A stretch of DNA of 64,000 nucleotides from Candidatus Levyibacteriota bacterium (GTDB taxonomy: Bacteria > Patescibacteriota > Microgenomatia > Levybacterales > UBA12049): assembly GCA_963790825.1 (NCBI GenBank), contig CAWBPM010000002.1, forward strand, positions 97,702 to 161,701. Direction: 5' to 3'. Shown piece by piece: positions 1 through 64,000 of this stretch. The notes beneath the pieces were generated by a model. That model saw nothing but the letters and a program-made list of their open reading frames with translations, had not been told where the DNA came from and did not search any database. The stretch's first letter is position 1, and every line of letters begins with the position of its first letter. The position numbers and the translations under genes were made by a program.

Positions 1-152
1 TCGATGTTTCCGGTCTTCTGCCTTAAGTAAATTGATATATTGCTTAAGTTCGCCTCTGGTTAACTTCGGTGCTATTATATCAACTCTCGTATTATTGAGT
101 AGTCCATTCTCAAAACTTTTTCTGGCCAAATCTTGTATAATTTTTTTATTCA
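1..152 (-). CDS. atpH: F-type ATP synthase delta subunit (OSCP), N-terminal portion; gene runs off the window start
   Basis: Minus-strand reading frame starting at the ATG complementary to 150-152 gives MNKKIIQDLARKSFENGLLNNTRVDIIAPKL... and has no stop before position 1. It lies directly downstream of atpF in the expected atpB-E-F-H order. Confidence 0.45.
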
Positions 153-158
153 TGATAA

Positions 159-665
159 TTAATCGGGTCTTTTTTCGATAACTTTTACTGTTCGATTTAT
201 AATACTTTCCTGATCCGAATCAGTAAAGACCCCTGATAATGATTTCTTCAAAATATCAATAGACAATTCAGTAATGTTTCTTGTTAACCGAGCTTCAGAC
301 GACCTTGTTTCACGCTCTATTTGTTCTTTGGCATCCGCTACCATTTTTTCTGTCTGTTTTTTAGCTATCTCCTGCGCTTGTTCAATAATTTGACTTGCTT
401 GTTCCTCTGCGTCTGCAAGAATTTGATTTGCAGTAGTCCTTGCTTCTTTAACAATTATTTTCTCTTTATCTAACGCTTCATCCAGGGCTTTTTGACTTTT
501 TTCAGCCTTTGCTATACTTTCTTTCACCAGCTCTTCACGTTTCTTAAAGACCTTAAAAATAGGCGGATAAAGAAATTTTTTTAAAATATACAATAGTATT
601 AAAAAATTTACTATTTGTGCAATAGTTAAATACGGATTAAGACCGAATGTTTGAAAAATTTCCAT
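159..665 (-). CDS. atpF: F-type ATP synthase F0 subunit b
   Basis: 168 aa with an N-terminal TM helix followed by a long charged coiled-coil (KESIAKAEKSQKALDEALDKEK...), typical of subunit b. Positioned after the c subunit. Confidence 0.75.
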   Translation of the reverse strand: MEIFQTFGLNPYLTIAQIVNFLILLYILKKFLYPPIFKVFKKREELVKESIAKAEKSQKALDEALDKEKIIVKEARTTANQILADAEEQASQIIEQAQEIAKKQTEKMVADAKEQIERETRSSEARLTRNITELSIDILKKSLSGVFTDSDQESIINRTVKVIEKRPD

Positions 666-784
666 ATATTATAACTTTTTTTAAATATTGTCATTCTGAA
701 GCGAAACAATAAAGTCTTTTAGAGAGAGTCCTGTTAATATCTCCTATTAGTAAATCGCTCCAGGATGACAGAATAGATATCATA

Positions 785-1773
<989 letters not shown>

Positions 1774-1806
1774 AAAAAAAACCTGTCCCTACAGGCACTT
1801 TCTATT

Positions 1807-4800
1807 TTAATTTCTATTTGAAGGTAAGTCAAGCAACATTTTATCAACAGGGTAAATTTTTTCTGCAATAATAACCGGTTTTTCGTTTCTCCCATCAAGT
1901 TTTCCCTCAATTACCACTACCCGGTCATTTAGCAAAAAGGTTTTGTATTGCTCGAATACTCGTGGAAAGATAACACATTCTGCGGTAATGCCCTTCTCGT
2001 CTCCCAGAACGAGAAAAGCCATTTCCGAACCGCTTTTTTTAGTGAAAATTTTTCTAAGCGATTCGATAATGCCTCCAACTTTTACGACAACTCCCGCTTC
2101 TTCTCCTTCAATAAACTCGAGTTCATGAGTAATCAAAGACTTAACATATGTTAAATTATCCATTTGAGGATGGGATGATAAATAAAATCCAAGAAATTCT
2201 TTTTCAAAATTCAGCTTTTCTTCATTCGTAAAATCATCTACATCTTCTATTATGGCTTGATAAGATAAATCATCAACCGGCTCATCACCGAAGAGCGATG
2301 CCTGTCCTTCCAGGAATTGCTTTTTTATTTGATTTGCTTTAGCAACAACCTCCGGAAGTGCTATCAAAAGAGCTGCTCTTTTTCCAAATTTATCCATTGC
2401 TCCAGCTTTAATTAAACTTTCCATGGTTTTTTTATTTACAGAACTCAAATTTACTTTTGAGCAAAAGTCCGGCAAACTAGAGAAAGGTTTTTCTTTTCGA
2501 GCATTTAATATACTCTCTATTGCAGCAGTTCCAACATTTTTAATTGCCGATAAACCAAATCGAACACCATCTTTGTTCTCAATGCTAAAATCGCTGTTTG
2601 ATTTATTGATATCTGGAGGTAAGACCGGAACCCCGAGCCGTTTGCATTCGGCAACAGCCCGGGCAATTTTTTCGTTTTTGACTGGCCCCGTAGTGCCTCG
2701 TGATTCAGCTGTAAGCAGTGCTGCCATAAACTCGACAGGGAAGTGAGCCTTAAGATATGCTGTCCGGAAAGCAATTGTTGCATAACAGGCGGCATGCGCT
2801 TTGTTAAAGCCGTATCCGGCAAATGGAGCAATAAGCTCAAACATCTCATGCGCTTTTTTCTCCGATAATCCTCTTTGGACAGCGCTTTTTATGAACTGCT
2901 TCTCTTGTTTTCTCATTTCAGACGGAATTTTCTTCCCCATTGCCTTACGAAATTTATCTGCATCCAGCCAGGTGTAGCCGGCGATTTCGATAACAGTAAG
3001 GAGTACATCATCCTGAAATGCAAGGATGCCATATGACGGTTGCAGGATAGTTTCCAACCTTGGGTCAGGGTAGGTGATGGGCAACCTACCGTGTTTCCGG
3101 GCGATAAATTCCGGAATTGCCTGCATCGGTCCAGGGCGGTATAGTGCTACCATGGCCATTAAATCAAAAATATTTGTCGGCTTTAATTCTTTAATATAAC
3201 GTCTCATTCCGGCAGACTCCAGTTGGAAAATACCGGTCGTTTCGGCTTGGGAAAGTAGCTCATATGTTTTCTTATCATCGAGGGGAACCGAATGAAAATC
3301 AACATCTTTACCCTGGTTTTGCTTAATAAATTTTAAAGTTTCCTCAATAATTGTAAGATTTCGAAGCCCCAAGAAGTCCATCTTTAAAAGTCCTACGCCG
3401 TCTTCCCCGACTGTATACATGTCATATTGCGTTACGACTTTGTCTCCGTTAGTTTCTCGCTGCAGCGGCACATACTCTGTTAGTGGTTTATCTGAAATAA
3501 CCACTCCCGCGGCGTGGACCGATGCATGACGAGCAACTCCTTCCAGCTTTTTAGCAATATCCAAAAGCTTTCTCGTTTCTTCCTCAGAATCATATGCATG
3601 TTTTAAATCCGGACTTTGTGCGAGTGCGCTATCAATAGTCATCGCATGTCCCTGCCAACCGGGTGGTATCATCTTGGAAATTCTATCAGGACCTGCGTAC
3701 GGCATGCCAAGTGCCCGGCCTGCATCCCGGACAGAACCCCTCGCCTCCATAGTTCCGAAGGTGATGATCTGGGCAACTTTATCCTCGCCATATTTTTGGG
3801 TTACATAGGCAATTACTTCCTCGCGTCTTGTATCTGCAAAATCCAAATCAATATCCGGTGCAGACGGACGAAGCGGATTCAAAAACCTCTCAAATGGCAG
3901 CTTAAAATAAAACGGATCGATATCGGTTATATTCAAACAATAAGAAACAACAGATCCCGCAGCAGAGCCACGGCCCGGTCCGACAGAAATGTGGTGACCC
4001 TTGGCCCAATTAACGAAGTCGCTAACGACAAGAAAATACGTTTCATAACCTTTTCCAACTATCACTGATAATTCATATTCAACTCGTTCTTTTATCTCGG
4101 GAGTGATTTCTTTATAACGTCTCATCATGCCTTCCTTCACCAATTTTTCCAAATACGTTTTCGGAGTATTTCCTTCCGGAACGGCAAAAACAGGCAAAAT
4201 CCACTTTCCCAAAGTGATCTCGACATTGCATCTGTCCGCAATTTTGATCGTATTTTCAATTGCCTCAGGATTATCCATAAATAGTTTTTCCATTTCTTCT
4301 GCACTTTTAATATAAAAATCAGGACTGTCAATCATAGAAAGTTTGCGGTTTTTGTCCAGGATCGTGCTTTGTGTTTGGATACAAAGTAAAATTTCCTGAG
4401 CTTCCGCATCTTCCTTCCGCGTATAATGATTATCGTTTGTTGCAACCAGAGGAATACCCAGTTTTTTTGAAAGTTTAATTAATTTTTTGTTTGCCGGTTC
4501 TTGCGGCGGTACATTAATATGATGCTGGATTTCAAGAAAAAAGTTTTCATTTCCGAAGATCTCCTGTAATTTTATTGCACGTTTTTCAGCTTCCGAATCT
4601 TCACTGCGTGTTAACGGATCGGTTACATAGCCGTTTACGCAAGCTGAGAGACAAATAAGCCCCTCGTGATATTTTTGTAGTAGGTTCAAATCGGTTCTTG
4701 GTTTGTAATAATATCCCTCGAGGTAAGAAACAGAAACTATCTTCATCAGATTTTTATAACCCGCATTATTTTCAGCCAGAAGTACTAAGTGGTTATAATC

Positions 4801-5052
4801 TTTATCGACACCTGCTTCTTTATCATGCAAAGAACGTTTAGCGACATAAATCTCACAGCCGATAATCGGTTTAATACCGGCATCTAGGGCTTGCTGATAA
4901 AATTTAATGACTCCGTACATACTTCCGTGATCTGTGATAGCCAGCGCTTTCATATTTAGCTCTTTGGCACGTTTTACCATCTCGCTAACTTTATTTAGCC
5001 CATCAAGAAGAGAGTAGTCAGAGTGGTTATGGAGATGTACAAAATCAGTCAT
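1807..5052 (-). CDS. dnaE: DNA polymerase III alpha subunit
   Basis: 1081 aa. N-terminal PHP domain (HLHNHSDYSLLDG), polymerase core motifs and a C-terminal OB region. Intact single frame. Confidence 0.9.
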   Translation of the reverse strand: MTDFVHLHNHSDYSLLDGLNKVSEMVKRAKELNMKALAITDHGSMYGVIKFYQQALDAGIKPIIGCEIYVAKRSLHDKEAGVDKDYNHLVLLAENNAGYKNLMKIVSVSYLEGYYYKPRTDLNLLQKYHEGLICLSACVNGYVTDPLTRSEDSEAEKRAIKLQEIFGNENFFLEIQHHINVPPQEPANKKLIKLSKKLGIPLVATNDNHYTRKEDAEAQEILLCIQTQSTILDKNRKLSMIDSPDFYIKSAEEMEKLFMDNPEAIENTIKIADRCNVEITLGKWILPVFAVPEGNTPKTYLEKLVKEGMMRRYKEITPEIKERVEYELSVIVGKGYETYFLVVSDFVNWAKGHHISVGPGRGSAAGSVVSYCLNITDIDPFYFKLPFERFLNPLRPSAPDIDLDFADTRREEVIAYVTQKYGEDKVAQIITFGTMEARGSVRDAGRALGMPYAGPDRISKMIPPGWQGHAMTIDSALAQSPDLKHAYDSEEETRKLLDIAKKLEGVARHASVHAAGVVISDKPLTEYVPLQRETNGDKVVTQYDMYTVGEDGVGLLKMDFLGLRNLTIIEETLKFIKQNQGKDVDFHSVPLDDKKTYELLSQAETTGIFQLESAGMRRYIKELKPTNIFDLMAMVALYRPGPMQAIPEFIARKHGRLPITYPDPRLETILQPSYGILAFQDDVLLTVIEIAGYTWLDADKFRKAMGKKIPSEMRKQEKQFIKSAVQRGLSEKKAHEMFELIAPFAGYGFNKAHAACYATIAFRTAYLKAHFPVEFMAALLTAESRGTTGPVKNEKIARAVAECKRLGVPVLPPDINKSNSDFSIENKDGVRFGLSAIKNVGTAAIESILNARKEKPFSSLPDFCSKVNLSSVNKKTMESLIKAGAMDKFGKRAALLIALPEVVAKANQIKKQFLEGQASLFGDEPVDDLSYQAIIEDVDDFTNEEKLNFEKEFLGFYLSSHPQMDNLTYVKSLITHELEFIEGEEAGVVVKVGGIIESLRKIFTKKSGSEMAFLVLGDEKGITAECVIFPRVFEQYKTFLLNDRVVVIEGKLDGRNEKPVIIAEKIYPVDKMLLDLPSNRN

Positions 5053-5101
5053 AAAAACAGTATACGTATTTTCGAGGCTAAATACAAGCAGATGATAATC
5101 T

Positions 5102-6106
5102 TTAAGCGGCCTTGGGTAGAATCGATGTGTAATAGGTTAATCGGGGGTTATCTGACTGAAAAGCAGCTTTAATTTCATCCGAATAGTTTCTTTTTTCTAA
5201 AATTTCGTTACGTCTGCCTGGATCAAATTCTTCATAAAGCTCAAGGATTGTTTCAAAATGTTCAATCTCTAATACCGCTTGAAAAGCTAATTTGCCAATT
5301 CTTGTGTCTCCAAGTTGTTCATTGAGTATTTTATTTACTTCTTCTCTTCCGCTTGCTCCGATGAGTCGTTCAACAGGTATCCTTTCAATATCCCTTCTTA
5401 TTTTAATAAGTTTTACCTCATCATCTGCCAGTTGTTTTAATTCATTAAATATATCAAAAGCAACATTACGGGGATCCTTAGCCAAGTATTCTTTTGCAGC
5501 AGTGACATTTCCCTCTAATGCTGGATCTTCCGAGGTTAACATTGCAATAGACGTAGAAAGCGAAAAATCAGGATCCTGCATTTGTTTAACTTCTTGTGCT
5601 TGTGCCATCGCCTGGCGAATTTGTGCCATTTGTTCACTAGTAGCCCCAAAGATCCATGTTACTGTCTCATCTGCCGCTCCTGTTTGTCGAGTGACGAATA
5701 TTTGGACACTATCGGGCAAGTTCAGCTGAGAAATTGCACTCGTTATACGGCTGGAGCTTTCCAGGATTACAGTGTCGCCAAATTCTCTGTCGTACTTGGT
5801 ATTCGCAGATTTCAGATTATCAGCATCTGCATAAATGAGTGCCCAGCTTGTACCTAAACGAAGTACATTAGATAGTTCGGAAGCCACTCTGATACGCATA
5901 CCATCCTCCTCAATGGGAAGACCAGTAAGAGGATCAATATGGGTTTGTTCAGGTAAATCATTTCGAAAAAAACGTGGTGGAATAGTAAGATTTATACCCT
6001 TACCACGTACCTTATCAATCCAAGGATTTAGTCTTTGCTGCTCTTGAGAAAATGATATTAAATCCAGCGAAGAAGAATCCGCTTCGCTATGCTCAGGGCT
6101 GTCCAT
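5102..6106 (-). CDS. GGDEF-domain protein with degenerate active site
   Basis: DPLTGLP...ALIYADADNLKSANTKYDREFGDTVI matches the start and A-site region of diguanylate cyclase GGDEF domains. The GG(D/E)EF position reads RQTGAADE, so it is probably non-catalytic. Confidence 0.45.
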   Translation of the reverse strand: MDSPEHSEADSSSLDLISFSQEQQRLNPWIDKVRGKGINLTIPPRFFRNDLPEQTHIDPLTGLPIEEDGMRIRVASELSNVLRLGTSWALIYADADNLKSANTKYDREFGDTVILESSSRITSAISQLNLPDSVQIFVTRQTGAADETVTWIFGATSEQMAQIRQAMAQAQEVKQMQDPDFSLSTSIAMLTSEDPALEGNVTAAKEYLAKDPRNVAFDIFNELKQLADDEVKLIKIRRDIERIPVERLIGASGREEVNKILNEQLGDTRIGKLAFQAVLEIEHFETILELYEEFDPGRRNEILEKRNYSDEIKAAFQSDNPRLTYYTSILPKAA

Positions 6107-6108
6107 AA

Positions 6109-7425
6109 TTAGTGTAATTTCTTTTCTAAGCTGCTCTTCACCATTTGCGCATCTATCTTTTTTCCGATCTGTCGCATAACTTGACCGACTAGAAACATAA
6201 TAACAGTTTTCTTGCCACTTCTATAGTCCTGAACTGCTTTTTCCTGCTCGCCAAGAACTTTTTCAATAACGGCTTGAAGTTCTGTCTCATCAATTGCTGT
6301 GTTTGTGCTTGTAGTAAGTATTTCTTTAACCAATACTTCAGGCGAAATCTTTACAGAATCAATCTTTTTATTGATAATAATATTGGCAATCTGCTTGGGT
6401 GTAATTTGTTCCCCCTCTCCTTGAATTACCGCAGCTTCGAAGTAATCAGCAAGTGTCCTTTCTCTCGTCAGAATCTCAGCATCGTATTCAGAGAGGCTAA
6501 ACTGCCTGACGAACCGACTTAATTTTTTTACCGGCAGTTCTGGCACTTGTCCTTTCAATTTGCTAATTTGCTCATCTGTCCAAAGAATCGGGGGAATATC
6601 CGGCTCCGGGAAATAGCGGTAATCATTAGCTTCTTCCTTAATCCGTTGTGACACAGTTACATTTTTAAATTCATTCCAACCCCTTGTTTCTTGAACAGGG
6701 GTTTTGTTATCTCTAAGCATTAGTTCCTGACGATTTAGCTCGAAGTTAATCGCCTTTTCCACAAACTTAAAAGAGTTGATATTTTTTACTTCAACTTTGT
6801 AATTGGGAAGTTTCTTATCATCAAGCGTCAGTGAGATATTCGGCTCAAGACGCATATTACCCTTTTCCATATCGGCATTTGATACACCAAGGTAACGTAC
6901 GACCTGCTGAAGATATTGTAAGTATTCTTTTACCTCATCTGCACTGCGGAAGTCCGGCTCGGTAACGATTTCAACCAAAGGAACTCCCGACCGGTTGAAG
7001 TCAATCAAACTTGCGCCTTCCTCGTGTGTTAGTTTACCCGTATCTTCCTCCATATGCACCCGCGTGATTCCGATTTGTTTACCGCTACTAAGTACTATTT
7101 TCCCCTTTAGACCGAAAGGCAGATCATACTGGCTGATTTGATACCCCTTAGGTAAGTCGGGATAAAAGTAATTTTTTCTATCAAACTTCGAAAATCGAGA
7201 AATCTCACAATCTAAAGCTAATGCAATCATGACACACCACTCAAGGGCTTTAGCATTTGGTATCGGCAACGCTCCCGGTAAGCCGAGGCAGACAGGACAG
7301 GTATGCGTGTTGGGTTTTTGGCTGAAGTAATCAGCAGAACATGAACAAAACATCTTAGACTTTGTTTTTAACTCAACATGAACTTCTAAGCCAATGATAG
7401 GAATGTATTTACTCGTCATACTCAA
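6109..7425 (-). CDS. gatB: Asp-tRNA(Asn)/Glu-tRNA(Gln) amidotransferase subunit B
   Basis: N-terminus IPIIGLEVHVELKTKSKMFCSC with the Cys cluster typical of GatB. 438 aa. Confidence 0.85.
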   Translation of the reverse strand: MSMTSKYIPIIGLEVHVELKTKSKMFCSCSADYFSQKPNTHTCPVCLGLPGALPIPNAKALEWCVMIALALDCEISRFSKFDRKNYFYPDLPKGYQISQYDLPFGLKGKIVLSSGKQIGITRVHMEEDTGKLTHEEGASLIDFNRSGVPLVEIVTEPDFRSADEVKEYLQYLQQVVRYLGVSNADMEKGNMRLEPNISLTLDDKKLPNYKVEVKNINSFKFVEKAINFELNRQELMLRDNKTPVQETRGWNEFKNVTVSQRIKEEANDYRYFPEPDIPPILWTDEQISKLKGQVPELPVKKLSRFVRQFSLSEYDAEILTRERTLADYFEAAVIQGEGEQITPKQIANIIINKKIDSVKISPEVLVKEILTTSTNTAIDETELQAVIEKVLGEQEKAVQDYRSGKKTVIMFLVGQVMRQIGKKIDAQMVKSSLEKKLH

Positions 7426-7503
7426 ATTTCTAATTTCTAATTTCTAATTTCTAAAATTTAGAGACAAAGTCCAAATGTTTAGGTCAATTAGGTTAATTAA
7501 AAA

Positions 7504-8916
7504 TTAGAGTAATTTTGGTCTCTCCTTCCAGACAGAATTTATTTGCTCATACGCGTATCCAACCTGGTATAACCTTTCTTCCGAGAAGTGCGGGCCGAGA
7601 ATTTGCATACCAACCGGAAGATTATCGACAAATCCCATAGGAACAGACAACCCCGGAACACCGGTTAGATTGGCATGCACGGTAAAAATATCTGAAAGAT
7701 ACATAGACAATGGATCATTCATTTTCTCGCCCAGCTTCCAAGGCAGTGTAGGGGAGGCAGGAGTAATAATGACATCAACTTTTTTAAACACATTATCAAA
7801 ATCTTCCCTGAGGAGAGTACGAACCTGCATGGCTTTTTTGTAATATGCATCGTAATAACCGGCTGACAACACATACGTTCCCAACATGATGCGCCGCCTG
7901 GCTTCGTCGCCGAAATATGTTCTGTTATTGCCATAGCGAATTCCATCAAATCTGGCGAGATTAGAAGAAACCTCTGCGGTTTGGATGATGTAATAGACGG
8001 CAATTGCATACTCAGTATGCGGAAGAGAAACATCAATAATCTCAACTCCTAATTTTTCTAAATCTTTAAGTCTCTTTTCCATCATTTCTTTAATCCTCGG
8101 ATCTAAGCCCTCGATAAAATATTCTTTCGGAACACCAATTTTTAATCCTTTTACGCCCTCAGTAATATTTTTTAAATAATCGGGTACTATAGCTTGCGGG
8201 GTAGTAGCATCCATTCTATCTTTGCCTGCAGTTATAGAAAGTAGAAGAGCATTATCGTGAACTGTCTTTGTAAAGTGACCGATACTATCCAGAGACGATG
8301 CCATAGCGATAACACCGTATCGACTGACCCTTCCATAGGTTGGTTTAAGACCAACAGTATTAGTAAAGCTTGCCGGAAGCCTGATTGATCCTCCAGTATC
8401 AGTACCGGTTGCAGCCAAGCACATATCTGACGCGACACTGACAGCAGAACCACTGCTTGATCCGCCGGGAACAAAGCCAAAGTTGTAAGGATTTCTTGTC
8501 ACACCAAAATCGGAATTCTCACCCGATGATCCGTGTGCCCAGGCGTCGCAATTATTTTTTCCGACAATAATTACCCCGGCCTCTTTTAATTTTCTGACCG
8601 CTGTTCCGTCATATTGCGGAATATAGTCCTCAAGGACTTTTGAAGCCGCTGTGGTGCGAATTCCTTTTGTAACAAAGAGATCTTTTATGCCAATCGGAAT
8701 GCCGAGGAGCGGTAGTTTCTCACCTTTCTTTATTTTCTCATCGGCTTTTTTAGCCATTTCCAAGGCCTCAGTTTCTGATACAGTGATAAACGCATTTAAC
8801 TTTGCATTATGTTGTTTAATTCTCTCCAAGTACGCTGTAGTTAACTCCACAGAAGAATATTTTTTCTCCCGTAAATCCTTAATAGCCTGGGTAATAGTTA
8901 AATTTTGCAAATTCAT
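7504..8916 (-). CDS. gatA: Glu-tRNA(Gln) amidotransferase subunit A (amidase signature family)
   Basis: 470 aa with the amidase signature GGSSGGSA and Ser-cisSer-Lys context. Confidence 0.85.
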   Translation of the reverse strand: MNLQNLTITQAIKDLREKKYSSVELTTAYLERIKQHNAKLNAFITVSETEALEMAKKADEKIKKGEKLPLLGIPIGIKDLFVTKGIRTTAASKVLEDYIPQYDGTAVRKLKEAGVIIVGKNNCDAWAHGSSGENSDFGVTRNPYNFGFVPGGSSSGSAVSVASDMCLAATGTDTGGSIRLPASFTNTVGLKPTYGRVSRYGVIAMASSLDSIGHFTKTVHDNALLLSITAGKDRMDATTPQAIVPDYLKNITEGVKGLKIGVPKEYFIEGLDPRIKEMMEKRLKDLEKLGVEIIDVSLPHTEYAIAVYYIIQTAEVSSNLARFDGIRYGNNRTYFGDEARRRIMLGTYVLSAGYYDAYYKKAMQVRTLLREDFDNVFKKVDVIITPASPTLPWKLGEKMNDPLSMYLSDIFTVHANLTGVPGLSVPMGFVDNLPVGMQILGPHFSEERLYQVGYAYEQINSVWKERPKLL

Positions 8917-8922
8917 AATCTT

Positions 8923-9579
8923 TTACCAATTCCTCTGTTTTCCAATTTTCTTCTCAATGCCTTGCGTCTCTTTAACAAAGAAATCGACACCATCAGATTG
9001 CAGGACAATATATCCGGTATTTTGTATTGCCCCAGTCGGAAGTTCATCAAATTTTGCCCAACCAATATGTGTCAGAAATGATCGCATAACATTTCCATGA
9101 TTAACCACTAAAATAGTTTTTCCGGGATAGACAACTGCTATTTCCCGCAAAAAGGTAATTAAACGTATAGCTGATTCCTCAGGACTTTCCATATCAGGCG
9201 TTAACTTAAATTGCATTTTACCTTTATCATCTAAGTCCTTTAGTTTATCTCCCATTTCTTTAAGAAGCTGGTCATTTGTTTTATCAGGATAGTTTTCCAG
9301 GTAACGGCTTGATTCCCGCTCACGAATAGCTCGAACTGTTTGAACGACTAGTTCTCTCTCTTCACTGATTATCTCTGCAGTTCTTTTAGCACGAATTAAG
9401 TCCGAAGAAAAAACTGCATCAAAATGAATATGACTTAACGAAATTTTTCTCCGATAAGTTTGTTTTAGGCCATTATCAGTAAGTTTCGAGCCAAGATCAC
9501 TTTTCTCGTGCGAAAAACCTGCATTACCCTCTGATTCACCATGGCGAACTAAATATATGGTTGTTAGTTTTTTATCCAT
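8923..9579 (-). CDS. histidine phosphatase family protein (phosphoglycerate mutase-like)
   Basis: N-terminal RHGESEGN motif (IYLVRHGESEGN) and a downstream His-containing region (VVNHGNV). Confidence 0.65.
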   Translation of the reverse strand: MDKKLTTIYLVRHGESEGNAGFSHEKSDLGSKLTDNGLKQTYRRKISLSHIHFDAVFSSDLIRAKRTAEIISEERELVVQTVRAIRERESSRYLENYPDKTNDQLLKEMGDKLKDLDDKGKMQFKLTPDMESPEESAIRLITFLREIAVVYPGKTILVVNHGNVMRSFLTHIGWAKFDELPTGAIQNTGYIVLQSDGVDFFVKETQGIEKKIGKQRNW

Positions 9580-9590
9580 ATTTAAAATCT

Positions 9591-10001
9591 CTACTTAGGA
9601 TCGACAGGTTTTTCATCGTTTTCTAATGGTCTTCCCAATGCTCGTTTAAGTGCCAGATTAAGGCGCTTAACATCATCTTTCGTAACCAACTCTTGATCAC
9701 GAAAGTCGCCCGTACACCACGCCATATAGCTCCGACAACTCTTTATTATGTCAGGGTCTGTAATCTCATGAGTTATATCTATAGCCTTGGCAAATCCAAG
9801 ATTAACTTTATGAAAAGTTGTTTTACGAAATTTATTATCTCGATTTAGTGAAGTACTATCCAAGAGTTCTGAAGGATCCTCATTATAAGTATCAAGAATC
9901 TCAATTAGTTTAGGAAAAGCAGGCGTCGGCTCCTTGCCTTTTCTCGGTGATTGTTCTGCTTGTTGGGGTGAATTAGGTCTTTGGTTTTCACTCATCTTCA
10001 A
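9591..10001 (-). CDS. hypothetical protein
   Basis: 136-aa ORF between the histidine phosphatase gene and gatC, overlapping the gatC stop by 14 nt. No recognisable motif. Confidence 0.4.
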   Translation of the reverse strand: MKMSENQRPNSPQQAEQSPRKGKEPTPAFPKLIEILDTYNEDPSELLDSTSLNRDNKFRKTTFHKVNLGFAKAIDITHEITDPDIIKSCRSYMAWCTGDFRDQELVTKDDVKRLNLALKRALGRPLENDEKPVDPK

Positions 10002-10272
10002 AAATTCCTTTCACTCGAAAAGCGCCGTTTTTTACTTTCTTACCATTCGATAATGCTTCAGTTTGCGTAAGAGAGGAAGCTGAAACATCTTCTCTGGTAA
10101 CATTTTCAAGACCAGTAACTTGACTTGTTTCTTTAATATTTTTTGTATCCAGATTAGTCAATTTGTTCACATAATCCAAGACTTCTGATAATTGGCTCTC
10201 GAATTTACTTACCTCTTCAGCTTTGATTGTCAGATTCGCAAGTCTTGCGACATGTTGTACATTAATTTTCAT
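9988..10272 (-). CDS. gatC: Glu-tRNA(Gln) amidotransferase subunit C
   Basis: 94 aa. MKINVQHVARLANLTIKAEEVSKFESQLSEVLDYVNKL matches the GatC family. Confidence 0.75.
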   Translation of the reverse strand: MKINVQHVARLANLTIKAEEVSKFESQLSEVLDYVNKLTNLDTKNIKETSQVTGLENVTREDVSASSLTQTEALSNGKKVKNGAFRVKGIFEDE

Positions 10273-10290
10273 AAGCCTTAGAATAATGCA

Positions 10291-11076
10291 TTATAACCTA
10301 ATACCCAGTTTCCCTGCAATTGCAGCTTGTGCTTTTTCTTCCAGAGTATCATCAAGTTTTGTAAGTGTAATATTTGTTTGATACTTTATTTGCAGCGCAG
10401 TTCTTGTAAGCCAATCTGCAAGCAGTGGATTTTTTGGCAAAAGAGGACCATGAAAATAACAGCCAATGGCATTTTTATAAACTACCCCTTCTGTTCCGTC
10501 CTGTCCATTATTTCCATTTCCTACCAGTATCTTTGCAAAAGGTTTTGCCTTTTCGCCGAGGTACGTTCTTCCGCCGTGATTTTCAAAACCTACAATAAAA
10601 GGTGAAGCAAAACCCCCCGCCAGATTCTTTAAGTAAATCTCTCCTACGGTATTGCCTATCAAACGTGGCTCATTGAGACCCGGATGCTTGGAAATCATAT
10701 CAAAAATTCCCAGTCCTTCAATTTTCTTCCCGATTCCCGGTTCATAATACTTACCCATGAGCTGCGGTGAACCACAAACAAAAAGAGAAGGAGTGTTTTT
10801 TTCAATAAGATTTTTTATTATCTGTCCCTTTTCCTTTTTAAGGTCCCGCATGACGATTTCCTGCTCCCTGTCCTGTGCACCACCACCAAAAAGTAGGTCG
10901 ACAGACTGCAACTCTTTAAAGTGCGTTTCCCTCTCAATTGGAAGTATTTTTACTTGAATTCCCCGCCACTCGCAACGTTTTGTCAGCGAAATAATATTCC
11001 CCCTATCTCCATACGTACTCATCAAAGTCGGATACAGCCAGCCAATACACAATGATAAATGTTTATTCATGTTCAT
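10291..11076 (-). CDS. gatD: lipid II isoglutaminyl synthase, glutaminase subunit (CobB/CobQ-like GATase)
   Basis: Motifs YGDRGNIISL, GGGAQDREQ, FENHGGRTY and CYFHGPLLPKNP match the GatD partner of MurT. Overlaps the murT stop by 4 nt. Confidence 0.75.
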   Translation of the reverse strand: MNMNKHLSLCIGWLYPTLMSTYGDRGNIISLTKRCEWRGIQVKILPIERETHFKELQSVDLLFGGGAQDREQEIVMRDLKKEKGQIIKNLIEKNTPSLFVCGSPQLMGKYYEPGIGKKIEGLGIFDMISKHPGLNEPRLIGNTVGEIYLKNLAGGFASPFIVGFENHGGRTYLGEKAKPFAKILVGNGNNGQDGTEGVVYKNAIGCYFHGPLLPKNPLLADWLTRTALQIKYQTNITLTKLDDTLEEKAQAAIAGKLGIRL

Positions 11077-12368
11077 AATATTTTCTTTCCGCTTAGAATT
11101 TTTCTGACATTCAACATTGCGGTATAGGTAGGTAAGATATAAAGTGTTTCATCCGGCTTCGTTTCTCTCAGTCCCTTAGCAATCGCATCTTTCAAGTCGG
11201 GAATAATTTTTACTTTTTCAAAGTCACTATCTTTTTTCATACTGTATTTAATTCGAAGTGCCATATCATAGACCCTATCCCCGCTGATAAAAATTTGCTT
11301 TGCAAATTCATTTACAATCTCTGTATCGATATCCCAAATCCATGACACATCTCGTCCATCTGCGATTCCATCGTTGAGAACAAGTAAAATATTTTTTGCA
11401 CCCAGTTCTTTAACAGTCCTCAGAGATTCATTAAACCCGGTAGGATTTTTAGAGAGAAAAATCTGTACATTTTTTCCTTGAATCGGCATTATTTCCTGTC
11501 TTCCGAATGCAGGTTTAAATGTCCTCAGGCCGATTTCTATATCACTGTCACTTAGCCCGATTTGTTTTGCTGCCAGTACAGAAGCAAGTGTATTGTATCT
11601 GTTATAGAGACCGGAGAGGGGAAAATGAGAAAACTGCGATAAATTTAGTTTTGGCCGTTTTAATCCGCATTCCGTACACGACCAATCACCAAGATGTGAA
11701 TAATAAATGGATTTGTATCCTAATTTATTTCCGCAGTTCGGACAGTAAATAGAATCAGCTGCATGTTCCTGAGTAAGTTTAGTGGCATCTCTATCATCAA
11801 GACCGAAATAGACAGCATTTTTACTTTCTTTTCCCAAATATGCAATCTGCGGATCATCTGCATTCAGAATCAACCTAGTTTTTTTCTGGTCTGAAATAAC
11901 ACTCTGCCAGTTCTTGGCTACTACATCAACTTCGCCATAGCGGTCAAGTTGATCACGAAAAAGATTAAGGAGAATTAAATAATCAGGTATAATCTCTTTT
12001 AAGAATTGAATAAGCGTATTCTCATCTACTTCAAAAATTACAAAATCGGCATTTATCTTTCCACCAGGGTTTGCATTTAGTAAAAGCGTTGAAGCGATAC
12101 CATTCAAAAGATTAGCACCCGATGAATTATGAATTACTTTTTTTCCGGAATATTCAAGAATTGTTTTGAGAAGAAGTGATGTCGTCGTCTTTCCATTTGT
12201 TCCAGCGACGAGGATAACTCGTAAATTCGACTTATCAACCATTATTTTTATAAAATCAGGATTGATTTTCAACGCGAGATGTCCAGGCCAAGTCGAACCA
12301 TTACCGAGATTCAAAGACCTTGCTATTTTTGAAAACAGTTTTCCAAAGGCAATTATAAGTAAATCCAT
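11073..12368 (-). CDS. murT: lipid II isoglutaminyl synthase, Mur-ligase-like subunit MurT
   Basis: Mur ligase P-loop VAGTNGKTTTSLLL, the MurT-specific Cys4 ribbon CPNCGNKLGY...CTECG, and a DUF1727-like C-terminus. The start is probably the internal Met (MDLLIIAFGKLF); the ORF as listed extends to 12467. Confidence 0.75.
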   Translation of the reverse strand: MDLLIIAFGKLFSKIARSLNLGNGSTWPGHLALKINPDFIKIMVDKSNLRVILVAGTNGKTTTSLLLKTILEYSGKKVIHNSSGANLLNGIASTLLLNANPGGKINADFVIFEVDENTLIQFLKEIIPDYLILLNLFRDQLDRYGEVDVVAKNWQSVISDQKKTRLILNADDPQIAYLGKESKNAVYFGLDDRDATKLTQEHAADSIYCPNCGNKLGYKSIYYSHLGDWSCTECGLKRPKLNLSQFSHFPLSGLYNRYNTLASVLAAKQIGLSDSDIEIGLRTFKPAFGRQEIMPIQGKNVQIFLSKNPTGFNESLRTVKELGAKNILLVLNDGIADGRDVSWIWDIDTEIVNEFAKQIFISGDRVYDMALRIKYSMKKDSDFEKVKIIPDLKDAIAKGLRETKPDETLYILPTYTAMLNVRKILSGKKIL

Positions 12369-12425
12369 AAATATATTATACTTGAGGAATGAAAATATAA
12401 CCATAATGTGATAAAATAGCTGAGT

Positions 12426-12647
12426 ATGAAAGAGAACGAAAGTATAACTAAAGATCGTATTGTGCACGTTTTAAATACACTTTGGCAAGGGGTTGTCTTT
12501 GTTGATAGGAATGTAATAAAAAGACTTTACCGGGACAGAGGAGAAGAAGGAATTCCTGAAGAAATAAGAGCAAAAAGAGCTTTGATATGGCTTAATAAAA
12601 CCGGTGACAAGTGTGTTCAGGAGTCTATAAAAACAACAATAAAGTAA
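12426..12647 (+). CDS. small hypothetical protein
   Basis: 73-aa ORF filling the murT-htpX intergenic gap. Weak RBS and no known motif. Confidence 0.25.
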   Translation: MKENESITKDRIVHVLNTLWQGVVFVDRNVIKRLYRDRGEEGIPEEIRAKRALIWLNKTGDKCVQESIKTTIK

Positions 12648-12671
12648 AGAGCACGACAAACTACCCGCAGC

Positions 12672-13559
12672 TTACATTGACCGGAGAATTTTGATTCTTT
12701 CTTCAATTGGCGGGTGGGTATTGAAAAGTCCGGCTAGAAAATTACTACCCTCTTTCCCCTTAAATGGATTAATAATAAATAGGTTTGCTGTCGCATTCGA
12801 AGCACTTGTCGATGGGGTCGGATCTGAAGAGATTTTCTCAAGCGCACTTGCTAATCCTTCAGGATATCTGGTAAGCAGGGCTCCCTGCGCATCAGCCAAA
12901 AATTCTCTTTTCCGCGAAACTGCGAGCTGAATTAATGTCGCGACAATAGGAGATAAAATTGCAAAAATAATCCCAAGAAGCAGAAATAAGTTATTCCCCC
13001 TGTTATCCCGGTCCCGTCCGCGAAACCACAAACTTTGCATGAACATGTTGGCGAAAATTGCAATAAATCCTACGAGAATAGAAACTACTCCCATTAGGCG
13101 GATATCATAATCTTTCACATGTGACAACTCGTGTGCAAGAACACCTTCCATTTCAACTTTATTTAAGCGTGACAGGATCCCTGATGTTACACAAACCACT
13201 GCGTGATTTGGATCTCTTCCTGTTGCAAAAGCATTAGGAGAAGGATCATCGACAACATAAATCCTGGGCATCGGAAGTCCGTCTCCGATTGACAAATTCT
13301 CGACAATTCTGAAAAGTTGCGGGTTGTCCTCCTTTTTAATCTCCTTAGCACCGGTAGTTGCCAGAACTAATTTATCCGAATAATAAAAGCTGCCGATACT
13401 TGAAATACCGGCGAAGATTAATGCCAGTCCCGCGAAATATAATCCGGATCCGTTAGCTTGTCCGAAGACATACGCTACTGTCGTAATAAAAACGACAAAA
13501 AGCAGCATAATAAGCCACGTTTTCCAAACATTTGCTGAAATAACTGAACGAATGTTCAT
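12672..13559 (-). CDS. htpX: zinc metalloprotease HtpX (M48)
   Basis: HELSHV zinc motif, TM helices and a downstream Glu ligand region. 295 aa. Confidence 0.8.
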   Translation of the reverse strand: MNIRSVISANVWKTWLIMLLFVVFITTVAYVFGQANGSGLYFAGLALIFAGISSIGSFYYSDKLVLATTGAKEIKKEDNPQLFRIVENLSIGDGLPMPRIYVVDDPSPNAFATGRDPNHAVVCVTSGILSRLNKVEMEGVLAHELSHVKDYDIRLMGVVSILVGFIAIFANMFMQSLWFRGRDRDNRGNNLFLLLGIIFAILSPIVATLIQLAVSRKREFLADAQGALLTRYPEGLASALEKISSDPTPSTSASNATANLFIINPFKGKEGSNFLAGLFNTHPPIEERIKILRSM

Positions 13560-13589
13560 AACTATCTATCTTTTTACTCTCTTTTGAGG

Positions 13590-14141
13590 TTAAAAAGATA
13601 CCTTTACTGCTTGTTTCTCTTCTTCTGTGGCAGCAAAAAAATCTGCGGGTTTAAAATTAAACATTCCGGCGATCGAATTACTCGGAAATACCTGCAGCTT
13701 CGTGTTGTAATCCAAAACATTGGTATTCAGAAATTGCCGTGCATAAGCAATTTTATTTTCAGTATCAGACAACTCTCCCTGAAGTTCGGAAAAATTCTGA
13801 CTGGCCTTAAGCTCAGGATATGCTTCAGCAACAGCAAAAAGCGACTTTAAGGTACTGCTTAACGCGTCATTCGCTTCTGCTTTTTCGCCCGTTGTCTTTG
13901 CAGACATCAGACTTGCTCTTGCTTTTGTCACATTCTCGAACACTTCTCTCTCATGTTTCGCATAACCTTTTACTGTTTCTACCAAATTAGGAATCAGGTC
14001 AGTCCGTCGTTTTAATTGAACATCAATCTCAGAAGATGCCTCCGAGATTCGAAGCCTGGCAGTCACCAGACTGTTATAAAGAAAGAATACATAGGCTGCA
14101 ATTAAAAGAATAACTACTACAAAAATAACTGTTAGGGACAT
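13590..14141 (-). CDS. lemA: LemA family protein
   Basis: N-terminal TM, then [44 protein letters not shown], typical of LemA. Confidence 0.7.
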
Positions 14142-14153
14142 ATATTCACCTCC

Positions 14154-15926
14154 TTAATCTTTGAACCATGCAATAAGTTTATTATACTCCATCGTATTAA
14201 GAATGTCACTCTTTGTCGCCCAGCCACGTCTGGCTACAGAAACCCCATATTTCATCAGATTCATTTGTTCAGTTGCGTGGCTATCGGTATTTATTGCCAA
14301 TTTTATTCCACTCCGAACAGCTTCCCTCACTAACGTATCAGGTAAATCAAGCCGCAGGGGAGACGAATTAATCTCAAGCGCTTTATTATTCTCTTTACAA
14401 AACGACATTACTTTTTCAAAATCTAATTCAAATCCCATGCGTTGATTTAAAAGTCTTCCGGTTGGATGAGCGAGAATTTTTGCTTTCGGATGTGAAAGTC
14501 CCGAAAGTACACGCTTGGTCATATCAATTTTATTCATGGAAAAAACACTGTGGATTGAAACAATCGCTCCGTCCAAAAGATCAAGCGCCTCATCGCTCAG
14601 GGCCAGTTTTCCATCAGGAAGAATATCAATTTCGAGTAACGATAGTATACGAACATATTTATTTGTTGATTTTAATTGATCAATAAATTTACTCCTTGAC
14701 TCAATAATCTGCATGACCTGATCTTTGGTGTGCTTAGAGCTGCTTGGATTATGTTCTGAAAACCCTAAATATTGATAATGTAACTCTCCTGCACGTTTAA
14801 GCATTTGTTCCATGGAATTTCTTCCCATATCGTGACTTGGCTCTATGGGGAAGCTTGAATGGATATGGAAGTCACCCTTTATATCCTCAAGTTTTACGAG
14901 ATTTGGCAACTTATTTTTAAGTGCCAGCTCGATTTCTCCTGTATCTTCACGGATTTCAGGCGGAATCCAGGAAAGTCCTATTGCTTTATAGAATTTTTCT
15001 TCCGTATCAAATTCCTGCATTTTCTCCTTCCCGTCTTTTGACTTGACTTTAATCCCGTATTCCGAAAGAGACAAACCTTTTTTTAACGCAACTTCGCGCA
15101 AATGAATATTATGCTGTTTACTACCGGTAAAGTGCTGGAGAAGCGAACCGAACGTACCGGGTGATTGTGTCCGAAGGTCAATTCGTTTTTCGCCACTTGT
15201 CAGAAGCGAAGAATCATTTACTCCAGAGGAGAGAATCCGTTCTTTATATGGATAGGCTGCAAAATGGTTAAGAACAGCCTGAGAATTGTTAGTAGATACT
15301 GCGATGTCTACGTCTCCGATCGTCGATACCATTCTGCGAAGACTGCCAAGCGGATATGCCGTCAGTACGTCAGAAGACTGCTGTAAATATTCAATAATTT
15401 TGGCTGCAAGTTCATTTGCGTAGGGAAGGACCATGCGTACGCTTTTACTTTTGCCTAACTTATATTCCCGGATAGCCTGTAAAATATCTTCCTCCGATTT
15501 TTTTCCGAATCCTGCGAGATCCGCAATTTTGCCTGCCTTGGCAATTTTTTCGACGTCTTCAATAACGGTTTCCGGATGTTTTAAATGAAACTGCAAAACG
15601 AGTTTGTGGGCTTTTTTCGGTCCGAAACTTGGAATTTCAAGAAGCGGAAAAACCGCAGGCGGAATACCTTCTAAAACCCAGTCAAAGTGCTCAACCTTTC
15701 CGCTGCGAAGCAGTTCTTCTATATGATCGGAGATTGAAGGGCCGACACCTGGAATCGCCTGCAGTTTCCCCTCCTGGAAAAGGTCTTTTACCTGCATGGT
15801 CATGTTTTCAATAGCATCAGCCGCTCTGTTATAAGCAATGATTTGAAAGCGAAATTTAGCCTCATCTTTAATGCTATAAGAAACAGCAACATTTCGAAGA
15901 AGTTTGGCAATTTGCTCATTTGTCAT
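14154..15926 (-). CDS. polX: DNA polymerase X family protein with C-terminal PHP phosphoesterase domain
   Basis: N-terminal HhH/pol-beta-like region (GVGPSISDHIEEL, GDVDIAV nucleotidyltransferase motif) and a C-terminal PHP domain (DFHIHSSFP...HPTGR). 590 aa. Confidence 0.75.
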   Translation of the reverse strand: MTNEQIAKLLRNVAVSYSIKDEAKFRFQIIAYNRAADAIENMTMQVKDLFQEGKLQAIPGVGPSISDHIEELLRSGKVEHFDWVLEGIPPAVFPLLEIPSFGPKKAHKLVLQFHLKHPETVIEDVEKIAKAGKIADLAGFGKKSEEDILQAIREYKLGKSKSVRMVLPYANELAAKIIEYLQQSSDVLTAYPLGSLRRMVSTIGDVDIAVSTNNSQAVLNHFAAYPYKERILSSGVNDSSLLTSGEKRIDLRTQSPGTFGSLLQHFTGSKQHNIHLREVALKKGLSLSEYGIKVKSKDGKEKMQEFDTEEKFYKAIGLSWIPPEIREDTGEIELALKNKLPNLVKLEDIKGDFHIHSSFPIEPSHDMGRNSMEQMLKRAGELHYQYLGFSEHNPSSSKHTKDQVMQIIESRSKFIDQLKSTNKYVRILSLLEIDILPDGKLALSDEALDLLDGAIVSIHSVFSMNKIDMTKRVLSGLSHPKAKILAHPTGRLLNQRMGFELDFEKVMSFCKENNKALEINSSPLRLDLPDTLVREAVRSGIKLAINTDSHATEQMNLMKYGVSVARRGWATKSDILNTMEYNKLIAWFKD

Positions 15927-16038
15927 AGACCCAGTCTAGCAAAGGATTGTCACGAGCGCAATAATTTGCTAGAATTACTCTGCCCATAAGTTTAGTTATA
16001 CTTTTGCATTTTCATTTAACTTTGGAACTAAACAATAT

Positions 16039-16112
16039 GGGGTGGTAGCTCAGTTGGTTAGAGCGTCTCCCTGTCACGGAGAAGGTCGCGGGTTCGAGTC
16101 CCGTTCACCCCG
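16039..16112 (+). tRNA. tRNA-Asp (anticodon GTC)
   Basis: Hand-folded cloverleaf: acceptor GGGGTGG/TCACCCC, D-arm GCTCAGTTGGTTAGAGC, anticodon stem TCTCC/GGAGA with loop CTGTCAC, T-arm GCGGGTTCGAGTCCCGT, discriminator G. CCA is not encoded. Confidence 0.85.
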
Positions 16113-16211
16113 CAATACAGGAAATTAAAACGTTACCGGAAATAAATTAGCTCTTGCAATTTCGAAAGATTACTTATATAATCTCAACTGTCTTCTGCCC
16201 AAGTATAAATT

Positions 16212-17057
16212 ATGGCAGCAAGAAAAAAGACTAGTAGAGCTACGAGAGTCACTCCAAGAAAAAAACCTGTTCAAAAAACAGGACTATCAGAATATTTTCG
16301 TTTTGGTGAATCCTACACTATTTTAATACTCGGCATAGTTGTCGTTATCATTGCCTCCATTCTACTTGTCTCATTCATTAAAAATAAGAATATTGGAAAC
16401 AATATAGGAAAAGCAGGGCAACAAATAATGTCACAGCAAACCAGGCAAAGTCTGACTAATACTGCGACACCGAGTGCTATGGCGCAGGCTCTTACTTCAA
16501 CGCCGGAACCGACTCAAGTTGTTACACCAACAACGTCCATTCCTACCATCAGACCTACTCTGGTTCCGACGCATGCAATGCGTTCCACGTTTAAGCCAAC
16601 TCTAAAACCTACGTTGTTACCGACCGTAACAGCAATTCCAACCATGACAATGTCTGAGCAGAATAAAATTCCCGCTCATCTTCCCGGCACATATAATGTT
16701 CAGTCTGGAGATTCGCTCTGGACTATTGCTGAAAAAGAATATGGAAGCGGATATAATTGGCTAGATATTGCCAAGGCAAATAATTTGTCTAATCCCGATG
16801 TGCTTTATGCCGGTACAAAATTGCAGTTACCCAGAGTTCCGACAAGACAAATTACCGTTGTTGCTCAAGCACAAATATCGATTCCAAACAGAATTACCGG
16901 TTCTACTTATACTGTCATTCATGGTGATAATCTGTGGGACATTGCGGTCAGAGCCTACGGCGATGGCTATCAATGGACAAAAATTGCCCAGGCAAACCAT
17001 TTAGCCAACCCTAGGCTCATTTTTTCCGGTAACGTTTTTATCATTCCTCGAAATTAA
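16212..17057 (+). CDS. LysM-domain peptidoglycan-binding protein (N-terminal TM, Pro/Thr-rich linker, two C-terminal LysM repeats)
   Basis: Two LysM-like repeats (YNVQSGDSLWTIAEKEYG...AGTKLQLP and YTVIHGDNLWDIAVRAYG...SGNVFIIP). TM helix at residues ~37-58, then a PT-rich low-complexity segment. Confidence 0.7.
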   Translation: MAARKKTSRATRVTPRKKPVQKTGLSEYFRFGESYTILILGIVVVIIASILLVSFIKNKNIGNNIGKAGQQIMSQQTRQSLTNTATPSAMAQALTSTPEPTQVVTPTTSIPTIRPTLVPTHAMRSTFKPTLKPTLLPTVTAIPTMTMSEQNKIPAHLPGTYNVQSGDSLWTIAEKEYGSGYNWLDIAKANNLSNPDVLYAGTKLQLPRVPTRQITVVAQAQISIPNRITGSTYTVIHGDNLWDIAVRAYGDGYQWTKIAQANHLANPRLIFSGNVFIIPRN

Positions 17058-17117
17058 TCCGGTTACTCCTGATAGTTATTTCTTTTTCTAAATTTTTTGC
17101 TACAATAAGTTAGTTTT

Positions 17118-17188
17118 GCGGGATTAGTACACCGGTAGTATGCTACCTTCCCAAGGTAGAGAAGCGAGTTCGATTCTCGTATCCCGCT
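17118..17188 (+). tRNA. tRNA-Gly (anticodon CCC)
   Basis: Acceptor GCGGGAT/ATCCCGC, anticodon stem CTACC/GGTAG with loop TTCCCAA, T-arm GCGAGTTCGATTCTCGT, discriminator U. Confidence 0.8.
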
Positions 17189-17199
17189 CAAGTATATTG

Positions 17200-17833
17200 T
17201 TAATGAAGTTTATGGAAATAATTGAGCGTGAAGCTGTTTCCATCTTTGGTCACTTTAATATTATAAAAAGAAGTATGTTTAGGCGGTTTGAGGGCGATTT
17301 GGGTAATCATTTTATAATCTGAGGGAATGACTTGCTTATTTGGTAAATTGCTTAAATCAAACCACCTAAGTTCGCCTTCTGAAGAATTAGTAATTTTCAT
17401 TGGTTTTTGAAGTATAACTTCAAATAAAAATAAAACGCAATGCCAATATGGTTGTTTTTCTCTTTTTCCCGGAAAATCTCGTTTAATACTGCCAGTATTC
17501 TCTTTGGTTTAATTTTCAACCCAGTTTCTTCAAATATTTCTCTTTTAACCGCGTCCTCAATCCTCTCGCCGAAATCAGTTTTCCGCCGGGCATGCCCCAA
17601 ATATTCTGAAATGGTTATTTGGTACGCTTCATGAGAAGAATTTTATTGCCACTCATGAGTGGAGAGATGACTATGATCAAAGGATGTTGTGTCATTTGAC
17701 AAATTATAGCAAATTTTAATACTGTGTATTGACGGTTTTTGTATAATTTGTTAGTATTAATCGTGCCCCGTACAAATATTAAAAACAGAAAAACAAAATT
17801 TATATTTATCTCCGGCGGAGTAATTTCAGGCAT
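17200..17833 (-). pseudogene. Nudix hydrolase gene split into three reading frames (pseudogene or indel errors)
   Basis: Three consecutive minus-strand ORFs (17615-17833, 17397-17600, 17200-17400). The middle one carries the Nudix box GERIEDAVKREIFEETG. The pieces abut in different frames. Confidence 0.55.
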
Positions 17834-19382
17834 TGGAAAGGCCTAACTTCCGCTTCAATCGCACTTCTACTTAAAATCTGCCGGTTATAGGGTCGCTCCT
17901 ATAAAATTTGAAAACTATCTCAACCTGGATGCAGGCACAATTAATCCGATTGAGCATGGTGATCCGTTTCTGTGCGAAGACGGAACTGAGGGTGATATGG
18001 ATATGGGAACATATGAAAAATTCTTAGATGAAGACATGGGGAAAAGCAATTTCGTAACAATGGGTAGGATTTACCAAAATGTCATTGATAAAGAGAGAAG
18101 ATTTGAGTATGACGGTGAAGACGTAGAAGCAATTCCGCATATCACCGATGAAATAACCAGGTGTATTTATACCTTGGCGAAGGAAAAAGATGCACAGATT
18201 GTTCTAATCGAACTTGGCGGTACAGCCGGAGAATATCAAAATATATTTTACTATGAAGCTTCCCGAATATTGGCACTTCGTAATCCGGGGGACGTAGTTC
18301 ATGTACATGTCAGCTATGTTCCGACTCCTAGCCATTTGGGTGAACCGAAAACCAAACCGACCCAGATTATCCGTTCGTACACTTAATTCCATGGGAATTC
18401 AGCCTGATTTTATTATAGCCCGATCGGACAGAATGCTGGATAAAAGACGACGCGACAGATTTGCCCTGTTTTGCAATATGCATCCTGAAGATATTATTTC
18501 CAATCCTGATATCGAATCGGTATATGAGATTCCGCTTAATTCTACATGAACAAGGACTGGATAAGCGCATCATGCATAAATTACATCTTCCTTTGAAGAG
18601 AGCCGAAACTGGACCGCTTGGAAGCAATTTATAACAAGAGTAAAAAATCAAGAAGAGAAAGAAATTACGATCGCAATTGTGGGGAAATACTTCGGTACAG
18701 GAGAGTATCAAATGCGTGATTCTTATGCTGCGTTGCTTGATGCCATTGACCATGCGGCTGCGGCAGAAAATGTAAAAGTTATAACTAAATGGGTTAATGC
18801 TGAAAAAATAGAGTCCGCAATAGAAGAAGCAAAAAGTACAAGTAAAGATATTATAGTTAGTTGTTAAGGAAGTTATCGGTGAGCCGAACGGAATAATTGT
18901 TCCGATAGGTTGGGGAGAACGCGGCAGCGAAGGAATGATTGAAGCTGTCAATTATGCGAAGAATAACAAAGATTCCTTATTTAGGATTGTGTTTTGGTAT
19001 GCAGCTGGCGGTAGTTGGATTTGCCAGGGATGAACTCGGATGGAAAGATGCTAACAGTGAGGAATTAGATCCTAAAACTTCCCATCCGGTTATTCATTTC
19101 ATCGCCAACCAAAAAGAATTGATAGCCAGAAGAGCTTACGGCGGGACCATGCGGCTTGGCGGTTGGGAAGCAATTGTTAAAAAGGGTACAAGGGCTTTTG
19201 AGATTTATAAGAAATCTCATGCTTTTATAAATGAGAAAAAAGGATTAACCAGCGAACGGCATCGACATCGTTATGAATTTAACGACGAGTTTGCAAAGGA
19301 ATTAGAAGAACACGGGCTGGTTATTGCAGCCCGATCGGTTAAAGAGAATTTGGTAGAAATTATTGAGCTAGCAGAAATCTGA
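17796..19382 (+). pseudogene. pyrG: CTP synthase gene, heavily frameshifted (at least 8 frame changes) and no start codon
   Basis: PyrG-like segments in alternating frames: [47 protein letters not shown]...DMDMGTYEKF, TQHS-like RSVRTLNSMGIQPDFIIARSDR, KEITIAIVGKYFGTGEYQMRDSYAALLDA, and the glutaminase domain YLGLCFGMQ...ERHRHRYEFN. No ATG precedes the N-terminus. Confidence 0.65.
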
Positions 19383-19519
19383 TCATCCATTCTTTCTGGG
19401 TACCCAGGGTCATCCGGAATATAAAAGCCGACCGCTTAGACCCCACCCAATTTTTATTGCTTTTGTGAAAGCATGTAGTAAGTCTTGAATAATCTGGGAA
19501 ATTCCGCTATAATAACCTT

Positions 19520-19813
19520 ATGATTCAGCTGAATTTTGTTCCCGGAGATATTATTAAAGTTTATCAAACCATTAAAGAAGGAGATAAGACCAGAACCCAA
19601 ATGTTTGAGGGAATTGTTCTGCAAATTAAAGGACGTGGAGAAAACAAGAGTTTTACGGTGCAAAAAATGGTTGGACCGGTTTCTGTTGAAAGAATTTGGC
19701 CGGTAATGTCGCCTAATTTGCAGAAAGTGGTGAAGTCGGGACATATTTATAAAAATCTGAAAAAAGTCAGACGGGCTAAGCTGAATTATCTAAAGATCCC
19801 GAAAACCTCGTAA
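19520..19813 (+). CDS. rplS: 50S ribosomal protein L19
   Basis: GDIIKVYQTIKEGDKTRTQMFEGIVLQIKGRGENKSFTVQKMVGPVSVERIWPVMSP matches L19. Confidence 0.85.
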   Translation: MIQLNFVPGDIIKVYQTIKEGDKTRTQMFEGIVLQIKGRGENKSFTVQKMVGPVSVERIWPVMSPNLQKVVKSGHIYKNLKKVRRAKLNYLKIPKTS

Positions 19814-19849
19814 AATCCTCTTAATTTCTATTTATCCTAACACAAAAAG

Positions 19850-20245
19850 TTGTATACTTGTTTCGTGTATAGAACACTGGATACGAAAAAGCAAATTTCC
19901 GGTAAGCGGGGAGAAGATATTGCAGTAGCGTATTTGAGAAAAAAAGGATACCAAATTCTCGAGCGAAATTTTAGGCTTAGAAACGGAGAAATCGACATTA
20001 TTGCTCTCCACGAGAATATACTTGTCTTTATTGAGGTAAAAACCAGGACTTCTAGATTGTTTGGCACACCACTTGAAGCAATTAGCTTCTTTAAGCTGCG
20101 TTCGTTGGTCCGGACAGCCAACGTGTATAAATATACCCGTAATAATTTACCGGAAGCAATGCGGATTGACGCTATTGCAGTAAAGTTTCTTGATCCTGAA
20201 GGGGTAGATTTCGAAATCGAACACATGAAGAATATTTCTAGCTAG
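19850..20245 (+). CDS. yraN: YraN family endonuclease (UPF0102)
   Basis: [35 protein letters not shown]...VFIEVKTR is the YraN/UPF0102 signature. Confidence 0.7.
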
Positions 20246-22238
20246 GTTTAAGTGTTTTTATTTGGTCTCTGATTCTCATCGCTGTTTCAAAGTCCAGTCT
20301 CTCGGCTGCCAGTTTCATTTCTTTGCGTAATTTCCGAACCACGTCTTCCCGTTCGTCCGGCAGAAGAACCTCTTTGTTACCAAACTCAATTAACTCATCC
20401 AGTGACTCACGTCTCTGTTCTTCCTTTTCTTCTTCAACCAAACGTGCACGGATAGACTTATCAATACTGACAGGCGTAATATGATGCTTCTTGTTATACG
20501 CGGTTTGGACTTTCCTTCGCCTTTCAACTTCATCAATTGCCTCCCGCATGGAGTCCGTTATTCTGTCGGCATACATAATTACTTCAGACTTCGTATGCCG
20601 TGCCGCGCGTCCCATGGTTTGAACAAGTGATGTCCTGCTTCTTAAGAACCCCTCTTTATCAGCATCGAGAATAACAACAAGCGACACTTCCGGCAAATCT
20701 AATCCCTCACGAAGCAAGTTAATGCCAACCAAAACATCAACGGTCCCGAGGCGCAAATTATCCAAAACATCCTGCCTCTCAAGGGTAATAATATCAGAAT
20801 GAAGATAAGCTACTTTGATTTGTTTTTCTTCCAGATAGGCTGTCAACTCCTCAGACATCCGTTTTGTTAAAGTTGTCACAAGTACCCTCTCCTTTCTCTC
20901 GACCCGCTTCAGAATCTCAGAAATCAAATCGGGAATTTGTCCTTTACTCGGCTTAACAGTAATAACAGGATCTACCAGTCCGGTAGGTCGAATAAGTTGC
21001 TCAACGACAGCATTTTCAGCTTCTTTAGCTAAAGATAATTCATAATCATTCGGCGTTGCTGAGACATACACGGTTTGATGGACATGACGCATAAACTCAT
21101 CAAAACGAAGCGGTCTGTTATCCATGGCAGACGGAAGCCGGAAGCCGTAATCAACCAATACACTTTTCCGCGATTGGTCGCCGTTATACATGCCCCGAAT
21201 TTGGGGAAGTGTCATATGTGACTCATCAATCATCAGGAGCCAATCATCTGAGGCGGCATCGAAATAATCAATAAGCGTATACGGCGGATCGCCGGGTTTT
21301 CTTCCGTCAAAGTATGTTGAGTAGTTCTCAATGCCATTTACATATCCAACTTCACGAATCATTTCCAAATCGAAATTCGTTCTTTGCATAAGTCGCTGTG
21401 CTTCAAGAAGTTTACCGGCTGCTTTTAATTCTTCGGTACGTTTCGCCAGATCTGAGCGAATATGACTAAATGCATCGTCATAGGACTTAGGATCAGTCAT
21501 GTAGTGTTTGGCGGGGTAGATAATGGTTTTAGAAATTATCTGAAGCGTGTCTCCGTTTAAGGGACTGAATTCGTATAGTTTACTGATTTTTTCCTCATTT
21601 ATTTCGATCCGAATACCGTTGTCCATATATGCCGGAAAAAGATCAATTGCATTCCCACGAACCCTATATGATCCGCGTCTGAATTCATAATCATTCCGTT
21701 CATATTGTAAGTCTGCGAGCCGTACCAGGATATCCCTTTGGGTAGTTTGCATACCAATTCTTAGCTCGAGAACAAATTTACCATATTCAACAGGCGAGCC
21801 CAAATTATAGATACAGGAAACCGATGCGACGACTATGACATCTTTTCTGGTTAATAAATTTGTCGTCGCTGACAGCCGGAGTTTGTCAATCTCTTCATTA
21901 ATCTCAGCTTCTTTTTCGATATACGTATCACTTTGCGGAACATAAGCTTCGGGTTGATAGTAATCATAATAGGAAACGAAATATGATACGGCATTTTTAG
22001 GGAAGAAATCACGAAATTCCTGATATAGTTGTCCGGCCAGAGTTTTATTATGCGAAATAACCAGAGTCGGCTTTTGAATATTTTGTATAACGTTAGCCAT
22101 GGTAAAGGTTTTTCCCGACCCGGTAACACCGAGAAGTACCTGATCTCTAACATTTTTTTGCAAATTTTCAGTTAATTTTTTAATTGCCTGCGGCTGGTCG
22201 CCGGTAGGGCTAAATTTGGATTTAAGCTTAAATTTCAT
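20238..22238 (-). CDS. uvrB: excinuclease ABC subunit B
   Basis: 666 aa. Walker [11 protein letters not shown], helicase motifs, and the UvrB interaction/UVR domain at the C-terminus ([17 protein letters not shown]). Confidence 0.9.
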
Positions 22239-22322
22239 AGTGCAATTGTACCACAGACATCCAGTTTTTAATGTAGCGCAAAATTGACATACTATATTTG
22301 TAATTTGTACCAGTTTGTCTTA

Positions 22323-22354
22323 TTGACAAAAATACACGAAAATATGTATAAAAT
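22323..22354 (+). promoter_or_regulatory. candidate sigma-70-type promoter for lexA (TTGACA-N18-TATAAAAT)
   Basis: Consensus -35 hexamer TTGACA at 22323-22328 and TATAAAAT at 22347-22354, about 30 nt upstream of the lexA ATG. An ACGTACCA repeat copy overlaps the predicted transcription start. Confidence 0.45.
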
Positions 22355-22384
22355 ATACGTACCAATAATTTCTTTTAAGAAATA

Positions 22385-23026
22385 TTGGAAAAAAATATGC
22401 CGGGAGTATTATACAGAAAAGAGCGGGAACTCTTAGAATTTCTTACCCAATTCCAAAAATCGTACGGATATGCTCCGACGCTTCGGGAGATGGCACTGGC
22501 GACCCATCACAAAAGCGTTTCCACGGTGCATGCAATTATCCGTAACCTGGTAGACAAAAACTATATTCAAAAAGTTGACGGTAATTCCCGGATTTTAAAA
22601 GTACTTGACCAGAATTTTGCTTCTACAAAATTAAACAATCTGCCGTCGATTGAGTTGCCTTTGATGGGATTTATTGCGGCGGGCAAGCCGCTTGAGCCGC
22701 ATACCGATCCAAATGCGACATTTCACGTCTCAGCAACCATGATCAGCGGATCAAAAACCGCGTATGTTCTTCAGGTGAAAGGGGAGTCGATGATTGAAGA
22801 CGGCATATTGGACGGTGACTTTGTGGTTATCGAGCGGGTTCAGGAGGCATATAACGGACAAATTGTAGTCGCACTTGTGGATGACAATCTCGCGACTCTC
22901 AAAAGGTTTTATAAAAACGGTGACAGAATTGAACTTCATCCGGCAAATCATACGATGAGTCCGATTTATCCCAAAAGCCTTAAAATTCAGGGCAAAGTCG
23001 TGGGGCTAGTCCGAAAATTTCTCTAA
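22385..23026 (+). CDS. lexA: LexA repressor (S24 peptidase family)
   Basis: N-terminal winged HTH (YAPTLREMALATHHKSVSTVHAIIRNL) and a C-terminal S24 domain with GESMIEDGILDGDFVVIE and the catalytic Ser/Lys context. Divergent from uvrB. Confidence 0.8.
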   Translation: MEKNMPGVLYRKERELLEFLTQFQKSYGYAPTLREMALATHHKSVSTVHAIIRNLVDKNYIQKVDGNSRILKVLDQNFASTKLNNLPSIELPLMGFIAAGKPLEPHTDPNATFHVSATMISGSKTAYVLQVKGESMIEDGILDGDFVVIERVQEAYNGQIVVALVDDNLATLKRFYKNGDRIELHPANHTMSPIYPKSLKIQGKVVGLVRKFL

Positions 23027-23031
23027 TAGTT

Positions 23032-23334
23032 GTGGAATTAAAAAAATTAACCAAGGACATAGGAAAAGTATCAAAAATCTACAGCAAGAAATTCAAAATC
23101 GATCGAAATGCTGATTGGTACCTGCTAAAGCTCCAGGAAGAAGTAGGGGAGTTAACCAGAAGTTATTTGAAATGCTTAGGTCAAGCCAGAACTTCCGGAA
23201 AAACCTCTCAAGAGTTAAAAAACAGCTTTAACGAGGAATTGGCTGATGTTTTTTGCCACGTACTCCTTCTAGCCCAGTTTCATGATATAGATTTGGAAAA
23301 AGAAGTACAAAATAAATGGTTGGTTTATAAATAA
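23032..23334 (+). CDS. MazG-like nucleotide pyrophosphohydrolase domain protein
   Basis: EEVGEL...EELADVFCHVLLLA resembles the MazG/HisE all-alpha NTP-PPase EExxE...E/D motif pair. 100 aa. Confidence 0.45.
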   Translation: MELKKLTKDIGKVSKIYSKKFKIDRNADWYLLKLQEEVGELTRSYLKCLGQARTSGKTSQELKNSFNEELADVFCHVLLLAQFHDIDLEKEVQNKWLVYK

Positions 23335-23423
23335 TTATCGCACTTACCCTTTAACACTAAATTAGGAAACTCATGCATATAATTTATTGCTAAATTTTCC
23401 TGTTCTCCTTACAATAAAAGCTA

Positions 23424-25109
23424 ATGATTGCGTTTTTTAATAAATATAAGTATGTACTATTACTAATAACGATTGGATTTTTTATATATTGCAATAGTTT
23501 AATTAATAATTTAGTTTGGGATGACATTATCTATATCATCAATAATCTACAGGTACACTCGATAAATATCTCCTTATTGTTTAGTAATAGTAACTTATTT
23601 AATACCCCACCTTACTACAGACCGATACTAACGCTATACATATCAAGTCTTTTTGTTTTATTTCAAAACAACGCTTTCTTCTACCACATAACACAATTAT
23701 TGCTTCACACAGCAAACAGTATCTTAGTTTTCTATTTATTCAAAATATTTTTTAAAGAAAAACTGTCTTTTTTTCTCGCCTTACTGTTTCTAGTTCACCC
23801 GATGAATGTCGAATCGGTATCAATTATGTCTTCGGGAAGCGTTCTCTACTTCTTCTTCGGTATTTTAGCTTTGTTAATCAGTAGAGATAATATACCTGGG
23901 AAAAATAAAAGCATTATTCTGTTTCTACTTCTTTTACTTTCAGTATTTAGCAAAGAATCAGGATTTTTGTTTATTTTCATAATAGTGCTGTTTCAGTTTC
24001 TCTTCAAAAAAAGAAATCTCGGTAAATCTTTTGTATTAGGAACAGCTATTACTTTTTTCTATTTCGTTTTACATTTATGGATAGGAAATACTTATTTTGC
24101 CAAACTGCAGTTTGTTCCGATCATGAGATTATCGTTGACAGGGAGGCTGATAAATATCCCTTTAATTATTTTGTACTATCTAAAAACTTTTCTACTGCCG
24201 GTAAGTTTAGCAACTGATCAACAATGGATTGTAAGATCAATCGATATAGGTAATTTCTATTTTCCGCTACTTATTATTATTTTGTTTACAGCGAGCGTTG
24301 TTCTGCTTGGGCTTTATATATATACATATCGTAAGCAATTTTTTCATACTTTTGTTTTCTTTTCCCTCTGGTTTTTAATAGGCATCATACTCTTATTGCA
24401 AATTACACCGCTCGATGGCACGGTCGCAGACCGCTGGTTTTATTTTCCCATGGTTGGTCTTTTGGGGCTTCTGGGCGTTGCAACGCAGAGTATATCCATA
24501 AAAAATAAAAATATTTATTTTTCCATTGTGATGCTTGGAACTTTAGTTATCATCGCTTTCTCTGCGAGAACAATAATAAGAAATGTTGATTGGCGTAGTA
24601 ACTTAAGTTTGTACAGTCATGATGCTGGGGTTTCGGACAATTACGCGCTCGAGAATAATTTGGGAAATGAATTTATCGTTACGAAGGATTATGATCAAGC
24701 GTTACTGCATTTTAACAAGTCAATACAGCTTGCTCCGGAAAATGATTTGAAAATGTGGGAAAATCTTGGGTTAGTCTATCATTATAAAAAGAATACAACA
24801 CTCGCAAAAAAATATTATGAAAAAGCAATTATCACAAATCACTCACAAGAAGCGTACGAAAATTTATCGAATTTACTATTAAGCGAAAAAGACATTTCAT
24901 CTGCAAAAAAAGTTGCATCCGAAGGATTAAAATACCATCCTGCGAGCTGGTTACTTTGGATGTGGCTTTCAATATCAGAGTATAAATTAGGTAATTTACA
25001 AGAAGCACTTTCCGAAGCCACAAAAGCATATAATCTGTCTGCAAATGAAAATACATTCAGAGTTCTGCAAAATATGCAAAATAAGCTTCCGCTAGAAATG
25101 AATTGGTAA
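23424..25109 (+). CDS. GT-C fold glycosyltransferase-like membrane protein with C-terminal TPR repeats (TMTC/DUF1736-like)
   Basis: About 11 TM helices with an early DD motif (NLVWDDIIY), then a soluble C-terminus with TPR-like repeats (LAPENDLKMWENLGLVYHYKKNTTLAKKYYEKAI...). Confidence 0.5.
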   Translation: MIAFFNKYKYVLLLITIGFFIYCNSLINNLVWDDIIYIINNLQVHSINISLLFSNSNLFNTPPYYRPILTLYISSLFVLFQNNAFFYHITQLLLHTANSILVFYLFKIFFKEKLSFFLALLFLVHPMNVESVSIMSSGSVLYFFFGILALLISRDNIPGKNKSIILFLLLLLSVFSKESGFLFIFIIVLFQFLFKKRNLGKSFVLGTAITFFYFVLHLWIGNTYFAKLQFVPIMRLSLTGRLINIPLIILYYLKTFLLPVSLATDQQWIVRSIDIGNFYFPLLIIILFTASVVLLGLYIYTYRKQFFHTFVFFSLWFLIGIILLLQITPLDGTVADRWFYFPMVGLLGLLGVATQSISIKNKNIYFSIVMLGTLVIIAFSARTIIRNVDWRSNLSLYSHDAGVSDNYALENNLGNEFIVTKDYDQALLHFNKSIQLAPENDLKMWENLGLVYHYKKNTTLAKKYYEKAIITNHSQEAYENLSNLLLSEKDISSAKKVASEGLKYHPASWLLWMWLSISEYKLGNLQEALSEATKAYNLSANENTFRVLQNMQNKLPLEMNW

Positions 25110-25125
25110 AATTACATGAAACGAG

Positions 25126-25755
25126 TTACTTCCTGAAAATTTTTTTTCGAAGGCTGAGTTTATGATCGAGGTACCACAAGACAGCTAAGATAAGTAAAAC
25201 GACAATGACAAATTGGAATTTGCTGAAATACCCGCCTAAGCTGTCCCATTTGCTGCCCAGATACATACCAACATAGGTTAATACGCTGACCCATGCAATT
25301 GAGCCGACTAAAGCGAGACTAATAAATTTCCAAACATTCATTTCAAAAACACCTGCGGGAAGAGAAATAATAAATCGAAGTCCGGGGAAAAATTTGGCTA
25401 CCACGACAATTTTACTGCCGTATTTTATAAACCAGCCGGAAGCCTTTTGATAATCATGCTCACTGACTAAAATATATTTTCCGTGTTTTTTAATCAGATT
25501 TAAAATTACTTTTTCCTCTAAGAAAAATCCTATTCCATACAGGACGAGAGAACCCAAAACATCCCCGATTATCGCGATAATAACCACGGGTAAGTACATA
25601 AAAGTTCCTAAGTGGATGAGAAAGCCTGAGAACGGTAAAACGACTTCGGACGGAATCGGAAGTAGCGCAGAACCCAGGAACATAAGAACAAAAATACCCA
25701 GGTAGCCGGAAGATTGAATAAAATGTATAATAAAGCCGGATAAAACCGCAAGCAT
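25126..25755 (-). CDS. DedA family membrane protein
   Basis: SNARE-associated/DedA core (LPFSGFLI...FFPGLRFIISLPAGVFEMNVWKF). Confidence 0.7.
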   Translation of the reverse strand: MLAVLSGFIIHFIQSSGYLGIFVLMFLGSALLPIPSEVVLPFSGFLIHLGTFMYLPVVIIAIIGDVLGSLVLYGIGFFLEEKVILNLIKKHGKYILVSEHDYQKASGWFIKYGSKIVVVAKFFPGLRFIISLPAGVFEMNVWKFISLALVGSIAWVSVLTYVGMYLGSKWDSLGGYFSKFQFVIVVLLILAVLWYLDHKLSLRKKIFRK

Positions 25756-26472
25756 ATGGGAACATTATACATTGTTGCAACGCCGATCGGCAACTTACAG
25801 GATATAACTTTACGAGCTTTAAAAATGTTGCGCGAAGTAGATATTATTGCCTGTGAGGATACAAGGCGGACGGGAACACTTCTGAAATCTATTCAAGAAA
25901 TCATCCCAACGCGAGGAGATGAACAGGAAAAATCACAAAAGTCACCGCGTTTGCTTTCTTACTATGAAGAGATCGAGACCCATCGTATTCCTGAAATTAT
26001 TAGTTTACTCCTTAATGATTTGGATGTTGCACTCGTTTCTGATGCAGGGACACCGGCGATTTCCGATCCGGGATTTAAATTAATTCGTGAATGTATCTCA
26101 CAAAAAATTCCGGTTGTCGCAATTCCTGGTCCGTCAGCGGTGCTTACGTCTTTGGTAATTTCCGGTTTACCGACGGATAAGTTTAATTTTTATGGCTATC
26201 CGCCGAAAAAACCGGGGCATAGAATAACATTTTTTGAAAAAATAAAAGAAACACAAAAACATCTTTCTGCAACAATTATTTTTTTTGAAGCGCCGCATAA
26301 ATTAATTCGAACATTGGAGGATTTACAAAAAGTTTTTGACGACGTCGATATTGTTTTATGTCGCGAGTTGACCAAGGTTTATGAGGAGGTTAGGAGAGAA
26401 AAAATATCCGAGTCTCTTGCCCATTTTCAAAAAACAACTCCCAAAGGCGAATTCGTGATTTTACTACACTAA
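25756..26472 (+). CDS. rsmI: 16S rRNA (cytidine1402-2'-O)-methyltransferase
   Basis: MGTLYIVATPIGNLQDITLRALKMLREVDIIACEDTRRTGTLLK is the RsmI tetrapyrrole-methylase-fold N-terminus. Confidence 0.8.
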   Translation: MGTLYIVATPIGNLQDITLRALKMLREVDIIACEDTRRTGTLLKSIQEIIPTRGDEQEKSQKSPRLLSYYEEIETHRIPEIISLLLNDLDVALVSDAGTPAISDPGFKLIRECISQKIPVVAIPGPSAVLTSLVISGLPTDKFNFYGYPPKKPGHRITFFEKIKETQKHLSATIIFFEAPHKLIRTLEDLQKVFDDVDIVLCRELTKVYEEVRREKISESLAHFQKTTPKGEFVILLH

Positions 26473-26704
26473 AATACACAAATTAAAAATATAAGTCTAT
26501 AAAATAATAACTTAATTACATATCCGAATATTTGATATCTTAACTTGTCATTCATGCCTGAATTCCCGTTGTTCGGAATACTACGAAACCGGACTGGACA
26601 AAAACTTAATATCCACAGTTCGAATCCTAATCGCGGAGCAAATTAGCCTCAAAATTGACTTCTTTTTGAATTGAGACAACAATGTATTTGTAAGGAGATA
26701 TTTT

Positions 26705-26893
26705 ATGAACCTCACAACAAGTCTTATCGTTTTTGCCGCAATTATTATATCCGTTAATAATTTCGTGTTGTTTTATGTAATTAAGAATAATGGAATACAT
26801 TCAAGAATACACTCGCTTGGTATGATAGTATTTTTGATTAGTCTTATTGAAATTGTGGCAATTGGAATTTGGGCTTATATCCACTTAAGATAA
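26705..26893 (+). CDS. small membrane protein (two TM helices)
   Basis: 62-aa hydrophobic ORF preceded by AAGGAGATATTTTATG. Confidence 0.35.
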   Translation: MNLTTSLIVFAAIIISVNNFVLFYVIKNNGIHSRIHSLGMIVFLISLIEIVAIGIWAYIHLR

Positions 26894-26954
26894 TGGGTTC
26901 TCTCCATTTCCATCAGTCGGTTTCCGAAACCGATAGTGTGGAAACCGGAATATT

Positions 26955-27431
26955 TTGAACTGCTATACTAAACTTATGAAGATGCTGAAACTTCTGACCG
27001 GAAGCGGAGACAAAATGGGCCCTTTCATTTGGCCGTTTGCAATCCTCGGCTTTACTTTATATTTTATTTTACCCTCTCTTTTTAGTATTCCCAAATCAAA
27101 TCTCTTAAACATTTTCGGTCTGATTCTTCTAATTTTGGGTCTTATTGTTTGTATCTGGTCCCAAATTTTGATATTGATAAAAGTCCCCAAAAAACAACTT
27201 ATCTTGATCGGTCCTTATGGTCTGGTAAAGCATCCTTTGTATACCGGGGTTTCTCTTTTGGTGCTTCCCGGACTTGGATTTTTGCTTGATAACTGGTTAG
27301 GGCTTTTATTCGGACTTGTTCTTTACATCATTACAAGAATTTACAGACCTGAAGAGGAAAAAAGAATGAAAAAAGAATTCGGGGAAAAATATGAAAAATA
27401 CTTAAAGAGTGTCCTCTTTCCTAGGTTGTAA
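26955..27431 (+). CDS. isoprenylcysteine carboxyl methyltransferase (ICMT)/phospholipid methyltransferase family membrane protein
   Basis: LILIGPYGLVKHPLYTGVSLLVLPGLGFLL...RPEEEKRMKKEFGEKYEKY matches the ICMT/PEMT family C-terminal signature. Confidence 0.65.
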   Translation: MNCYTKLMKMLKLLTGSGDKMGPFIWPFAILGFTLYFILPSLFSIPKSNLLNIFGLILLILGLIVCIWSQILILIKVPKKQLILIGPYGLVKHPLYTGVSLLVLPGLGFLLDNWLGLLFGLVLYIITRIYRPEEEKRMKKEFGEKYEKYLKSVLFPRL

Positions 27432-27609
27432 ACTAAGAAGTTGAATTAATTTTCTCAAAAGAAGAGATAAAGTAGGTTCTCCCCATTTACATTAGGTGGA
27501 GCTCTGTTTGGCCTTAAATCGTGCCTAAAAAGGATTACGGGAATCGAACCCTAAAAAATAGAAGTCGTATAAACCCGGATTTGTGACACAGGGCTAATTA
27601 CCTACTATA

Positions 27610-28314
27610 TTAGTAAAGTAATTTAAATGAATTCATAATTTTATTAAAGATTTCCTGCTGATTACTACTATATAAGCTGCCTGATTGCATAATATAGACA
27701 AAGTTTTTATCCTGGACGTATGCTGTTTGTCGTTTGTATTCAACGGGTTCAATATTAGATTTTGTATAAATACCCTCTAGAGTGCTGTGCAGCTGATTAG
27801 TCATAACAAAGTTAGCTATAACGGTATTTAGTCCATTTATCTCAGTTGAGTTATATCCTGTAGCTTCTGAGTAGAGACCATCATTTTCTTTAGCAAATGA
27901 TAATAAATCTTTATTATTTCCTATATCATACAACACTAAAGAAATGTTGCTATCATACATTTTGACTAAAGCAGGAGCGGAGTTTCTATTCATATGTAAA
28001 AGACCACTAGAGCCAGCAACTTGATACGCATTCTTTGTCAGCGGTGAATAAGCTCCTGTATTTACTACGTAAAAATCAGGATAATTGAAAGTATAGCCAT
28101 TTACCAAATCTATGTAAGTTTCCCAACCTTGTTCTCTTGGCTGACTATTATAGATCTGCTCAAATTTAGTTTGGTAATTAATCGGCAAGATGTTAGTATA
28201 TGTAAACAATAAATAAGAAACTACAAGCCCACAAAAAAAGGCTAAAATGATAAAAAGTAAAAATGGTATGGTTTTTGGTAATATTTTCTTGGCCATAGAT
28301 TCATTATGCACCAA
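27610..28314 (-). CDS. hypothetical membrane-anchored protein
   Basis: 234 aa with an N-terminal signal-anchor helix (IPFLLFIILAFFCGLVVSYLLF) and an Asn/Tyr/Ser-rich extracytoplasmic part. No known motif. Confidence 0.45.
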   Translation of the reverse strand: MVHNESMAKKILPKTIPFLLFIILAFFCGLVVSYLLFTYTNILPINYQTKFEQIYNSQPREQGWETYIDLVNGYTFNYPDFYVVNTGAYSPLTKNAYQVAGSSGLLHMNRNSAPALVKMYDSNISLVLYDIGNNKDLLSFAKENDGLYSEATGYNSTEINGLNTVIANFVMTNQLHSTLEGIYTKSNIEPVEYKRQTAYVQDKNFVYIMQSGSLYSSNQQEIFNKIMNSFKLLY

Positions 28315-28392
28315 TATAGAAGACTTGCAAAGGATGATATTTAAACCATCTCCTTGTCATATAACATCAAATTAACAATATGTTGCTCATGT

Positions 28393-28454
28393 AGGTTCAA
28401 ACGTCGACCTGCGACTCCACGCAGTGGATAGTCCCTTTATGGGGTAAGCGAAGC
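28393..28454 (+). repeat. family-A structured repeat, copy A1
   Basis: AGGTTCAAACGTCGACCTGCGAC-TCCACGCAGTGGA-TAGTCCCTTTATGGGGTAAGCGAAGC. Shares both ends and the double-hairpin layout with A2/A3, but the central hairpin sequence is swapped for a different 5-bp stem (TCCAC/GTGGA versus GATTC/GAATC). Confidence 0.7.
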
Positions 28455-28529
28455 TTAAGAGGTATAATTATTACACAATTATCATAAACATTTAGTATTA
28501 TTACTAAAATTGATTGGAGGTGATGAACA

Positions 28530-28673
28530 ATGATGGATCAAACAAAATGGGGACATGATATGATGGAATGCTGCAAGGAGCATTCTATGTCAAAAGAACA
28601 TCTTGAAGCAATGAAGAAAATGCTGGAAGAAAAACTAAAGTGGGTTAGTGAAGAACTAAAGAAAGCAGCATAG
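28530..28673 (+). CDS. small hypothetical protein (47 aa)
   Basis: Strong RBS GGAGGTGA 7 nt upstream of the ATG. Charged helical peptide MMDQTKWGHDMMECCKEHSMSKEHLEAMKKMLEEKLKWVSEELKKAA. Coordinates +/-1. Confidence 0.35.
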   Translation: MMDQTKWGHDMMECCKEHSMSKEHLEAMKKMLEEKLKWVSEELKKAA

Positions 28674-28940
28674 CAACAAAACAATATTGTGAAGCAGGAT
28701 GGGGCAAGTCAATAAACTAAATCTGAAGCTGAGGAAGTTACGTCTGGGATGTAAAACTACTCTTCTTGATGCTCAATAGTGGCTTTAACATTGTTTACGA
28801 TGCGGAGCTCGGTTTATTCATAATAAATTAGATACCAAGTATTACGAATACACTAACCAAGGACATTTTGGTGGGGATTACTATAAAGAAATTTTCCCTG
28901 AGCTTGTTCAAGCGATTAAAGAAGAGTTAGTTAGAAAATA

Positions 28941-28983
28941 GTTTCAAACGTCGGACTGTAGTCGGAACTCAGTTTAGCCTCAG
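28941..28983 (+). repeat. degenerate, truncated family-A-like repeat
   Basis: GTTTCAAACGTCGGACTGTAGTCGGAACTCAGTTTAGCCTCAG resembles the 5' half of family A (GGTTCGAACGTCGACC...). Confidence 0.35.
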
Positions 28984-29027
28984 AAATGACAAGAAATAGC
29001 ATAGTAGGATGGTGATATAATCACCGT

Positions 29028-29669
29028 ATGAATATAAATCTACATCTGATCAATGCATCAGGAACGCTAAATCCATTTGTCATAGATATTGAAAAGATTT
29101 TTCCTACGACTATTAAACGGATTAGGAAGGTATTGCCTGTTGATAATGTCGATATCATTGTTTGGGAAGATGCTGATTGGGCAATTAAAAAATATGGGCT
29201 AGGAGGACATACGATAAAAGCAAATACAGTAATAGTTTCCATTGATCCGAATAATCCCAAAGCAAAACAATCATTTCCTGAACGTTTTACTACAACACTT
29301 ATGCATGAATTGCACCATGCTACCCGTATGCAAGCACTAGGAGAAGGATTTATTCCACGACTGGAAGCATCAGTAAGAGAAGGACTAGCAGAACACTTTG
29401 AAATACAACTTACAGGTAAAAAGCCAGAAGTATGGGATAATGCACTAACAAAGCAACAACTCACAGAATTCATAAAAATAGCAAAAGAGAATAAAAGTAC
29501 GGAGGACTATTATCTCTATGATTGGTTATTTGGAAATAAAGAACAAAAGATACCAGAATGGACAGGCTACTCGGTTGGGTTTCAACTTATTAACGATTAT
29601 CTAGAGACACATCCTCAAGCTACTCCAGCAACTCTTTACAAAACGAAAGCAGAAGTATTTATAAAATGA
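29028..29669 (+). CDS. putative zinc-dependent peptidase (HExxH motif, DUF2268-like)
   Basis: HELHH motif (TTLMHELHHATRMQALGEG) in a 213-aa soluble protein. First cassette-like gene, followed by repeat A2. Confidence 0.4.
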   Translation: MNINLHLINASGTLNPFVIDIEKIFPTTIKRIRKVLPVDNVDIIVWEDADWAIKKYGLGGHTIKANTVIVSIDPNNPKAKQSFPERFTTTLMHELHHATRMQALGEGFIPRLEASVREGLAEHFEIQLTGKKPEVWDNALTKQQLTEFIKIAKENKSTEDYYLYDWLFGNKEQKIPEWTGYSVGFQLINDYLETHPQATPATLYKTKAEVFIK

Positions 29670-29700
29670 GTCTTACCTCTGCGCTAAATAGTACTGTACC

Positions 29701-29763
29701 AGGTTCGAACATTGGCCTGCGACGATTCGAAGAATCTAGTCCCCTTGTGGGGTAAGCGGAGCT
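29701..29763 (+). repeat. family-A structured repeat, copy A2
   Basis: AGGTTCGAACATTGGCCTGCGACGATTCGAAGAATCTAGTCCCCTTGTGGGGTAAGCGGAGCTG. Starts about 30 nt after the stop of the 29028-29669 gene. Confidence 0.7.
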
Positions 29764-29824
29764 GATATGCTTTGATATATTTTGTTAGTCTCAAGGTTGC
29801 TTCTGGTATAATGGAACTATTCAT

Positions 29825-30169
29825 ATGGATGAGACAGTAAAATTGGTAGTTTTTGTACCTGAAACTCATGCAGATATAGTCAGAGAAGCTATGGGCAAGG
29901 CAGGAGCTGGAATAGTGGGAGATTATAAATACTGTAGCTTTTCAGTTAAAGGAACGGGAAGATTTATCCCGCTCGATACTGCACATCCATTTATTGGTAA
30001 GGTAGGCAATTTGGAAGAAGTAGAGGAAGAACGAATCGAAACTGTTTGTTATAAGAAAGACTTGGAAAAGATAATTGCAGCTATAAAAAAGGTTCATCCC
30101 TATGAAGAAGTTGCATTAGACGTTTATCCTTTGGTTTTAAATCCTCATGAAACAACATATAAGAAATAG
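29825..30169 (+). CDS. hypothetical protein, PII/CutA-like fold suspected (resembles NIF3-family insert domain)
   Basis: 114 aa. KLVVFVPETHADIVREAMGKAGAGIVGDYKYCSFSVKGTGRFIP...EERIETVCYKKDLEKII pattern. Family assignment is from memory only. Confidence 0.3.
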   Translation: MDETVKLVVFVPETHADIVREAMGKAGAGIVGDYKYCSFSVKGTGRFIPLDTAHPFIGKVGNLEEVEEERIETVCYKKDLEKIIAAIKKVHPYEEVALDVYPLVLNPHETTYKK

Positions 30170-30232
30170 TTCCTCACATATTCAACCAGGGAGAGCTCAG
30201 GCTAGTCCCAGTTTTACTAACTTGAATAGGAT
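30168..30232 (+). repeat. family-B repeat, copy B1 (B core + A-like CTAGTCCC segment + inverted partial B core)
   Basis: GTTCCTCACATATTCAACCAGGGAGAGCTCAGGCTAGTCCCAGTTTTACTAACTTGAATAGG. The forward core ATATTCAA and the inverted TTGAATA lie about 45 nt apart. Begins 1 nt after the stop of the preceding gene. Confidence 0.65.
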
Positions 30233-30258
30233 AACAAAACCTCTGATATAATTCTCAT

Positions 30259-30696
30259 GTGGCAATAAAATTTGAATTTCGTGATATGACTGACAACGAA
30301 TATAAACAAGAGCAGTCTGCGTTCGATGAACACGGGTTAGAGTTTGGTAATCCTCCCGAGAAGCAAGAACGTTTTGGATTTATAGCCACTGAAAATGAGG
30401 AATTTGTAGGTTGCTCAAGTGGATTAGCACAAAAAAATAATGGTCAATATGGCAAATACTTCTATTTGAGTGATTTATTGGTTGAAAAAAAATATCGAAA
30501 ATATGGCTATGGAAAAAAGCTTTTAGAGTTGCTTGAAAGTAAACTAAAGTTGCTTGGTATAGAATATGTTTGGACATGGACAGCAGGTTATGAAGCCCCA
30601 CCTTTTTATCTAAAACAAGGATATAAGACTTTTACAACATTTGAGAATTATTACCCGTCTGGTCATGCTAGAGTTGGATTTATAAAAAAGCTATAG
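30259..30696 (+). CDS. GNAT family N-acetyltransferase
   Basis: Acetyl-CoA binding region LLVEKKYRKYGYGKKLLELLE (Q/RxxGxG/A-like) in a 145-aa protein. Confidence 0.65.
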   Translation: MAIKFEFRDMTDNEYKQEQSAFDEHGLEFGNPPEKQERFGFIATENEEFVGCSSGLAQKNNGQYGKYFYLSDLLVEKKYRKYGYGKKLLELLESKLKLLGIEYVWTWTAGYEAPPFYLKQGYKTFTTFENYYPSGHARVGFIKKL

Positions 30697-30707
30697 AGCT
30701 CTAAAGT

Positions 30708-30770
30708 AGGTTCGAACGTCGACCTGCGACGATTCGAAGAATCTAGTCCCCTTATGGGGTAAGCGGAGCT
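30708..30770 (+). repeat. family-A structured repeat, copy A3
   Basis: AGGTTCGAACGTCGACCTGCGACGATTCGAAGAATCTAGTCCCCTTATGGGGTAAGCGGAGCT, 4 differences from A2. Begins 12 nt after the GNAT stop codon. Confidence 0.7.
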
Positions 30771-30848
30771 AAATACCTTACGTTAGAATCATAATTTAGA
30801 TTGATAAAACAAGCCAAATATACAACTCTCTTTAGATAGTTTTGTAAA

Positions 30849-30876
30849 AGGTATGCGGAGTTGAATGTGTGAGGAA
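30849..30876 (-). repeat. mosaic junction: A-3'-end-like segment fused to an inverted family-B core
   Basis: Plus strand reads GGTATGCGGAG-TTGAATGTGTGAGGAA. GGTATGCGGAG resembles the A end GGTAAGCGGAG. The reverse complement of the rest is TTCCTCACACATTCAA, which is the B core with 1 mismatch. Confidence 0.55.
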
Positions 30877-30914
30877 TCATTGACTTGCCTTCTTAATCGT
30901 GCCACACTATTTGT

Positions 30915-31553
30915 ATGGAAGAGCAGGTAAAATCGTTTCAACTTTCCCCAGCCCCTGATAAGAACCACCATAAAAGAGTCATTATGTACGGAATAGGGGC
31001 AATATTTCTTTTGATATTAGGTATGGGAATTGGATATTTAATAGGAATAAATAATACTGTCAGCTATTCAATAAAACCACAGACAGAAACATTAAAGCAA
31101 AATTCAAATACTACCATATTGTCAATTTCTCCTTCCCCAACTGATGACCAAATCTTAAATATGCTTCCTACGCTGGAGCCAGAGTTTCAATGGCAACAAG
31201 TAAAAACAGCACAATTTACTTATCCTTTAACGTCAAACACACAATTATCTGGAGAGCAGAGAATTGGAACTCAAATGGTGCAGGATGCAAATAGTTGGCC
31301 GACACCATCGTTTGCCCCCAGTCACATCGATTTACCAACATTGCTAAAGAATGGTTGGAATGAAGATATTACCTTAGATACAGGAGGTGTAGGAGGAGGA
31401 CAGCAAGGATTTAACAAATTTGAAGGGGGAAAAGAGCGAATTCTTGTTTGGGGAACTTCAATAGGCCCATTGGTTCCATCCGCTAATGGACCGGATGTTC
31501 TCAAATGCCCCTGTACTAGGCAAACAACTGTTTTTATCAGCAATCCCTTCTAA
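30915..31553 (+). CDS. hypothetical membrane-anchored protein
   Basis: 212 aa with a TM helix at residues ~23-45 (VIMYGIGAIFLLILGMGIGYLIG), then a Gln/Thr/Pro-rich extracytoplasmic domain. No motif. Confidence 0.45.
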   Translation: MEEQVKSFQLSPAPDKNHHKRVIMYGIGAIFLLILGMGIGYLIGINNTVSYSIKPQTETLKQNSNTTILSISPSPTDDQILNMLPTLEPEFQWQQVKTAQFTYPLTSNTQLSGEQRIGTQMVQDANSWPTPSFAPSHIDLPTLLKNGWNEDITLDTGGVGGGQQGFNKFEGGKERILVWGTSIGPLVPSANGPDVLKCPCTRQTTVFISNPF

Positions 31554-31603
31554 ATTATAAAAATTATAAGTATCATTAATCCGTTCATGGGCTAAAGTAA
31601 AAA

Positions 31604-31630
31604 TTCCTCACATATTCAACCAGAGGGAGT
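31604..31630 (+). repeat. family-B repeat, copy B2
   Basis: TTCCTCACATATTCAACCAGAGGGAGT. Potential CCTC/GAGG stem. Followed 8 nt later by an ATG opening a 25-codon ORF. Confidence 0.6.
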
Positions 31631-31707
31631 AAAATTATGCTTAGAACGTTTCAGGCAGATAGACAAATTCTTTATGTAACCTTTTCAGAGTTTGGTATAC
31701 TTAATTC

Positions 31708-32184
31708 ATGTTAATTAGAAAAGCAACAATTAACGATGGGCAACAACTGATTGAAAAACTCGCAGAATTCGACGAGTACCTTACTCCATTATTTTCGCCA
31801 GAAATTAATCCCTTTGTCCAATATAAAGATAAAAACAAGACGTTTGAAGAAGTAGTGACGGAATGGCTAAATAACCCAGAATATATTCTTTTTGTTGCAG
31901 AAGATAACGGAAGTTTACTCGGTCATATATGTGGAACAGTTAAAAAGAAAAAATACTCTGTAAAAGATAGGGAAGGATCAGTAGAAGAATGGTTTGTTTC
32001 AGAAGAATATAGGCACCAAGGAATAGGTAAACAACTTTATCAAGCACTTTTATTAGAATTCAAAAAAGCAAAGTGCACTCATTTAAAATTACGTGTGTTT
32101 ACCGATAACAAGAAAACAATAGGTATGTATCATAAAATGGGTTTTATGGATCTAGAGTTTACTTTGATTAAAAAACTAGAATAA
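31708..32184 (+). CDS. GNAT family N-acetyltransferase
   Basis: VSEEYRHQGIGKQLYQALLLEF acetyl-CoA binding motif. 158 aa. Confidence 0.65.
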   Translation: MLIRKATINDGQQLIEKLAEFDEYLTPLFSPEINPFVQYKDKNKTFEEVVTEWLNNPEYILFVAEDNGSLLGHICGTVKKKKYSVKDREGSVEEWFVSEEYRHQGIGKQLYQALLLEFKKAKCTHLKLRVFTDNKKTIGMYHKMGFMDLEFTLIKKLE

Positions 32185-32194
32185 TCAAGTAATA

Positions 32195-32222
32195 GTTCCC
32201 CGCATATTCAATCAGATGGGGC
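32195..32222 (+). repeat. family-B repeat, copy B3 (compensatory CCCC/GGGG stem)
   Basis: GTTCCCCGCATATTCAATCAGATGGGGC. Where B2 has CCTC...GAGG, this copy has CCCC...GGGG at the equivalent positions. Confidence 0.6.
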
Positions 32223-32333
32223 AAATTATTATAGTCTCAACCAACTATATCGGACTGTACCAACTCCAAATAGAATTCTAGTTTTGGTTAAGATTTGCAA
32301 TCCAATCCTATAGCTGATATGTTTCTTGTAATT

Positions 32334-32935
32334 ATGCCAAAAGAATTTGAAGGTATTCTTGTAGCTCTCGAAGGAATTGATAATGGGGGTAAAAGTAGCC
32401 ATATTAATATCCTAGAAAGAAGACTTATAGCAAAGGAATTTCGTGTGAGATTACAAAAGAACTAAGCACACCAGTAGGGGAACTTGTCCGGAAGTATTTA
32501 AGAGAGGGTAATTTTTCTCCGCATCTGAAAACTTTACTTTTTGCAGCCGATAGAGTTGAAAGAGTTGATAAGCAAGTCAAACCAGCACTCCAGCAAGGAA
32601 AAGTCGTCCTTGCTGATAGATGGTCTCTTTCAGCAGTAGTGTACCGAGGCGTTGAGGGATTTGATGCTGAGTATGTTTTGGCAGTGAATTCTAAAACCCT
32701 GCAGCCAAATAAGATTTTCCTTATAGATATACCTGCTGAACTTTCAGTAAAACGGGGCGAATTAGGGAACAAACCACATCCGTATTCGATTGAATTTCTT
32801 GATAATGCAAGGAGACACTATCTTGAATTAGCAGGAAAAGATTCAGACATTGAAGTAATCGATGGAACACAATCTTTTGATGTGATAAATAACCTTCTCC
32901 TTCAACGAATCTTGAAATTAAGAGAGGGTAAATAA
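32334..32935 (+). pseudogene. tmk: thymidylate kinase with one -1 frameshift (pseudogene or 1-nt deletion error)
   Basis: N-terminus MPKEFEGILVALEGIDNGGKSS (P-loop) ends at a TAA near 32461. The rest (ELSTPVGELVRKYLREGNF...LADRWSLSAVVYRGVEG...) continues in the -1 frame to 32935. Restoring one A in TTACAAAAG (to TTAACAAAAG) rejoins the frames. Confidence 0.6.
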
Positions 32936-33006
32936 TGGCGAGAAAAAGACTTGAAGATCAGTAGAAAAAGATAATTTAGTTTATATTTATTCTTGACCTT
33001 TTGATT

Positions 33007-33534
33007 TCACTTATACAGACCTTTATGAATAAAGGGAATAAGAGCTAAAACTACAACATCCTCGTAAAGTTTATCTCTCGTAATCAAATCTTTAGTTAAT
33101 AGTCCAACGGCTCCGTTATTTTGCTTTGAATTGTGTTTTTTAAAGACAGTATCGATTGCATCGCCCAACTCCTTACCCTGTTTTACGAGTTGTGTAACTT
33201 TTTCTGGCAAAAAGTAAGTATCTGTTTTTGCGCTACCGGTTTGATCTTCAGATTTAATAACTACCCATGTAAATGAACTAAGCATACCACCGACTATCTC
33301 AACTCCACCCTCAATTCCTATCCAATAATCAGCTTTTGGAAATATTTTTACAACATTGTTAACCCTGTTTATGGCTCCCTTAATTGTTTCTTTGTCTCCT
33401 ATTGGTTGGCCTGCTACTCTCGACTCAACCGATACAGACTCGATTTTTACATCTTTTGTTTTAAATACTTTCTTGAAGGCGTTTTCAACAGCCCTTATTT
33501 TAACTGGATTGGTAGAAGCTATAACGATTTTCAT
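33007..33534 (-). CDS. yjjX: inosine/xanthosine triphosphatase (YjjX/DUF84 non-canonical NTPase)
   Basis: MKIVIASTNPVKIRAVENAFKKVF...VESRVAGQPIGDKETIKGAINR matches the YjjX family. Start taken at the internal Met, giving a 4-nt overlap with the upstream gene; the ORF as listed extends to 33594. Confidence 0.6.
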   Translation of the reverse strand: MKIVIASTNPVKIRAVENAFKKVFKTKDVKIESVSVESRVAGQPIGDKETIKGAINRVNNVVKIFPKADYWIGIEGGVEIVGGMLSSFTWVVIKSEDQTGSAKTDTYFLPEKVTQLVKQGKELGDAIDTVFKKHNSKQNNGAVGLLTKDLITRDKLYEDVVVLALIPFIHKGLYK

Positions 33535-34301
33535 TTTAAAAGATTGAGTATATCCTGTTTTATTTTTGGTTTTCCCTCTGAACCTAACAACCATAAAGCT
33601 CTATCAAAAGTAATCCAATTTATCCCAGCTTCTTTGCATGCTTTGTTCCACAACAACTTAACTTGCTGTATGTTTTTATCTGTCATTTCGTTATTCTCAA
33701 CAAACCCCATCAAATGAGCAATACGAACATCGTGTATGTCGACCGGTTGTAAGACAGACCCAATATCATTATATTTGAAACCAAAAGTGGAAATCATGGC
33801 CCTAAAAAAGAGATTTCCTGTTTTCGGCCCCATACCTCTAAAATCCTGAATTTTGCCTACTGCTTCTATTGCTGTTTTAGAATCTGTAAACATTTTTGTC
33901 GGGTCGCCATCATAATATTCTTGTAACTTTTTGGAATTTGCCTTATAACGAACAACTGCTTCATTAGGGTAGCGAGGCTTCATATATTCAGTTAGAATTT
34001 TAAACAATTCTTCACCACTCAAATCTCGAATGTATGAGGGTGTAAAAAATTCTGGTTTTTGTTGATAACATCTTGTTGCTCCCGCATATAAAACCCTTCC
34101 TTTAATGGCGTAATCGAGTTGGATTACATAGAATAGAAATAAAGATTGTCGAAGCGGGCTAGCTTCTTTTGGGACATAATCTTCTACATTTCTAAATTCT
34201 GAAAAAACACCTTCACGAGCAAGAAATCTATTTGTAACAGTTGTTACAAACTCCGACACAGCTAAACCTTCTTCATTTTGTAGTTTTCTTTGTCTTCCCA
34301 C
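33531..34301 (-). CDS. HhH-GPD superfamily DNA glycosylase-like protein
   Basis: Helix-hairpin-helix FRGMGPKTGNLFFRAM followed about 20 aa later by VDIHDVRIAHLMG. This resembles the LPGVGxKTA...VDTHxxRV pattern of Nth/AGOG-type glycosylases. No Fe-S cysteine cluster. Confidence 0.45.
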   Translation of the reverse strand: MGRQRKLQNEEGLAVSEFVTTVTNRFLAREGVFSEFRNVEDYVPKEASPLRQSLFLFYVIQLDYAIKGRVLYAGATRCYQQKPEFFTPSYIRDLSGEELFKILTEYMKPRYPNEAVVRYKANSKKLQEYYDGDPTKMFTDSKTAIEAVGKIQDFRGMGPKTGNLFFRAMISTFGFKYNDIGSVLQPVDIHDVRIAHLMGFVENNEMTDKNIQQVKLLWNKACKEAGINWITFDRALWLLGSEGKPKIKQDILNLLK

Positions 34302-34534
34302 TACACAATATTAGCTCGCAGATTGAATAAAATCAACACAAAATTATGCCTGATAATAAGTTCTGATATCATCCACCAGTAAAATAAGACGATGAAAGTT
34401 CTTTATTTCCTAACAAGTTGCCGACAAAGAGATAACTTCGCTTATTAAGGAAATATCAAAGTTATTCTAATATCACGACTTTCGTAAATATTATTATCTA
34501 TTATTTTGATTGTACATTTCTCCGTAATACTAAG

Positions 34535-34580
34535 TTCCCACATATTCAATCCCGGTTTGATCGAAATCAACCAGAGGAGT
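34535..34580 (+). repeat. family-B repeat, copy B4 (with 17-nt palindromic insertion)
   Basis: GTTCCCACATATTCAAT-CCCGGTTTGATCGAAAT-CAACCAGAGGAGT. The core is interrupted by an insertion containing the palindrome TTGATCGAAATCAA. Confidence 0.55.
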
Positions 34581-34595
34581 ATTCCGGCAAAGCAT

Positions 34596-36252
34596 TCAAT
34601 AATCTTCTAAAGTTGAGGTATCACCGATAGGGAGGCCGAGTTCTTTCGCCTTCAAAATTCTTCGCATAATCTTACCTGATCTCGTCTTTGGCAGCTTATC
34701 GATAAATTCAATTTCTCTGGGATATGCATGACCTGCAAGGTATTTTTTTACGTGTTCTGCCAGCTCTTTCTTCAATTCTTCAGACGGCTGATAATCTTTT
34801 TTCAAAACAACAAATGCTTTTATGATTTCCCCACGGAGTGGGTCGGGTTTGCCGAATTACTCCCGCTTCGACAACAGCCGGATGTTTAACCAGCGCGCTT
34901 TCTACCTCAAAAGGTCCTACCCGTTCACCTGAGGTTTTAATAACATCGTCAGCCCGTCCGATAAACCAATAATATCCTTCAGGATCTTTTTTCGCTTTAT
35001 CACCTGACAAATACCAGCCATTTAAGAAGTAACTGTTATATTTCTCTTCATTCTTCCAAACCGTTCTCATAATCGATGGCCAAAACGGTTTCAGACACAA
35101 ATTTCCCTCTTGACCGTCTGAAACAGGCTTCCCTTCGTCATCTAAAATCGCAGCCTGCATCCAAGGAAGTGGCTTTCCCATTGAGCCGGGCTTTACGTCC
35201 AGAGAAGATAGATTAGATATCATAATCGATCCGGTTTCTGTTTGCCACCAGCCATCATGGAAATACATACCAAACGTCTCCTTTCCCCAAATAACTGCTT
35301 CCGGATTTAGCGGTTCACCGACGGATGTTAAATAGCGAAGACTGGACAAATCGTACTTTTTCGTAAGTGCTGCTCCTTGAGCCATAAGCATCCGGATTGC
35401 GGTAGGTGCGGTATACCAAACGGTTACTTTATGTTTTTCAATCAATCCATACCATACTTCAGGATCAAATCTTCCTCCATGAACAAAGGTAGTAATACCT
35501 AAGGACCAGTTACTTAAAATGCTATAAACTATGCCTGTTACCCATCCCGGATCGGCAGTACACCAATACACATCATCGGGTTTCAGGTCAAGTATTAATT
35601 TCGCGCTGGCATGAGACTGAACAATACCCGCATGTGCATGAACAATACCCTTCGGCTTACCGGTGGTTCCTGAGGTATACAACATGAATGCATAATCTTC
35701 AGGCTGAGTATGAACTACGGAGAAGGTCTCAGCTTGCAAATCAAAATCTGCACGGAATTTATCATCGTCAACAACGATGACATGCTCTAAAGCAGGCAAA
35801 TCTTTTATTACCGAATTGATTCGTACGGCTAGATCTTTGTTAGTGATGACGACTTTTGCTTCAGAATTTCCCAATCTGTCTTTTAATGCATCTTGCTGGA
35901 ATGCCGAGAACATACTTCCGGCAATTGCTCCGGTTTTTAAAATACCGAGAAAAGAAATAAATAATTCCGGAATCCGAGGGAGGAAAATAAATACACGGTC
36001 TCCTTTTTTGACGCCTTGGGAAGTTAGGTAATTTGCAATTTTATTGCTTTGTTTCGAAAGTTGAAAGAAGGAATACTCACTTACTTTTCCATCTTCCGAT
36101 TCGAAGATAAGCCCAATTCTATTTCCGTTTCCTCTCTCAATATGTTTATCGACTGCGTTATAAGCACTATTCAGCGATCCATCTTCAAAAAAAGCGATAT
36201 CTTTTTTAGCTGCTTCAAGAAGTGGGTGGGACAGTAGATACTTGTTATCCAT
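34596..36252 (-). pseudogene. acs: AMP-forming acyl/acetyl-CoA synthetase with one +1 frameshift near the C-terminus (pseudogene or sequencing error)
   Basis: 490-aa ORF with the AMP-binding motif YTSGTTGKPKG ends out of frame (…EAGVIRQTRPTPW…). The downstream 69-aa ORF encodes the authentic C-terminus (KAFVVLKKDYQPSEEL…LPKTRSGKIMRRIL). The frames rejoin if one base is removed in GGAGTAATTCGGCAAACC. Confidence 0.6.
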
Positions 36253-36407
36253 ATATAGTATCTATTTATCATATAGGAAAAGGGAGAGGTATTGTCAAGA
36301 TGTAAATTTTTGGTTTATAAAGTATAACACCATAGCTCACCTATACGTCTACTGCCTCTTGCATAGTAAATTTAAATCTGGCTATACTAAAGATAACCAA
36401 TATTAGT

Positions 36408-36728
36408 ATGATTTCTATCACTTCACTATTTAGTCTTAATACTATTATTATATTTAGTCTTTGTTTTTTATATTTTTTTATTCCTTCATTCGTTACGTAT
36501 TTTGCCGAGGCAAATCTTAGGAAAAAAATATGCTTTGGCCTCTTAACTCTAGTGGTTCAATCGTTAATTGTAGGTATAGCGGCATTACTGGCCTCGCACG
36601 GACAAGCGTTGAGAAGTGATAATTTCTTAATTCTTTTATATGCGGAAGTAATGTCGATACTGGGAATTTTCGCTGCGGCTATAAGTAATATTATCGAAAG
36701 AAAGCAACTGACCAAAGACAAAAAGTAA
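36408..36728 (+). CDS. small membrane protein
   Basis: 106 aa with three predicted TM segments. No motif. Confidence 0.35.
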   Translation: MISITSLFSLNTIIIFSLCFLYFFIPSFVTYFAEANLRKKICFGLLTLVVQSLIVGIAALLASHGQALRSDNFLILLYAEVMSILGIFAAAISNIIERKQLTKDKK

Positions 36729-36734
36729 TTCTTC

Positions 36735-39000
36735 TTATTTCTTATTTACCAACTTTCTCTCAAACTCTGCAATATTTTCTCTGACACTGTCGATGACATC
36801 AGGAGCAATAGAAACGCTGGTTATGCCATATTCTACTAATTTTTCCAGAAGATCCGGATACAAAGAAGGCGCCTGTCCGCAAATAGACGCTGTGATATGG
36901 TGCTTATGAGCAGTTTTGATAACATGTTCAAGCGCCCACAAAACCGCTTCACTCCGTTCATCAAATTCCGCTGCCACCTCGCTATTGTCCCGATCAGTTC
37001 CCAAAATCAACATGGTTAAATCATTTGATCCGATCGAAATACCGTCAATACCAACTTTTATAAATTCGTCAAGTAAAATAACATTCGAAGGAATTTCTAC
37101 CATCATGAAAAGCTTGAATGTCGGAGTTCTGTAAAGACCCGAAGCATTAATAATTTTCTTGACTTCAATCAGCTCATGAACGTTCCTGACAAACGGAATC
37201 ATGAGCCAAAGATTTTTCAACATCTTTTTGTTTCTGATTATTTTAATAGCTTCAAGTTCCATCTCGAAGACCTCGGGATCATGAATATACCGGTAAGCCC
37301 CGCGGTAACCCAGCATAGGATTTGGCTCGATAGGCTCAAATTCTTTCCCGCCGTCCAAGCCCCGATACTCATTCGTTTTTAAATCCGACGCCCGATAAAT
37401 AACCGGACGGGGATTAAAGGCTGAGCAAAAAGTCTCAAGCCCCAGAGCTAATTTATCAATAAAAACTTTTTTCTTCCCGTCCCGGATGAGTTTTTTCGGA
37501 TGAGTGCCGATATCTGCTATCATAAACTCCGCACGCAGTAACCCAACACCGTCGACATTTCGTCTGGCTACTTTTTCCGCGAGATCCGGTTGGGCAAGAT
37601 TAACATAAACTTTTGTCGCAGTTTTTATATATGCATGTCTTGCTTCAGGAATAGAACTCATCGCGCTTGGTTTGAAGCTCCCTTTGTATATTTCTCCCTT
37701 TGCTCCGTTTACCGTGATGACCTCTCCTGTTTTTAATATTTTTGTTGCCGTTTCGGTACCGACGACTGCCGGAATCCCCAGTTCCCGGGAAACAATCGCA
37801 GCATGTGAAGTTCTGCCGCCTTTTTCAGTCACGATAGCTACAGCTTTTTTCATCGCCGGAACATAATCGGGATTTGTTTGCTCTGCAACCAGTACATCTC
37901 CCGGGAGAACTTTATTAATTTCAGACACCGAATGAATTACTTTCCGCGGGGCCGCTGGCAATTCCCGGAGAAGCAGGGGCACCGGTAAGAAGAAGCGGTA
38001 GATTAATAACTTCCTCTTTTACCTTTTTCGTATGAGTAGTTGTAATTGCCCGGGTTTGGACAATATATACTTTATTTTTCTCAATCGCCCATTCGATGTC
38101 CTGGGGAAAATAATAATGATGCTCAAGTTTTTTTGCAAGAAGTGCGAGTTCTAAAATCTGATTGTCGGAAATTTTCTGTTTTTTCTTTTCATGATCCGTT
38201 AACCTAATCTCTTTATTTTTTGTCCCAACCTTTTTCAACATAATATCTTGCGGAGAGATAATTTTTTTCAAAATCTTAAGATCATCTTTTTTAACTTCAT
38301 AGTGATCGGGCGTAACCGTTCCCTGAACAATATTTTCTCCGAGACCCAAAATTGCTTCGATGGTAATGACAGACTTATCATTAGTTACCGGATCAAGGGA
38401 AAACATAACACCGGATTTTTCTGACTCAACCATTTTTTGAACAACGATTGCGATACCGACTCTGAAATGATCAAAATGTTGTTCATGCCGGTAAAATATG
38501 GCACGCGGTTCAAAAAGTGATGCCCAAGCTTCTTTGACTGCGAAGAGTAGATTTGTTTCACCTTTTATATTAAGATACGTTTCCTGCTGTCCTGCGAAAG
38601 ACGCAGTTGGCAAATCCTCAGCAGTAGCGCTTGAACGCACCGCAACAAGTGCGTCTTTAAAAATACCACCCAACATTTTATACGATTTAAAAATGTCATT
38701 GATTAATTGTTCCGACATACTCGCTTCCATAATCAGTTTTTTAATAAGTGAGGAAACTTGAGCAAGTGATTCGGGTCTGTCAAAACCGGTGGTTCCCAGT
38801 AGATGTTTAATTTTTGTGGTCAGGTTATTTTCGTGAAGAAACTGGAAATAAGATTGGGAGGAAACAATAAACCCATTCGGAACGGGAAATTTGGCTCTGG
38901 TCATCTCGCCCAAATTAGCACCTTTTCCGCCAACAACGGGAATGTCATTTTTATCTACTTCGGAAAACCAAAGAACTGATTTACTTTTTACGGGCATCAC
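36735..39000 (-). pseudogene. ppsA: phosphoenolpyruvate synthase (pyruvate, water dikinase) split by one frameshift
   Basis: N-terminal 359-aa ORF is the PPDK_N ATP-grasp (PEP/pyruvate-binding) part. C-terminal 415-aa ORF has the phospho-His mobile domain GGRTSHAAIVSRELGIPAVVG and the PEP-utilising TIM barrel. The junction near 37925-37980 falls in a G/C-run (AGCGGCCCCGCGG). A 1-nt indel rejoins GIASGPA to RKVIHSV. Confidence 0.6.
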
Positions 39001-39112
39001 TAAGTATTATGGAGCAGATGCAGAGAGTTAATCAAGGGGACAAAATAATTTCTTCCTTTTATTTGCCCTTTACATTTCCATCATTTTTTTTCTACAATAG
39101 ATAGGAAATACA

Positions 39113-39514
39113 GTGAACGATATGGATACAACTGCATATAAGGGTTTATTTTTAGAAACTGCCGAAGAATATGTACAAAAACTTGTGACAAATAGTAAGC
39201 TACTTTCTGCCAACTTTACTGATAGGGAAGCGATCTCGGCATTATATATTGCTGCACATTCGATAAAAAGTCAAAGTCTGATGATGGGATATACCGCAAC
39301 TGGTATTCTCAGCGGCACGCTTGAACAAATATTTAAAGAAGCGAAAGAAAGAAAAATACAGATCACCCTTTCGCAAATGAATCTTCTTTTTATCTGCATT
39401 CAAAGTCTAAAAGAATCGATTGAGAATATTAAGGCCAAAGACAAAGAAAAAGATGTGTCGGAAAATTACAAAAAACTTGAAGAGGTATTTCATATACAAT
39501 TAATAGGAAAATAA
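39113..39514 (+). CDS. Hpt (histidine phosphotransfer) domain protein
   Basis: AAHSIKSQSLMMGYTATGILSGTLEQIFKEA matches the Hpt HxxKG(S/A) helix motif. 133 aa. Directly upstream of a receiver gene and pilB. Confidence 0.5.
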   Translation: MNDMDTTAYKGLFLETAEEYVQKLVTNSKLLSANFTDREAISALYIAAHSIKSQSLMMGYTATGILSGTLEQIFKEAKERKIQITLSQMNLLFICIQSLKESIENIKAKDKEKDVSENYKKLEEVFHIQLIGK

Positions 39515-39515
39515 T

Positions 39516-39884
39516 ATGCGAATTTTACTAGTAGAAGACGATACTTTTTTCCAGAAATTCTACACAATGAAACTTACTGAAGCTGGTTTTCAGGTAGAAT
39601 TGGCTGAAAACGGAGCGGTAGGACTCGAAAAAGTTGGAGTTTCTCCGTATCCGGATTTAATTGTTTTGGACCTTGTTATGCCGGTAAAAGATGGATTTGA
39701 GTTTTTACGCGATTTTAAAAGTATAAAAATTCAGAAAAACATTCCAATTCTTGTATTCTCGACTTTGGGGCAAGAACAAGATATTACTAAAGCGAAAGAA
39801 ATGGGCGCAACGGACTATGTTAGCAAGAGTTTTTTTGATTTTGACAAATTACTTAAAAAGATTAATGATTTAATTAACAAATAA
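39516..39884 (+). CDS. response regulator receiver-only protein (CheY/PilH-like)
   Basis: MRILLVEDD...DLIVLDLVMPVKDGFEFL...VFSTLG...K shows the receiver Asp pocket and phospho-Asp context. 122 aa, no output domain. Confidence 0.75.
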   Translation: MRILLVEDDTFFQKFYTMKLTEAGFQVELAENGAVGLEKVGVSPYPDLIVLDLVMPVKDGFEFLRDFKSIKIQKNIPILVFSTLGQEQDITKAKEMGATDYVSKSFFDFDKLLKKINDLINK

Positions 39885-39901
39885 TACGAAATTACCTGCC
39901 T

Positions 39902-41584
39902 ATGCTAATTACGAGTGAAGAGCTGAAAAAATTAGTTTTGAACACCAAGTTACTGGAAGAAAAAGAGTATCTGGTAATTGAAGAGTTTGCGAAAAATTCA
40001 AATGTCGATCCGGCTGAAGCTTTAGTTCAAAAAGACGTTATTTCTGATGAAAATTTAGGAATAATGATCGCGGACTTTTTAAAAGTACCTTTTGTAACTC
40101 TGTCTAAGCTTTCCATCCCTGAAGATGTTATTCGTATCGTCCCCGAAAGAATTGCCAGAAAGCACAAAGTAATTCCCTTCGCCAAGGATGAGTCGGGAAT
40201 AAAACTCGCGATGGTTGATCCGTCCAATAAAGAACTTGTAGATCTAATCTCAATGAAAACCGGAGATAAAGTTATCCCGCATCTGGCGACAGAGCGTGAT
40301 ATTTATAACACACTTAGAGTTTATCGAAAAGATTTACAAAAGACATTTCAGGATCTACTTACGGAAGAATTGAGAAAATCGGGAAGCATCGTTAATGAAG
40401 CACCGGTTGAGAAGATTGTTGACATGATCATAGACTATGCATATCAGGATAAAGCTTCGGATATTCATATCGAACCTGAAGAAAAAGATTCATTGGTTCG
40501 CTTTCGCATTGATGGCATACTTCACGATGTTCTGATTATACCCAAAGCACTTCATGAACAAGTAACAACCCGTATAAAAGTATTGTCCCGTCTTAGAACG
40601 GATGAACATATGGCTCCGCAAGACGGCAAACTTAGGATTAAATTAGAAGAGGAAGAGCTTGATATTCGTGTGTCAATTCTACCGATTTCGGGCGGAGAAA
40701 AGACAGTCATGCGACTTCTCGCTTCACGCTTCGGGCAATTTTCACTTCTGGATTTAGGTATGAATGAGAAAGATTTGAAAAAAGTAACGAACGCGTTCAG
40801 CAAATCATACGGCATGGTACTTTCAACAGGCCCGACAGGTTCGGGAAAAACGAGCAGTATTTACGCAATCTTAAAAATTCTTAATACCCGGGAAAAAAAT
40901 ATTACAACAATTGAAGATCCGGTTGAGTACAGGATCAAGGGTGTTAATCAGATCCAGGTAAATTCGAAAACTAATTTAACTTTTGCTAACGGTTTAAGAT
41001 CAATTTTAAGACAGGATCCGAACATTGTTTTCGTGGGAGAAATACGTGATAACGAAACTGCGGGAATTGCCGTAAATGCTGCTTTAACCGGACATTTAGT
41101 ATTATCAACACTGCATACCAATGATGCTGCTACTGCTCTGCCCCGTTTGACAGACATGCAGGTAGAGCCGTTTCTGGTTGCTTCAACTGTTAATGTTATT
41201 ATTGGTCAAAGACTGGTTAGAAAAATCTGCGAAATGTGCAAAGCAACAACAATGGCAAGTCGCTCGGAACTGGTAAAAAATCTATCCGAAGAAGTAGTAT
41301 CGAAGCATTTTGACCAGAAAGAAGAACTACGCGTCTTTAGGGGTCAGGGATGTAAAGTTTGCCACACTACAGGATATGCCGGACGTATCGGAGTATTTGA
41401 AGTTTTAGAGGTGAGTAAAACCATCAGAGCGCTTATTGCGAAAAAAGCTGATGCGGACATGATCGTGCAGAAAGCGATGGAAGAAGGGATGACCACTATG
41501 CTTGATGACGGACTTGAAAAAGTTGCCCGGGGAATAACGACTATTGAGGAAGTATTCAGAGTAACGAAAGTAGAAAACGCATGA
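39902..41584 (+). CDS. pilB: type IV pilus assembly ATPase PilB (GspE family)
   Basis: N-terminal GSPII_E_N/MshEN-like domain, Walker A GPTGSGKTSS, Asp box, His box and a Cys-x2-Cys...Cys-x2-Cys-type zinc motif (CEMCKA...CKVCHTTG). 560 aa. Confidence 0.85.
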   Translation: MLITSEELKKLVLNTKLLEEKEYLVIEEFAKNSNVDPAEALVQKDVISDENLGIMIADFLKVPFVTLSKLSIPEDVIRIVPERIARKHKVIPFAKDESGIKLAMVDPSNKELVDLISMKTGDKVIPHLATERDIYNTLRVYRKDLQKTFQDLLTEELRKSGSIVNEAPVEKIVDMIIDYAYQDKASDIHIEPEEKDSLVRFRIDGILHDVLIIPKALHEQVTTRIKVLSRLRTDEHMAPQDGKLRIKLEEEELDIRVSILPISGGEKTVMRLLASRFGQFSLLDLGMNEKDLKKVTNAFSKSYGMVLSTGPTGSGKTSSIYAILKILNTREKNITTIEDPVEYRIKGVNQIQVNSKTNLTFANGLRSILRQDPNIVFVGEIRDNETAGIAVNAALTGHLVLSTLHTNDAATALPRLTDMQVEPFLVASTVNVIIGQRLVRKICEMCKATTMASRSELVKNLSEEVVSKHFDQKEELRVFRGQGCKVCHTTGYAGRIGVFEVLEVSKTIRALIAKKADADMIVQKAMEEGMTTMLDDGLEKVARGITTIEEVFRVTKVENA

Positions 41585-42630
41585 AAACAGAACGAGTCAG
41601 CCTTTCCGGCAATGATAAAATCGGTTTTATCAGTAGTCTTACTACTATGCTTGGGGCGGGCATTCCAATTCTTGAAACAGTAGATTCGCTCCTTGAAGAC
41701 GCGAAAGGCGGACAGAAAAAGCTACTCGAAACCATGCGGGCAGATTTAACGCAGGGACAACATATCTATTTTACGTTTGCAAAGTTTCCCTTAATTTTCG
41801 ATAAAGTAACCATCAATATTATTCGTGCGGCAGAAGAGGCGGGGACATTGGATGTTACGCTCACGGATGTAAAAAACAATATTCAAAAGGAAATGGAATT
41901 TACCGATAGAATTCGCTCGGCGCTTATTTATCCTATGTTTATCGCCTTTATATTTGTTGCGGTACTTTTAATGATATTAATTGTTGTCGTCCCAAAAATT
42001 AGCACAGTATTTGTACAATTGAAAGTGAAGTTGCCATTACCGACAAAAATTCTCATATTTTTGTCAAATATGTTATTGAACTATACCATACCGGTAATTA
42101 TCGGCTTTATTGTTTTTACTATCCTGGCGATTTACATTTATAAAAGAGAAAAAGGATTCATCATTCAAACGCTAACATCTCTGCCGGTTATTTCAAATTT
42201 GATGAAAGAAATTGATTGGAACCGTTTTACCAGAAGCATGTTTTTACTTCTCAGCGCCGGTATTCCGATTACCAGTGCCTTGGAAATGACACAAGACGTG
42301 GTAACCAGAAAAGAAATAAAAAAAGCAATTAAGCACGCAAGCGATGTAGTATTTACGGGAAAAAAATTGTCGGAAGGCTTAAAAGATGAAAAGAATGTAA
42401 TTTCACCGATTGTCATCAGAATTATTGAAGCGGGAGAGAAAACCGGATCTTTGGATAAGGCTATGCAGGATGCCGCAGATTTTCTTGAATATCAGATATC
42501 CGGAAACTTAAAAGCAGCTACCGCGTTAATTGAACCGATGATGCTGGTTATTGTCGGGGTGCTTATCGGGGGAATGATGATCGCAATCATCGGTCCAATT
42601 TACAGTATGATAGGGCAAATAAGTCCATAA
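41581..42630 (+). CDS. pilC: type IV pilus inner-membrane platform protein PilC (GspF family)
   Basis: Two T2SS-F-like repeats with TM helices. 4-nt overlap with pilB. 349 aa. Confidence 0.75.
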   Translation: MKTERVSLSGNDKIGFISSLTTMLGAGIPILETVDSLLEDAKGGQKKLLETMRADLTQGQHIYFTFAKFPLIFDKVTINIIRAAEEAGTLDVTLTDVKNNIQKEMEFTDRIRSALIYPMFIAFIFVAVLLMILIVVVPKISTVFVQLKVKLPLPTKILIFLSNMLLNYTIPVIIGFIVFTILAIYIYKREKGFIIQTLTSLPVISNLMKEIDWNRFTRSMFLLLSAGIPITSALEMTQDVVTRKEIKKAIKHASDVVFTGKKLSEGLKDEKNVISPIVIRIIEAGEKTGSLDKAMQDAADFLEYQISGNLKAATALIEPMMLVIVGVLIGGMMIAIIGPIYSMIGQISP

Positions 42631-42634
42631 TCCT

Positions 42635-43150
42635 ATGCAGATACATCATTCGTTTTCCTCTTCCAAACAAGCCGGATTTCCCCCGGTTCAATCGGGGTTT
42701 ACTCTGGCGGAATTAATATTAGTTATGTTGATTTTTACTACTCTTGTCGGAATTGCGACCATTAACTTGGCGCATATCCAACGCCGATCATCTATGACCA
42801 GCAGCATAAACATGCTGGCAACCGACATGAAAGAACAGCAAGTAAAAGCAATGGTTGGGGATACCGAAAGCAGAGCAAGTCCCGATAATTACGGTATTTA
42901 TTTCGGTACAAGTTCTTATACGCTTTTTCATGGCACCTACTCTGCAACTGATAGCGCAAATACCGTTATTCCAATCGATGCTACATTGCATTTTGCGACT
43001 CCCGGAGCCAGTATTATTTTTACCAGAGAGAGTGGTGACGTGTTGAATTATAGTATAAATGCTAACCTGATCATAATTCAGGATATAACGAATGGAGAAG
43101 TGACTAAGCTTAAGTTTAATAAATTCGGTGCGATAATAGGAACATATTAA
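42635..43150 (+). CDS. prepilin-type N-terminal cleavage/methylation domain protein (minor pilin/pseudopilin)
   Basis: Class III signal QSGFTLAELILVMLIF (G|FTLxE). Confidence 0.65.
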   Translation: MQIHHSFSSSKQAGFPPVQSGFTLAELILVMLIFTTLVGIATINLAHIQRRSSMTSSINMLATDMKEQQVKAMVGDTESRASPDNYGIYFGTSSYTLFHGTYSATDSANTVIPIDATLHFATPGASIIFTRESGDVLNYSINANLIIIQDITNGEVTKLKFNKFGAIIGTY

Positions 43151-43153
43151 ATT

Positions 43154-43672
43154 ATGAAAAATTTTCTTTTCATTTCGAGTCATGATTATTTGAAAGGCTT
43201 TACTATTGTTGAATTCCTTATTTATATGGGAATACTTGTTATTTTACTTACTGCTTTAACTAGTGTTTTTACCTCAATTCTCGATGTATCTTCAGAGTCT
43301 CAGGCAAGTTCCGCAGTAGAGAGAAACGGAAAGTATATTCTGGCAAAACTGGCGTATGATATTCATCAGGCGACCGGTTCCGGTGTTTTGTCCCCGGTTT
43401 TGGGAAGTTCTTCAGGTAGCCTTAAACTTTCTCTCGGAGGTATAACAAGCACTTACAGCACGAATAATAGCGGCAATTTACAAGTAACATCAAATCTGGG
43501 CACGGATTTTCTAAGCAGCTATGATGCCAGTGTTTCCGGCTTAACATTTACCACATTGGGTAATAGCGGAGGAAAAAATTCAGTACAAATTAGCTTTACT
43601 TTGACTAGTTTGATGCAGCGAATATCCGGTAACGAAACAGCAAATTTTTCAACAACGGTTGGAACCAGATAA
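43154..43672 (+). CDS. prepilin-type N-terminal cleavage/methylation domain protein (minor pilin/pseudopilin)
   Basis: KGFTIVEFLIYMGILVILL class III signal. Ser/Thr-rich body. Confidence 0.6.
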   Translation: MKNFLFISSHDYLKGFTIVEFLIYMGILVILLTALTSVFTSILDVSSESQASSAVERNGKYILAKLAYDIHQATGSGVLSPVLGSSSGSLKLSLGGITSTYSTNNSGNLQVTSNLGTDFLSSYDASVSGLTFTTLGNSGGKNSVQISFTLTSLMQRISGNETANFSTTVGTR

Positions 43673-43679
43673 TTAATAT

Positions 43680-44078
43680 ATGCAAGAAAAAAATTTAATT
43701 AACAGTAATCAAAAGGAAGGGGGACAAGCGCTCATTACCTTGCTTTTTTTTGTAATCATTGCCATAACTATAACTTCGGCATCAGTTGTGGTATTAATCG
43801 CAAACAGCACCTCCGCGACGAAATACGAGGAAGGAATCAGGGCATTTTATGTAGCGGAAGGTGGAGCGGAAAACGCGGTTCTTCGATTACTGAGAGATCC
43901 TACTTATACAGGTGAAACATTGACAATTTCCGATGGAACTGCAACGATATCTGTAAGCGGGTCCGGTCCTTTTACAATTACGTCAAAAGGCGTTGTTGGA
44001 AATTTTACAAGAACAGTTCAAGTAAGCGCTGCCTACGTGAATAATATATTAAGCATTACTTCCTGGAAGGAAATTTAA
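43680..44078 (+). CDS. pilus-associated protein with N-terminal hydrophobic helix (PilX/pseudopilin-like, non-canonical leader)
   Basis: GGQALITLLFFVIIAITITSASVVVLIA hydrophobic segment without the G|FTLxE consensus. Located inside the minor-pilin run. Confidence 0.35.
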   Translation: MQEKNLINSNQKEGGQALITLLFFVIIAITITSASVVVLIANSTSATKYEEGIRAFYVAEGGAENAVLRLLRDPTYTGETLTISDGTATISVSGSGPFTITSKGVVGNFTRTVQVSAAYVNNILSITSWKEI

Positions 44079-44080
44079 CA

Positions 44081-45196
44081 ATGAGTAAGGGAATTATCTA
44101 TTTACAAAAAGAACAATTTGATTTATATCTCAACGATCAACAAAAAATCTTTACCTGCCAATTTACAAAAGATCTGGTAAATTACATGGAAGTAATTAAT
44201 AAAGAAGCGTTTGAAAATCTTATTACCTCATTTATCACGACGAATAAACTGCAACCGGCAAATCTCATTATTGTTTTAGCAAATTCTATAGTTTTTACAA
44301 AAGAAATCACAAATCCTCAACCAACTCCAAACGATGCAAAATCTGCTCCTGATAAATTAAAGTTAATTGCAGAAGAAAAGGCCACGAAAGATAGAGAGGG
44401 ATTATTGATCCAACAATTTATTGACAACATACCCTTTGCCGAAGTAAGTCATAAAATTATTTCTCTCCCGACCGGAAAAAAAGTAATTGCCGCCAATACG
44501 GATTTATATGACAGAATTAAAAATGTTTTTGCAAAATCAGGATTTATTATAGAAGCAGTAGCACCTATCGCAGTTTTAGATGCCAGCATCAGTGCACAAC
44601 CAAATTTTTCCCTGCAAATGGGGCAGCTTATGCTTGGGAAATATGACATATTGAGACAAAATAGTTTGGTGGTTAATTATCAGAATGAATTAATAAAATC
44701 CGGTAACAAAAATAAACATGCAGTGGGAAAAAGTACGAATAAACGAGCCTTTATTCTTTCCGGAGTTTTGGGGTTACTACTTCTTGTTCTGGGAGTCATG
44801 GTATATATGACCTATTTTGCTTCACAAACAACGTCTAAAAAACCTTTACCCGGTGCTTTAACTCCGGCTTCCGCCAGTCCCACCGGCCTACCGGTTGCAT
44901 CGGGATCGGCACAAGTTATTCCAGATAACTCGGGTGTTACTATTATTGCAACAGAAGGGGAGGATAGTCTTTCTACCACGCTTAGAGAAAATCTCACTTC
45001 TTTAGGGTTTACCAATGTTAGCTCAGTCAGCTCAGGACTTACCAGTATTCCTCGGACAACAATTTCTTTTACATCAAGTACATCTGCCGATGTAAAAGTT
45101 AAAATAGTAAATGCTGTACAAGCATTATCACCCGAAGCCGTGGTCGCTCCGGATATTAACAGTAGCGGTATTACTATTAATTTATCTAATAAATAG
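44081..45196 (+). CDS. pilus assembly protein, PilM-N-terminal-like cytoplasmic domain fused to PilN-like TM/periplasmic part (tentative)
   Basis: About 210 cytoplasmic residues starting GIIYLQKEQFDLYL (PilM-like start), one TM helix (AFILSGVLGLLLLVLGVMVYM), then a Ser/Thr/Pro-rich periplasmic tail. Sits between the pseudopilins and the major pilin. Confidence 0.3.
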   Translation: MSKGIIYLQKEQFDLYLNDQQKIFTCQFTKDLVNYMEVINKEAFENLITSFITTNKLQPANLIIVLANSIVFTKEITNPQPTPNDAKSAPDKLKLIAEEKATKDREGLLIQQFIDNIPFAEVSHKIISLPTGKKVIAANTDLYDRIKNVFAKSGFIIEAVAPIAVLDASISAQPNFSLQMGQLMLGKYDILRQNSLVVNYQNELIKSGNKNKHAVGKSTNKRAFILSGVLGLLLLVLGVMVYMTYFASQTTSKKPLPGALTPASASPTGLPVASGSAQVIPDNSGVTIIATEGEDSLSTTLRENLTSLGFTNVSSVSSGLTSIPRTTISFTSSTSADVKVKIVNAVQALSPEAVVAPDINSSGITINLSNK

Positions 45197-45199
45197 CTT

Positions 45200-45766
45200 C
45201 CTTTATTTTCCCTCTTGACAATTAGGAAAAGGATATGATTTACTAAATGCAGAGATATGAAAACAACTGCCCCGATAAATAAACTAGCTAAAGGTTTTAC
45301 CCTCATCGAGCTCTTAGTTGTTATCGGCATTTTAGCAATTCTTTTGGCAATCACCTTAATCGCAATTAATCCGGCCAGACAATTCTCCCAGGCAAATAAT
45401 ACAAAAAGAAGCAGCGATGTGAATGCTATTCTTAATGCCGTCAATCAGTATATGGCAGATAATAAAGGTGCTCTTCCCACAGGTATTAGTACGACAGCCC
45501 AGACGATTAACGGAGTAGATTTTGGAGCCATGTGCACTGCATTGGTTCCTACATATATAGCCGCACTTCCGGTAGATCCATTATCTAATGCAAATGCGGT
45601 ACAGTCTACAGATTGCACGAGTACTACATGGAATACAGGATACGTAGTACAGCAGTTAACAGGTGGCAGCAATAGGCTTACGGTATCCGCACCGGGAGCA
45701 GAGCTGGGGGCCACTATCTCCGTAACCAGATAAAGAGTTTCTCCTTATTAATTTAATTATTATTAA
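45200..45766 (+). repeat. 567-bp perfect direct repeat, copy 1 (pilin promoter + pilin gene + 33 nt 3' flank)
   Basis: Identical base-for-base to 48076-48642 by direct comparison of the printed sequence. The flanks diverge immediately outside both ends. Confidence 0.85.
45257..45733 (+). CDS. pilA: type IV major pilin (prepilin with 13-aa leader, G|FTLIELLVV)
   Basis: MKTTAPINKLAKG|FTLIELLVVIGILAILLAITLIAINP class III signal. 158 aa, with two Cys near the C-terminus (disulfide loop). A TTGACA hexamer lies 35 nt upstream. Confidence 0.8.
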   Translation: MKTTAPINKLAKGFTLIELLVVIGILAILLAITLIAINPARQFSQANNTKRSSDVNAILNAVNQYMADNKGALPTGISTTAQTINGVDFGAMCTALVPTYIAALPVDPLSNANAVQSTDCTSTTWNTGYVVQQLTGGSNRLTVSAPGAELGATISVTR

Positions 45767-46144
45767 GTTTTATTTTGTTTAGTTTGTTGACGAATGAATC
45801 CTATTTAATATACTTATCTCATCTGTGAGTCAGATTGAAAAAGCAATTAAAAGTCCAATTCCTTGTTCGGAAGAACAAGCCTCACTTAGTAATATTCAAA
45901 GACCTACACTTGACCAGGCCAGGAGGGCAGTTAAAGAAATGGATGCATCATATACCACCCAAAGACTAAAAGGCTTCGAAGATTTAACTATTCCTAAACG
46001 AGGCCAAAATCGCATGATTCTCCAAGGCGATAATTAGTAGTAATGATACTGACTCCTTTTTTAATCGCTGCTATATAAAGAAATTATGAAGATGTTACTT
46101 AATCAGAGTGAAAAAATATGATATGAGGAGAAGAGAATTTATTT

Positions 46145-46381
46145 CTATTTCTTTTTGGATTTTCCTTTACTTGATGATTGATTTACAAGATAGAGGAGAC
46201 CGACCAGGAAACCTCCACCGATAATTGCAAAGATAACATACTTTTGCAGCATTGCAGGATCATTATATAAATAGTTTATGCTAAAGACAATCTTAACAAA
46301 AAGCACGAAAACCAATGCCAAGATAAGAAATGCTATAACTGCTTTTGCGTTACTGTTATGATTTCCTTTTTCAAGCTTCAT
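46145..46381 (-). CDS. small membrane protein (two TM helices, Lys-rich C-terminus)
   Basis: 78-aa ORF inside the segment bracketed by the 567-bp direct repeats. Confidence 0.35.
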   Translation of the reverse strand: MKLEKGNHNSNAKAVIAFLILALVFVLFVKIVFSINYLYNDPAMLQKYVIFAIIGGGFLVGLLYLVNQSSSKGKSKKK

Positions 46382-46465
46382 AATTTATTATTGATACATA
46401 CTCAACCAATTGTCAAGAGGCAATTTATTAAAGAATATAGTTTTTCCTTAGATATTAAGTAAGTC

Positions 46466-47926
46466 TCATTTTGTAAAAATTGTATAGTTACCAATATTTT
46501 TACTTTGGCTATAATGATTTTTGATAAATTGTACAATAGGACTAAGATCCTGACTATTTGTTTTTCCTAAGATAATCATTGGTACTTTTTTCTTTGTTAA
46601 ACTATTGATTATATTCTTCTGATAATTCGTTTCTACCTCGATCGGAGAAATTAAATCAGACCGTGTAGCATTTATTCTATCAGCTAAAAAATAAACTAAC
46701 GGAACATATTGATATATATAAATAAAATCGTTGGGTTTTGTTTTTGTCTGAATATACTTAGTTATCTGCATTGTTCTTTCAATTTCCTGATTAGAAAGAA
46801 AAACGTGAAGCCTGGGGTCTTGAGCGAAAGTTGTATCATACTGCATGGGAGGATTCCACCTATAATATCCGTAAAAATAAGCAGAATACAATCCAAGCCC
46901 TGTAATAAATATGAGAATAAGAAGAAAAAACTTCTTATTAAGTTCACTTTTATTATTACTGATGATAATTGCCAGGGGGAGGCAAGATATTGCAAGTAAA
47001 GGAACAAAGTGATCATAGTCGGTAGTCGGGCGTATACCAAGTAAATAAAATGTAGCAGTAAAAAGTGGTACGATTAAAAGATTTTTATTCGATTTTAAGC
47101 AAATAAAAAATGAGATAACAGAAAGTGTAAGGGGGGAAGTATAAAGAATGAATTTAAGTATTTTTATAATAAATGATCCTTGGTAAATAAATTGCGTGTC
47201 CAGAGTTTTACCGAAAAGTATCCGCTCGAAAGTATAGATATACATGTCTTTAATAAACGGCATAAATGAAGAAGTAAAAAGTAGTATTCCTGTGATTACT
47301 ATTCCGGAAGTTAAAAGACCGAACAAAAAGTAAAAAACATAGATCTTTTTTTTAAAAAAAAGAAAAGGCAAGAATGAAACGAGAAACAGACCGATACCAA
47401 AATTTTGTTTAGAAAGAAAAATCAGAATGACCATAATGCCGGACATAAAAAAGTACACCCCCTTCTGCCTAATGATTCCCAGCAAATAAAAAAATATTGT
47501 GTAGAGATAAAAGCATACTGCAAACATTGTCGGCCAGGGAAAATTGATATGAGCCGGTCCCCAGGCTATAAAAAATAAAAGCGACAACAAAACAAGAGGA
47601 ACCTTCTTGGTTATAAGTCTTACTATTTTATAGAGGGCAAAAAGTGACAACAGTGAAATAGCCAAACTGGCCAAACGTCCTGAGAATACACTCTCTCCGA
47701 ACGTATGAAGAAATACAGAGGTAATGAGAAATGATAGCGGAGTATATGTAACATCAAAATCCCGATATGGAACTTGTCCATGCACGACCCTTAGTGCAGA
47801 GTTTAAGATATACCCCTCATCCGAATATATTATTCCTTTAAATTGGAAAAAAATAAGAATATTAAGAAGTACCAATATAAAAAAAAGAAACAGTAAATTG
47901 TTTAGAGAAAATAATTTATCTCTCAT
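46466..47926 (-). CDS. GT-C fold glycosyltransferase, ArnT/PMT (GT39/GT83)-like polytopic membrane protein
   Basis: IIYSDEGYILNSALRVVHGQVPYRDFDVTYTPLSFL resembles the DE...Y...A...G.W..P motif of ArnT/PMT-family enzymes in the first periplasmic loop. More than 10 TM helices and a soluble C-terminal domain. Located between duplicated pilin genes. Confidence 0.5.
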   Translation of the reverse strand: MRDKLFSLNNLLFLFFILVLLNILIFFQFKGIIYSDEGYILNSALRVVHGQVPYRDFDVTYTPLSFLITSVFLHTFGESVFSGRLASLAISLLSLFALYKIVRLITKKVPLVLLSLLFFIAWGPAHINFPWPTMFAVCFYLYTIFFYLLGIIRQKGVYFFMSGIMVILIFLSKQNFGIGLFLVSFLPFLFFKKKIYVFYFLFGLLTSGIVITGILLFTSSFMPFIKDMYIYTFERILFGKTLDTQFIYQGSFIIKILKFILYTSPLTLSVISFFICLKSNKNLLIVPLFTATFYLLGIRPTTDYDHFVPLLAISCLPLAIIISNNKSELNKKFFLLILIFITGLGLYSAYFYGYYRWNPPMQYDTTFAQDPRLHVFLSNQEIERTMQITKYIQTKTKPNDFIYIYQYVPLVYFLADRINATRSDLISPIEVETNYQKNIINSLTKKKVPMIILGKTNSQDLSPIVQFIKNHYSQSKNIGNYTIFTK

Positions 47927-48075
47927 AAGTATGACAAGTATATAGGAAAAGGATTTTTCTTTCCATCGAATTAGTTTCTGGTTTCATTTACTATAATTCG
48001 TTTTACCCTGTTTGTTGATATTTTCTTATTTTTACTTGATTCTATTTACCTTAAATTTAGCTTCCGTTATGTTTC

Positions 48076-48642
48076 CCTTTATTTTCCCTCTTGACAATTA
48101 GGAAAAGGATATGATTTACTAAATGCAGAGATATGAAAACAACTGCCCCGATAAATAAACTAGCTAAAGGTTTTACCCTCATCGAGCTCTTAGTTGTTAT
48201 CGGCATTTTAGCAATTCTTTTGGCAATCACCTTAATCGCAATTAATCCGGCCAGACAATTCTCCCAGGCAAATAATACAAAAAGAAGCAGCGATGTGAAT
48301 GCTATTCTTAATGCCGTCAATCAGTATATGGCAGATAATAAAGGTGCTCTTCCCACAGGTATTAGTACGACAGCCCAGACGATTAACGGAGTAGATTTTG
48401 GAGCCATGTGCACTGCATTGGTTCCTACATATATAGCCGCACTTCCGGTAGATCCATTATCTAATGCAAATGCGGTACAGTCTACAGATTGCACGAGTAC
48501 TACATGGAATACAGGATACGTAGTACAGCAGTTAACAGGTGGCAGCAATAGGCTTACGGTATCCGCACCGGGAGCAGAGCTGGGGGCCACTATCTCCGTA
48601 ACCAGATAAAGAGTTTCTCCTTATTAATTTAATTATTATTAA
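48076..48642 (+). repeat. 567-bp perfect direct repeat, copy 2
   Basis: Identical to 45200-45766 (offset 2876 bp). Confidence 0.85.
48133..48609 (+). CDS. pilA: type IV major pilin, exact duplicate of 45257-45733
   Basis: Encoded protein identical over all 158 aa. Lies inside repeat copy 2. Confidence 0.8.
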   Translation: MKTTAPINKLAKGFTLIELLVVIGILAILLAITLIAINPARQFSQANNTKRSSDVNAILNAVNQYMADNKGALPTGISTTAQTINGVDFGAMCTALVPTYIAALPVDPLSNANAVQSTDCTSTTWNTGYVVQQLTGGSNRLTVSAPGAELGATISVTR

Positions 48643-48767
48643 TCCATTATTTATTTGTATTTTGTTTAATTTTATTTCTTATGAAGATAGCCTTTTTAAG
48701 TATACAACTTTCAAAATATTCCCTATTGACAAATAATTGAAAAAACTGATTAAATTAGTGCATAGAT

Positions 48768-49244
48768 ATGAAAACAACTGCCCCGATAAATAAACTAGCT
48801 AAAGGTTTTACCCTCATCGAGCTCTTAGTTGTTATCGGTATTTTGGCAGTATTACTGGCAATTACTTTAGTTGCCATCAATCCGGCCAGACAATTTTCCC
48901 AGGCAAATAATACAAAACGAAGCAGTGACGTAAACTCCATTCTGGATGCAATTAATCAGTACATGGCAGATAATAAAGGTGCTCTTCCCACAGGTATTAG
49001 TACAACTGCCGCAACAATTAATGGGACGGGCTTTACAGCTCTCTGTAGCGCTTTAGTACCTACTTATATAGCCGCTCTTCCGACTGATCCATTATCGAAT
49101 AATTCTGCCGTACAGTCCAGTAGCTGTACAAGTACAACATGGAATACAGGATACGTAGTACAGCAGTTAGTAGGAGGAGGTAATAGGGTAACTGTTTCTG
49201 CTCCTATGGCTGAGCTTAGTGCAACTGTTTCAGTAACGAGATAG
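48768..49244 (+). CDS. pilA: type IV major pilin, divergent third paralogue
   Basis: Same leader and N-terminal helix (MKTTAPINKLAKGFTLIELLVVIGILA). About 30 substitutions concentrated in the central/C-terminal variable region. Own TTGACA-N17-ATTAAAT promoter-like sequence upstream. Confidence 0.8.
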   Translation: MKTTAPINKLAKGFTLIELLVVIGILAVLLAITLVAINPARQFSQANNTKRSSDVNSILDAINQYMADNKGALPTGISTTAATINGTGFTALCSALVPTYIAALPTDPLSNNSAVQSSSCTSTTWNTGYVVQQLVGGGNRVTVSAPMAELSATVSVTR

Positions 49245-49268
49245 TCCCCTCTGAAGTTTAGACCTATC

Positions 49269-50297
49269 ATGTCTTTGCCTAAAATATCTGTAAATATTCC
49301 ATTTCGTGTAACAGGTAATGCAAATATTGCCCTCAAATCTCTCCTCTACGTTGATTATCCAAAACAACTTTTTGAAATAATTCTTATAGAAGGAAATCAG
49401 CCGGCAGCTCAGCGCAACGCGGGTATTCGTCTATCAAAAGGTGATATTATTTATTTTTTAGATAACGATTCAAGAGTTAGAAAAAACTCGCTGCGTCTAA
49501 TAGCAAATGAGTTCTCATACTCTTCTGCAGCAGCTCTTGGAGGCCCTAGTCTTACATACAATCAAGGCAAGAATGATCTCAGTCAATTAATTGGTTTTGC
49601 TTTAGAAACCTTTTTTGGTTCACTTCGCATGCGTTATCGTTACAGCAAAAAAACAACGGGTGAAGCATCAGAATATGAACTAATCGGAGCGAATCTCGCA
49701 ATGCGCAAAGCTGTTTTGAATAAGGTTGGCGGATTTGATGAAAGGTTTTATCCAAATGAAGAGACTGAGCTACTCAGAAGACTTAAAGATAAAGGGTATA
49801 TTTTGCAATACAAAAGAGAACTATTTATCCATCGGAAGCACAGAAAAGATCTGAGTGAGCTGACGAAGCAATTTTATCAATATGGAAGCGGGCGCATGAA
49901 GCAAATTAGGATAAACCCAAAGATAGAAGATATATTATTTATACTACCGGTTTTGTTCGAGGGCTATCTCATTACTCTTATTTTTTATCACACGCTTTTT
50001 TACGTATCTCCACTTCTTTTCTATTTGCTGCTTGCAATTACTACTTCAGTAAAAGCTGCTATTAAATACAAACGGCCTGATTTATTTTTTTCTTTGCCTC
50101 CACTTTTCTTACTTATCCACCTTTCTTACGCTACCGGTGAAATTACAGAGTATTTAAAACCCTTGTTTAATAAGCAACTGAAACTTCCTAAGCGTACCAT
50201 TAAACATAAGATTAAAGCGATTAAAATAAAAACGTATACAGAGGAGCTTTCCAGTGTTGAGAAACTTATTTCTTTTCAGCCAAAACGAGGTAATTAA
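49269..50297 (+). CDS. glycosyltransferase family 2 protein with C-terminal TM helices
   Basis: GT-A fold motifs (IILIEGNQP...DNDS...) in the first ~230 aa, then a membrane-embedded C-terminus. Confidence 0.6.
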   Translation: MSLPKISVNIPFRVTGNANIALKSLLYVDYPKQLFEIILIEGNQPAAQRNAGIRLSKGDIIYFLDNDSRVRKNSLRLIANEFSYSSAAALGGPSLTYNQGKNDLSQLIGFALETFFGSLRMRYRYSKKTTGEASEYELIGANLAMRKAVLNKVGGFDERFYPNEETELLRRLKDKGYILQYKRELFIHRKHRKDLSELTKQFYQYGSGRMKQIRINPKIEDILFILPVLFEGYLITLIFYHTLFYVSPLLFYLLLAITTSVKAAIKYKRPDLFFSLPPLFLLIHLSYATGEITEYLKPLFNKQLKLPKRTIKHKIKAIKIKTYTEELSSVEKLISFQPKRGN

Positions 50298-51048
50298 AGC
50301 ATATTGTATGAGATGGAAATATTTTATCGAGCAAGATGCAGAGATAAGAAAATGCAAGAAGAATAGGATAAAAAAGCAGTGCGAACAAGTAGAAAATTTT
50401 GTTTTTGTTTGCTATCTCAATAAGATAATCCATTAGTAATACAATAATTGTAGAAAAAATAGAACCTTCCTTTACTACTTTTAGTACCGTACATTGATTC
50501 CTATCAAATAATTTACGCAAGCCATATTCAGTAAAACGGAAATAATCTCTTGGGATCTCATGAAGACTCCAGGTTAGTGGGGCGCTGATAAGAATCTTCC
50601 CTCCTTTTTTTACCACCCTAACCATTTCACGAACACATAACTCAGGATTGGAATGATGTTCAAGGACTTGAAAAGAAACAACAGTATCAAAATTATTATC
50701 TTTAAATGGCAAGAGCAAAGATTTTTTATAATTGTTATCAAAAAATAGATCTGGTTTTTCACCAAGGATTCCTTTCGACCTTGAATAGTCGGGAAAATCA
50801 ATACCAACATAACTACTAACAGCAGAAAAAACTCCCTGATAGGGTTTTTCTCCACAACCAACGTCCAGTAATTTTCCATAAAATTTGTATCTGTGCGCTA
50901 GTAGTTTAATATCGCGTAGTAAGTAATATTTAGCTAAAAAATGAGGGGCTATGAGAAAATAAAGCGGTTGCAAACTCTTCCCAAAAGATTTTACAAATCC
51001 GGAGGCCTCAATAATACGCTTATTTTTTATATTTTTTTTCATTATCAA
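50266..51048 (-). CDS. class I SAM-dependent methyltransferase
   Basis: Motif I LLDVGCGEKPYQ. 260 aa with a C-terminal hydrophobic segment. Convergent 32-nt overlap with the GT2 gene. Confidence 0.6.
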   Translation of the reverse strand: MIMKKNIKNKRIIEASGFVKSFGKSLQPLYFLIAPHFLAKYYLLRDIKLLAHRYKFYGKLLDVGCGEKPYQGVFSAVSSYVGIDFPDYSRSKGILGEKPDLFFDNNYKKSLLLPFKDNNFDTVVSFQVLEHHSNPELCVREMVRVVKKGGKILISAPLTWSLHEIPRDYFRFTEYGLRKLFDRNQCTVLKVVKEGSIFSTIIVLLMDYLIEIANKNKIFYLFALLFYPILLAFSYLCILLDKIFPSHTICFNYLVLAEKK

Positions 51049-51056
51049 AATTAATT

Positions 51057-52229
51057 TTAATCATACATTAATAATTGGTACATTGCAGAATATAATTTTT
51101 CTCTATTGAATCTATTTTGTATAAAAGATTGTATCGCATGACGATTAAAAGGAGTACCATTTATACAATAAATAATCTTATTAATAAATTGTTCCTTATT
51201 CTTAACTAAATAGCCATTTTTATTGTTAACTATTATATCATTACACCCCTGAATATTATAGGAAATGACTGGTAATCCTAAACTTTGCGCTTCGAGTAAA
51301 ACATAAGGAAAACTTTCCCATTTACTGGTACAAAGCAGCAAATCATTGTCTTGGTATACATTCGCCGTAGCTTTATTTTCTATATATCCTAAATAATGAA
51401 CATTTGACCATTTTTTACTCAGTTTTATGATATCTTTTCTCAACTCTCCGTCGCCCGCAATATTCCATACAATCTTATTTTGATAACCTGAACTATTCAT
51501 GCTATCTATAATTTCAATCAAGTCGAACACTCCTTTTTGTTCAGTCAGCCTTCCGATCCAAAGCAAAGCAAAGGTACCTTTTTTGCTGGTAATTTTAGTT
51601 TTACTAATCGTAGCCTTATGAGAGAAATAGGAAAAGTCAAATGGGTGATATATTTTTTGTATTTCTTGTTTAGGTATTAATTTCGTTAATCTTTCCTCAT
51701 CAAATGTATTCATAACATGCAGTCTTAATGCTCCGGATAAAGCAAATTTATAAATCAGCGAGGAGTAAAGCAGATTATGCAGTTTTGACTGTAACGATTT
51801 TGTAATCGGATAAAAGGATGGAATATGGAGTCCATAAATAACAGGAGGAAGATTTTTGTAACCAATAACATATTTCAAAAGAATGACTTCTAGAAGATTA
51901 TTCGAACTGTAGATTACATCAAATTTACCCAGTTTCTTTTGCATATCTTTTAATCCTGAAACAGTAACATAGCGGACATCTCCCAATTGTTTTTTAATAT
52001 GTCCGCTTTTTTCTTTATATATTTTTCTATCTTGCAAACCTAAAAAATAAATATTATAGAAAAAAAGAGTTTTTTGCAGCATTTTTTCATCAAATGTCAA
52101 AATAGTAATATCCAAATCAGGATATCTTTCTTTTATACCGGTGGCAGTATCGATAAAATATTTTGCTAGCCCGCCGCCATATTCAAGCAGTAAGTAGTTA
52201 AAAAAAACAATCTTCATATTTCTAGTCAA
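51057..52229 (-). CDS. glycosyltransferase family 1/4 (GT-B) protein
   Basis: C-terminal E-X7-E-like region FPYVLLEAQSLGLPVISYNIQGCNDII typical of GT4 retaining transferases. Confidence 0.65.
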   Translation of the reverse strand: MTRNMKIVFFNYLLLEYGGGLAKYFIDTATGIKERYPDLDITILTFDEKMLQKTLFFYNIYFLGLQDRKIYKEKSGHIKKQLGDVRYVTVSGLKDMQKKLGKFDVIYSSNNLLEVILLKYVIGYKNLPPVIYGLHIPSFYPITKSLQSKLHNLLYSSLIYKFALSGALRLHVMNTFDEERLTKLIPKQEIQKIYHPFDFSYFSHKATISKTKITSKKGTFALLWIGRLTEQKGVFDLIEIIDSMNSSGYQNKIVWNIAGDGELRKDIIKLSKKWSNVHYLGYIENKATANVYQDNDLLLCTSKWESFPYVLLEAQSLGLPVISYNIQGCNDIIVNNKNGYLVKNKEQFINKIIYCINGTPFNRHAIQSFIQNRFNREKLYSAMYQLLMYD

Positions 52230-54279
52230 TTAATTTATTTCTAATTGCGGATTTTACATATGTATTCTCTGTAATATCCTCATTAAATTTAGCTTTGTAA
52301 TTTTGCTTGAATTTCTGAATCGTTAACGGAGTAACGTGACATTCTTTATCTAAAATATAGAGCTGGCCATAATATGTTCTCCAAATAGAGTAATTGATTA
52401 TTGCCTTTTTCATATTAGAAAGGGAATTAATACAGTCCTTGCTTCCTTTAAACTGGCTAATTGCCAGACCCGAATATGCGCTTGGATTTTGTTCATCGAT
52501 CCGGATAGCTCTTTGGTAATAGTTTTCTGCAGTTTTCGGATCGTGATAAAAAGACATGAGAAAATCTCCGGCCCGGACCAGAGTATTGGAGTAAAATGAA
52601 GGAATTTCGGGGGTAATGAGACCATCTTCGTCTAATTGTAATTCGTCGAGTCTGACAGGGTGCATGATTTTCCAATTATCCTCGAACGCTTGTATGTAAT
52701 CGGCTTTTTTGTAAACTGTTTTATTACTAATTATCTCACCCACCAAACCTCTTGGTAATAAATAAAATCCTCTCGGAACAAATGAGACATCAAAAGTGGC
52801 GTATAATTTTCTATTCTTGCTTATTTCCTGAAGTGTGTTATTTAAGACATTTTTTAGTTTAACTGCGGGATGAGATTTATGATATTTATTAATTTCCAGG
52901 TCAAGATACACATTCCCGCCGACTCCCAGAGGATTAATAATGTCTACATCCGGTCTGAACTTAACGACGAAATGCTCATACCAGATATTAAAAGTAGTTG
53001 TATCTCCAGATACAAGAAGAACAGAATTTTCAGGAAGTTCACTTAAAATATCTTTCGCATACGTATTACCGATCTGAGTGTGAGACATATCGGTTTTCTG
53101 AAAATTATAATAGATTAAATCAAACGGAATGAGCAGGAAATAGGCCAGAATTAGAGTGGTGTATATCTTTTTTGAAAGCTTTGAGTCCAATAATTCCTTA
53201 AGATAAAGAAAACCAAAAGGAACAAGAAGCATAAAAATAACATAAGGAAGAACATAAAAGCGTTCACTAATTCCCCAGGAAGTCGTAGTAGTAATAACAG
53301 GTGCAGAGTAATATACAAAGAACGGGCCGGATAAAAGAAAAGACAGAAGAATACTGATCAGAAGCAGTTTATTTTTTTTGTAGAGCTTTATAATTCCTAA
53401 GAGCGCAACAGCACAGATTTGATATGAAAAGGTAGCAATCAGAGTCTTGAAAAAATCTCCCACAACAATTAGTTTCACCCGTGTCGGGATCTGATCCACG
53501 AGGCCGGGTGCAGTTCCGTAATCTTTTCTTAAGATAAGATCCAGAAAATTTTTTAGGCTCGATGGATTATCCCAATTAACAATCGGGTTGGATAATGCGC
53601 TAAACGGTACGTAGATATAAGGTGATAGTCCCAAGAAAAAGAATAAAAAAGCAATAAAAATGTGTCTTCTTTGTGAAAAAATAACCGACGATCTTAAAAA
53701 AAGTAAAAAAAGAATTCCGGGAAAAATAAGAATAATAGTCTGGTGATGTGTCAGAGATAATCCGCAAAAAAATGAAAGCAAATAAAAATAGCGAATCTGT
53801 TTATCTTGGTAAAATACATAGGTAAAATAAAAAATAATAATTACAAAAAGATTGTTCAGACCAAATACTTCGGGAATTTCTGCATGCAGCCAGAAATAAT
53901 AAGAAAATGCTAAAATCGCAGTCGAAAGAAGAGAGAGAAAGAAATTTTTTGTAATTCTGTAAGATAATTTATAAAAGAAAATAAGGCCGATAAAGGAAGC
54001 AATCGTTGAAACCAATGCAACTTTTGTGACCGGCGGGAGAGAAATTGGTAGATGAGAAAAGAGAAAACCCAACATAATAAAAAGCGGATATCCCGGGGGA
54101 TGGGCAATGCCATGAAAAAAAGATGCGGTTACCAAATCTCCAATATCGCCACTATAGATATCTGAAGTTATGTTATGAAGGTAAAGGCCAAGAATAAGCC
54201 CAAAAAAAACAAATAAGACAATCTTTCTAACCTGGTTAGTCACAGGTACTATTATAGCAACACCGGTACTCCTTGACAT
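52222..54279 (-). CDS. GT-C fold glycosyltransferase-like membrane protein (DUF2723/PMT_2-like) with C-terminal TPR region
   Basis: SGDIGDLVTASFFHGIAHPPGYPLFIMLGFLF contains the HPPGYP signature recalled for DUF2723. About 12 TM helices, then a soluble C-terminus with TPR-like repeats (YYQRAIRIDEQNPSAYSGLAISQF). Confidence 0.5.
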   Translation of the reverse strand: MSRSTGVAIIVPVTNQVRKIVLFVFFGLILGLYLHNITSDIYSGDIGDLVTASFFHGIAHPPGYPLFIMLGFLFSHLPISLPPVTKVALVSTIASFIGLIFFYKLSYRITKNFFLSLLSTAILAFSYYFWLHAEIPEVFGLNNLFVIIIFYFTYVFYQDKQIRYFYLLSFFCGLSLTHHQTIILIFPGILFLLFLRSSVIFSQRRHIFIAFLFFFLGLSPYIYVPFSALSNPIVNWDNPSSLKNFLDLILRKDYGTAPGLVDQIPTRVKLIVVGDFFKTLIATFSYQICAVALLGIIKLYKKNKLLLISILLSFLLSGPFFVYYSAPVITTTTSWGISERFYVLPYVIFMLLVPFGFLYLKELLDSKLSKKIYTTLILAYFLLIPFDLIYYNFQKTDMSHTQIGNTYAKDILSELPENSVLLVSGDTTTFNIWYEHFVVKFRPDVDIINPLGVGGNVYLDLEINKYHKSHPAVKLKNVLNNTLQEISKNRKLYATFDVSFVPRGFYLLPRGLVGEIISNKTVYKKADYIQAFEDNWKIMHPVRLDELQLDEDGLITPEIPSFYSNTLVRAGDFLMSFYHDPKTAENYYQRAIRIDEQNPSAYSGLAISQFKGSKDCINSLSNMKKAIINYSIWRTYYGQLYILDKECHVTPLTIQKFKQNYKAKFNEDITENTYVKSAIRNKLID

Positions 54280-54313
54280 TCATCAGTATCCATGTTACGA
54301 TTTTCTTTAAGTT

Positions 54314-54697
54314 ATGGCAAGAATTTTAGTTGTCGAAGATGACCTTTTTATCCGCGAATTATATGTAGAAACATTAACCTCCGAAAAATATGAAGTGGAA
54401 TACGCGGTTGATGGGCAAGATGCATTTAAAAAAATTAAGCAGGGAGGGTACGATCTTATTCTGCTGGATATTATTATGCCCAAAATGGATGGACTAACTG
54501 TTATGAGAAAAATTGCCAAAGACCCCCCGCAAAAGCCAAATAAATTAGTAATTTTTCTGACAAACCTCGACGATTCGGATGAGATAAGGCAGGCACTTGA
54601 GCTGGGTAACGGATACCTCATAAAAAGCCAGTTAACTCCGGCCGATTTATTAAATGAAGTAAAAATGGATCTGGAGAAACTTCCTGCCGCTTCTTAA
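54314..54697 (+). CDS. response regulator receiver-only protein
   Basis: MARILVVEDD...DLILLDIIMPKMDGL...IFLTNL receiver motifs. 127 aa. Confidence 0.7.
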   Translation: MARILVVEDDLFIRELYVETLTSEKYEVEYAVDGQDAFKKIKQGGYDLILLDIIMPKMDGLTVMRKIAKDPPQKPNKLVIFLTNLDDSDEIRQALELGNGYLIKSQLTPADLLNEVKMDLEKLPAAS

Positions 54698-54717
54698 AAT
54701 TCTAAAATATAAAATAT

Positions 54718-55758
54718 TTATTTTTTTAATTGTTCCTTAAAGTAATCAACCCAGGGATTTATAGCAGGATTTAGGTCTAAGCGGAGAGCAAGATAAAATG
54801 TAAGAAAGCTTCCATAAGCGAGCGTCTGCATAAAATCATCGTAAACAGTAGCGCCCGAGGTTTGAAACTCATGAATTTCATGCTTATTCTTGCGAACTAC
54901 CTCCATTGTGAGTGCCATGCGTTTTACAATTTTTACTGAGTAATTAAATGAGTTAAGAATAAGAAAATGAAGATTATTCTTTTTTGGGAACTGCAGGCCT
55001 TCCATAAGATGGTGATTTAGGTCCGGTACCAGGTAGAAAGCAGAAAACGTTTTACTAGTCTCATTGAATTGATTACGTAAAATCTGTCCGTTACCCGAAA
55101 GATGTTCGGCCGCGAAAATGACCGGAATTTTCTCCATAAAAATTTCGCTGTCTTGCATTGCTCGTTTTTGCAACTCCGAAAATTTTTCTTTCAACCGTAA
55201 AATGGCATTTGTAATCTCCTGCTCATTCACAGTAATAACCCTTGATTTATTTAATAGACCCAAAAGCCCAAGTATCGTATAGCCGTTTCCCAGTCTTGGG
55301 GTGCCGGCGGGATTAAGTGCGCCATCAAAAATATAAGCAGGTATATTATTCTTTTCGGCAAATTCTGCTAATGGTCCGCCTTTGCTGAGCACAAGCATTT
55401 TTGCATTTTTCGCCTTCGCTTCTTCTGCGCAGGAAAGAACCTCCTCGGTAGTTCCGGAATAGCTGGTGAGGACTACCAGGCTTTCCTGATTGACAAAAGT
55501 CGGTAAATGGTAATCTGTAACTATTTCAGTAGGATAGGCCATCCCAGAGCCCTGCAGGGCCTTGGTAACCAGTGCTCCGTAAATGGATGCGCCCATGCCG
55601 CAAAATACTATGTTTTTAATATTGGTAATAGGTTGAATTGGAAGCAATTGTACTTGCTGCCAAGCAGTTTTAAGCTGCTCTGCCAAAAGCATAGTTGACG
55701 CATACGTATCCTGCGGATCAATTTTCTTTATAGCTTCTGTGTCAGTTAGATTTTGCAT
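54718..55758 (-). CDS. bifunctional phosphoglucose/phosphomannose isomerase (SIS-domain, PGI/PMI family)
   Basis: SIS-domain motifs (VFCGMGASIYGALV, VLTSYSGTTEE) in a 346-aa protein. Adjacent to the cupin and phosphomannomutase genes. Confidence 0.6.
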   Translation of the reverse strand: MQNLTDTEAIKKIDPQDTYASTMLLAEQLKTAWQQVQLLPIQPITNIKNIVFCGMGASIYGALVTKALQGSGMAYPTEIVTDYHLPTFVNQESLVVLTSYSGTTEEVLSCAEEAKAKNAKMLVLSKGGPLAEFAEKNNIPAYIFDGALNPAGTPRLGNGYTILGLLGLLNKSRVITVNEQEITNAILRLKEKFSELQKRAMQDSEIFMEKIPVIFAAEHLSGNGQILRNQFNETSKTFSAFYLVPDLNHHLMEGLQFPKKNNLHFLILNSFNYSVKIVKRMALTMEVVRKNKHEIHEFQTSGATVYDDFMQTLAYGSFLTFYLALRLDLNPAINPWVDYFKEQLKK

Positions 55759-56226
55759 TTACTTCTCTCCTCTTTCAACTTTGCGTTGCTCCGGAGTCTC
55801 GTCAGGACGTTTATAATCATCCTCAAGCCTAAGAGTTGTTCCCCGTTCGGGTGTTGAGACTTCAATAATATCGCAATCGGTAATTCCCACAAGCCGGTGT
55901 TTTTGCCCGAGTAGACACGTATAGCCAACATTGGGTTGTAGCTCGGTTTCTATGAGTTCTCCCTTATTGTTTTCCCAAACAACCTTTCCCCGCCCATTCA
56001 TAATCATCCAGCTTTCCTGCTTTTGATCATGCACTTGAAGTGACAAGCGGCAATTAGCCTTGATATGTAATATTTTCCCCATATAGGGAAGATTTATTGG
56101 TGTAAAGTGAAGTTCATAACCCCAGGGCTTCTCCACCTGTTTCGCATATGAGTCATTTGAAAAAGAGAATTTGTCTATTGTTTTTAAATCAAACATAGGA
56201 AAGAAGAAACTATTTTTTAAGTTCAC
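55759..56226 (-). CDS. cupin-domain protein (mannose-6-phosphate isomerase type II C-terminal-like)
   Basis: Cupin_2 pattern PWGYELHF...LSLQVHDQKQESWMIMNG...EVSTPE. 155 aa. Confidence 0.55.
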   Translation of the reverse strand: MNLKNSFFFPMFDLKTIDKFSFSNDSYAKQVEKPWGYELHFTPINLPYMGKILHIKANCRLSLQVHDQKQESWMIMNGRGKVVWENNKGELIETELQPNVGYTCLLGQKHRLVGITDCDIIEVSTPERGTTLRLEDDYKRPDETPEQRKVERGEK

Positions 56227-57592
56227 TTATTTTTTTAATAAGTTCGTCTCGTTTCTCTTCCATAACTGATTTGTCGTATGCTTCAACATTCAAGCGAAGC
56301 AATGGCTCAGTATTAGACGTACGAACATTAAATCTCCAGCCAGGATAGCTAACTGATATCCCATCAAGTGTAACTAATTCTCCGTCACTGTATTTCTCTT
56401 TCAATCCGTTAAGAATTTCCTGTGCATTCGTTACTGTAAAATTAAATTCACCAGACTCATAACTCCGTCTCAGCTCATCAACCACCTGAGATAAAGTCTT
56501 ATGTTCTTCTGTAAGCACTTTGAGGACGCTAATAATTGTTGCTAACTGTGATTCAGCGTTCCCATTTGATTGATAGTAGAAATGCCCTGAAGATTCTCCG
56601 GCAAAAATTGCACCTGTTTTACCCATTTCTTCAGTAATAAAAGCATGCCCAACTTTAGTAATACCGGATTTTCCGCCAAGCTCATTCACAATTTTCTGTG
56701 ATTGTAGGATATACCTAATATCAAACAAGATCGTAGCACCTGGTTTTTCCTTCAAAAGCTCCCTCGCAACCAATGCTGTAATCATGGTTGCCGTAACCAC
56801 CTGACCTTTTTCGTCAATAAAATACAAACGATCACCATCTCCATCGGGAGCTAACCCGAAATCAGCTTTTTCTTCAAGAACTTTTTTCTGTAAATCTTTT
56901 AAGTTGTCAAAGTTTAAAGGATCCGGTTGGTGAGCCGGGAAACTGCCATCAAGATTGAAATTCATTTTTATCAAATCTGCCGGAACTGTTTCAAATAACG
57001 CTTCAATATATTGTGCACCCATCGCATTTGCCGGGTCAGCCACGATTTTGAATTTTTTTAGCGTTGGATTAGCAAATAGCAATAAAGCGTTTACAACCTC
57101 ATCTTTTAAGATTCCCTCCTTCTTCGTTACTGTCCCCGACGTTTTTGGGGTTATTGTCACTCCTTCCATTGCCATATTTTTTATCTCCTCCATTCCTGTA
57201 GATTTACCAATTTTTATGAGACCTTGAGGACTATATATAACAAACTTCATGCCATTGTATTCCTTCGGATTATGTGAAGCTGTTACTTGGATACCGCAGT
57301 CGTACTTATAATGAAACACAGTGAAATAAAATGAAGGGGTAGAGAGTTGTCCGGCGTCAATTACCGCTGCTCCCATTTCAACCAGTGTCTTTTTAGCTGC
57401 CTCGAAAAGCTGTGGTCCTGAAAGACGCATATCATAGGCCAAAACAACGGTCGGATTTTGTTTATGTAGCCTTTCAGAAAAGAATTTGAAGATTGCCTGT
57501 GTGATTGGAATGATGTTTATCTCATTAAACTGCTCGGGGTATACTCCTCGCAGGTCGTAGGCCTTAAAAATTTTAGGATCAATGTCAGCCAT
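56210..57592 (-). CDS. phosphomannomutase/phosphoglucomutase
   Basis: Active-site loop TASHNPKEYNGMKF, metal-binding DGDGDR, and sugar-binding GESSGH. Confidence 0.8.
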   Translation of the reverse strand: MADIDPKIFKAYDLRGVYPEQFNEINIIPITQAIFKFFSERLHKQNPTVVLAYDMRLSGPQLFEAAKKTLVEMGAAVIDAGQLSTPSFYFTVFHYKYDCGIQVTASHNPKEYNGMKFVIYSPQGLIKIGKSTGMEEIKNMAMEGVTITPKTSGTVTKKEGILKDEVVNALLLFANPTLKKFKIVADPANAMGAQYIEALFETVPADLIKMNFNLDGSFPAHQPDPLNFDNLKDLQKKVLEEKADFGLAPDGDGDRLYFIDEKGQVVTATMITALVARELLKEKPGATILFDIRYILQSQKIVNELGGKSGITKVGHAFITEEMGKTGAIFAGESSGHFYYQSNGNAESQLATIISVLKVLTEEHKTLSQVVDELRRSYESGEFNFTVTNAQEILNGLKEKYSDGELVTLDGISVSYPGWRFNVRTSNTEPLLRLNVEAYDKSVMEEKRDELIKKISELKK

Positions 57593-57601
57593 TGCTATAT
57601 T

Positions 57602-58300
57602 TTAAATCTCAAGCAATAAAAAGTCAATTGCGCTGCTGAGAGGAGTAAGAAGCGTACCTGTTTTTTGAGCGAGGTCAAGCTCAAAAAGCTTTTGATAAAT
57701 TGCTTTAAGTTCGGAAGAAGAGAATGCTTTTGCCTGTCGCTCTAATTTTCCTCTTTGCCAGGGGGCAAGCCTTTTTACTTCCTCAATAGCCTCTTCGGTT
57801 TCTTCCCGAAGCGCAAGAAGCAAACGGAATTGACGAATCAGCATAAAAAAAACAATCTCTTCCTGATTGGTTTTAAGCAGATCCTTAAAAAGTGTCAGCA
57901 TTATTTTGTGATTTTTCGGTTTTATGCTGTCTAAAAAAACGAACAATGTTTTCGGATAGTGAAAATTTTTACAACTAGCTTCTTTCCAAAAAACGATTGA
58001 CCTCTTATCTATTTCTTTTCCTTCCCAAAGGTATATATCAGTGTCTTTTGCGCTTTTCTGTATCTGCTCTTTAATCGCATCCAGCTCCTTGCCGGTTTTT
58101 CGTTTGGATAACAGCAGCTCGATAAAAATGCCGCCTGAGGAAGAGAAAAGATCACTTCCGCCGGCAGCTTGGATAAGATCGGTGAGCGTCATTTTTTCAC
58201 CATCCAGGGATACGTTTTTCCCGTCCTGCTCCTTTATAGATAAATAAAACTTTCTCGATGTTACGATGTCTTCCCCATGAATAATAGTAAGCATAATCAA
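57602..58300 (-). CDS. holA: possible DNA polymerase III delta subunit (short form)
   Basis: N-terminus IIHGEDIVTSRKF resembles the holA start (YLLYGEE..L). The rest is helical with a delta-like layout. 232 aa is short for the family. Call is from memory of family patterns only. Confidence 0.35.
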   Translation of the reverse strand: MIMLTIIHGEDIVTSRKFYLSIKEQDGKNVSLDGEKMTLTDLIQAAGGSDLFSSSGGIFIELLLSKRKTGKELDAIKEQIQKSAKDTDIYLWEGKEIDKRSIVFWKEASCKNFHYPKTLFVFLDSIKPKNHKIMLTLFKDLLKTNQEEIVFFMLIRQFRLLLALREETEEAIEEVKRLAPWQRGKLERQAKAFSSSELKAIYQKLFELDLAQKTGTLLTPLSSAIDFLLLEI

Positions 58301-58680
58301 TGGTTTGCTGTTTTTTTCTTATATTCCTTAAAAAGCCTACCGGCCAGAGTATCCAGATGTCTTGCTCTGGTTCTATGCGGAAGGAGAGCGCCGGAAAAAT
58401 TTTTGGGGATATGTAAAATCTCATGAATAAGTACTTTTTTCTTTTGGTCTTCGTCAAGACGGTCGTAATACTTTGTTAATACCTCGATTACATAGGCAGG
58501 TTCTACACTTAGAGCATCTTGGAAGATTTTCGGAAATCCCCAGGTTCTGGCATATGCCCGCGCTTTTGAGCCTGAGGTACGGTAACAGAAGATTCTGTCC
58601 ATATTAATATGCGGCAAGTCCAGAATTGCCAAAATTTTTATAAGGTCTTGCCTAACATCGGGCGCGTTATTCCATTCCAT
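58297..58680 (-). CDS. putative zinc metallopeptidase (HExxH; SprT/DUF45-like)
   Basis: KKKVLIHEILHIPKNFSGALLPH contains HEILH plus a downstream His. Confidence 0.35.
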   Translation of the reverse strand: MEWNNAPDVRQDLIKILAILDLPHINMDRIFCYRTSGSKARAYARTWGFPKIFQDALSVEPAYVIEVLTKYYDRLDEDQKKKVLIHEILHIPKNFSGALLPHRTRARHLDTLAGRLFKEYKKKTANH

Positions 58681-58686
58681 ATATGA

Positions 58687-59862
58687 CTAAAGTTTCATAA
58701 TCCAGGCGAAGGTAGATTCCAACACTCCGGTTATTGAATAGCGTGGTTTTTTCTCTCCAACTTCCGTGGGAAAGGTTTTAATAGTATATACTTTTTTCCC
58801 GGATGTTTGCACACCGAGAACTTGCTCATTTGCGGACGGAGTTGCTAATAACGGATCACCTTTGGGTTTTACCAGGCTTGCAAAAGCCAGATACTCTTTG
58901 CTTGGATTACCATTCGCATCGAGAAAAGAAAATTTTCCAAATACTCCGCCGGCTTTCAGAAGAAAAGGAGTTATAGCGACGATTCCCGGATCTGACCAGA
59001 TAGTTTGAAAAGCCTGCGCGTAATAGCTTGCGCGTTGACTGTCAGATACCCCGTCACCCGACCAGCCGGTTTCTGTTATAAACACAGGTAATTTTTTATT
59101 ACTCATGCTTTCCAGAAGTTCCCTTTCATAGATAAAGCTTCCGATATTTTCATCTGTTGCAGTGGACGGAGGTTGCGTAAAACCCGGGTTTGGATAAGAA
59201 TGACTCGCTATTCCGTCAATTTGATTGAATATTCCGGGCACCGCTTGATTCATAGCCTCATAATAATCATATTCATTCATGTACAAATTTGGCTGATTTG
59301 GCGCTGCATTATCCATGCCAGCGCTGATTATAAAAAAGTCAGGGTTTCTGGATTTAAAAACAGTGACAGCGAAACTAAGAATTTGTGCATATTCCTGAGG
59401 ATTTGTCGATCCTCCCCATTCGTCTCGTCTGTTTACCTCATTAAAAACAATAACATAGCGATTTTTAGTCGGCCAATTCAGGGAACTCAGAAAATTAGCA
59501 AAATCAATAACATCATAGGAAGTAGGTTTTCTCCACAACTCTGTATTAAAATAGTCTCCTTCAGTTGCCAGGCGGATAATCGGAATAAGATGATATTTTC
59601 TACAGTTGTCCATGAAACTTTGCCATTTAAGCAAATCTTTATCTCCGGCTTGAATCGGAATAGTTACGTATCCCCAATCACCGCCACTGGTATTCACCAA
59701 GGCTGCCGCATCTTTAAGTTCAATGGGATTTAAGATATGTATTCCGAATTTGTTATTTGTTACCTGTTGAGGATCAACTATTGCAAAAACAAAAGAAACA
59801 CTAGACTGAAAAAGAAAAAAAATAAATAACGCTGCTAATAAACAATTTTGCAGAGGCTTCAT
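58687..59862 (-). CDS. secreted glycoside-hydrolase-like protein (clan GH-A TIM-barrel suspected)
   Basis: N-terminal signal peptide (LLAALFIFFLFQSSVSFVFA). VIVFNEVNRRDEWGG resembles the NE(P) acid/base motif of GH-A enzymes. 391 aa. Confidence 0.35.
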   Translation of the reverse strand: MKPLQNCLLAALFIFFLFQSSVSFVFAIVDPQQVTNNKFGIHILNPIELKDAAALVNTSGGDWGYVTIPIQAGDKDLLKWQSFMDNCRKYHLIPIIRLATEGDYFNTELWRKPTSYDVIDFANFLSSLNWPTKNRYVIVFNEVNRRDEWGGSTNPQEYAQILSFAVTVFKSRNPDFFIISAGMDNAAPNQPNLYMNEYDYYEAMNQAVPGIFNQIDGIASHSYPNPGFTQPPSTATDENIGSFIYERELLESMSNKKLPVFITETGWSGDGVSDSQRASYYAQAFQTIWSDPGIVAITPFLLKAGGVFGKFSFLDANGNPSKEYLAFASLVKPKGDPLLATPSANEQVLGVQTSGKKVYTIKTFPTEVGEKKPRYSITGVLESTFAWIMKL

Positions 59863-59960
59863 AGGTTATTTATTATACCATTTTTATAGTGAAAACTATG
59901 TGGTGAGTTGAAAAAATAAACCAATTGTAAGTAATTGTTAGATATTGTATTATAAGAGAG

Positions 59961-62198
59961 ATGAATGATCTACCTGAACTTTTAACACTGCGTGAGGCAA
60001 GTATTGTACTTAAAGTTCATCCAAACACGCTAAGACTTTGGGATGAGAAAAATATTCTGAAAGCAATACGGATTGGACAAAGAAAAGTACGTAGATATAG
60101 AAAAAAGGATATATTTAAGCTGCTGGAAGGAAATCAGAATAGTAAAAAACGCGACGACAAATCACAAGAGGCTATTCCTAAGCGGCAAGCTCTCGACAAT
60201 CTGGCAAATTATAAAGCAATAATTTTTTCTTCCCATGATGCAATTATTGGAAAAACACCGGACGGCATAATCACGAGCTGGAATCCTGCTTCTGAAAAAC
60301 TATACGGGTACACGGCAGCGGAAATTATTGGTAAATCAATTCTGACCATTTATCCTAAAGGACAAAAACAGGAGTTTTTGGAAATTATGCGAAAAATTAG
60401 ATCCGGAGAAAGAATTGATCACTACCAAACAACTAGAGTACGAAAAGATGGAAAAAAGATACATGTATCGGTGAGTATTTCGCCGGTTAAAAATCAAGAA
60501 GGAGTAATTGTAAATGTTTCGACAATAGCCAGAGACATAACCAAGCAGAAGCAGGTAGAAGAAAAGCTAAAGTTTCTAACTGCAGTTACAAAAGAGTTAG
60601 CCACATCAGTTCACAGTAGAGTAACGCTTAATAAAGTCCTTAGTGTTATTGTGCCATTTCTGGCCGATTATTGCAGAATAGCAATAGTAAATCACAAACA
60701 AACAGTTAAAGAGATTATTGTCGTCCATAAAGATCCGAAAAAACTTACTTTGGTAAAAAATCTCAATAAAAAATATAAGAATTTTCGCGAAACTTCCATG
60801 GGCATTCGTGGTCTGCTAAGAACGGGAAAGCCTCAGCTGTTGACTACTTTAAATAAGAAAATCCTTGAAAAATACCCGGTTCCTGATGATATACAAAAGG
60901 TTGTAAAAAAATTAAACCTGAAATCATACATGGGAATTCCACTTATCGTTCGGGGGAAGATAATTGGGGCAATGACCTTTTCATCTATTTCCGAGGACCG
61001 GCTCTATACTAATGAAGATTTGGAATTAGCGCAAGAGATCGGGAGACAAATTGCTCTTATGATCGATAATAACAGACTATACCAGGAGGCACTTCGGGAA
61101 ATAAGAGATCGGAAAAGGATTGAGGAAAAAATAAAACAGAACGAAGAGCGGTTCCGTGTTCTATTTGAGCACAGTGCGGATGGTATTACTATACTTGACA
61201 AGTCGGGAAAAAGAATATACGCAACACCCTCCAGAAAAAATATTCTCGGCTGGGACCCAAAGGAAGGTTATAAAGATAATATTTTCAAAATTCTCCACCC
61301 GGATGATGTAGTGAGAATAAAAAAAGATTTTGCGCAAGTACTCCAAAATCCCAAAGAAAGCATCACAACTACCTTCCGGGTTAGGCATAAAGAAGGGGGT
61401 TGGGTATGGGTGGAAGCTACGGGAACAAACTTACTGCATATCCAGATTATCGGGGGGGTGGTTATTAATTATCGGGATATTACTGAAAGAAAACAGATAG
61501 AAAATAGGAAAGATGATTTTATCAGTATGGCAAGTCATGAACTAAAAACTCCGGTGACATCAGTGAAAGCTTTTGCTCAAATACTGCAAAAACTCCCCGA
61601 GATACAGAATACAAAATCAAAAGTATACCTTGAAAAGATGGATACGCAGATTAATAAACTTACGAAATTAATTATTGATCTTTTGGATGTATCCAAAATT
61701 CATAAAGGCAAACTGGACTTTCGAGAGGAGAAATTTGATTTCGATCAGCTGGTTGAGGAAACCGTCGATACTATTTCGCAAACCGTATCGACCCACAGGA
61801 TACTGATTGAAGGGAAGACAAATAGCAAAATTATCGGTGATACTGATCGGATTAGTCAGGTGATTATTAACCTTTTAACAAACGCTGTTAAATACTCCCC
61901 GAAGGCGGATGAAGTTATCGTGCGATTGGCAAGAAGTAACAATACGGTAATCATGGCAGTCCAGGATTTCGGTATCGGAATCCCCGTGAATCATCAACAA
62001 AAAATATTTGAGCGTTTTTACCGAGTAAATGAATCTGAAGACAGATCTTTCGCGGGACTGGGAATCGGCCTTTATATCTCGTCTGAAATTATCAGTCGTC
62101 ATGGAGGAGAGATGTTTGTAAAAAGTAAAACAGGCGAGGGGTCAATATTTTCTTTTATATTGCCAATAAAACAAAAAAAGACACTAAAAACTGCGTGA
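59961..62198 (+). CDS. multi-sensor histidine kinase with N-terminal MerR/excisionase-type HTH (HTH-PAS-GAF-PAS-HisKA-HATPase)
   Basis: HTH: LTLREASIVLKVHPNTLRLWDEKNILKAIRIGQRKVRRY. PAS regions at ~85-200 and ~395-510, with a GAF-like segment between. H-box FISMASHELKTP. N/G boxes LLTNAVKYSP and GIGLYISSEIISRHGGEMFV. 745 aa, no TM helix. Confidence 0.7.
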   Translation: MNDLPELLTLREASIVLKVHPNTLRLWDEKNILKAIRIGQRKVRRYRKKDIFKLLEGNQNSKKRDDKSQEAIPKRQALDNLANYKAIIFSSHDAIIGKTPDGIITSWNPASEKLYGYTAAEIIGKSILTIYPKGQKQEFLEIMRKIRSGERIDHYQTTRVRKDGKKIHVSVSISPVKNQEGVIVNVSTIARDITKQKQVEEKLKFLTAVTKELATSVHSRVTLNKVLSVIVPFLADYCRIAIVNHKQTVKEIIVVHKDPKKLTLVKNLNKKYKNFRETSMGIRGLLRTGKPQLLTTLNKKILEKYPVPDDIQKVVKKLNLKSYMGIPLIVRGKIIGAMTFSSISEDRLYTNEDLELAQEIGRQIALMIDNNRLYQEALREIRDRKRIEEKIKQNEERFRVLFEHSADGITILDKSGKRIYATPSRKNILGWDPKEGYKDNIFKILHPDDVVRIKKDFAQVLQNPKESITTTFRVRHKEGGWVWVEATGTNLLHIQIIGGVVINYRDITERKQIENRKDDFISMASHELKTPVTSVKAFAQILQKLPEIQNTKSKVYLEKMDTQINKLTKLIIDLLDVSKIHKGKLDFREEKFDFDQLVEETVDTISQTVSTHRILIEGKTNSKIIGDTDRISQVIINLLTNAVKYSPKADEVIVRLARSNNTVIMAVQDFGIGIPVNHQQKIFERFYRVNESEDRSFAGLGIGLYISSEIISRHGGEMFVKSKTGEGSIFSFILPIKQKKTLKTA

Positions 62199-62380
62199 CT
62201 TTAGCAAGTTTCTTAACTTTACTGATACTAAGAAAATATCCCGTTCATTTTGTAAAAAAGATGTGAGCCATTCCTACCAGTTTTCGAACCGGTTTATGCC
62301 TATTTAATCAGAGTCTGTAAAACAATACAATATACTCAAATTACTATTTCTGAATATAAATAGATAATTATTTTAGGTTC

Positions 62381-62983
62381 TTATAAAATTACCTCAGTTT
62401 CCCCTTTTATATATTGACGAATTAACAAACTAATCAAAGTTTGATAGGCTATACCGTTTCTTTTAGCCTTAGCTTTAACTTTAATAAGATCCTCTAAATT
62501 AACCCTTAGAGTAATACTTTTAGTTTCTTGCAACTGCCTGAAGTTTTTAGCTGCTTCCAGAAACATTTCTTTAGTTGCTTCTAAATTAGGTGCATTCACG
62601 AATTCACCCTTGCCTATTGCATCCTCTATCTCCTGTTCATATTTGTTGAGTACTGCATTCATTTTTTGACACCCCCCCTTCATAAATTTATTTGTTAAAA
62701 TTCTACTTGGATAGATTGTTTTAAGAAAGATTACTTTCTTTTTAGGATCTATAATATAAGGTACAGCGTAGGCATAATTTTTTCTTTTTATTACCAATAT
62801 TCTTTGGTGAGCATATTTTTCATTACTATGTCTTAGGTCACCTAGTATTTTTTTTTCTTCGATAGCGACAATAACATCCTCAAATCCTATTTCTCTAGTT
62901 TCCTTTAACAATAAGTTTTTCTCTTCTGAGAATTCAATTCTATAGCCTTTGTAGCTCACAGAAACATTATACTCGCTGTACAT
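62381..62983 (-). CDS. BrnT-like toxin (DUF497, RelE fold) fused in-frame to BrnA-like antitoxin (RHH)
   Basis: N-terminal ~95 aa: YRIEFSEEKNLLLKETREIGFEDV...AHQRILVIKRKNYAYAVPYII...KVIFLKTIYPSRILTNKF matches the BrnT pattern (FEWDExKN...KHGVSFEEA...). C-terminal ~95 aa: ITLRVNLEDLIKVKAKAKRNGIAYQTLISLLIRQY matches BrnA. The junction runs through a C7/G7 homopolymer at 62667-62673. Confidence 0.55.
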   Translation of the reverse strand: MYSEYNVSVSYKGYRIEFSEEKNLLLKETREIGFEDVIVAIEEKKILGDLRHSNEKYAHQRILVIKRKNYAYAVPYIIDPKKKVIFLKTIYPSRILTNKFMKGGCQKMNAVLNKYEQEIEDAIGKGEFVNAPNLEATKEMFLEAAKNFRQLQETKSITLRVNLEDLIKVKAKAKRNGIAYQTLISLLIRQYIKGETEVIL

Positions 62984-63227
62984 ACTTTGTCAATACACGA
63001 AATGGACTAACATAGTCCAAAAAGCCTCCTAATATGCTCCAATATTTTGCACTGGAATCAGCTTCTAGCTTCACTCCAAGCGTGGAAAGCAGAATTATGT
63101 CCCGAGGTCAGTTCGTCTTTAGCTCCAACTGCCATGAGATATTAGAATCAGAAGATTAATTAAAGGAATAAATTCCAATTGAAAAGTATGTTCTTGATAG
63201 CTAGTCAGTTCTAGATAATAGTTTAAG

Positions 63228-63404
63228 TATGAGTTGGGAAAACGCCTCTACCATCCAGAAAGTATTAGCAGTTTTCTTATTCTTTTGTGCAGCCTTTGGA
63301 GTCTATTATTATTTTACATCTGGGAAGCAAGACTTTCATATACTCGGAACAGCCGGTCTTTTTATTATCTTTGGCATGATCGCACTTCGTTCTAAGAAGA
63401 AATA
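63228..63404 (+). CDS. small membrane protein (58 aa)
   Basis: MSWENASTIQKVLAVFLFFCAAFGVYYYFTSGKQDFHILGTAGLFIIFGMIALRSKKK has two hydrophobic helices. Coordinates +/-1. Confidence 0.3.
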
Positions 63405-64000
63405 ATTCATATCAATCATATTCTATGTTTGTACAGACTGGTCAAATTGAAGTAAGAATTAAAGAAAAAACATACTATATCTTCCAGACTTTCTCGATAG
63501 TTAGGACATTTTACGGCATATGTTGATGGAGCTGAGAGTCCAGGCATTAAGAATCTTGCACTTATTTCTGGACCATTTACACTACAGATTGGTAGTACCG
63601 AAAAGCATGAAGTACGCTTTCAGTTATTATTACCAGCAATAGCTATGGCTTTTAAGCACACTCCTGTGCAGGTATATATAGGTGATGCCTTGGTAAAAAC
63701 ATTTTAGTAAGAATACATTCTAACTTCCCCAATCCTTTGGAGAGTATTTCTGAATGAAGTTTATTCTTTTATATGAATTCAAATAGCTCATCATTGTGAC
63801 TCGAAGGCCTCACTGTTCGAACTAACTCTTGCTTGGCTTGAACGTTTAAGGAAAGTATATGGGCATGAAAATTGAGGTTACACAACACTGAGTTTGAGAG
63901 TACTACCAATCACGTTATTTGTAGTATAGTCTCTTTTTTGACATTATTACAGAATACCAATCTGACTGTTAATATAATTAAAATCATTAACTAGCTGTTT

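Follow-up and report, generated by a model that had tools for sequence, protein, structure and literature searches.

Does the fragmented reading frame of pyrG, which encodes CTP synthase, together with that of the Nudix hydrolase gene beside it, record the loss of two adjacent nucleotide-metabolism genes in a Levyibacteriota bacterium, or does it belong to the deposited consensus sequence? In the window, by which we mean the whole 64-kb stretch of DNA that was analyzed, an intact tRNA-Gly(CCC) gene (17118 to 17189, plus strand) and rplS (19520 to 19813) bound a pair of divergently transcribed genes, the Nudix gene on the minus strand (17200 to 17695) and pyrG on the plus strand (17763 to 19488). 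The first-pass annotation of this DNA described both as broken into several frames and weighed genuine decay, which it favored, against a poorly polished local patch of the assembly.

Six-frame translation and a tblastn comparison with an intact homologue recover a single path of CTP synthase translation on the plus strand, which begins at 17763 and ends with a TGA stop at 19486 to 19488. The path bears out the frame switching described earlier: it changes frame eight times, at about 17841 to 17843, 17873 to 17876, 18366, 18538, 18606 to 18612, 18856 to 18865, 18971, and 19375 to 19377, and its frames, expressed as the coordinate modulo three, run 0, 2, 0, 1, 2, 1, 2, 0, 1. The two switches near the N-terminus, which had been placed within 40 nt of each other, are 33 nt apart. 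It is also true that no ATG precedes the first conserved segment, but nothing is broken here: the gene starts with a GTG at 17763, which lines up with the first residue (Met1) of the closest homologues (beginning MPRT), and this accounts for the missing ATG.

The lesions within pyrG were placed by alignment to 120 intact homologues. At 17840 to 17843 the window reads GGCC and is one base short of the expected GGGCC or GGCCC (frame 0 to 2). An extra A turns AAA into AAAA at 17873 to 17876 (2 to 0; homologues read LLLKSAGY), another stands outside any run at 18366 (CAG-A-TTA, 0 to 1; homologues read KPTQLSVRTLNS), a further one is found at 18538 to 18539 (CTT-A-ATT, 1 to 2; homologues read IPLILHEQG), and GAA has become GAAA at 19375 to 19377 (0 to 1). 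The added A at the first, third and fourth of these four sites sits in a short A run, and the missing base at 17840 to 17843 belongs to a G/C doublet. At 18971 an extra G, outside any run (AAA-G-ATT, 2 to 0), interrupts the segment that homologues read as AKNxKIPYLGLCFGMQ, and a single extra base lies within GTTAGTTGTT at 18856 to 18865 (1 to 2), where the removal of 1 nt gives a segment of the same length as in the homologues P0004, P0006, and P0008. The switch at 18606 to 18612 (2 to 1) can be modeled in two ways. One deletion would produce a residue found in none of the 120 homologues and would put a private Trp at a position occupied by Leu in 92 of them, whereas two inserted bases, three nucleotides apart (GAA-A-CTG-G-ACC), restore the conserved Leu and remove one of the eight private residues of the repaired protein; we prefer the two insertions.

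The tally for pyrG is about eight insertions and one deletion, each of 1 nt, and every frame-breaking lesion in pyrG and in the Nudix gene is a single-base indel. Alignment with the 120 homologues reveals neither in-frame nor multi-base indels in pyrG. Of the 18 homopolymer runs of at least 5 nt in the two genes, not one contains or adjoins any of the 11 indels. In nature, long runs are where frameshift mutations accumulate, and true pseudogenes show a bias toward deletions, with varied sizes. The spectrum in pyrG, made up of 1-nt changes, rich in insertions and avoiding runs, is the opposite of that expected from replication slippage and from the deletional bias of pseudogenes.

Removal of the small indels restores a normally conserved full-length PyrG. 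The matches to equivalog models apply to this repaired translation, the window itself encoding no single pyrG ORF: the repaired protein scores 614 bits against TIGR00337 (cut-off 463; profile positions 2 to 526 of 526) and 630 bits against NF003792 (cut-off 308; full model length). It contains the Pfam domains CTP_synth_N (1 to 265 of 265) and GATase, keeps the catalytic motifs of a class-I glutamine amidotransferase (GLCFGMQ with the Cys, GHPE with the His and Glu), and is 77% identical to intact CTP synthases from Patescibacteria. Among the columns with a conservation of 97% or more in the 120 intact homologues, it retains 256 of 257; the homologues themselves have 0.9 violations on average. 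At thresholds of 90% and 80%, and in its count of private residues, it falls within the distribution of the homologues, roughly in the top fifth. Judged by its amino acid sequence, the repaired PyrG shows no relaxed selection. Had nine indels arisen independently under neutrality, we would expect several times as many substitutions alongside them, with many hitting conserved sites or introducing stop codons, and no such load of conserved-site losses and stops is found in pyrG. Many indels without amino acid decay are the signature of an error process and not of neutral evolution; the density of indels, from which the first-pass annotation argued for real pseudogenes, therefore points the other way.

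An independent consensus comes from the Logan assemblies of run ERR11594402, whose contigs we found by exact-product look-ups of neighboring intact genes. These contigs cover 18.5 kb of the window and match it almost everywhere; they appear to represent the same strain, and literature searches found no mention of the run. Over pyrG there is a coverage gap, with the contigs ending at 17587 and resuming at 19461. Exact-product look-ups with fragments of pyrG and of the Nudix gene and with three neighbor genes gave no independent contig spanning 17588 to 19460, and exact-pattern scans of JGI metagenome contigs gave no match.

The Nudix gene is partly covered by one of these contigs, L002, which overlaps the affected region from 17172 to 17587. 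As previously described, the gene lies in three frames on the minus strand; its lesions are two frameshifts and an in-frame TAA at 17615 to 17617 (KRTK*PFQNIWGMPGG), which had gone unmentioned and is the sole lesion in the two genes that is not an indel. Both frameshift sites are among the differences from L002: at 17577, in the region of the Nudix box, the window lacks a G that L002 has, and at 17461 it lacks a T that L002 has. With the G and the T present, L002 reads as a single ORF of 129 amino acids to the contig end. L002 contains GKLDFGEKIEDAVKREIFEETGL, which matches the Nudix box pattern Gx5Ex7REUxEExGU, and repair of the frames uncovers the same box (GKxDFGExIEDAVKREIFEETGL) in the window. 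The repaired protein scores 68 bits against the Pfam NUDIX model (PF00293), and none of the specific Nudix subfamily models reached its cut-off with this protein.

Frameshifts also occur well away from these two genes. The first-pass annotation was right that dnaE (1807 to 5052), uvrB (20238 to 22238), and a pilB-like gene (39902 to 41584) are uninterrupted in the window, but the remainder is not as clean as it had assumed: tmk, an acs-like gene for an AMP-binding enzyme, and ppsA each contain one 1-nt frameshift, spotted through unusually long gaps between ORFs and confirmed with Pfam. In tmk (about 32299 to 32932, plus strand) the window has AAA at 32432 versus AAAA in contig L083, which encodes an intact Thymidylate_kin protein of 205 amino acids. 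In the acs-like gene (34599 to 36252, minus strand) an extra base at 34854, inside AMP-binding_C, splits the product into ORFs of 490 and 86 amino acids, and L083 stops at 34853, adjoining the extra base. In ppsA (36735 to 39006, minus strand) an extra C at 37944 splits PPDK_N from PEP-utilizers; contig L085 does not have this base and is otherwise identical to the window over 7.3 kb. The offending bases in all three genes had been predicted from protein homology ahead of the comparison with Logan. Wherever a frameshift of the window can be tested against the Logan contigs it is absent from them, in four of four cases (the two in the Nudix gene, tmk, and ppsA).

The comparison contigs carry errors too. 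Contig L084 has a private 1-nt deletion in uvrB (TTT to TT at its position 305, which is 21200 in the window) that splits the gene, and it differs from the window a second time within uvrB, at its position 543 (21439 in the window; Arg267His). Each consensus thus breaks a different housekeeping gene, which argues for noisy calls of one population and not for two evolving strains.

The differences between the two consensus sequences are strongly clustered. Outside the region around pyrG and the Nudix gene we count four in 18.1 kb (32432, 37944, 21200, and 21439), or 0.22 per kb. Within it, the 420 nt covered by Logan contain six, or 14 per kb, which is about 65-fold more and corresponds to a divergence of about 1.4% in the comparable part. 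The patch of dense differences, as delimited by the first and last difference observed relative to the Logan contigs, extends from 17172 to 19464. Among the 14 indels in the 64-kb window, 11 fall within 1.9 kb (binomial P about 6e-15), a distribution that is highly non-random.

The ends of the Logan contigs cluster as well. Four of them end no more than about 32 nt, or roughly one k-mer, away from a position at which they differ from the window: L002 at 17587 (difference at 17577), L001 at 19461 (19464), L083 at 34853 (34854), and L085 at 37912 (37944). That contigs end beside variant sites suggests that both variants occur among the reads of ERR11594402, which fits recurrent read errors and would also fit a real, low-frequency polymorphism. 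The protein database, searched with the full-length PyrG, with a 106-amino acid piece over three junctions, and with the N-terminal 308 amino acids (apparently among targets of up to about 1.75 times the query length), yielded no near-identical copy, intact or fragmented; the best match is 77 to 80% identical. Together with the break between 17587 and 19461, the missing near-identical product indicates that the reads of this run, too, are fragmented or heterogeneous here. The same database holds many short CTP synthase fragments of about 80 to 170 amino acids (P0126 to P0136 among others) on contigs of tens to hundreds of kb, a sign that the splitting of pyrG by frameshifts may be common among other metagenome assemblies.

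Taken as a whole, the evidence supports the reading that had been the less favored one. Very probably pyrG and the Nudix gene are intact, and the window contains a locally low-coverage, mixed-haplotype, or unpolished patch of the assembly. Both genes would then be functional in the organism, a Levyibacteriota-type Patescibacterium, and the consensus would carry 1-nt errors of two kinds, those scattered over tmk, acs, and ppsA and those in a dense 2.3-kb patch of roughly raw-read quality, which probably rests on a small number of reads or on a minor haplotype. We infer that the nine indels in pyrG have the same origin as the errors in the Nudix gene, tmk, and ppsA. The local cause would be technical; a drop in coverage, variants of strains that occur together, the assignment of reads to an alternative contig at polishing, or a former contig end are all possible.

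A separate possibility, which does not exclude an artifactual origin of the indels and which we regard as rather unlikely, is that the Nudix stop codon or the haplotype of the patch is real. In this mixed case the indels would be errors, the patch would represent a real divergent haplotype with about 1% substitutions, and the TAA would be genuine, so that only the Nudix gene would be a pseudogene. The four substitutions relative to Logan in the patch are all transitions. One affects a loop purine of tRNA-Gly (T-loop purine 57, at the left edge of the patch; 17172 is G in the window and A in L002), two are silent, and the fourth is a conservative Arg/Lys exchange. That they are transitions only, and mostly silent, hints that the patch in the window may derive from a minor haplotype. 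However, there are just four of them, silent transitions are not rare by chance, and a consensus of noisy reads also yields substitution errors, transitions included. The TAA at 17615 to 17617, which lies 28 nt past the end of L002, cannot be produced by a single indel and is thus the only lesion that indels leave unexplained; either a substitution error or a genuine nonsense mutation may lie behind it. In relatives the Nudix gene is neither syntenic nor conserved beside pyrG. It may therefore be dispensable, and for the same reason synteny is uninformative on the position of the TAA. Against a decayed gene stands the remainder of the Nudix protein, which is conserved and has a complete Nudix box.

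An alternative explanation, which we consider very unlikely, is that the lesions reflect genuine and very recent pseudogenization: the sequenced strain would have lost pyrG and the Nudix gene, along with tmk, acs, and ppsA, and would salvage cytidine nucleotides, and the Logan contigs would represent an intact, co-occurring sister strain. Patescibacteria are reduced and host-dependent, the deposited sequence does carry these lesions and concentrates them strongly in two adjacent nucleotide-metabolism genes, the Nudix gene has its in-frame TAA, the transition-only and mostly silent substitutions of the patch point to a distinct haplotype, and the breaks of the Logan contigs at variant sites suggest two alleles in the reads. 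However, the spectrum of the lesions does not fit. The nine indels in pyrG leave the conserved residues in place, and their ratio to substitutions is far above that known from neutral evolution in bacteria; all are 1 nt long, biased toward insertions, and off every long homopolymer. Signs of relaxed selection amount to one changed column out of 257 in PyrG and one nonsense codon in the Nudix gene, with insertions outnumbering deletions. The flanks match the supposed sister strain over 18 kb with one substitution only, which leaves no time for decay. The lesions in tmk and ppsA and the Nudix frameshifts, where Logan covers the sites, are not reproduced, and the supposedly intact Logan strain would itself have a broken uvrB. 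Tmk is normally essential, so a frameshift in its gene would normally be lethal. The comparison with related genomes also speaks against decay: each of the 80 related loci fetched from GTDB species representatives (Levyibacteriota, Microgenomates, and other Patescibacteria, all at no more than 76% identity) has an unbroken pyrG, and the 120 best database proteins are likewise intact.

The indels could also be real and stem from one event, if a tract of about 2 kb by tRNA-Gly had been resynthesized by an error-prone polymerase in a localized mutation shower accompanying repair or recombination; we rate this as highly improbable. Were it true, pyrG and the Nudix gene would have been killed at once in one Levyibacteriota strain, which would survive on cytidine nucleotides from its host or community. 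Programmed recoding, in which ribosomal frameshifting or transcriptional slippage bypasses the frame changes, has a negligible chance of being correct, as nothing specific favors it, and it would need eight or nine shifts, in both directions, within one gene and with no slippery runs, at sites that have no counterpart in the 200 homologues or loci compared, the orthologues being encoded in a single frame, and that are absent from the Logan consensus wherever this can be tested.

Several features of the wider window deserve mention in their own right. Only minus-strand genes are found from 159 to 15926 and only plus-strand genes from 16212 to 20245, and the cumulative GC skew reaches its lowest value at about 16 to 17 kb; the layout at about 15900 to 16200, just upstream of the patch, resembles a replication origin or the join or rotation point of a circular contig. 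Beyond chance-level repeats and two tRNAs, the window contains no repeats or structured RNAs that would explain a misjoin or recoding, and no second copy of pyrG is found within its 64 kb. We also weighed an alternative genetic code and dismissed it, as the lesions are frame changes, the lone in-frame stop is TAA, and the neighboring genes end normally under code 11. From 39113 to 45196, genes for an Hpt protein and a response regulator precede a cluster resembling a type IV pilus or type II secretion system, which encodes an MshEN/T2SSE ATPase, a T2SSF platform protein, and a number of small proteins that match no Pfam family; all these genes are intact and identical in L085.

Taken at face value, the window would document the loss of CTP synthesis (pyrG) and of dTMP kinase (tmk) in a bacterium of the candidate phyla radiation, and would feed false calls of auxotrophy into metabolic reconstructions of symbiont lifestyles. 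The value of recognizing a consensus artifact lies mainly in quality control. Since frameshift errors are scattered over the contig and at least one patch of it is unpolished, its apparent pseudogenes should not be interpreted biologically before it has been re-polished.

Among known systems, programmed frameshifting of the prfB or dnaX type shares with this locus an out-of-frame gene that apparently still encodes one protein, and one published analysis makes the case that certain genes which look like frameshifted pseudogenes remain functional (PMC11017572). However, genes of the prfB and dnaX type have one conserved slippery site common to orthologues, whereas here there are eight or nine unconserved sites in both directions. 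The reductive pseudogenization seen in Mycobacterium leprae and in recently host-restricted insect symbionts is similar in that frameshifted biosynthetic genes stand beside intact informational genes, and the lineage, Patescibacteria, is likewise one of reduced metabolism. In genes that are truly decaying, frameshifts occur together with nonsense and missense changes and with larger deletions, and conserved residues are lost; a deletional bias in bacteria was reportedly described by Mira, Ochman, and Moran in 2001. In contrast, the lesions described here are 1 nt long and mostly insertions, and nearly all conserved columns (256 of 257) are kept. The closest likeness is to the errors of noisy-read assemblies, in which 1-nt indels split well-conserved genes, isolated frameshifts appear in housekeeping genes, and both are gone from an independent consensus. 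Errors in Nanopore consensus sequences are classically concentrated in long homopolymers, whereas the 11 indels described here all fall outside runs of at least 5 nt and are crowded into 2 kb. Gene-fragmenting indels are described as an artifact of long-read or noisy-read assemblies in three reports (PMC12007338, PMC9262707, 10.1101/2021.08.23.457338), and the patch over pyrG and the Nudix gene resembles a locally unpolished stretch of raw-read quality more than the usual residual error.

Follow-up and report, generated by a model that had tools for sequence, protein, structure and literature searches.

The 3' end of a tRNA gene, that is, the T-arm and the 3' strand of the acceptor, is the type of sequence that tRNA-targeting integrases duplicate with each insertion. 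Tandem islands bounded by tRNA or tmRNA 3'-end repeats, as well as integrase-less cis-mobilizable elements (CIMEs), have been documented (PMC3146451, PMC5704250). In T4-type phages, PeSLs yield circles made of a gene plus a PeSL (PMC2839356, PMC4122927). The locus described here is an accessory block of around 10 kb in the small genome of a member of the candidate phyla radiation (CPR), made of one-gene units with repeats between them; the window, i.e. the whole stretch of DNA analysed, has 64 kb. Like the ssrA-GIs of Dehalococcoides and CIMEs grown by accretion, the block shows many successive same-strand repeats, apparently derived from tRNA-type 3' ends, in a region where synteny is broken, and accessory, strain-specific cargo in units without an integrase of their own. 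It differs from them in the size of the units (0.3-1 kb and a single gene, versus 10-30 kb), in that within the window there is neither an adjoining intact target tRNA nor an integration module among the ORFs scanned, and in the far greater divergence of the repeats, some of which carry inserted hairpins. With the hyperplastic regions of T4-type phages it shares short modules of stem-loop and strong promoter that flank single ORFans, a variable region, hybrid modules and no need for a dedicated recombinase. However, the block lies on the chromosome of a CPR bacterium instead of in a phage, its stem-loops are of a kind other than G/C-tract terminators, a tRNA-end-like frame runs through its modules, and it is known from its sequence, whereas recombination products are a feature of PeSLs. 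Integron arrays and CALINs also present a short gene followed by a structured site, in one orientation, with similar cargo and an integrase that can be locally absent, but in our case the sites neither follow the core rule of attC nor form its hairpin, resembling tRNA ends instead, and the units have their own promoters. Finally, small self-cleaving ribozymes (hammerhead, twister, pistol, hatchet) cluster around small genes. There too, two kinds of structured elements of about 40-70 nt alternate with small genes, with variable stems and conserved junctions; the elements found here gave no match to the Rfam models of those ribozymes.

Gene-order comparison with the nearest relatives gave the succession RsmI, 0-2 genes, His_Phos_1, PPDK, Hpt, RR and T2SSE/F. 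In the window, synteny was the sole basis for placing the genes for Hpt, the response regulator and T2SSE/F, as well as the fragments of acs and PPDK. In the RsmI-PPDK interval there are around 10 kb of extra genes in this genome, compared to 0-2 genes plus His_Phos_1 in those relatives; no close strains of this genome were found. The sequence-only reading had proposed an accessory, cassette-like block between 27432 and 34595 and a comparison of syntenic regions. That comparison returned relatives without the block, having just 0-2 genes between RsmI and His_Phos_1, which supports its accessory nature; the cassette-like layout is also supported, each unit consisting of one gene and one repeat. 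The block itself is real, although its left start had been set about 800 nt too far to the right: at least five extra degenerate copies of the repeats reach its left limit, at 26.6 kb.

Pattern and covariance searches placed the repeats A1-A3 and B1-B4 at the positions previously assigned to them, far from chance. Family A comprises three 66-nt copies on the + strand (28390-28455, 29698-29763 and 30705-30770), scoring 91-97 bits with the covariance model; patterns for either half gave 3 matches each in the 64-kb window, with 0 expected. Family B has five copies, four on the + strand (starting at 30166, 31589, 32190 and 34530) and one inverted (30859-30881), and its pattern matched 7 times in the window versus 0.59 expected, with 5 of the 7 matches inside the block. 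Degenerate extra copies were found at 26616-26639 (E0), 26894-26948, 27469-27513, 28776-28819 and 28937-28979. The consensus and covariance search that had been suggested as a check, done on the 64-kb window only, revealed more copies, all of them within the block; by patterns, covariance model and self-BLAST, none of the copies is in the remaining ~54 kb, and no other dispersed repeats besides duplicated pilin genes appeared in the whole-window self-BLAST. It did not support two independent families: head and tail sequences, including the tail types, are common to A and B, which constitute one superfamily, with a 35-nt insert bounded by duplicated GCG in family A. Copies 29698 and 30705 are 94% identical over 63 nt (self-BLAST), most others being 60-80% alike over short stretches. 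As had been noticed, the repeats begin 1-50 nt past stop codons. Two of them even have the stop within their head. The + strand holds 12 of the 13 copies, the single exception being the partial inverted B copy, and this strand is constant regardless of that of the adjoining gene. Since, in addition, the + copies at 28390 and 34530 are outside any sense 3' UTR, the elements fit a DNA-level direct repeat.

Behind the repeats, an extended -10 promoter (TGnTATAAT) precedes the next start codon by 6-13 nt, and according to the alignment the modules are homologous over their full ~100 nt, promoter included. The left edge is formed by E0 (26616..26639, +), a tRNA-Asn 3'-end-like fragment CAGTTCGAATCCTAATCGCGGAGC, behind which come AAATTAGCC and a -35 box, TTGACT. 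The first unit is a 62-aa membrane ORF (26705..26893, +) without Pfam or NCBIfam matches, and 1 nt past its stop codon begins a degenerate element, TGGGTTCTCTCCATTTCCATCAG... (26894..26948, +), with a strong hairpin and then a tail rich in T behind it, and a head resembling that of the element at 27469. An ICMT/PEMT-family methyltransferase gene (26955..27431, +; Pfam PF04191, PF04140) is followed by the latter (27469..27513, +), which has the head GTAGGTTC, a CUCCCC/GGUGGAG hairpin and the tail GGAGCTCTGTTTGGCC, and resembles an element located downstream of a homologue of the second GNAT gene in L212 (L212 and L214 are loci from two further metagenomic genomes). On the left side of the block a single unit is inverted, the gene for a 234-aa membrane-anchored protein with a weak PsbP-like Pfam match (27610..28314, -), in whose 3' flank there is a fragment similar to a T-arm plus acceptor, AGGGTTCGATTCCCGTAATCCT (27519..27548, -), which gave no tRNA call and whose source tRNA was not found. 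Then come A1 (28390..28455, +; 91.7 bits), which no long ORF has in its sense 3' UTR and which reads UCCAC/GUGGA in its hairpin Pb, where the other copies have GAUUC/GAAUC; a 47-aa ORF (28530..28673, +); the degenerate element X, ATAGTGGC...GCGGAGCTCGGTTTATTC (28776..28819, +); and a gene remnant (28826..28941, +), an open frame without start codon whose TAG stop is inside the head of the next element. This one (28937..28979, +; tail GGAACTCAGTTTAGCC, covariance model E 0.037) is a short A-type element that keeps the head and the T-arm-like hairpin without the 35-nt insert, and aligns with the B1 module, promoter included.

In the right part, the extended -10 promoter TGATATAAT (29013..29021, +) is 7 nt upstream of the ATG of a DUF2268 HExxH Zn-protease gene (29028..29669, +; Pfam PF10026, E 2.5e-29), followed by A2 (29698..29763, +; 91 bits) and the promoter TGGTATAAT (29804..29812, +) of a 114-aa protein gene (29825..30169, +). 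This protein, previously described as PII-like, corresponds instead to a stand-alone insert domain of NIF3-related proteins (PDB 2gx8 residues 159-261, E 7e-32), and the TAG stop of its gene is within the head of B1 (30166..30211, +; tail GAGCTCAGGCTAGTCCCAG). A second promoter with the sequence TGATATAAT (30244..30252, +) lies 7 nt upstream of the GTG of GNAT acetyltransferase 1 (30259..30696, +; Pfam PF00583), after which A3 (30705..30770, +; 97.1 bits) has a tail to GTTAGAA ending at 30788, and a bottom strand with z = -3.5 as single-stranded DNA. The inverted partial B copy (30859..30881, -), which forms with B1 the inverted repeat I4 (22 nt, 86% complementary), brackets together with it GNAT1 and A3. 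The next gene (30915..31553, +) encodes a 212-aa membrane-anchored ORFan with a sole homologue, P0129, among 5.8 billion proteins, matching approximately the N-terminal 50 aa. B2 (31589..31647, +; GGGCTAAAGTA...GGGAGTAAAATTATGCTTAGAAC), related to an element upstream of the GNAT2 homologue in L214, is followed by the promoter TGGTATACT (31693..31701, +), 7 nt upstream of the ATG of GNAT acetyltransferase 2 (31708..32184, +; identified by Pfam), a cargo gene with homologues elsewhere; its promoter block is preserved in both L214 and L212. B3 (32190..32240, +; stem CCCC/GGGG, tail GGGGCAAATTATTATAGTCTCAA) precedes the thymidylate kinase gene tmk (32295..32935, +), read in two frames owing to either a frameshift or a sequencing error. 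The remaining genes are NTPase_I-T (DUF84; 33007..33594, -; Pfam PF01931, E 1.6e-55) and one for a 256-aa, weakly HhH-GPD/AGOG-like protein (33531..34301, -). B4 (34530..34579, +), with an internal insertion of ~20 nt, is flanked by two minus-strand genes, hence its location outside a sense 3' UTR. The cargo is thus mostly as anticipated, with Pfam assigning the DUF2268 HExxH protease, both GNATs and the ICMT/PEMT protein, and the lack of a visible integrase also held: no integrase, transposase or other recombinase domains were detected with Pfam in 50 window ORFs, covering the block and most other window ORFs of at least 110 aa.

The frame common to A and B matches the last 27 nt of a tRNA-Asn gene, GTAGGTTCGAA...CCTGCG...GCGGAGCT. 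Family A contains the three blocks in the same order (GTAGGTTCGAA 11/11, CCTGCG 6/6, GCGGAGCT 8/8), an exact coincidence spotted after the fact; with a generic alignment score the similarity of family A alone to the tRNA end was not significant, and family B is only loosely similar to this frame. The L212 contig begins in the end of a tRNA gene, GGTTGTAGGTTCGAATCCTACCTGCGGAGCT, which over 30 nt shares 90% identity with annotated tRNA-Asn genes, and E0 coincides with it in 19 of 24 positions, with a Smith-Waterman score of 32 versus a maximum of 30 in 150 window shuffles. This best-preserved copy is located 145 nt beyond the stop codon of RsmI and occupies the left edge of the block, which syntenic relatives lack. 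A tRNA search found no intact tRNA-Asn gene within the 64-kb window. Homologues of GNAT2 in L214 (70% identity) and L212 (65%) have other neighbours and related elements on both sides, and that of L213 (73%), also among other neighbours, shows a head-like motif upstream and no downstream element. A and B thus appear to be a single family derived from the 3' end of tRNA-Asn, and we tentatively favour decayed att-type repeats, left by serial insertion of very small modules and later shuffled repeat to repeat. The array would represent a form of tRNA-targeted tandem island accretion. A and B would be diverged direct copies of one DNA site, the T-arm and acceptor 3' strand of tRNA-Asn. Modules combining a promoter and a single gene with an att-like end would have been inserted successively, presumably by a recombinase acting in trans and perhaps moving as circles; copies would then have diverged, the family A lineage acquiring its 35-nt insert, and recombination between repeats would have shuffled or deleted copies, giving rise to the hybrid copies, the gene remnant and the inverted copy. 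Several facts count against an att origin. The window lacks an intact tRNA-Asn gene, the ORFs scanned lack a recombinase, and the similarity of A and B to the tRNA end has the limits given above. The units, of 0.3-1 kb, are 10 to 100 times smaller than known tRNA-targeted elements, the Pb hairpin of family A, with four compensatory pairs, goes beyond simple att decay, and, there being no close strains, the genomes compared gave no case of a unit present in one and missing from another.

A reading of the elements as composite modules of terminator and promoter, comparable to the PeSLs of T4-type phages, is possible though rather improbable; the tRNA likeness would then be ancestral or incidental. 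The stem-loop would end the upstream transcript, the strong promoter would drive the next gene, and homologous recombination would spread modules and shuffle ORFans without a dedicated recombinase, which is how PeSLs behave (PMC2839356, PMC4122927). All modules indeed consist of at least one stem-loop and then TGnTATAAT ahead of the start codon, they align along ~100 nt, the cargo is rich in ORFans, hybrid copies occur alongside a gene remnant, and the ORFs scanned lack a recombinase. However, except for 29698/30705, repeats so diverged are poor substrates for homologous recombination, the B hairpins are weak, and two copies are not 3' of a co-oriented gene. The stem-loops have no T-tracts, and the number of terminator-like sites (4, with 7.9 expected) shows no enrichment, which also disagrees with ordinary rho-independent terminators. 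Nor would this reading account for E0 at the synteny break or for the tRNA-Asn gene with which L212 begins.

We consider it unlikely that the elements act as RNA, as tRNA-like or structured 3'-UTR elements that set or protect the ends of accessory mRNAs and serve as targets for cleavage or binding (by tRNA-processing enzymes, for instance), or as new self-cleaving motifs of the sort found in clusters near small genes of other bacteria. RNAalifold independently predicted three consecutive hairpins in family A; in Pb, four pairs differ in both partners and still pair (98% of cells paired, versus 24-53% when the partners are slid), a covariation count that is anecdotal with just three A sequences. 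The stems of the B hairpins vary (CCUC/GAGG, CCCC/GGGG, and GUCUA/UAGAC in L214) while the loop starts with ACAU, and most copies begin no more than 50 nt past a stop codon. Against this, 111-nt slices matched nothing in Rfam even at E 10, single-copy folding energies are ordinary (z -0.3 to -1.7), the related motif of L212 lacks the Pb hairpin, and copies 28390 and 34530 are oriented with the array and not with the adjoining gene.

A genome-wide family of small mobile repeats of the REP/MITE/BOX type, dense in the block by chance, is very improbable: GTAG-type heads, hairpins, a modular head/core/tail organization and the duplicated GCG at the family A insert are reminiscent of such repeats, but with zero copies in the remaining ~54 kb of the window the elements, all within the block, do not look like a window-wide family, REP/MITE repeats having been one option envisaged earlier. 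Around whole elements there are neither terminal inverted repeats nor consistent target duplications, and the ORFs scanned yielded no RAYT or transposase. Least credible is a non-canonical integron array or CALIN with A and B as attC-type sites folded from single-stranded DNA, also contemplated by the sequence-only reading, since, besides one gene per repeat, one orientation, a cargo of GNATs and small membrane proteins, a TCTAA/TTAGA closing stem in the folded bottom strand at 30705 and near matches to GTTRRRY in some tails (GTTAGAA and GTTAGTC), there is no copy with RYYYAAC paired to GTTRRRY, as that reading had itself pointed out, the other A copies have no closing stem, B barely folds as single-stranded DNA (-1.3 to -5.4 kcal/mol), each unit has its own promoter, intI is absent from the ORFs scanned, and no report of such arrays in this lineage was found in a literature search.

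A possible parallel to the decayed att-type array was observed in L211. Although the similarity of its repeat to the tRNA-Ser end was not significant (score 23, null median 22), a tRNA-Ser gene is followed there by four 45-nt repeats, all on one strand, with four single genes of 0.4-0.9 kb set apart by them.

The gene order UvrB, LexA, RsmI, zero to two genes, His_Phos_1, PPDK, Hpt, response regulator, T2SSE and T2SSF is found in relatives. Both flanks are kept in the window, with around 10 kb between RsmI (ending at 26472) and PPDK (starting at 36735), so that the block of accessory genes and repeats lying between them interrupts a conserved synteny and is accessory relative to those distant relatives, which have few genes at this position, as the sequence-only reading had proposed. 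The cargo was also as described in that reading: Pfam domains identified a DUF2268 HExxH protease (29028..29669), two GNAT acetyltransferases (GNAT1, 30259..30696, and GNAT2, 31708..32184), an ICMT/PEMT protein and an NTPase_I-T, while the coding sequence of tmk is spread over two reading frames. The gene for the supposedly PII-like protein of 114 aa is present, but its product matched the insert domain of a NIF3-related protein. The nearest other RsmI is 72% identical, and seven of the ten block proteins were found in the protein collection, each as the sole member of its 90% cluster, with the single exception of one GNAT, of which the same sample also gave a start-codon variant; there is thus no close strain for comparison.

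Repeat finding and pattern searches in the window gave three copies of family A (28390, 29698 and 30705), all on the + strand and with a core of 66 nt, and four + strand copies of family B (30166, 31589, 32190 and 34530), plus an inverted partial one (30859-30881). A pattern for either half of family A had three matches in the window, with 0 expected, and the family B pattern had seven, five of them inside the block, with 0.59 expected; the copies previously noticed are therefore real, but their division into two unrelated families did not hold. All elements have in common a head, RTAG(G)TTC, and a tail, G(C)GGAGC(T), and the continuations of the tail cross the A/B divide, TTAGAA being found in the copies at 30705 (A) and 31589 (B), TAGTCTCAA in those at 29698 (A) and 32190 (B), and GAGCTCNGTTTRGCC in those at 27469, 28776, 28937 and 30166. 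Three of the latter belong to a set of extra degenerate copies (26894, 27469, 28776 and 28937). When whole intergenic regions were aligned, homology extended beyond the repeat cores; for instance, the spacer 5' of the DUF2268 gene aligns with that 5' of GNAT1 over about 100 nt, including the promoter. These similarities argue for A and B being one superfamily. Among the + strand genes from 29028 to 32184, the repeats sit 1-50 nt past the preceding stop codon, which in two cases lies within the repeat head, and upstream of the promoter of the next gene.

A connection with tRNA-Asn was suggested by L212, a locus from another metagenomic genome that carries a GNAT2 homologue and begins in a tRNA gene end (GGTTGTAGGTTCGAATCCTACCTGCGGAGCT) with 90% identity over 30 nt to annotated tRNA-Asn genes. 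Family A holds GTAGGTTCGAA, CCTGCG and GCGGAGCT in that order, as exact blocks of 11, 6 and 8 nt, with an insert of 35 nt comprising two distal hairpins between two copies of GCG. The best window match to the 27-nt tRNA end is E0, a tRNA-Asn 3'-end-like fragment at 26616-26639 (+), with 19 of 24 positions and a score of 32, versus a maximum of 30 over 150 shuffles. It is located at the left edge of the block, 145 nt 3' of RsmI, with the same AAATTA tail and a -35 box after it. Family A alone did not reach significance against the tRNA-Asn end with a generic alignment score, and its proposed tie to this tRNA is based on exact blocks in the same order and on the frame it has in common with E0; family B is only loosely similar to the tRNA-Asn end. 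Direct repeats resembling copies of the 3' end of a target tRNA gene were thus found (E0 and family A, with tRNA-Asn as reference). There is no intact target tRNA gene at the end of the array, the tRNA genes of the window being those for tRNA-Asp and tRNA-Gly, about 10 kb away; E0 is only a fragment, and the L212 contig does begin in a tRNA-Asn end.

Three minor features can be mentioned in this regard. Just 5' of E0, the stretch at 26590-26615 (CGGACTGG...TTAAT), which was detected by no tRNA model, looks like a tRNA-Asn anticodon stem-loop broken by around 9 nt, and a longer portion of the tRNA may have decayed to leave E0. The 35-nt stretch of family A (30728-30765 and equivalents), bounded by the duplicated GCG, has the appearance of a small insertion, and motifs related to it, GTTCGAAAATAGTCCCGATGGGG, are present twice in L212. 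A T-arm and acceptor-like fragment, GGGTTCGATTCCCGTAATCC, follows a minus-strand gene for a 234-aa protein at 27519-27548 (-); it is unlike the tRNA-Asn-like frame, and a search for its source tRNA gave no match.

Searches for the repeats elsewhere gave only chance matches in viral contigs with the A and B patterns, and none in JGI metagenomes with the strict A pattern or in phage and plasmid records by BLAST with family A. The A covariance model had no hit in the syntenic loci of relatives and 80 RsmI-anchored metagenome loci (around 0.6 Mb), nor any in the locus L211, and the B pattern had no real match in the loci of relatives (around 0.6 Mb); at least 118 genome-contig loci matching a too-short repeat pattern were discarded as chance after checking the motifs. 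More was learnt from the homologues of GNAT2, with identities of 73% (L213), 70% (L214) and 65% (L212), whose promoter block is conserved and whose neighbours differ in every genome, the upstream one being a methyltransferase, a divergent small gene or an HD protein in the other loci and a 212-aa ORFan (30915..31553) in the window. Related elements are found on both sides of the homologue in L214 and L212. The one upstream in L214 reads GGGCTAAAATAG-(GUCUA/UAGAC hairpin)-GGAGCAAAATT, its window counterpart being GGGCTAAAGTA-(UUCCUC/GAGGGA hairpin)-GGAGTAAAATT, and the downstream one begins AAAATAGGTTCTAAC; the element downstream in L212 (GGTTTCTCCCCAC..GTCGGAGCTTTC) is close to that at 27469 in the window. 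In L213, the upstream side shows only AATAGGTTTTTAC, which resembles a head, and the downstream side has no element. An HTH_17 protein of the excisionase type is also encoded in L212, whose remaining genes mostly lack a family match; upstream of the HTH_17 ORF, at approximately 3760-3810, there are four tandem copies of CCCTATTTAGTC, which may be protein-binding repeats of a mobile element.

We propose, with moderate, slightly less than even confidence in the mechanism, that the block was formed by tandem accretion targeted to a tRNA gene, in which a site at the DNA level would be duplicated by site-specific insertion; the tRNA-Asn of the source genome would be expected to end in GTAGGTTCGAA..CCTGCGGAGC. 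A DNA-level duplicated site is favoured because 12 of the 13 copies are on the same strand (two of these outside any sense 3' UTR), and because of the tRNA-end frame, the position of E0 at the synteny break and the presence of elements around cargo with varying neighbours. Precedents exist in ssrA or tRNA islands in tandem, with 3'-end repeats at their borders, and in integrase-less cis-mobilizable elements generated by accretion (PMC3146451, PMC5704250). What is new here is the grain, with units that consist of single self-promoted genes of 0.3-1 kb and that have neither a tRNA gene nor, among the ORFs scanned, an integrase close by. The genomes of CPR bacteria are very small and, to our knowledge, little has been established on the route by which these bacteria gain accessory genes. 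The block suggests that genes can be added singly at a tRNA-derived site, which, if true, would imply a much finer grain than that of classical tRNA-targeted islands and a system functionally near an integron, without attC or IntI. Should a recombinase acting in trans exist, it would define a new cassette system and offer an easy means of locating accessory genes in these lineages.

That the units are self-promoted is indicated by an extended -10 box (TGATATAAT, TGGTATAAT or TGGTATACT) preceding each + strand gene from 29028 to 32184 and ending 6-13 nt 5' of the start codon. Three of the four mapped promoters have a spacing of 7 nt, so the mRNAs of those three units should be leaderless. Boxes resembling a -10 are found at equal spacing before various core genes of the window too, so the signals used by the cargo are of the host type. 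Across the window, a number of genes lack a Shine-Dalgarno sequence and have a TATAAT-like box whose end is 6-8 nt from the start codon, for which reason leaderless mRNAs seem common in the source organism.

This arrangement is also the basis of the main rival explanation, i.e. that the elements are PeSL-like modules, each combining a terminator and a promoter, that homologous recombination has shuffled (PMC2839356, PMC4122927). As in PeSL, the block has stem-loops with a consensus promoter immediately after them, and these pairs recur between the ORFans of a variable region. The existence of hybrid copies is in line with such shuffling, being only suggestive. Tandem accretion at a tRNA-derived site and PeSL-like shuffling are not exclusive, since att-derived modules could later recombine homologously, and if there were no recombinase the block would still represent a clear chromosomal case of promoter/stem-loop modules punctuating a hyperplastic region.

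An action of the elements at the RNA level is kept alive by the structure of family A, for which RNAalifold and our own model concurred in three consecutive hairpins. In the middle one, four pairs are changed on both sides in the copy at 28390 with respect to the other two, with pairing kept, and 98% of cells are paired in the model, versus 24-53% when the partners are slid. With three sequences, this covariation is suggestive and no more. Family B forms a weak hairpin, in which the 13-nt loop is conserved and the stems vary; a pseudoknot was rejected, as the pairing of the loop with downstream sequence occurs only in the copy at 30166. None of the families of Rfam 15, including all classes of self-cleaving ribozymes and tRNA, matched the whole window or 111-nt slices at gathering or permissive thresholds, with best scores of 8-21 bits versus thresholds of 38-90.

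We regard as improbable, though worth stating, an integron-like form of gene capture in CPR bacteria, with single self-promoted cassettes and a recombinase encoded elsewhere. The site would mimic the 3' end of tRNA-Asn in the block and possibly that of tRNA-Ser in L211, a separate locus, and would include structured inserts, among them the covarying A hairpin. As the sequence-only reading had noticed, there is no integrase in view: no recombinase domain was detected by Pfam in 50 ORFs of the window, comprising every block ORF and the majority of the remaining ORFs with 110 aa or more; ORFs outside this set were assigned their position by synteny only. L211 was reached through the 212-aa ORFan, whose one homologue, P0129, is encoded there just 3' of a tRNA-Ser gene. 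At 9199-11821 of L211, after this tRNA gene, four single genes (0.4-0.9 kb, on either strand) are separated by 45-nt repeats, of which there are also four, all on one strand. The likeness of the repeat to the tRNA-Ser end was not significant, and L211 is therefore kept as a possible parallel in layout only. The repeat starts with AGAAAAGTTCC, resembling the B head of the window, AGAAATAGTTCC. The match between the ORFan and P0129 is essentially limited to the promoter region and the first 50 aa or so, the two proteins being barely related beyond; that N-terminus (MEEQVKSFQLSPAPDKNHHKRV... and a membrane anchor; 30915-31064 of the window and 10001-10150 of L211) and the promoter are around 70-80% conserved, which suggests a shared leader module.

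An integron or CALIN array was rejected on the basis of the core-site rule, the promoter on each unit and the folding, the last differing between copies. Reading all copies by eye, none had R'' RYYYAAC paired with R' GTTRRRY, in agreement with what had been noticed before; the nearest was TCTAAA...GTTAGAA in one copy, others lacking one or both boxes. In ssDNA, attC sites form one long imperfect hairpin of 57-141 nt with extrahelical bases. The bottom strand of the copy at 30705 does fold as a single long attC-like hairpin in ssDNA (z = -3.5), but neither the copy at 29698 nor that at 28390 does so, and B reaches only -1.3 to -5.4 kcal/mol. An IntI-type tyrosine recombinase adjoins integron arrays, being optional for CALIN, and none was found among the 50 ORFs scanned with Pfam. 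The earlier observation was confirmed and extended and its interpretation was correct in part: the block does have a cassette-like layout and accessory cargo, but it is neither attC-based nor built on two unrelated families. Dispersed repeats of the REP/MITE type were considered improbable, with the elements found only within 26.6-34.6 kb of the 64-kb window and no TIR or TSD around whole elements, and ordinary rho-independent terminators, offered earlier as another identity for the repeats, were set aside because terminator-like sites are not enriched (4 found versus 7.9 expected).

Some further observations concern the rest of the window. A gene for a putative phage metallopeptidase (PF18894; 58297-58680) lies amid core genes, adjoining that for the DNA polymerase III delta subunit. 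Several core genes are split across frames, namely pyrG (17997-19382; fragments of 129 and 147 aa), tmk (32295-32935), acs (34596-36252; 490 and 69 aa) and PPDK (36735-39000; 415 and 359 aa), a pattern due either to a large number of pseudogenes or to the indel errors that long-read assemblies typically contain. Finally, self-comparison of the window showed duplicated pilin genes as the sole other dispersed repeat: an exact 567-bp duplication (45200-45766 and 48076-48642), containing a pilin-type (N_methyl) gene and its promoter, is either a recent event or an assembly artefact, and a third copy, 79% identical, is present at 48716-49243.

Follow-up and report, generated by a model that had tools for sequence, protein, structure and literature searches.

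Post-stop-codon hairpin elements in a single-gene array of a Candidatus Levyibacteriota bacterium: a tentative DNA junction site

Introduction

The attC sites of integrons combine conserved ends, a variable hairpin centre and a folded single strand, and short conserved sites are also found at the XerC/D-flanked single genes (pdif modules) of Acinetobacter plasmids. On a smaller scale, the heptamer GCGNAGC is described as forming, in DNA, a mini-hairpin of extraordinary stability, much above that of the same hairpin in RNA (PMC13037366), and C-GNA-G and GCGNAGC mini-hairpins are used at single-strand priming sites and in the hairpin promoters of phage N4 (PMC13037366; PMC3201870). The N4 promoters have a 5-bp stem and a 3-base GGA or GAA loop. 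Our searches of the literature on integrons or leaderless genes in CPR/Patescibacteria found nothing applicable.

The present study concerns a 64-kb stretch (the window; contig CAWBPM010000002.1, positions 97,702 to 161,701) of a 751-kb contig from Candidatus Levyibacteriota bacterium, and the copy counts and the recombinase scan given below refer to this window. We tentatively propose, with a probability of roughly 0.35, that a short repeat in the window, family A, is a DNA junction site for shuffled gene modules, which follows the logic of attC and fails the attC tests. The element would act on DNA as a site read by both sequence and structure, and gene modules would be joined, exchanged or copied at it; its sequence and fold differ from those of attC, and no candidate for the putative recombinase was found in the window ORFs scanned.

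Copies and boundaries of family A

Three near-identical full copies are present, all on the + strand, where none is expected by chance; the repeat family of about 63 nt described in the sequence-only reading is thus real.

28393–28455, + strand: A1, family A copy, 63 nt, with the H1 hairpin variant TCCAC-GCA-GTGGA
29701–29763, + strand: A2, family A copy, 63 nt, 31 nt past the stop codon of the DUF2268 gene (29028–29669)
30708–30770, + strand: A3, family A copy, 63 nt, 11 nt past the stop codon of a GNAT gene (30259–30696)

A1 is situated in a divergent intergenic region, where an upstream + strand gene is absent. The 5' half GGTTCGAACGTCGACCTGCGAC (with up to three mismatches) and the 3' half TAGTCCCCTTATGGGGTAAGCGGAGC match at the places of A1, A2 and A3 only and have no matches in shuffled sequences, and neither nhmmer nor a covariance model revealed a fourth copy in the window. 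A2 and A3 are 92% identical, though they stand behind unrelated genes, and the edges of the family are sharp, identity being gone 1–2 nt beyond the 63 nt. A separate short-read assembly, L003, matches the window exactly from 28593 to 29745, which confirms the first 45 nt of A2 independently; it stops inside A2, as expected of a repeat-induced assembly break. Palindromes previously noticed in the 5' part proved to be confined to two copies each: GTTCGAAC occurs in A2 and A3, with GTTCAAAC instead in A1, and GTCGAC occurs in A1 and A3, with ATTGGC instead in A2. The 5' foot reads GTAG before A1 and A3 and CCAG before A2; CGGAGCT at the 3' end, read as its reverse complement AGCTCCG, matches AGGTTCG of the 5' end at five of seven positions, and the two make up an imperfect inverted repeat.

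The sharp edges, the GTAG feet known from REP elements, the inverted-repeat ends, the near-identity of A2 and A3 and the breaking of short-read assemblies at copies would all suit a selfish REP- or MITE-like repeat without a host role, a 63-nt unit copying itself into gene 3' ends or existing box sites, and the short element E0 (see below) resembles an 'empty' site of such a unit. This explanation is nevertheless unlikely, since there are just three copies in 64 kb, all direct and within 2.4 kb, with no target-site duplication and a deviating foot at A2, the scanned ORFs of the window yielded neither a RAYT nor a transposase, and no collection scanned contained a copy. Exact-pattern scans yielded two matches in GTDB genomes and four in JGI metagenomes, none of them genuine; all lie in high-G+C coding sequence and are therefore regarded as chance matches. 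The IMG/VR pattern scans gave chance or tRNA matches only, and neither blastn of family A against plasmids and phages nor a protein-guided IMG/VR scan with the 114-aa protein of the array described below found anything. Rfam, suggested earlier as a check, has no family for this element even at E ≤ 10 (26400–32400), and the only hits at the gathering threshold in the whole window were two tRNAs; nothing credible appeared in six related loci at E ≤ 0.1, and a covariance model of family A, run over 159 kb of compared loci, retrieved only A1–A3.

One reading frame, VRTSTCDDSKNLVPLWGKRS*, is open in all three copies, and three differences in the 3' half (CCC/CCT, TTA/TTG, CGG/CGA) are synonymous in it, as if the 63 nt were the C-terminal end of a decayed gene. 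The frame has, however, no start codon and is preceded directly by a stop codon in A1 and A3, the exchange of the H1 hairpin alters five residues non-conservatively, a frame on the other strand is equally open, and the peptide was not found in any locus searched. Given the missing start codon, the non-conservative exchange and the failure to find the peptide, a coding remnant is scarcely credible and was rejected.

Hairpin core

The centre of the element contains two hairpins.

28416–28428, + strand: H1 hairpin of A1, TCCAC-GCA-GTGGA
29724–29736 and 30731–30743, + strand: H1 hairpin of A2 and A3, GATTC-GAA-GAATC
28433–28444 (A1), 29741–29752 (A2) and 30748–30759 (A3), + strand: H2 hairpin, CCCY-TTRT-GGGG

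The stem swap reported from the letters alone is confirmed: A1 differs from the other copies on both sides of H1 (columns 24–27 and 33–36), and five of five pairs are kept. The invariant positions C28, G29, A31 and G32 correspond to the closing C-G pair and the loop G·A, i.e., to a C-GNA-G triloop. For four random Watson–Crick pairs, a four-pair swap that keeps a perfect 5-bp stem and a 3-nt loop has P ~0.005, and hairpins of the H1 type are formed by only 0.17% of the 13-mers of the window; it is unlikely that stem and loop stayed in place by chance. The stronger claim, that this covariation implies a selected structure, holds only in part: the replacement stem is perfect, but it represents a single event in three copies, the folding energies are ordinary, and the other substitutions look neutral. 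The remaining five stem substitutions are single transitions, as expected of neutral change, giving three G·U and two A·C pairs on the + strand and the reverse on the − strand; an assignment of the active strand from G·U pairs was dropped because of this 3:2 split. The MFE z-scores of the three elements, taken alone (−0.06, +0.21, −1.29) or with flanks (−0.67, +0.12, −1.75), are no better than those of shuffles, and no larger set of family A copies for covariation analysis was found in any sequence searched.

Folding with 30-nt flanks retains H1 and H2 in two of the three copies and H2 in all three, so the elements do not become unstructured in their flanking context, an outcome that had been named as telling against the structure. 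RNAalifold independently gives a consistent four-helix consensus, a cloverleaf with loops of 5, 3 and 4 nt. The double hairpin originally described stands as regards H1 and H2, and more than two hairpins are possible; as rivals, the cloverleaf and a row of four hairpins in tandem can form, and A3 allows a long TTCGAACGTCG...CGACGATTCGAA hairpin as well.

A quasi-palindrome (template-switch) correction could produce a perfect hairpin without selection, and CGCAG in the new A1 segment is complementary to the adjoining CTGCG, which hints at a templated change. With the neutral-looking substitutions outside H1 and with the pseudogene remnants and frameshifted tmk gene contained in the surrounding genomic island, this would agree with a neutral relic, left by an intergenic segment that underwent local duplication or gene conversion, the replacement hairpin being of mutational origin. 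We consider such a relic quite unlikely, given that the exact 5' box of family A recurs in another genome with different cores, that the closing pair and the loop G·A were retained through the swap, and that elements of unrelated genes have common sharp ends while their flanks have nothing in common.

C-GNA-G triloops occur in both H1 versions and in the 3' box of the element, always on the + strand, and four of the six perfect + strand hairpins of this type in the window lie inside family A. Structured RNA or a single-strand DNA hairpin had been suggested earlier; judged at the level of sequence, the GNA triloop, C-G closure and short G/C stem of H1 and the 3' box are at least as suggestive of single-stranded DNA as of RNA.

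Conserved boxes and a wider class of elements

Family A is, as far as its boxes indicate, a genome-specific form of a wider class of putative post-stop-codon elements, in which the boxes TAGGTTCNAACRTC (5') and GCGNAGC (3') enclose a variable core, whose one conserved trait is that it contains short hairpins. Elements of this class end in GCGGAGC or CGGAGCAAAAT; in family A, the 3' box can pair alternatively with the 5' end AGGTTCG.

28392–28405 and 30707–30720, + strand: exact 5' box TAGGTTCNAACRTC
29700–29713, + strand: 5' box with two mismatches
28939–28952, + strand: 5' box with one mismatch
28448–28454, + strand: 3' box of A1, GCGAAGC, with the GCGNAGC mini-hairpin motif
29756–29762 and 30763–30769, + strand: 3' boxes of A2 and A3, GCGGAGC, with the same motif
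28939–28985, + strand: element Adeg, with a 5' box common with family A and the end TTAGCCTCAGAA
28802–28809, + strand: orphan 3' box GCGGAGCT, directly adjoined on its 3' side by a C-terminal gene remnant
26617–26655, + strand: short element E0, AGTTCGAATCC-TAATC-GCGGAGC-AAATTAGCCTCAAAAT, with the boxes and the terminal motif and without the hairpin core
27472–27505, + strand: E2, GTAGGTTC-TCCCCATTTACATTAGGT-GGAGCT, 40 nt past the stop codon of an ICMT-like gene
30167–30240, + strand: B1, behind the 114-aa gene; its homologues follow this gene in the related loci L036 and L038
31600–31630 and 32192–32225: B2 and B3, further B-type elements
30860–30881: inverted partial B-type copy

Adeg had been taken for a degenerate copy of family A (28941–28983), but only its first ~20 nt are common with A (28939–28958, 85%; nhmmer E = 0.6). 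The rest matches the different motif TTAGCCTCAGAA, identical at 12 of 12 positions to a relative's element, so Adeg is a relative with a common 5' box and no decayed A copy. The TAG of Adeg serves a truncated gene remnant as stop codon.

The exact 5' box was found twice in L036, a 1.5-kb contig of a related CPR bacterium, each time directly after a stop codon and followed by cores of 14 and ~130 nt that differ from each other; searches of 50 other loci revealed no exact box. Perfect core hairpins of unrelated sequence are ATGGCA-AGCAC-TGCCAT in L038, TTTGAC-AATA-GTCAAA in L036 and TCGGTTT-CCG-AAACCGA at 26917 of the window. B1 is nearer to B2 and B3 (71–77%) than to its own L036 orthologue (59%). 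The likeness of short motifs (the 3' box, TTAGCC) was judged partly by eye. A loose version of the 5' motif, TA[GA]G0-2TT[CT], was rejected as an island marker, being found at 5 of 10 island genes and 11 of 51 others; since it is not island-specific, the 14-nt box alone was taken as evidence.

Some parts of the elements recall tRNA. GGTTCGAAC is T-loop-like, E0 reads AGTTCGAATCC...GCGGAGCA, further T-loop-like fragments lie at 27537–27553 and in the locus L041, and the phage tRNA matches show GGTTCGAACC..GACCTGCGAC, the reverse complement of the T-arm, variable loop and anticodon stem. The elements might accordingly be attachment-site scars that go back to the T-loop and the 3' acceptor end of a tRNA gene serving integration. 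ARAGORN and the Rfam tRNA model, however, find nothing there, even at E ≤ 10, there is neither T-stem/acceptor pairing nor an intact tRNA at the island border, and the likeness runs opposite ways in different parts of the element, which makes such scars very improbable. A tRNA or tRNA-like element as such was also rejected, as the features of a cloverleaf tRNA are lacking and the tRNA-Asp and tRNA-Gly found by ARAGORN lie elsewhere in the window.

A gene array with one element per module

The elements belong to an array of small genes.

26500–32250, + strand: array (~5.7 kb) of about nine single-gene modules between RsmI and tmk fragments
29013–29021, + strand: extended −10 box TGATATAAT, 6 nt before a start codon; other −10 boxes at 29804–29812, 30244–30252 and 31693–31701

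Six to nine small, unrelated genes on the + strand, among them those of 47 aa, DUF2268, 114 aa, two GNATs and 212 aa, are each followed by an element. The nearest syntenic relative, L009, lacks between RsmI and PPDK the ~10 kb in which the array sits, and the G+C content of the array is lower (0.35–0.36 vs. 0.39–0.42). A module opens with a −10 box of the leaderless type and continues with an ORF, and its element begins at the stop codon or shortly behind it; the predicted −10 boxes mark the start of each module. Elements start 0–31 nt past the stop codon in the orientation of the gene, in L036 and L038 as well, the TAG or TAA of the box being the stop codon itself in several cases, and they are always upstream of the next −10 box. 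The minus-strand gene 27610–28314 seems to have its own inverted short element, so a gene-linked signal fits better here than a polar recombination array.

The 114-aa gene is 89–93% identical in L036, L037 and L038, and its neighbours differ: NlpC/P60, a 126-aa ORF and ADK in these three loci, GNAT in the window. In the alignment the likeness begins with the start codon, which a common −10 box precedes, and reaches ~45 nt beyond the stop codon. The element behind the gene in L038 has no 3' box; the module ends are imprecise across genomes. Levybacteria have this gene in a fixed RecO-aaRS-GNAT-114aa-MraZ context, without an element. In another contig, a reverse-transcriptase gene lies 107 nt past the 114-aa gene, and a hairpin-targeting group II intron would fit this position. 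The orthologue of the DUF2268 gene in L051 (64% identity) is followed by a different 3' hairpin and no A element.

Possible recombination scars are the orphan 3' box beside the truncated gene (28802), the partial B copy in inverted orientation (30860) and A1, which lacks an upstream gene. The Pfam scan, which took in every window ORF of at least 280 aa and all island ORFs, found no integrase, transposase, HUH, RAYT or other recombinase domain; a few window ORFs were identified by translation or synteny alone, and two long ORFs had no Pfam match.

The main rival to a junction site is an RNA 3'-end element, the 3' UTR of a leaderless monocistronic module, whose hairpins would act together with a protein bound to the box in termination, processing or protection of the transcript. 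The position and orientation of the elements behind genes in the window, L036 and L038 and before each next −10 box speak for it, as does the transcript-like unit kept between genomes, from start codon to element, and the survival of H1 and H2 in flanked RNA folds. A scan of 8 kb found four terminator-like sites against 5.1 expected; canonical terminators are no commoner in island intergenic regions than in shuffles, so something else may end island transcripts. On the other side, the hairpins are followed by no U-tract (AAATACC, GATATGC or TAAGAGG stands behind the elements), while canonical hairpin-plus-T8 terminators exist elsewhere in the window, e.g., after 1807–5052; the only terminator-like site touching an A copy, at A2, is a weak 6-bp stem of the 3' box and flank. 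The stems have only 4–5 bp, with energies no better than shuffles, GNA triloops have little stability in RNA (PMC13037366), no gene stands upstream of A1 or of the inverted B copy, an exact 14-nt box beside a freely varying core would be unusual for terminators, and an RNA role alone does not explain the homogeneity within the genome. We regard an RNA 3'-end element as rather doubtful.

Observed directly were the anatomy of the elements, boxes kept in different genomes around cores that differ, the place of the elements in an array and the changing neighbours of one module. In favour of a DNA junction site we counted the array context, conserved boxes around a variable core, module shuffling, within-genome homogeneity, the possible scars, the DNA-type loops and the reverse-transcriptase gene. 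Counted against it were the lack of a recombinase domain, the failing attC features, the imprecise module ends, the frequency of the loose 5' motif elsewhere and the promoter-like box of each module, unlike typical integron cassettes, as well as the failure to observe population variants, excised circles or alternative junctions at the elements. We infer a function of the site as DNA, its recombination and the enzyme involved.

A further and speculative step, improbable as a whole, is that a CPR clade has a non-integron cassette system, where the cassette would be a leaderless −10 box and an ORF with two boxes around DNA mini-hairpins, and the folded sense strand would be acted on by a candidate recombinase, HUH nuclease or reverse transcriptase that would move cassettes from one genomic context to another. 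Core genes could then become cassettes, as the 114-aa gene beside the cell-division cluster in Levybacteria suggests.

If the elements are recombination sites, they would represent an independent second answer to the task that integrons solve, the filing and shuffling of single genes, and a handle on the gain of accessory functions in a huge, uncultured and poorly understood radiation of tiny genomes. If they are RNA 3'-end signals, they would define the termination of leaderless monocistronic genes in a group whose terminators are uncharacterised. Either way, the boxes TAGGTTCNAACRTC and GCGNAGC are simple search keys for existing metagenomes and metatranscriptomes.

Comparison with known systems

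The elements resemble terminators and 3'-UTR stem-loops in their place between stop codon and next promoter, their gene orientation and their hairpins of variable sequence; family A differs in having no U-tract, short stems and flanking boxes of conserved sequence. With REP/BIME elements, family A has in common short palindromic repeats just after genes, GTAG at the 5' foot of two copies and a species-specific sequence, whereas its three local direct copies, without inverted A pairs, without GTAG at A2 and without a RAYT in the window ORFs scanned, contrast with the hundreds of dispersed copies of REP/BIME. As for MITEs, the ends match at only five of seven positions, with no duplication in the flanks.

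The likeness to attC sites and CALIN arrays comprises small unrelated same-strand ORFs with a 60–80-nt repeat within a few bases of the stop codon, conserved and imperfectly pairing ends around a variable hairpin centre, similarity of sites within the genome, placement in a region that varies and a cassette-typical cargo of GNATs and small unknown proteins. Not all copies, however, keep the boxes R'' (RYYYAAC) and R' (GTTRRRY): the 5' ends TTCGAAC or TTCAAAC are off consensus at positions 1 and 4, and on the 3' side A1 has no GTT for ~100 nt downstream, A2 has GTTAGTC at 21 nt (4/7 complementary) and A3 has GTTAGAA at 13 nt (6/7). L-box pairing is absent, CCTGCGAC and AGCTAAAT, the candidates for L'' and L' in A3, being non-complementary, and so is a single long bottom-strand hairpin; bottom-strand DNA folds with flanks have no long hairpin in common (z = −1.59, +0.07, −3.44), and the favoured loops are on the sense strand. 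The ORFs each have their own −10 box, and no IntI gene was found among the ORFs scanned in the 64 kb. A canonical attC was ruled out by this hand check of the R and L boxes; the ORF-plus-site architecture of the array is present, with no tyrosine recombinase detected by Pfam in the window ORFs scanned (all of at least 280 aa included).

Compared with pdif modules, family A lacks the 11-6-11 dif-like architecture, is chromosomal and has one orientation, but the single-gene modules, the short conserved sites and the different contexts are alike. The d(GCGNAGC) and C-GNA-G mini-hairpins of phage G4, RSF1010 ssiA and phage N4 are a structural motif and no element family, and the present locus has no single-strand replicon, primase signal or N4-like polymerase; the likeness to them lies in the 3' box, GCGGAGC or GCGAAGC, and in H1, with its 5-bp stem and its C-G-closed GAA or GCA loop.

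Family A and the exchanged stem

Family A, a repeat of 63 nt, is a genuine three-copy repeat, as the sequence-only reading had claimed; each half of the consensus, with up to three mismatches allowed, matched only these three places in the 64 kb and none in shuffled sequence, and searches with nhmmer and a covariance model found no further full copies in the window. A short-read assembly made independently from the same sample reproduced positions 28593-29745 exactly and stops inside A2, because repeats cause such breaks.

Copies of family A
28393-28455, + strand: A1, 63-nt direct copy
29701-29763, + strand: A2, 63-nt direct copy
30708-30770, + strand: A3, 63-nt direct copy

A2 and A3 are 92% identical, and identity is lost abruptly at both ends of the repeat. 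A selfish repeat of the REP or MITE kind is a doubtful explanation for these copies, and a coding remnant is extremely improbable. Of the palindromes claimed for the 5' part, GTTCGAAC and GTCGAC, each is missing from one of the three copies, and the supposed truncated copy at 28941-28983 has only its first ~20 nt in common with family A (nhmmer E = 0.6), after which a different conserved motif follows.

In the first hairpin, H1, the sequence GATTC-GAA-GAATC is replaced in A1 by TCCAC-GCA-GTGGA; four pairs are altered on both sides with pairing kept, the C-G pair that closes the loop and the two outer loop bases (G and A) are unchanged, and outside this hairpin A1 and A3 differ at 4 of 54 positions. 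The chance of four new Watson-Crick pairs in H1 is P ~ 0.005, and hairpins like H1 account for only 0.17% of the 13-mers of the window. The swap is improbable by chance, and something therefore favours the presence of a hairpin here. Correction of quasi-palindromes by template switching could yield the swap without selection; a neutral relic with such templated hairpin formation is unlikely, slightly more so than the selfish repeat.

RNAalifold modelling of the three copies predicted a four-helix fold, in which a closing stem (AGGUUCG paired to CGGAGCU with a G.G mismatch) is accompanied by three hairpins of 4, 5 and 4 bp; 96.5% of the cells are paired, and all four double-sided changes fall in H1. 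The five stem substitutions outside H1 are single transitions, three leading to G.U and two to A.C on the + strand, with the reverse on the - strand; they match the product of neutral change and are uninformative on which strand folds. The minimum free energies do not differ from those of dinucleotide shuffles, either for the elements themselves (z = -0.06, +0.21 and -1.29) or with 30-nt flanks (z = -0.67, +0.12 and -1.75). Competing structures include a tandem fold, where UAGGUU is base-paired to GACCUG and a separate small hairpin arises from the 3' end, and, in A3, a long hairpin TTCGAACGTCG...CGACGATTCGAA. The stem swap itself is real, but to call the repeat a structured RNA shown by covariation was an overstatement, since the swap is a single event in three copies; support for structure selection beyond H1 is thin.

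The gene island and its promoter-like boxes

The host is a bacterium of the candidate phyla radiation (CPR), Microgenomates/Levybacteria-like, whose best RsmI relatives are only 65-72% identical; the contig from which the window comes measures 751 kb. The closest syntenic relative (locus L009) has the gene order LexA...RsmI-HisPhos-PPDK-Hpt-RR-T2SSE, and the window carries ~10 kb more than this relative from RsmI to PPDK. The first ~5.7 kb of the additional DNA is lower in G+C and forms an array of small unrelated genes, mostly on the + strand, encoding a 62-aa protein, an ICMT-like protein, a 47-aa protein, a gene remnant, DUF2268, a 114-aa protein, a GNAT, a 212-aa protein and a second GNAT. 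Nearly all array stop codons are followed, 0-40 nt downstream, by a repeat, which belongs to family A, to a second type (family B) or to a shorter element.

Other elements of the array
30167, 31600, 32192: family B
30860: inverted partial copy of family B
26617, 26897, 27472: shorter elements

Most array genes carry an extended -10 box (TGnTAnnnT) exactly 6 nt ahead of the start codon, and the same arrangement, of leaderless type, is found at uvrB and other core genes; this would imply that leaderless transcription is widespread here and in close relatives of this genome.

Extended -10 boxes ahead of start codons
26961-26978, + strand
29013-29030, + strand
30244-30261, + strand
31693-31710, + strand
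22253-22236, - strand
15941-15924, - strand
L036 (contig of a relative): 84-101 and 490-507
L038 (contig of a relative): 328, 712 and 1424

Pfam searches found no recombinase or transposase domains in the window ORFs scanned, including every ORF of at least 280 aa. At 28802-28941, an orphan GCGGAGCT box is directly followed by the C-terminal ~37 codons of a start-less gene (..GHFGGDYYKEIFPELVQAIKEELVRK*), an arrangement that looks like a rearrangement breakpoint at a box. Two 22-nt inverted B-type boxes (30165-30186 and 30860-30881), 86% complementary, flank a GNAT gene and A3; the GTTGAAT and ATTCAAC in them happen to match the integron core and inverse-core consensus.

T-loop-like strings (GGGTTCGATTCCC, AGTTCGAATCC and CTGGTTCGAATCCAA) occur in the intergenic DNA of small-gene arrays, at 27537-27553 (- strand) and 26617-26627 (+ strand) of the window and at ~95-115 and ~4690-4710 of locus L041 from another assembly, where they sit within an ~80-nt repeat present twice. 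No tRNAs were called at these strings in either sequence, and tRNA-derived attachment scars, a very remote explanation of the elements, were rejected on tRNA models.

Several housekeeping genes of the window seem split or frameshifted, namely those for CTP synthase (17997-19382), thymidylate kinase (32295-32935) and pyruvate phosphate dikinase (PPDK, 36735-39000); these could be pseudogenes, programmed frameshifts or assembly indels. PPDK is one 765-aa gene in L009. Three ~300-nt repeats, 100% and 84% identical (45200-45499, 48076-48375 and 48711-49010), are the 5' parts of three 158-aa paralogues adjoining the T2SSE/T2SSF pilus cluster; the one paralogue scanned with Pfam has a type IV pilin N-terminal methylation motif.

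The 114-aa gene and related elements in other genomes

At the sensitivity used, no copies of family A were found in GTDB genomes, JGI metagenomes, IMG/VR, plasmids or phages. The 114-aa protein (29825-30169; homologues P0122-P0240), which has no Pfam family, is 80-93% identical across Levybacteria, Roizmanbacteria, CPR2 and other CPR groups, whereas RsmI of the same genome is far less conserved (65-72%). In Levybacteria, its gene has a fixed core context, RecO-aaRS-GNAT-114aa-168aa-MraZ-RsmH, with no element downstream. In the three closest contigs (L036, 93%; L038, 91%; L037, 89%), the gene stands alone as a module and keeps the same -10 box, 6 nt ahead of its ATG, but each contig has a different gene beside it (NlpC/P60, adenylate kinase or a 126-aa ORF), and the window has a GNAT there. 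Alignment of the gene showed similarity from the start codon, with the shared -10 box ahead, to ~45 nt past the stop, and therefore B1, the family B element behind this gene, is the orthologue of the L036 element TAGGTTCTAACATCGTTTATCAGGTGAAGCAAATTAGCCTCAG, whose first 14 nt are the family A 5' box.

The 5' box TAGGTTCNAACRTC, exact at A1 and A3, occurs twice exactly in the 1.5-kb L036, where each occurrence lies at a stop codon, and is absent from the other 50 loci compared. With a core of ~130 nt, the second L036 element closes in CGGAGCAAAAT; an L038 element starts with TAAGTTCTAACG, contains a perfect hairpin ATGGCA-AGCAC-TGCCAT and ends with CGGAACTAGCC. The 19-nt terminal motif AGCAAATTAGCCTCAAAAT at 26637-26655 recurs at L036 464-478 (15/15) and L038 305-323 (18/19), 0-34 nt upstream of -10 boxes in the three genomes. 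Families A and B and the short elements are thus versions of one class, made up of a 5' box, a variable core with at least one hairpin and a 3' box, G(C)GNAGC; some also have TTAGCCTCA.

B1 is 71-77% identical to B2 and B3 and 59% to its L036 orthologue, and A2 and A3 are 92% identical though behind unrelated genes; element versions are thus more alike within a genome than orthologues between genomes. The DUF2268 orthologue in locus L051 (64% identity) has no A element, and is followed by a different hairpin and then GGCGGAGAAC. In a 4252-nt contig of JGI sample 3300075153, encoding P0126, the 114-aa gene is followed, at a distance of 107 nt, by the start of a gene for a 509-aa reverse transcriptase (RVT_1), perhaps a group II intron that targets hairpins and has inserted into the 3' element.

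The main rival reading, tentative at best, takes the elements for RNA 3'-end elements of leaderless monocistronic transcripts. In its favour are the tight link to stop codons and gene orientation, the transcript-like conserved unit and the fact that the island lacks canonical terminators; against it, there is no U-tract, the stems are short, the folding energies are ordinary, A1 has no gene and the box is conserved exactly.

GNA triloops

A feature that had escaped the first reading is that H1 is a C-GNA-G triloop in either version (GAA or GCA). The 3' box reads GCGAAGC in A1 and GCGGAGC in the other two copies; in H1 and the 3' box alike, the middle N is the sole loop base that varies. Four of the six perfect C-GNA-G hairpins on the + strand of the window belong to family A; the chance frequency for the triloop is ~0.8%. 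GCGNAGC is known as an "extraordinarily stable" DNA mini-hairpin, whose stability needs the C-G closing pair and whose RNA counterparts are much less stable; it is found at the single-strand priming sites of phage G4 and RSF1010 ssiA and also in the promoters of phage N4, DNA hairpins whose 5-bp stem carries a GGA or GAA loop (PMC13037366; PMC3201870). The likeness of the family A triloops to this motif, which is one of sequence, would tilt the choice between DNA and RNA to DNA, and to the sense strand.

A putative junction site and its relation to known systems

The first-ranked reading, with a probability of roughly one in three (0.35), is that the elements act at the DNA level as junction sites for single-gene modules, with a logic like that of attC. 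The array architecture would fit module joining at such a site, as would boxes that stay conserved while the hairpins between them vary, the changing neighbourhood of one module as against its fixed context in other lineages, homogeneity within the genome, orphan and inverted partial sites beside a truncated gene, and DNA-type loops. A wider class of box-hairpin-box elements that putatively bounds shuffled leaderless single-gene modules in this CPR clade is a more interesting outcome than the covariation claim, and clear, cheap tests of it are possible on public data.

The elements differ from integron attC sites and are not members of that family: the R'' and R' motifs are not retained (the GTT looked for as R' is absent downstream of A1; A2 has GTTAGTC and A3 GTTAGAA), the L boxes fail to pair, no long hairpin is common to the bottom strands, and no IntI was seen in the window. 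Overall, the box-hairpin-box elements are rated as akin to known kinds, namely attC- or REP-like structured repeats.

Follow-up and report, generated by a model that had tools for sequence, protein, structure and literature searches.

Genes and junction elements of the array

The window, that is, the whole 64-kb stretch of DNA analysed (part of a 751-kb genome), contains a same-strand array of small genes. In arrays of this kind every gene has its own junction element, and units can be as small as 0.4 kb. The genes and elements, with scores where these were obtained, are located as follows.

26618..26640 (+): bare tRNA-Asn 3' fragment GTTCGAATCCTAATCGCGGAGCA, array head, closely similar in sequence to the tRNA-Asn(gtt) 3' end in locus L182
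26641: cassette left-end motif AATTAGCCTCAAAATTGAC, directly after the tRNA-Asn 3' fragment
26705..26893 (+): w1, 62-aa membrane protein, cassette gene
26895..26921 (+): B'-type junction element GGGTTCTCTCCATTTCCATCAGTCGG, 2 nt past the w1 stop codon
26955..27431 (+): w2, 158 aa, cassette gene
27474..27504 (+): B'-type junction element TAGGTTCTCCCCATTTACATTAGGTGGAGCT, superfamily HMM E=0.16
28392..28455 (+): family A copy 1, B-like ends TAGGTTC ... GCGAAGCT, three internal hairpins
28939..28969 (+): short junction element TAGTTTCAAACGTCGGACTGTAGTCGGAACT, superfamily HMM E=7e-5
29028..29669 (+): w5, DUF2268, cassette gene
29700..29763 (+): family A copy 2
29825..30169 (+): w6, 114 aa, cassette gene with a TAG stop
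30163..30198 (+): B1, GAAATAG-TTCCTCACATATTCAACCAG-GGAGAGCT, 36.4 bits; the next cassette opens with CAGGCTAGTCCC and has TGATATAAT at ~30243
30259..30696 (+): w7, GNAT acetyltransferase, cassette gene
30707..30770 (+): family A copy 3
30860..30877 (-): inverted, truncated B core TTCCTCACACATTCAAC, only 6.4 bits, without flanking element parts
30915..31553 (+): w8, 212 aa, without Pfam family, cassette gene
31597..31629 (+): B2, GTAAAAA-TTCCTCACATATTCAACCAG-AGGGAG, 35.7 bits
31708..32184 (+): w9, GNAT acetyltransferase, cassette gene
32189..32223 (+): B3, GTAATAG-TTCCCCGCATATTCAATCAG-ATGGGGCA, 34.2 bits
34527..34579 (+): B4, degenerate copy, 12.3 bits

At the head of the array ARAGORN found neither a tRNA body nor an intact tRNA-Asn. 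The TAG of B1 is the stop codon of w6, and the start of w9 is leaderless or nearly so, because TGGTATACT lies immediately upstream. The element at 28939 is followed by CAGTTTAGCCTCAG and then by the promoter of the DUF2268 gene. The two B' elements are approximately 80% identical as judged by eye, and the superfamily HMM that matched the one at 27474 had been built without B copies. Cassette cargo is accessory in character (GNATs, HicA, HepT/MNT, DUF4258/DUF2283, Zeta toxin, AbiV, HAD and orphans), and the array region is variable among relatives that have the flanking tmk block in common. B3 forms the final junction ahead of this conserved block; in relatives L149-L151, tmk and its promoter are shared with the window and B3 is absent. 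B4 sits beyond the conserved tmk/NTPase/glycosylase-like block, on the far side from the array. The w1 cassette also occurs in L157 and L151, hence in three genomes with differing neighbourhoods, and in two of the three (the window and L151) its homology begins directly after ...GGAGCA. The flank 3' of the B' element at 27474 is homologous to the flank that follows B in L156.

When both strands of the window were searched with the 17-mer TTCCYCRCATATTCAAY, exact matches were found on the forward strand at 30170, 31604 and 32196, together with a match at 34534 (+) with 2 mismatches and one at 30860-30876 (-) with 1 mismatch. These five matches compare with 0.11 expected, and five were reached in 0 of 100 shuffles; the 13-mer CRCATATTCAAYC occurs four times against 0.33 expected. 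The repeat family proposed in an earlier note on this DNA thus exists, with three clean forward copies, a damaged B4 and an inverted fragment. The copies are confined to 30.1-34.6 kb, within 4.4 kb of the window, and the 17-mer found none in the remaining ~59 kb on either strand. The inverted copy near 30860 is present as that note had described it and is probably a fragment; the block CTAGTCCC was likewise confirmed as common to the B1 flank and family A. In B4 a palindrome does split the core, but it is 14 nt long (TTGAT-CGAA-ATCAA, within an insertion of ~19 nt) and not 17, and the core has lost 1 nt in addition. An inverted partial core reported some 45 nt past B1 was at chance level (8 of 11 positions matched, shuffle p=0.19) and is absent at the other copies.

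Pairing, covariation and translation

It had also been suggested that a covarying CCYC/GRGG stem, formed at the same positions in B2 and B3, might mask an SD-like GGGAG in front of an ORF of 25-32 codons, which would make B a translational leader or riboregulator. In B2 such pairing is possible (CCTC with GAGG, with an ATG 8 nt after GGGAG), and this ATG opens 25 codons as claimed; the ATG of B3, however, lies inside the element and opens 21. The register of the stem differs between the two copies, because the GAGG of B2 occupies alignment columns 34-37 and the GGGG of B3 columns 37-40. Among 24 aligned copies from 15 contigs, not one pair was changed on both sides, paired cells amounted to 59.4% against 60.1% in shuffles, and the majority of CCCC copies retained GAGGGAG. 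An alternative stem between the inverted ends GTTCCY and GGGAGC showed no covariation either, the folding energies of B1, B2 and B4 were those of shuffled sequences, and no Rfam family matched B. The GGGAG part is absent from 8-10 of the 24 copies. Only 5 of the 24 have an ATG in the ~35 nt that follow the core, and neither its position nor the length of its ORF is constant: the short ORFs are not conserved. The true downstream genes, which are often leaderless, are each preceded by an extended -10 promoter of their own, and B is placed relative to the upstream stop codon rather than to the downstream start. A translational leader is thus already refuted as far as comparative data allow, and we give it very little credence. 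A cis-regulatory RNA leader of the riboswitch-like type was rejected on the absence of covariation, the variable distance to the start codon and the lack of a conserved ORF or Rfam family.

B in other loci and its relation to tRNA-Asn

Copies elsewhere were found in 15 metagenome loci beyond the window (33-46% GC), which amount to 14 distinct sequences since L153 and L170 are the same. These matches reach well past the 20 nt used as query, and the carriers are a group of ultra-small (CPR/Patescibacteria-like) bacteria. Several loci have 2-4 same-strand copies at spacings of 0.36-3.6 kb. Of 29 copies, 22 have a co-oriented ORF that stops 0-76 nt 5' of B, 16 of the 29 are followed at 35-140 nt by a TGnTAnAAT or TATAAT box, and intact copies have a single orientation relative to the genes. 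Conservation extends from ATAATAG to CCAG(AGGGAGC) and then ends abruptly. The core is almost invariant over at least 14 contigs with unalignable flanks, and at least five unrelated sequences follow it downstream.

Strict co-orientation with the upstream gene, near its stop codon, is a feature expected if B were a 3'-UTR RNA element: a factor-dependent terminator, a processing site, or a stabiliser or insulator between independently promoted genes. Recognition would then depend on sequence, perhaps through Rho-type loading at a C-rich, G-poor site; the core TTCCCCACATATTCAACC has eight C and no G. Canonical intrinsic terminators in the array region numbered 4 against 6.0 expected, with none at B, and insulation would be sensible because each downstream gene has its own promoter. 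However, B has no conserved fold, it is missing from the ~55 other genes of the window and restricted to the variable array, and the tRNA-Asn head, the common GGAGCA ends and the exact reshuffling described below would be left unexplained. We consider this explanation unlikely, although it heads the alternatives; an RNA-level role and a recombination-site role could also occur together in B.

B might instead be a miniature selfish repeat, similar to MITEs or REP sequences, that inserts behind stop codons, with the cassette structure as a by-product. Its short imperfect inverted ends (GTTCCCC and AGGGAGC) and the TAG or AAAATAG-like sequence often present on both sides would fit, as would the inverted fragment and the internally interrupted copy in the window. 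B lies no more than 150 nt from a contig end in 5 of 9 short contigs, which tend to break there. With REP/BIME elements and MITEs it thus shares the character of a short intergenic repeat after stop codons, in some cases preceded by (G)TAG, that breaks assemblies. Unlike them, B is not palindromic and forms no hairpin, its intact copies are clustered and one-way rather than dispersed in both directions, target-site duplications are inconsistent, and no RAYT or cognate transposase was found as partner. Integrase-type genes in the array loci were limited to the DDE (rve) transposases of L153 and L186, which are just 23% identical. A selfish repeat would also leave unexplained why length and ends are shared with the 3' part of tRNA-Asn; we regard it as improbable.

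This likeness extends to a superfamily consisting of B, family A and B' (plus element X), with the pattern (T)AG-GTTC ... GGAGC(A/T). Elements of equal rank are 26-30 nt long and read TAG-GTTC...CAG..GGAGCA, followed by AAAATAGCCTCAAAA. In a MAFFT alignment the elements matched tRNA-Asn from GGTTCTAGG to GGAGCA, corresponding to the variable loop through to the 3' end; the tRNA-Asn 3' end itself is matched by 26618-26640 of the window and by positions 1-25 of L165. B scores weakly against the tRNA (E values of 0.4-2.5 for B1 and B3), and B and the tRNA-Asn end diverge in the middle. B is best read, on its sequence, as a copy-like relative of ~30 bases of the tRNA-Asn gene end, either derived from it or mimicking it.

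Junction reshuffling and comparison with known systems

In a related metagenomic population a full tRNA-Asn(gtt) gene, identified by ARAGORN at 68-140 of L182, heads an array in the order tRNA-Asn, cassette 1, element X, HAD cassette, B. Across three assemblies of this population, each of two left partners (element X or the tRNA end) was observed next to each of two right partners (the B-terminated HAD cassette or cassette 1), which makes all four combinations; B itself is present there solely as the next junction (J5).

J1: tRNA joined to cassette 1 (L182)
J2: X' joined to cassette 1 (L191)
J3: X joined to the HAD cassette (L182, L183-185, L191)
J4: tRNA 3' end joined to the HAD cassette (L165; initial 25 nt of this single contig)

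All four are joined exactly after GAGCA. L165 is elsewhere 100% identical to L182 across 8,538 nt, so the exchange is seen between near-identical strains, and a single metagenome yielded both L165 and L191. For the strain represented by the window, a search for alternative alleles found none; a full tRNA-Asn head was not seen in the window (3' fragment only), L152, L153, L157, L161 or L187.

We take B to be the sequence-conserved 3' terminal att-type site of small mobile one-gene cassettes, with a probability of roughly 0.58. Each cassette consists of 5-9 nt, a TTAGCCTCAAA-type left end, an extended -10 promoter of its own, a single gene that is often leaderless, a stop codon and a junction element of ~30 nt belonging to type B (the commonest), B', X or family A. 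The cassettes are stacked head to tail from the 3' end of a tRNA-Asn gene, the presumed primary insertion site, or from a fragment of it. Exchange would proceed by breakage and joining at a fixed point within or just past the GAGCA that ends every element; since this point falls 2 nt beyond the discriminator base, the tRNA would be left intact. A site-specific recombinase encoded elsewhere in the genome and acting in trans would catalyse the exchange, joining sites without attC-like folding or spacer homology. That a single enzyme should serve both B and the tRNA end is not self-evident, because their middles differ. Scans of ORFs of the window yielded no tyrosine or serine recombinase; no Phage_integrase-type gene was seen in per-ORF Pfam scans of L152, L153, L157, L161 and L165 or in the gene tables of L182-L190, and no recombinase among the best 25 of 79 families in a pooled scan of 67 ORFs. 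The earlier suggestion that the copies could act as recombination cores is supported, if unproven, by the location of B at same-strand cassette junctions, its tRNA-Asn-like family and the four-way reshuffling; we infer that the window's own copies are, or formerly were, used as exchange sites.

Classical asn-tRNA islands are tRNA-seeded genomic islands, and the arrays resemble this class: in L182 a full tRNA gene stands proximally, the inserted DNA is separated by direct repeats that match the 3' part of the tRNA, variability peaks beside the tRNA, and filled as well as empty alleles occur in one population. They differ from it in that the units are single genes of 0.4-1.5 kb that lack both integrase and replication modules, the repeats have split into the conserved families B, B', X and A with the tRNA match lost in the middle, and exchange takes place immediately beyond the tRNA end instead of within its T or anticodon loop. 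The elements might be inert scars without present function: decayed partial-tRNA attachment repeats that remain after larger integrase-bearing elements integrated one after another at tRNA-Asn and eroded. The partial tRNA-Asn heading the window array and the full gene heading that of L182 are in keeping with such a history, a model documented for the tycheposon islands of Prochlorococcus, which are tRNA-seeded (bioRxiv 10.1101/2020.12.28.424599). Decay, however, would not be expected to leave the B core near-invariant between unalignable flanks, an element is found on every single gene even in the smallest units, no integrase remnants were seen, and exchange occurs between near-identical strains. 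Inert scars rank second among the alternatives, and we doubt that they account for B.

An att-type role for B would correspond to that of attC in integrons, but as a double-strand sequence motif (tRNA-Asn variable loop, T arm and acceptor strand, ending in ...GGAGCA). attC is an imperfect palindrome in which the inverse core RYYYAAC is paired to GTTRRRY 50-150 nt downstream, and it folds as single-stranded DNA, the bottom-strand hairpin having extrahelical bases. B contains ATTCAAC, but a complementary core was not above chance in 27 copies (p 0.12-1.0); an attC core-pair regex gave one pair in 26-35 kb, which was intragenic, and 8 in the whole window versus 7.3 in shuffles. Four junction sites, each folded as DNA for either strand, gave z values of -0.76 to +1.15. 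The arrays are like integrons in their same-strand order of small accessory cassettes, most of which have one gene (GNATs, toxin-antitoxin, orphans), in the recombination-site-like repeat that ends every cassette, in junctions reshuffled at one exact point and in a fixed primary site at the array head, here the tRNA-Asn 3' end; as in CALINs, no integrase is nearby. They are unlike integrons in that B has no attC architecture, R''/R' pairing or single-strand fold, no intI was found, the cassettes carry their own promoters, and the site is a fixed tRNA-end-like sequence of ~30 nt. The B arrays are best read as carrying attC-analogue sites without attC structure, akin in kind to both integrons and tRNA-seeded islands. 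Tentatively, and with less confidence than we place in the att-type role of B itself, we suggest an undescribed integron-like gene-capture system in CPR/Patescibacteria-like bacteria, with tRNA-Asn mimics that end the cassettes, a tRNA-Asn primary site and a trans recombinase. If true, such a system would need neither attC-like folding nor spacer homology.

The pdif modules of Acinetobacter plasmids and IMEX elements are Xer/dif-based, and sites of this type have two inverted arms of ~11 bp on either side of a 6-8 bp spacer. B differs from their sites in having no 11-6-11 layout: its weak inverted ends lie 14-16 nt apart without covariation, it is conserved most in its asymmetric centre, and its sites are direct, not alternating. 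It is like them in that short sites flank exchangeable genes and a housekeeping recombinase encoded elsewhere could serve.

Copies of B in the window and the array that holds them

The degenerate 17-mer TTCCYCRCATATTCAAY, the core of the approximately 30-nt junction repeat B, has five matches in the window where 0.11 is expected by chance, and no shuffled sequence attains five, which bears out the existence of the repeat family proposed in the earlier note. The 13-nt core has four window matches against 0.33 expected. Copies are confined to 30.1-34.6 kb, the remainder of the 64-kb window being without any.

Matches to the B core (17-mer) in the window
30170, 31604 and 32196, + strand: B core, 0 mismatches
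34534, + strand: B core of copy B4, 2 mismatches
30860-30876, - strand: inverted B core, 1 mismatch

B4 has an insertion with the palindrome TTGAT-CGAA-ATCAA that had been described, but the palindrome is 14 nt long, not 17; the copy also has a 1-nt deletion. As stated before, CTAGTCCC is common to the flank of the first copy, B1, and to family A, another junction repeat, and an ATG is present 3' of the second copy, B2. The "inverted partial core" placed after B1 agrees at 8 of 11 positions, which is chance level (p=0.19). An acetyl-CoA-synthetase-like gene adjoining the degenerate B4 (34596-36252, - strand) is seemingly broken near its 3' end, into ORFs 34780-36252 and 34596-34805.

The window (31-43% G+C, from a contig of 751 kb) has Patescibacteria/CPR assemblies as its nearest DNA relatives and carries housekeeping genes (uvrB, lexA, rsmI-like, ATP synthase, type IV pilus/T2SS genes and PPDK). 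About nine small genes on the + strand occupy 26.6-32.3 kb. Every array gene has its own TGnTATAAT-type box upstream, often near enough to the start codon for a leaderless mRNA, and is followed by a repeat, which may be B, the 65-nt family A (28392, 29700, 30707) or a shorter relative.

Array genes and promoter boxes in the window
+ strand: 62-aa membrane protein
+ strand: 158-aa protein
+ strand: 47-aa ORF
+ strand: DUF2268 protein
+ strand: 114-aa protein
+ strand: GNAT acetyltransferase (first)
+ strand: 212-aa orphan
+ strand: GNAT acetyltransferase (second)
27610-28314, - strand: 234-aa ORF within the array stretch
29012-29030, 29804-29827, 30243-30261, 31692-31710: extended -10 boxes of cassette genes (likewise in the cassettes of contigs L164 and L172)

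In these cassettes (a promoter, one gene, its stop codon and a junction element) the extended -10 box (TGnTATAAT) ends 6-12 nt ahead of the start codon, which would leave the mRNAs with little or no leader. A module, GGAGCAAAATAGCCTCAAAATTGA-N-TATAAT, is conserved ahead of unrelated genes at several loci.

Relatives that share the adjoining block of glycosylase-like gene, NTPase and tmk (74-79% DNA identity) have other DNA on both its sides and no B copies; the array thus lies in a variable region. In one relative, L151, the block is flanked by an 85-nt repeat (6840-6924 and 9988-10072, 88% identical) that looks like part of a coding sequence (QDxVQMEAIRSKWEEIKKL); the third and fourth B copies flank the same block in the window. 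The thymidylate kinase gene of the window (about 32335-32935) is split by a 1-nt frameshift; Logan contig L120, which is identical apart from this, has an intact gene of 205 aa. The frameshift is due either to misassembly or to strain variation.

Occurrence of B elsewhere and candidate identities

A scan of GTDB genome contigs with the 17-mer gave at least 119 single matches, about 500 being expected from the size of the collection; among the matches listed, similarity ends at the pattern, and they were rejected as chance matches. Scans of viral contigs found B at chance level only and family A not at all. On metagenome contigs, a 20-nt pattern detected 30 loci, 15 of which match well past the pattern (33-46% G+C) and represent 14 distinct sequences, those of L153 and L170 being identical. 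The consensus is aATAATAG-TTCCCCACATATTCAACCAG-AGGGAGCA, and profile searches found additional, more divergent copies. Short contigs hold two to four same-strand copies at a spacing of 0.36-1.6 kb.

B copies on short metagenome contigs
L164, 1584, 2028 and 2432, same strand: B copies
L152, same strand: three B copies
L153, same strand: four B copies
L161, same strand: four B copies

For 22 of 29 copies, the end of an ORF in the same orientation lies 0-76 nt before the core; the others are mostly degenerate or at contig ends. A -10 box is present 35-140 nt after B in 16 of the 29. The 3' edge of B is sharp after CCAG(AGGGAGC), beyond which the same core leads into five or more unrelated sequences. 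Genes next to B are of accessory type (GNAT, HAD, EamA, small kinase, GIY-YIG protein, HicA, HepT/MNT, DUF4258/DUF2283, Zeta toxin, AbiV and orphans). Literature searches on integrons or intergenic repeats in Patescibacteria returned nothing relevant.

A CCYC/GRGG covarying stem had been proposed for B. In an alignment of 24 copies no pair has changed in both members, and the paired cells amount to 59.4%, versus 60.1% in shuffles; for an alternative stem, GUUCCY/GGGAGC, the values in the same alignment are 70.8% and 71.8%. The CCCC...GGGG of B3, taken to compensate the CCTC...GAGG of B2, falls at different alignment positions (columns 37-40 versus 34-37). Folding of B1, B2, B4 and the inverted copy is not better than that of shuffles; B3 alone folds well (z=-2.7), via its private flanks. 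Rfam has no match to B at the gathering threshold or at E<=10. The short ORFs after B are not conserved: an ATG lies near the 3' end of the core in only 5 of 24 copies, and both its position and the ORF length vary. With no covariation, no Rfam family and no conserved ORF, the reading of B as a riboregulator or translational leader falls away. No intrinsic terminator coincides with B, and that candidate was also rejected. Since covariation, a shared fold, an Rfam match, a fixed ORF and a terminator are all lacking, conservation of B is at the level of primary sequence. A parallel role at the RNA level, in insulation or termination between independently promoted genes, may nevertheless exist.

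Several other identities were rejected. A promoter on either strand would have the wrong spacing, and the promoter scan was at chance (33 found, 31.4 expected). For a coding fragment (IVPHIFNQ), the variable positions show by eye no third-codon-position bias across copies. Resemblances to the LexA box, CRP, the ARG box and a dif half-site were judged coincidental, as B lacks dyad symmetry and its spacing is in kilobases; a dif-type site was rejected as well. B also resembles the E. coli type I-E CRISPR repeat, GTTCCCCGC...CCAGCGGGG; this too was judged coincidental, given the absence of dyad symmetry and copies kilobases apart. A DNA uptake sequence was dropped because the copies are clustered. 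REP and MITE elements do not agree with the absence of a palindrome, the single orientation, the clustering and the lack of a consistent duplication; the likeness of the flanks (AAAATAG on both sides) is inconsistent between copies, which argues against target-site duplication.

Junction elements, tRNA-Asn and probable exchange at a fixed point

When junctions were aligned across loci, B proved to be one of several equivalent elements. From 5 to 9 nt after every element of this superfamily there is a TTAGCCTCAAAA-type motif, then the next promoter.

Junction elements of the B superfamily
B: (T)AG-GTTCCCCACATATTCAACCAGAGGGAGCA
L172 element: TAG-GTTCTAACGTCGTCCATCAGGCGGAGCA
L157, first element: TAG-GTTCGAACATCGCCTATCCCGCGGAACA
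L157, second element: TAG-GTTCTCACATCCCCACCAGACAGAGCA
L161 element: TGA-GTTCTAACAACACTCACTAGACGGAGCA
Window 27474, B' element: TAG-GTTCTCCCCATTTACATTAGGTGGAGCT
Window 28939, short junction element: TAG-TTTCAAACGTCGGACTGTAGTCGGAACT
Family A: TAG-GTTCGAAC...GCGGAGCT

The element heading the window array (26616-26640), CAGTTCGAATCCTAATCGCGGAGCA, resembles a tRNA end. Contig L182, which extends L165 upstream, holds a tRNA-Asn(gtt) gene at 68-140, and the 3' end of this gene, ...GGTTCTAGGTTCGAGTCCTAGTCGCGGAGCA, confirms that look. In a MAFFT alignment the elements line up with the L182 tRNA-Asn from the variable loop to the 3' end, a stretch of 30 nt in the tRNA, 28 in the junction element X and 29 in B. 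A profile built without B copies picks out the window junction elements, including B1 and B3, with weak scores for B (E 0.4-2.5).

In family A (window 28392-28455, 29700-29763 and 30707-30770) the copies differ in a central 5-bp hairpin by fully compensatory changes, with UCCAC-GCA-GUGGA in copy 1 versus GAUUC-GAA-GAAUC in copies 2 and 3, and there is a second hairpin, CCCC-UUAU-GGGG. A-like elements in the relative L149 (8787-8819, 13010-13045, 16069-16108) have a CUCCAC...GUGGAAG hairpin; one of these elements lies at the boundary of the tmk promoter. Thus family A, unlike B, may need a fold, as RNA or single-stranded DNA. A 37-nt stretch after B', AATCGTGCCTAAAAAGGATTACGGGAATCGAACC (window 27513-27549), is 89% identical to that after B in L156 (1008-1043); on the - strand it is like a degenerate tRNA T arm (GGGTTCGATTCCCGT), for which ARAGORN makes no call.

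The order in L182 is tRNA-Asn, cassette 1, HAD cassette, TCTTAAGTTAGCC.... Cassette 1 (914 nt, with an orphan 220-aa gene) ends in X, ...GGTCAGAGCGAGCA, and the HAD cassette runs from CTTAAGGTTAGCC... through HAD to B, ...CCAGAGGGAGCA. L165, from another assembly, is 100% identical to L182 over 8,538 nt; there the last 25 nt of the tRNA, at the contig end, are joined straight to CTTAAGGTTAGCC, and cassette 1 is absent. In L191, from the same metagenome as L165, what stands ahead of cassette 1 is a copy of X (90% identical) and its upstream 30 nt, in place of the tRNA. Each of the two left partners (tRNA end, X) was thus found with each of the two right partners (cassette 1, HAD cassette) in a related population, the pairing of tRNA end with HAD cassette being read from 25 nt at a contig end. 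In all four combinations the switch point is in the GAGCA that they share or directly behind it, 2 nt beyond the discriminator base. Five identical bases are too few for RecA-type homologous recombination, and the same boundary occurs at every junction examined, in several genomes; judged from these sequence comparisons, the reshuffling points to site-specific exchange.

Two other cases agree with this. The window's 62-aa cassette is also present in L151 and L157, where its neighbourhoods are different, and in the window and L151 homology begins directly after GGAGCA. In L186, the HAD cassette, with a B-like element at its end, adjoins the left end of a 101-aa cassette that in L188 and L165 stands after a different B-like element. 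For the window's own strain, a search for alternative alleles found only identical contigs on record, breaking inside family A.

Candidate recombinases and comparison with known systems

None of the window ORFs of about 180-560 aa judged possible recombinases is an integrase, and no recombinase was found in the window or the B-array loci read, apart from DDE rve transposases of L153 and L186. These genes (L153 4642-5505; L186 about 1372-2522) lie inside B arrays, adjoin B-type elements, are 23% identical to each other and look like insertion sequences. The L186 insertion breaks the left end of a cassette just past the junction. In position, both are like insertion sequences that target integron attC sites.

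The "recombination core" alternative of the earlier note is the best-supported explanation, on the basis of junction position, the tRNA-like superfamily and the GAGCA exchange in a related population; B is best described as a junction site of tRNA-Asn-derived type that is attC-like yet differs from attC in structure. The systems closest in logic are integrons and tRNA-seeded islands. B arrays share with integrons the one-gene cassette arrays, exact junctions and a primary site. Unlike classical integrons, they have no R''/R' core pairs, no single-strand folding of the junction sites and no intI, and their cassettes carry promoters; the attC model itself was rejected for B for want of core pairs and a single-strand fold. 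In tRNA-seeded islands, one insertion after another is marked by a partial repeat of the tRNA (Hackl et al., bioRxiv 10.1101/2020.12.28.424599). B arrays likewise have tRNA-part repeats between inserted units, but each unit consists of one gene and has no integrase, the repeats have diverged to form conserved families, and the point of joining is immediately past the end of the tRNA.

CPR genomes are tiny and streamlined, and how they gain and shuffle accessory genes is poorly understood; to our knowledge, reports of integrons, plasmids and prophages from these bacteria are rare. The array cassettes carry acetyltransferase, toxin-antitoxin and abortive-infection genes, with a conserved tRNA-end-like site as boundary. 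If the proposed reading is true, they would form a compact gene-capture platform, convergent with integrons and built on tRNA-type attachment logic. The B core with the GGAGCA|N5-9 TTAGCCTC junction is a searchable signature for mapping flexible gene pools in CPR metagenomes and for a recombinase hunt by co-occurrence. The analysis also illustrates that "covarying stems" drawn from three or four copies can disappear when more copies are added.

Two further features of the window were noted. The LexA repressor gene (22385-23026) adjoins uvrB 4 kb upstream of the array, with which no link was found. A stretch of 567 nt occurs twice with 100% identity (45200-45766 and 48076-48642), with a third copy at 79% (48716-49243); these repeats cover three paralogous 158-aa genes (45257-45733, 48133-48609 and 48768-49244).
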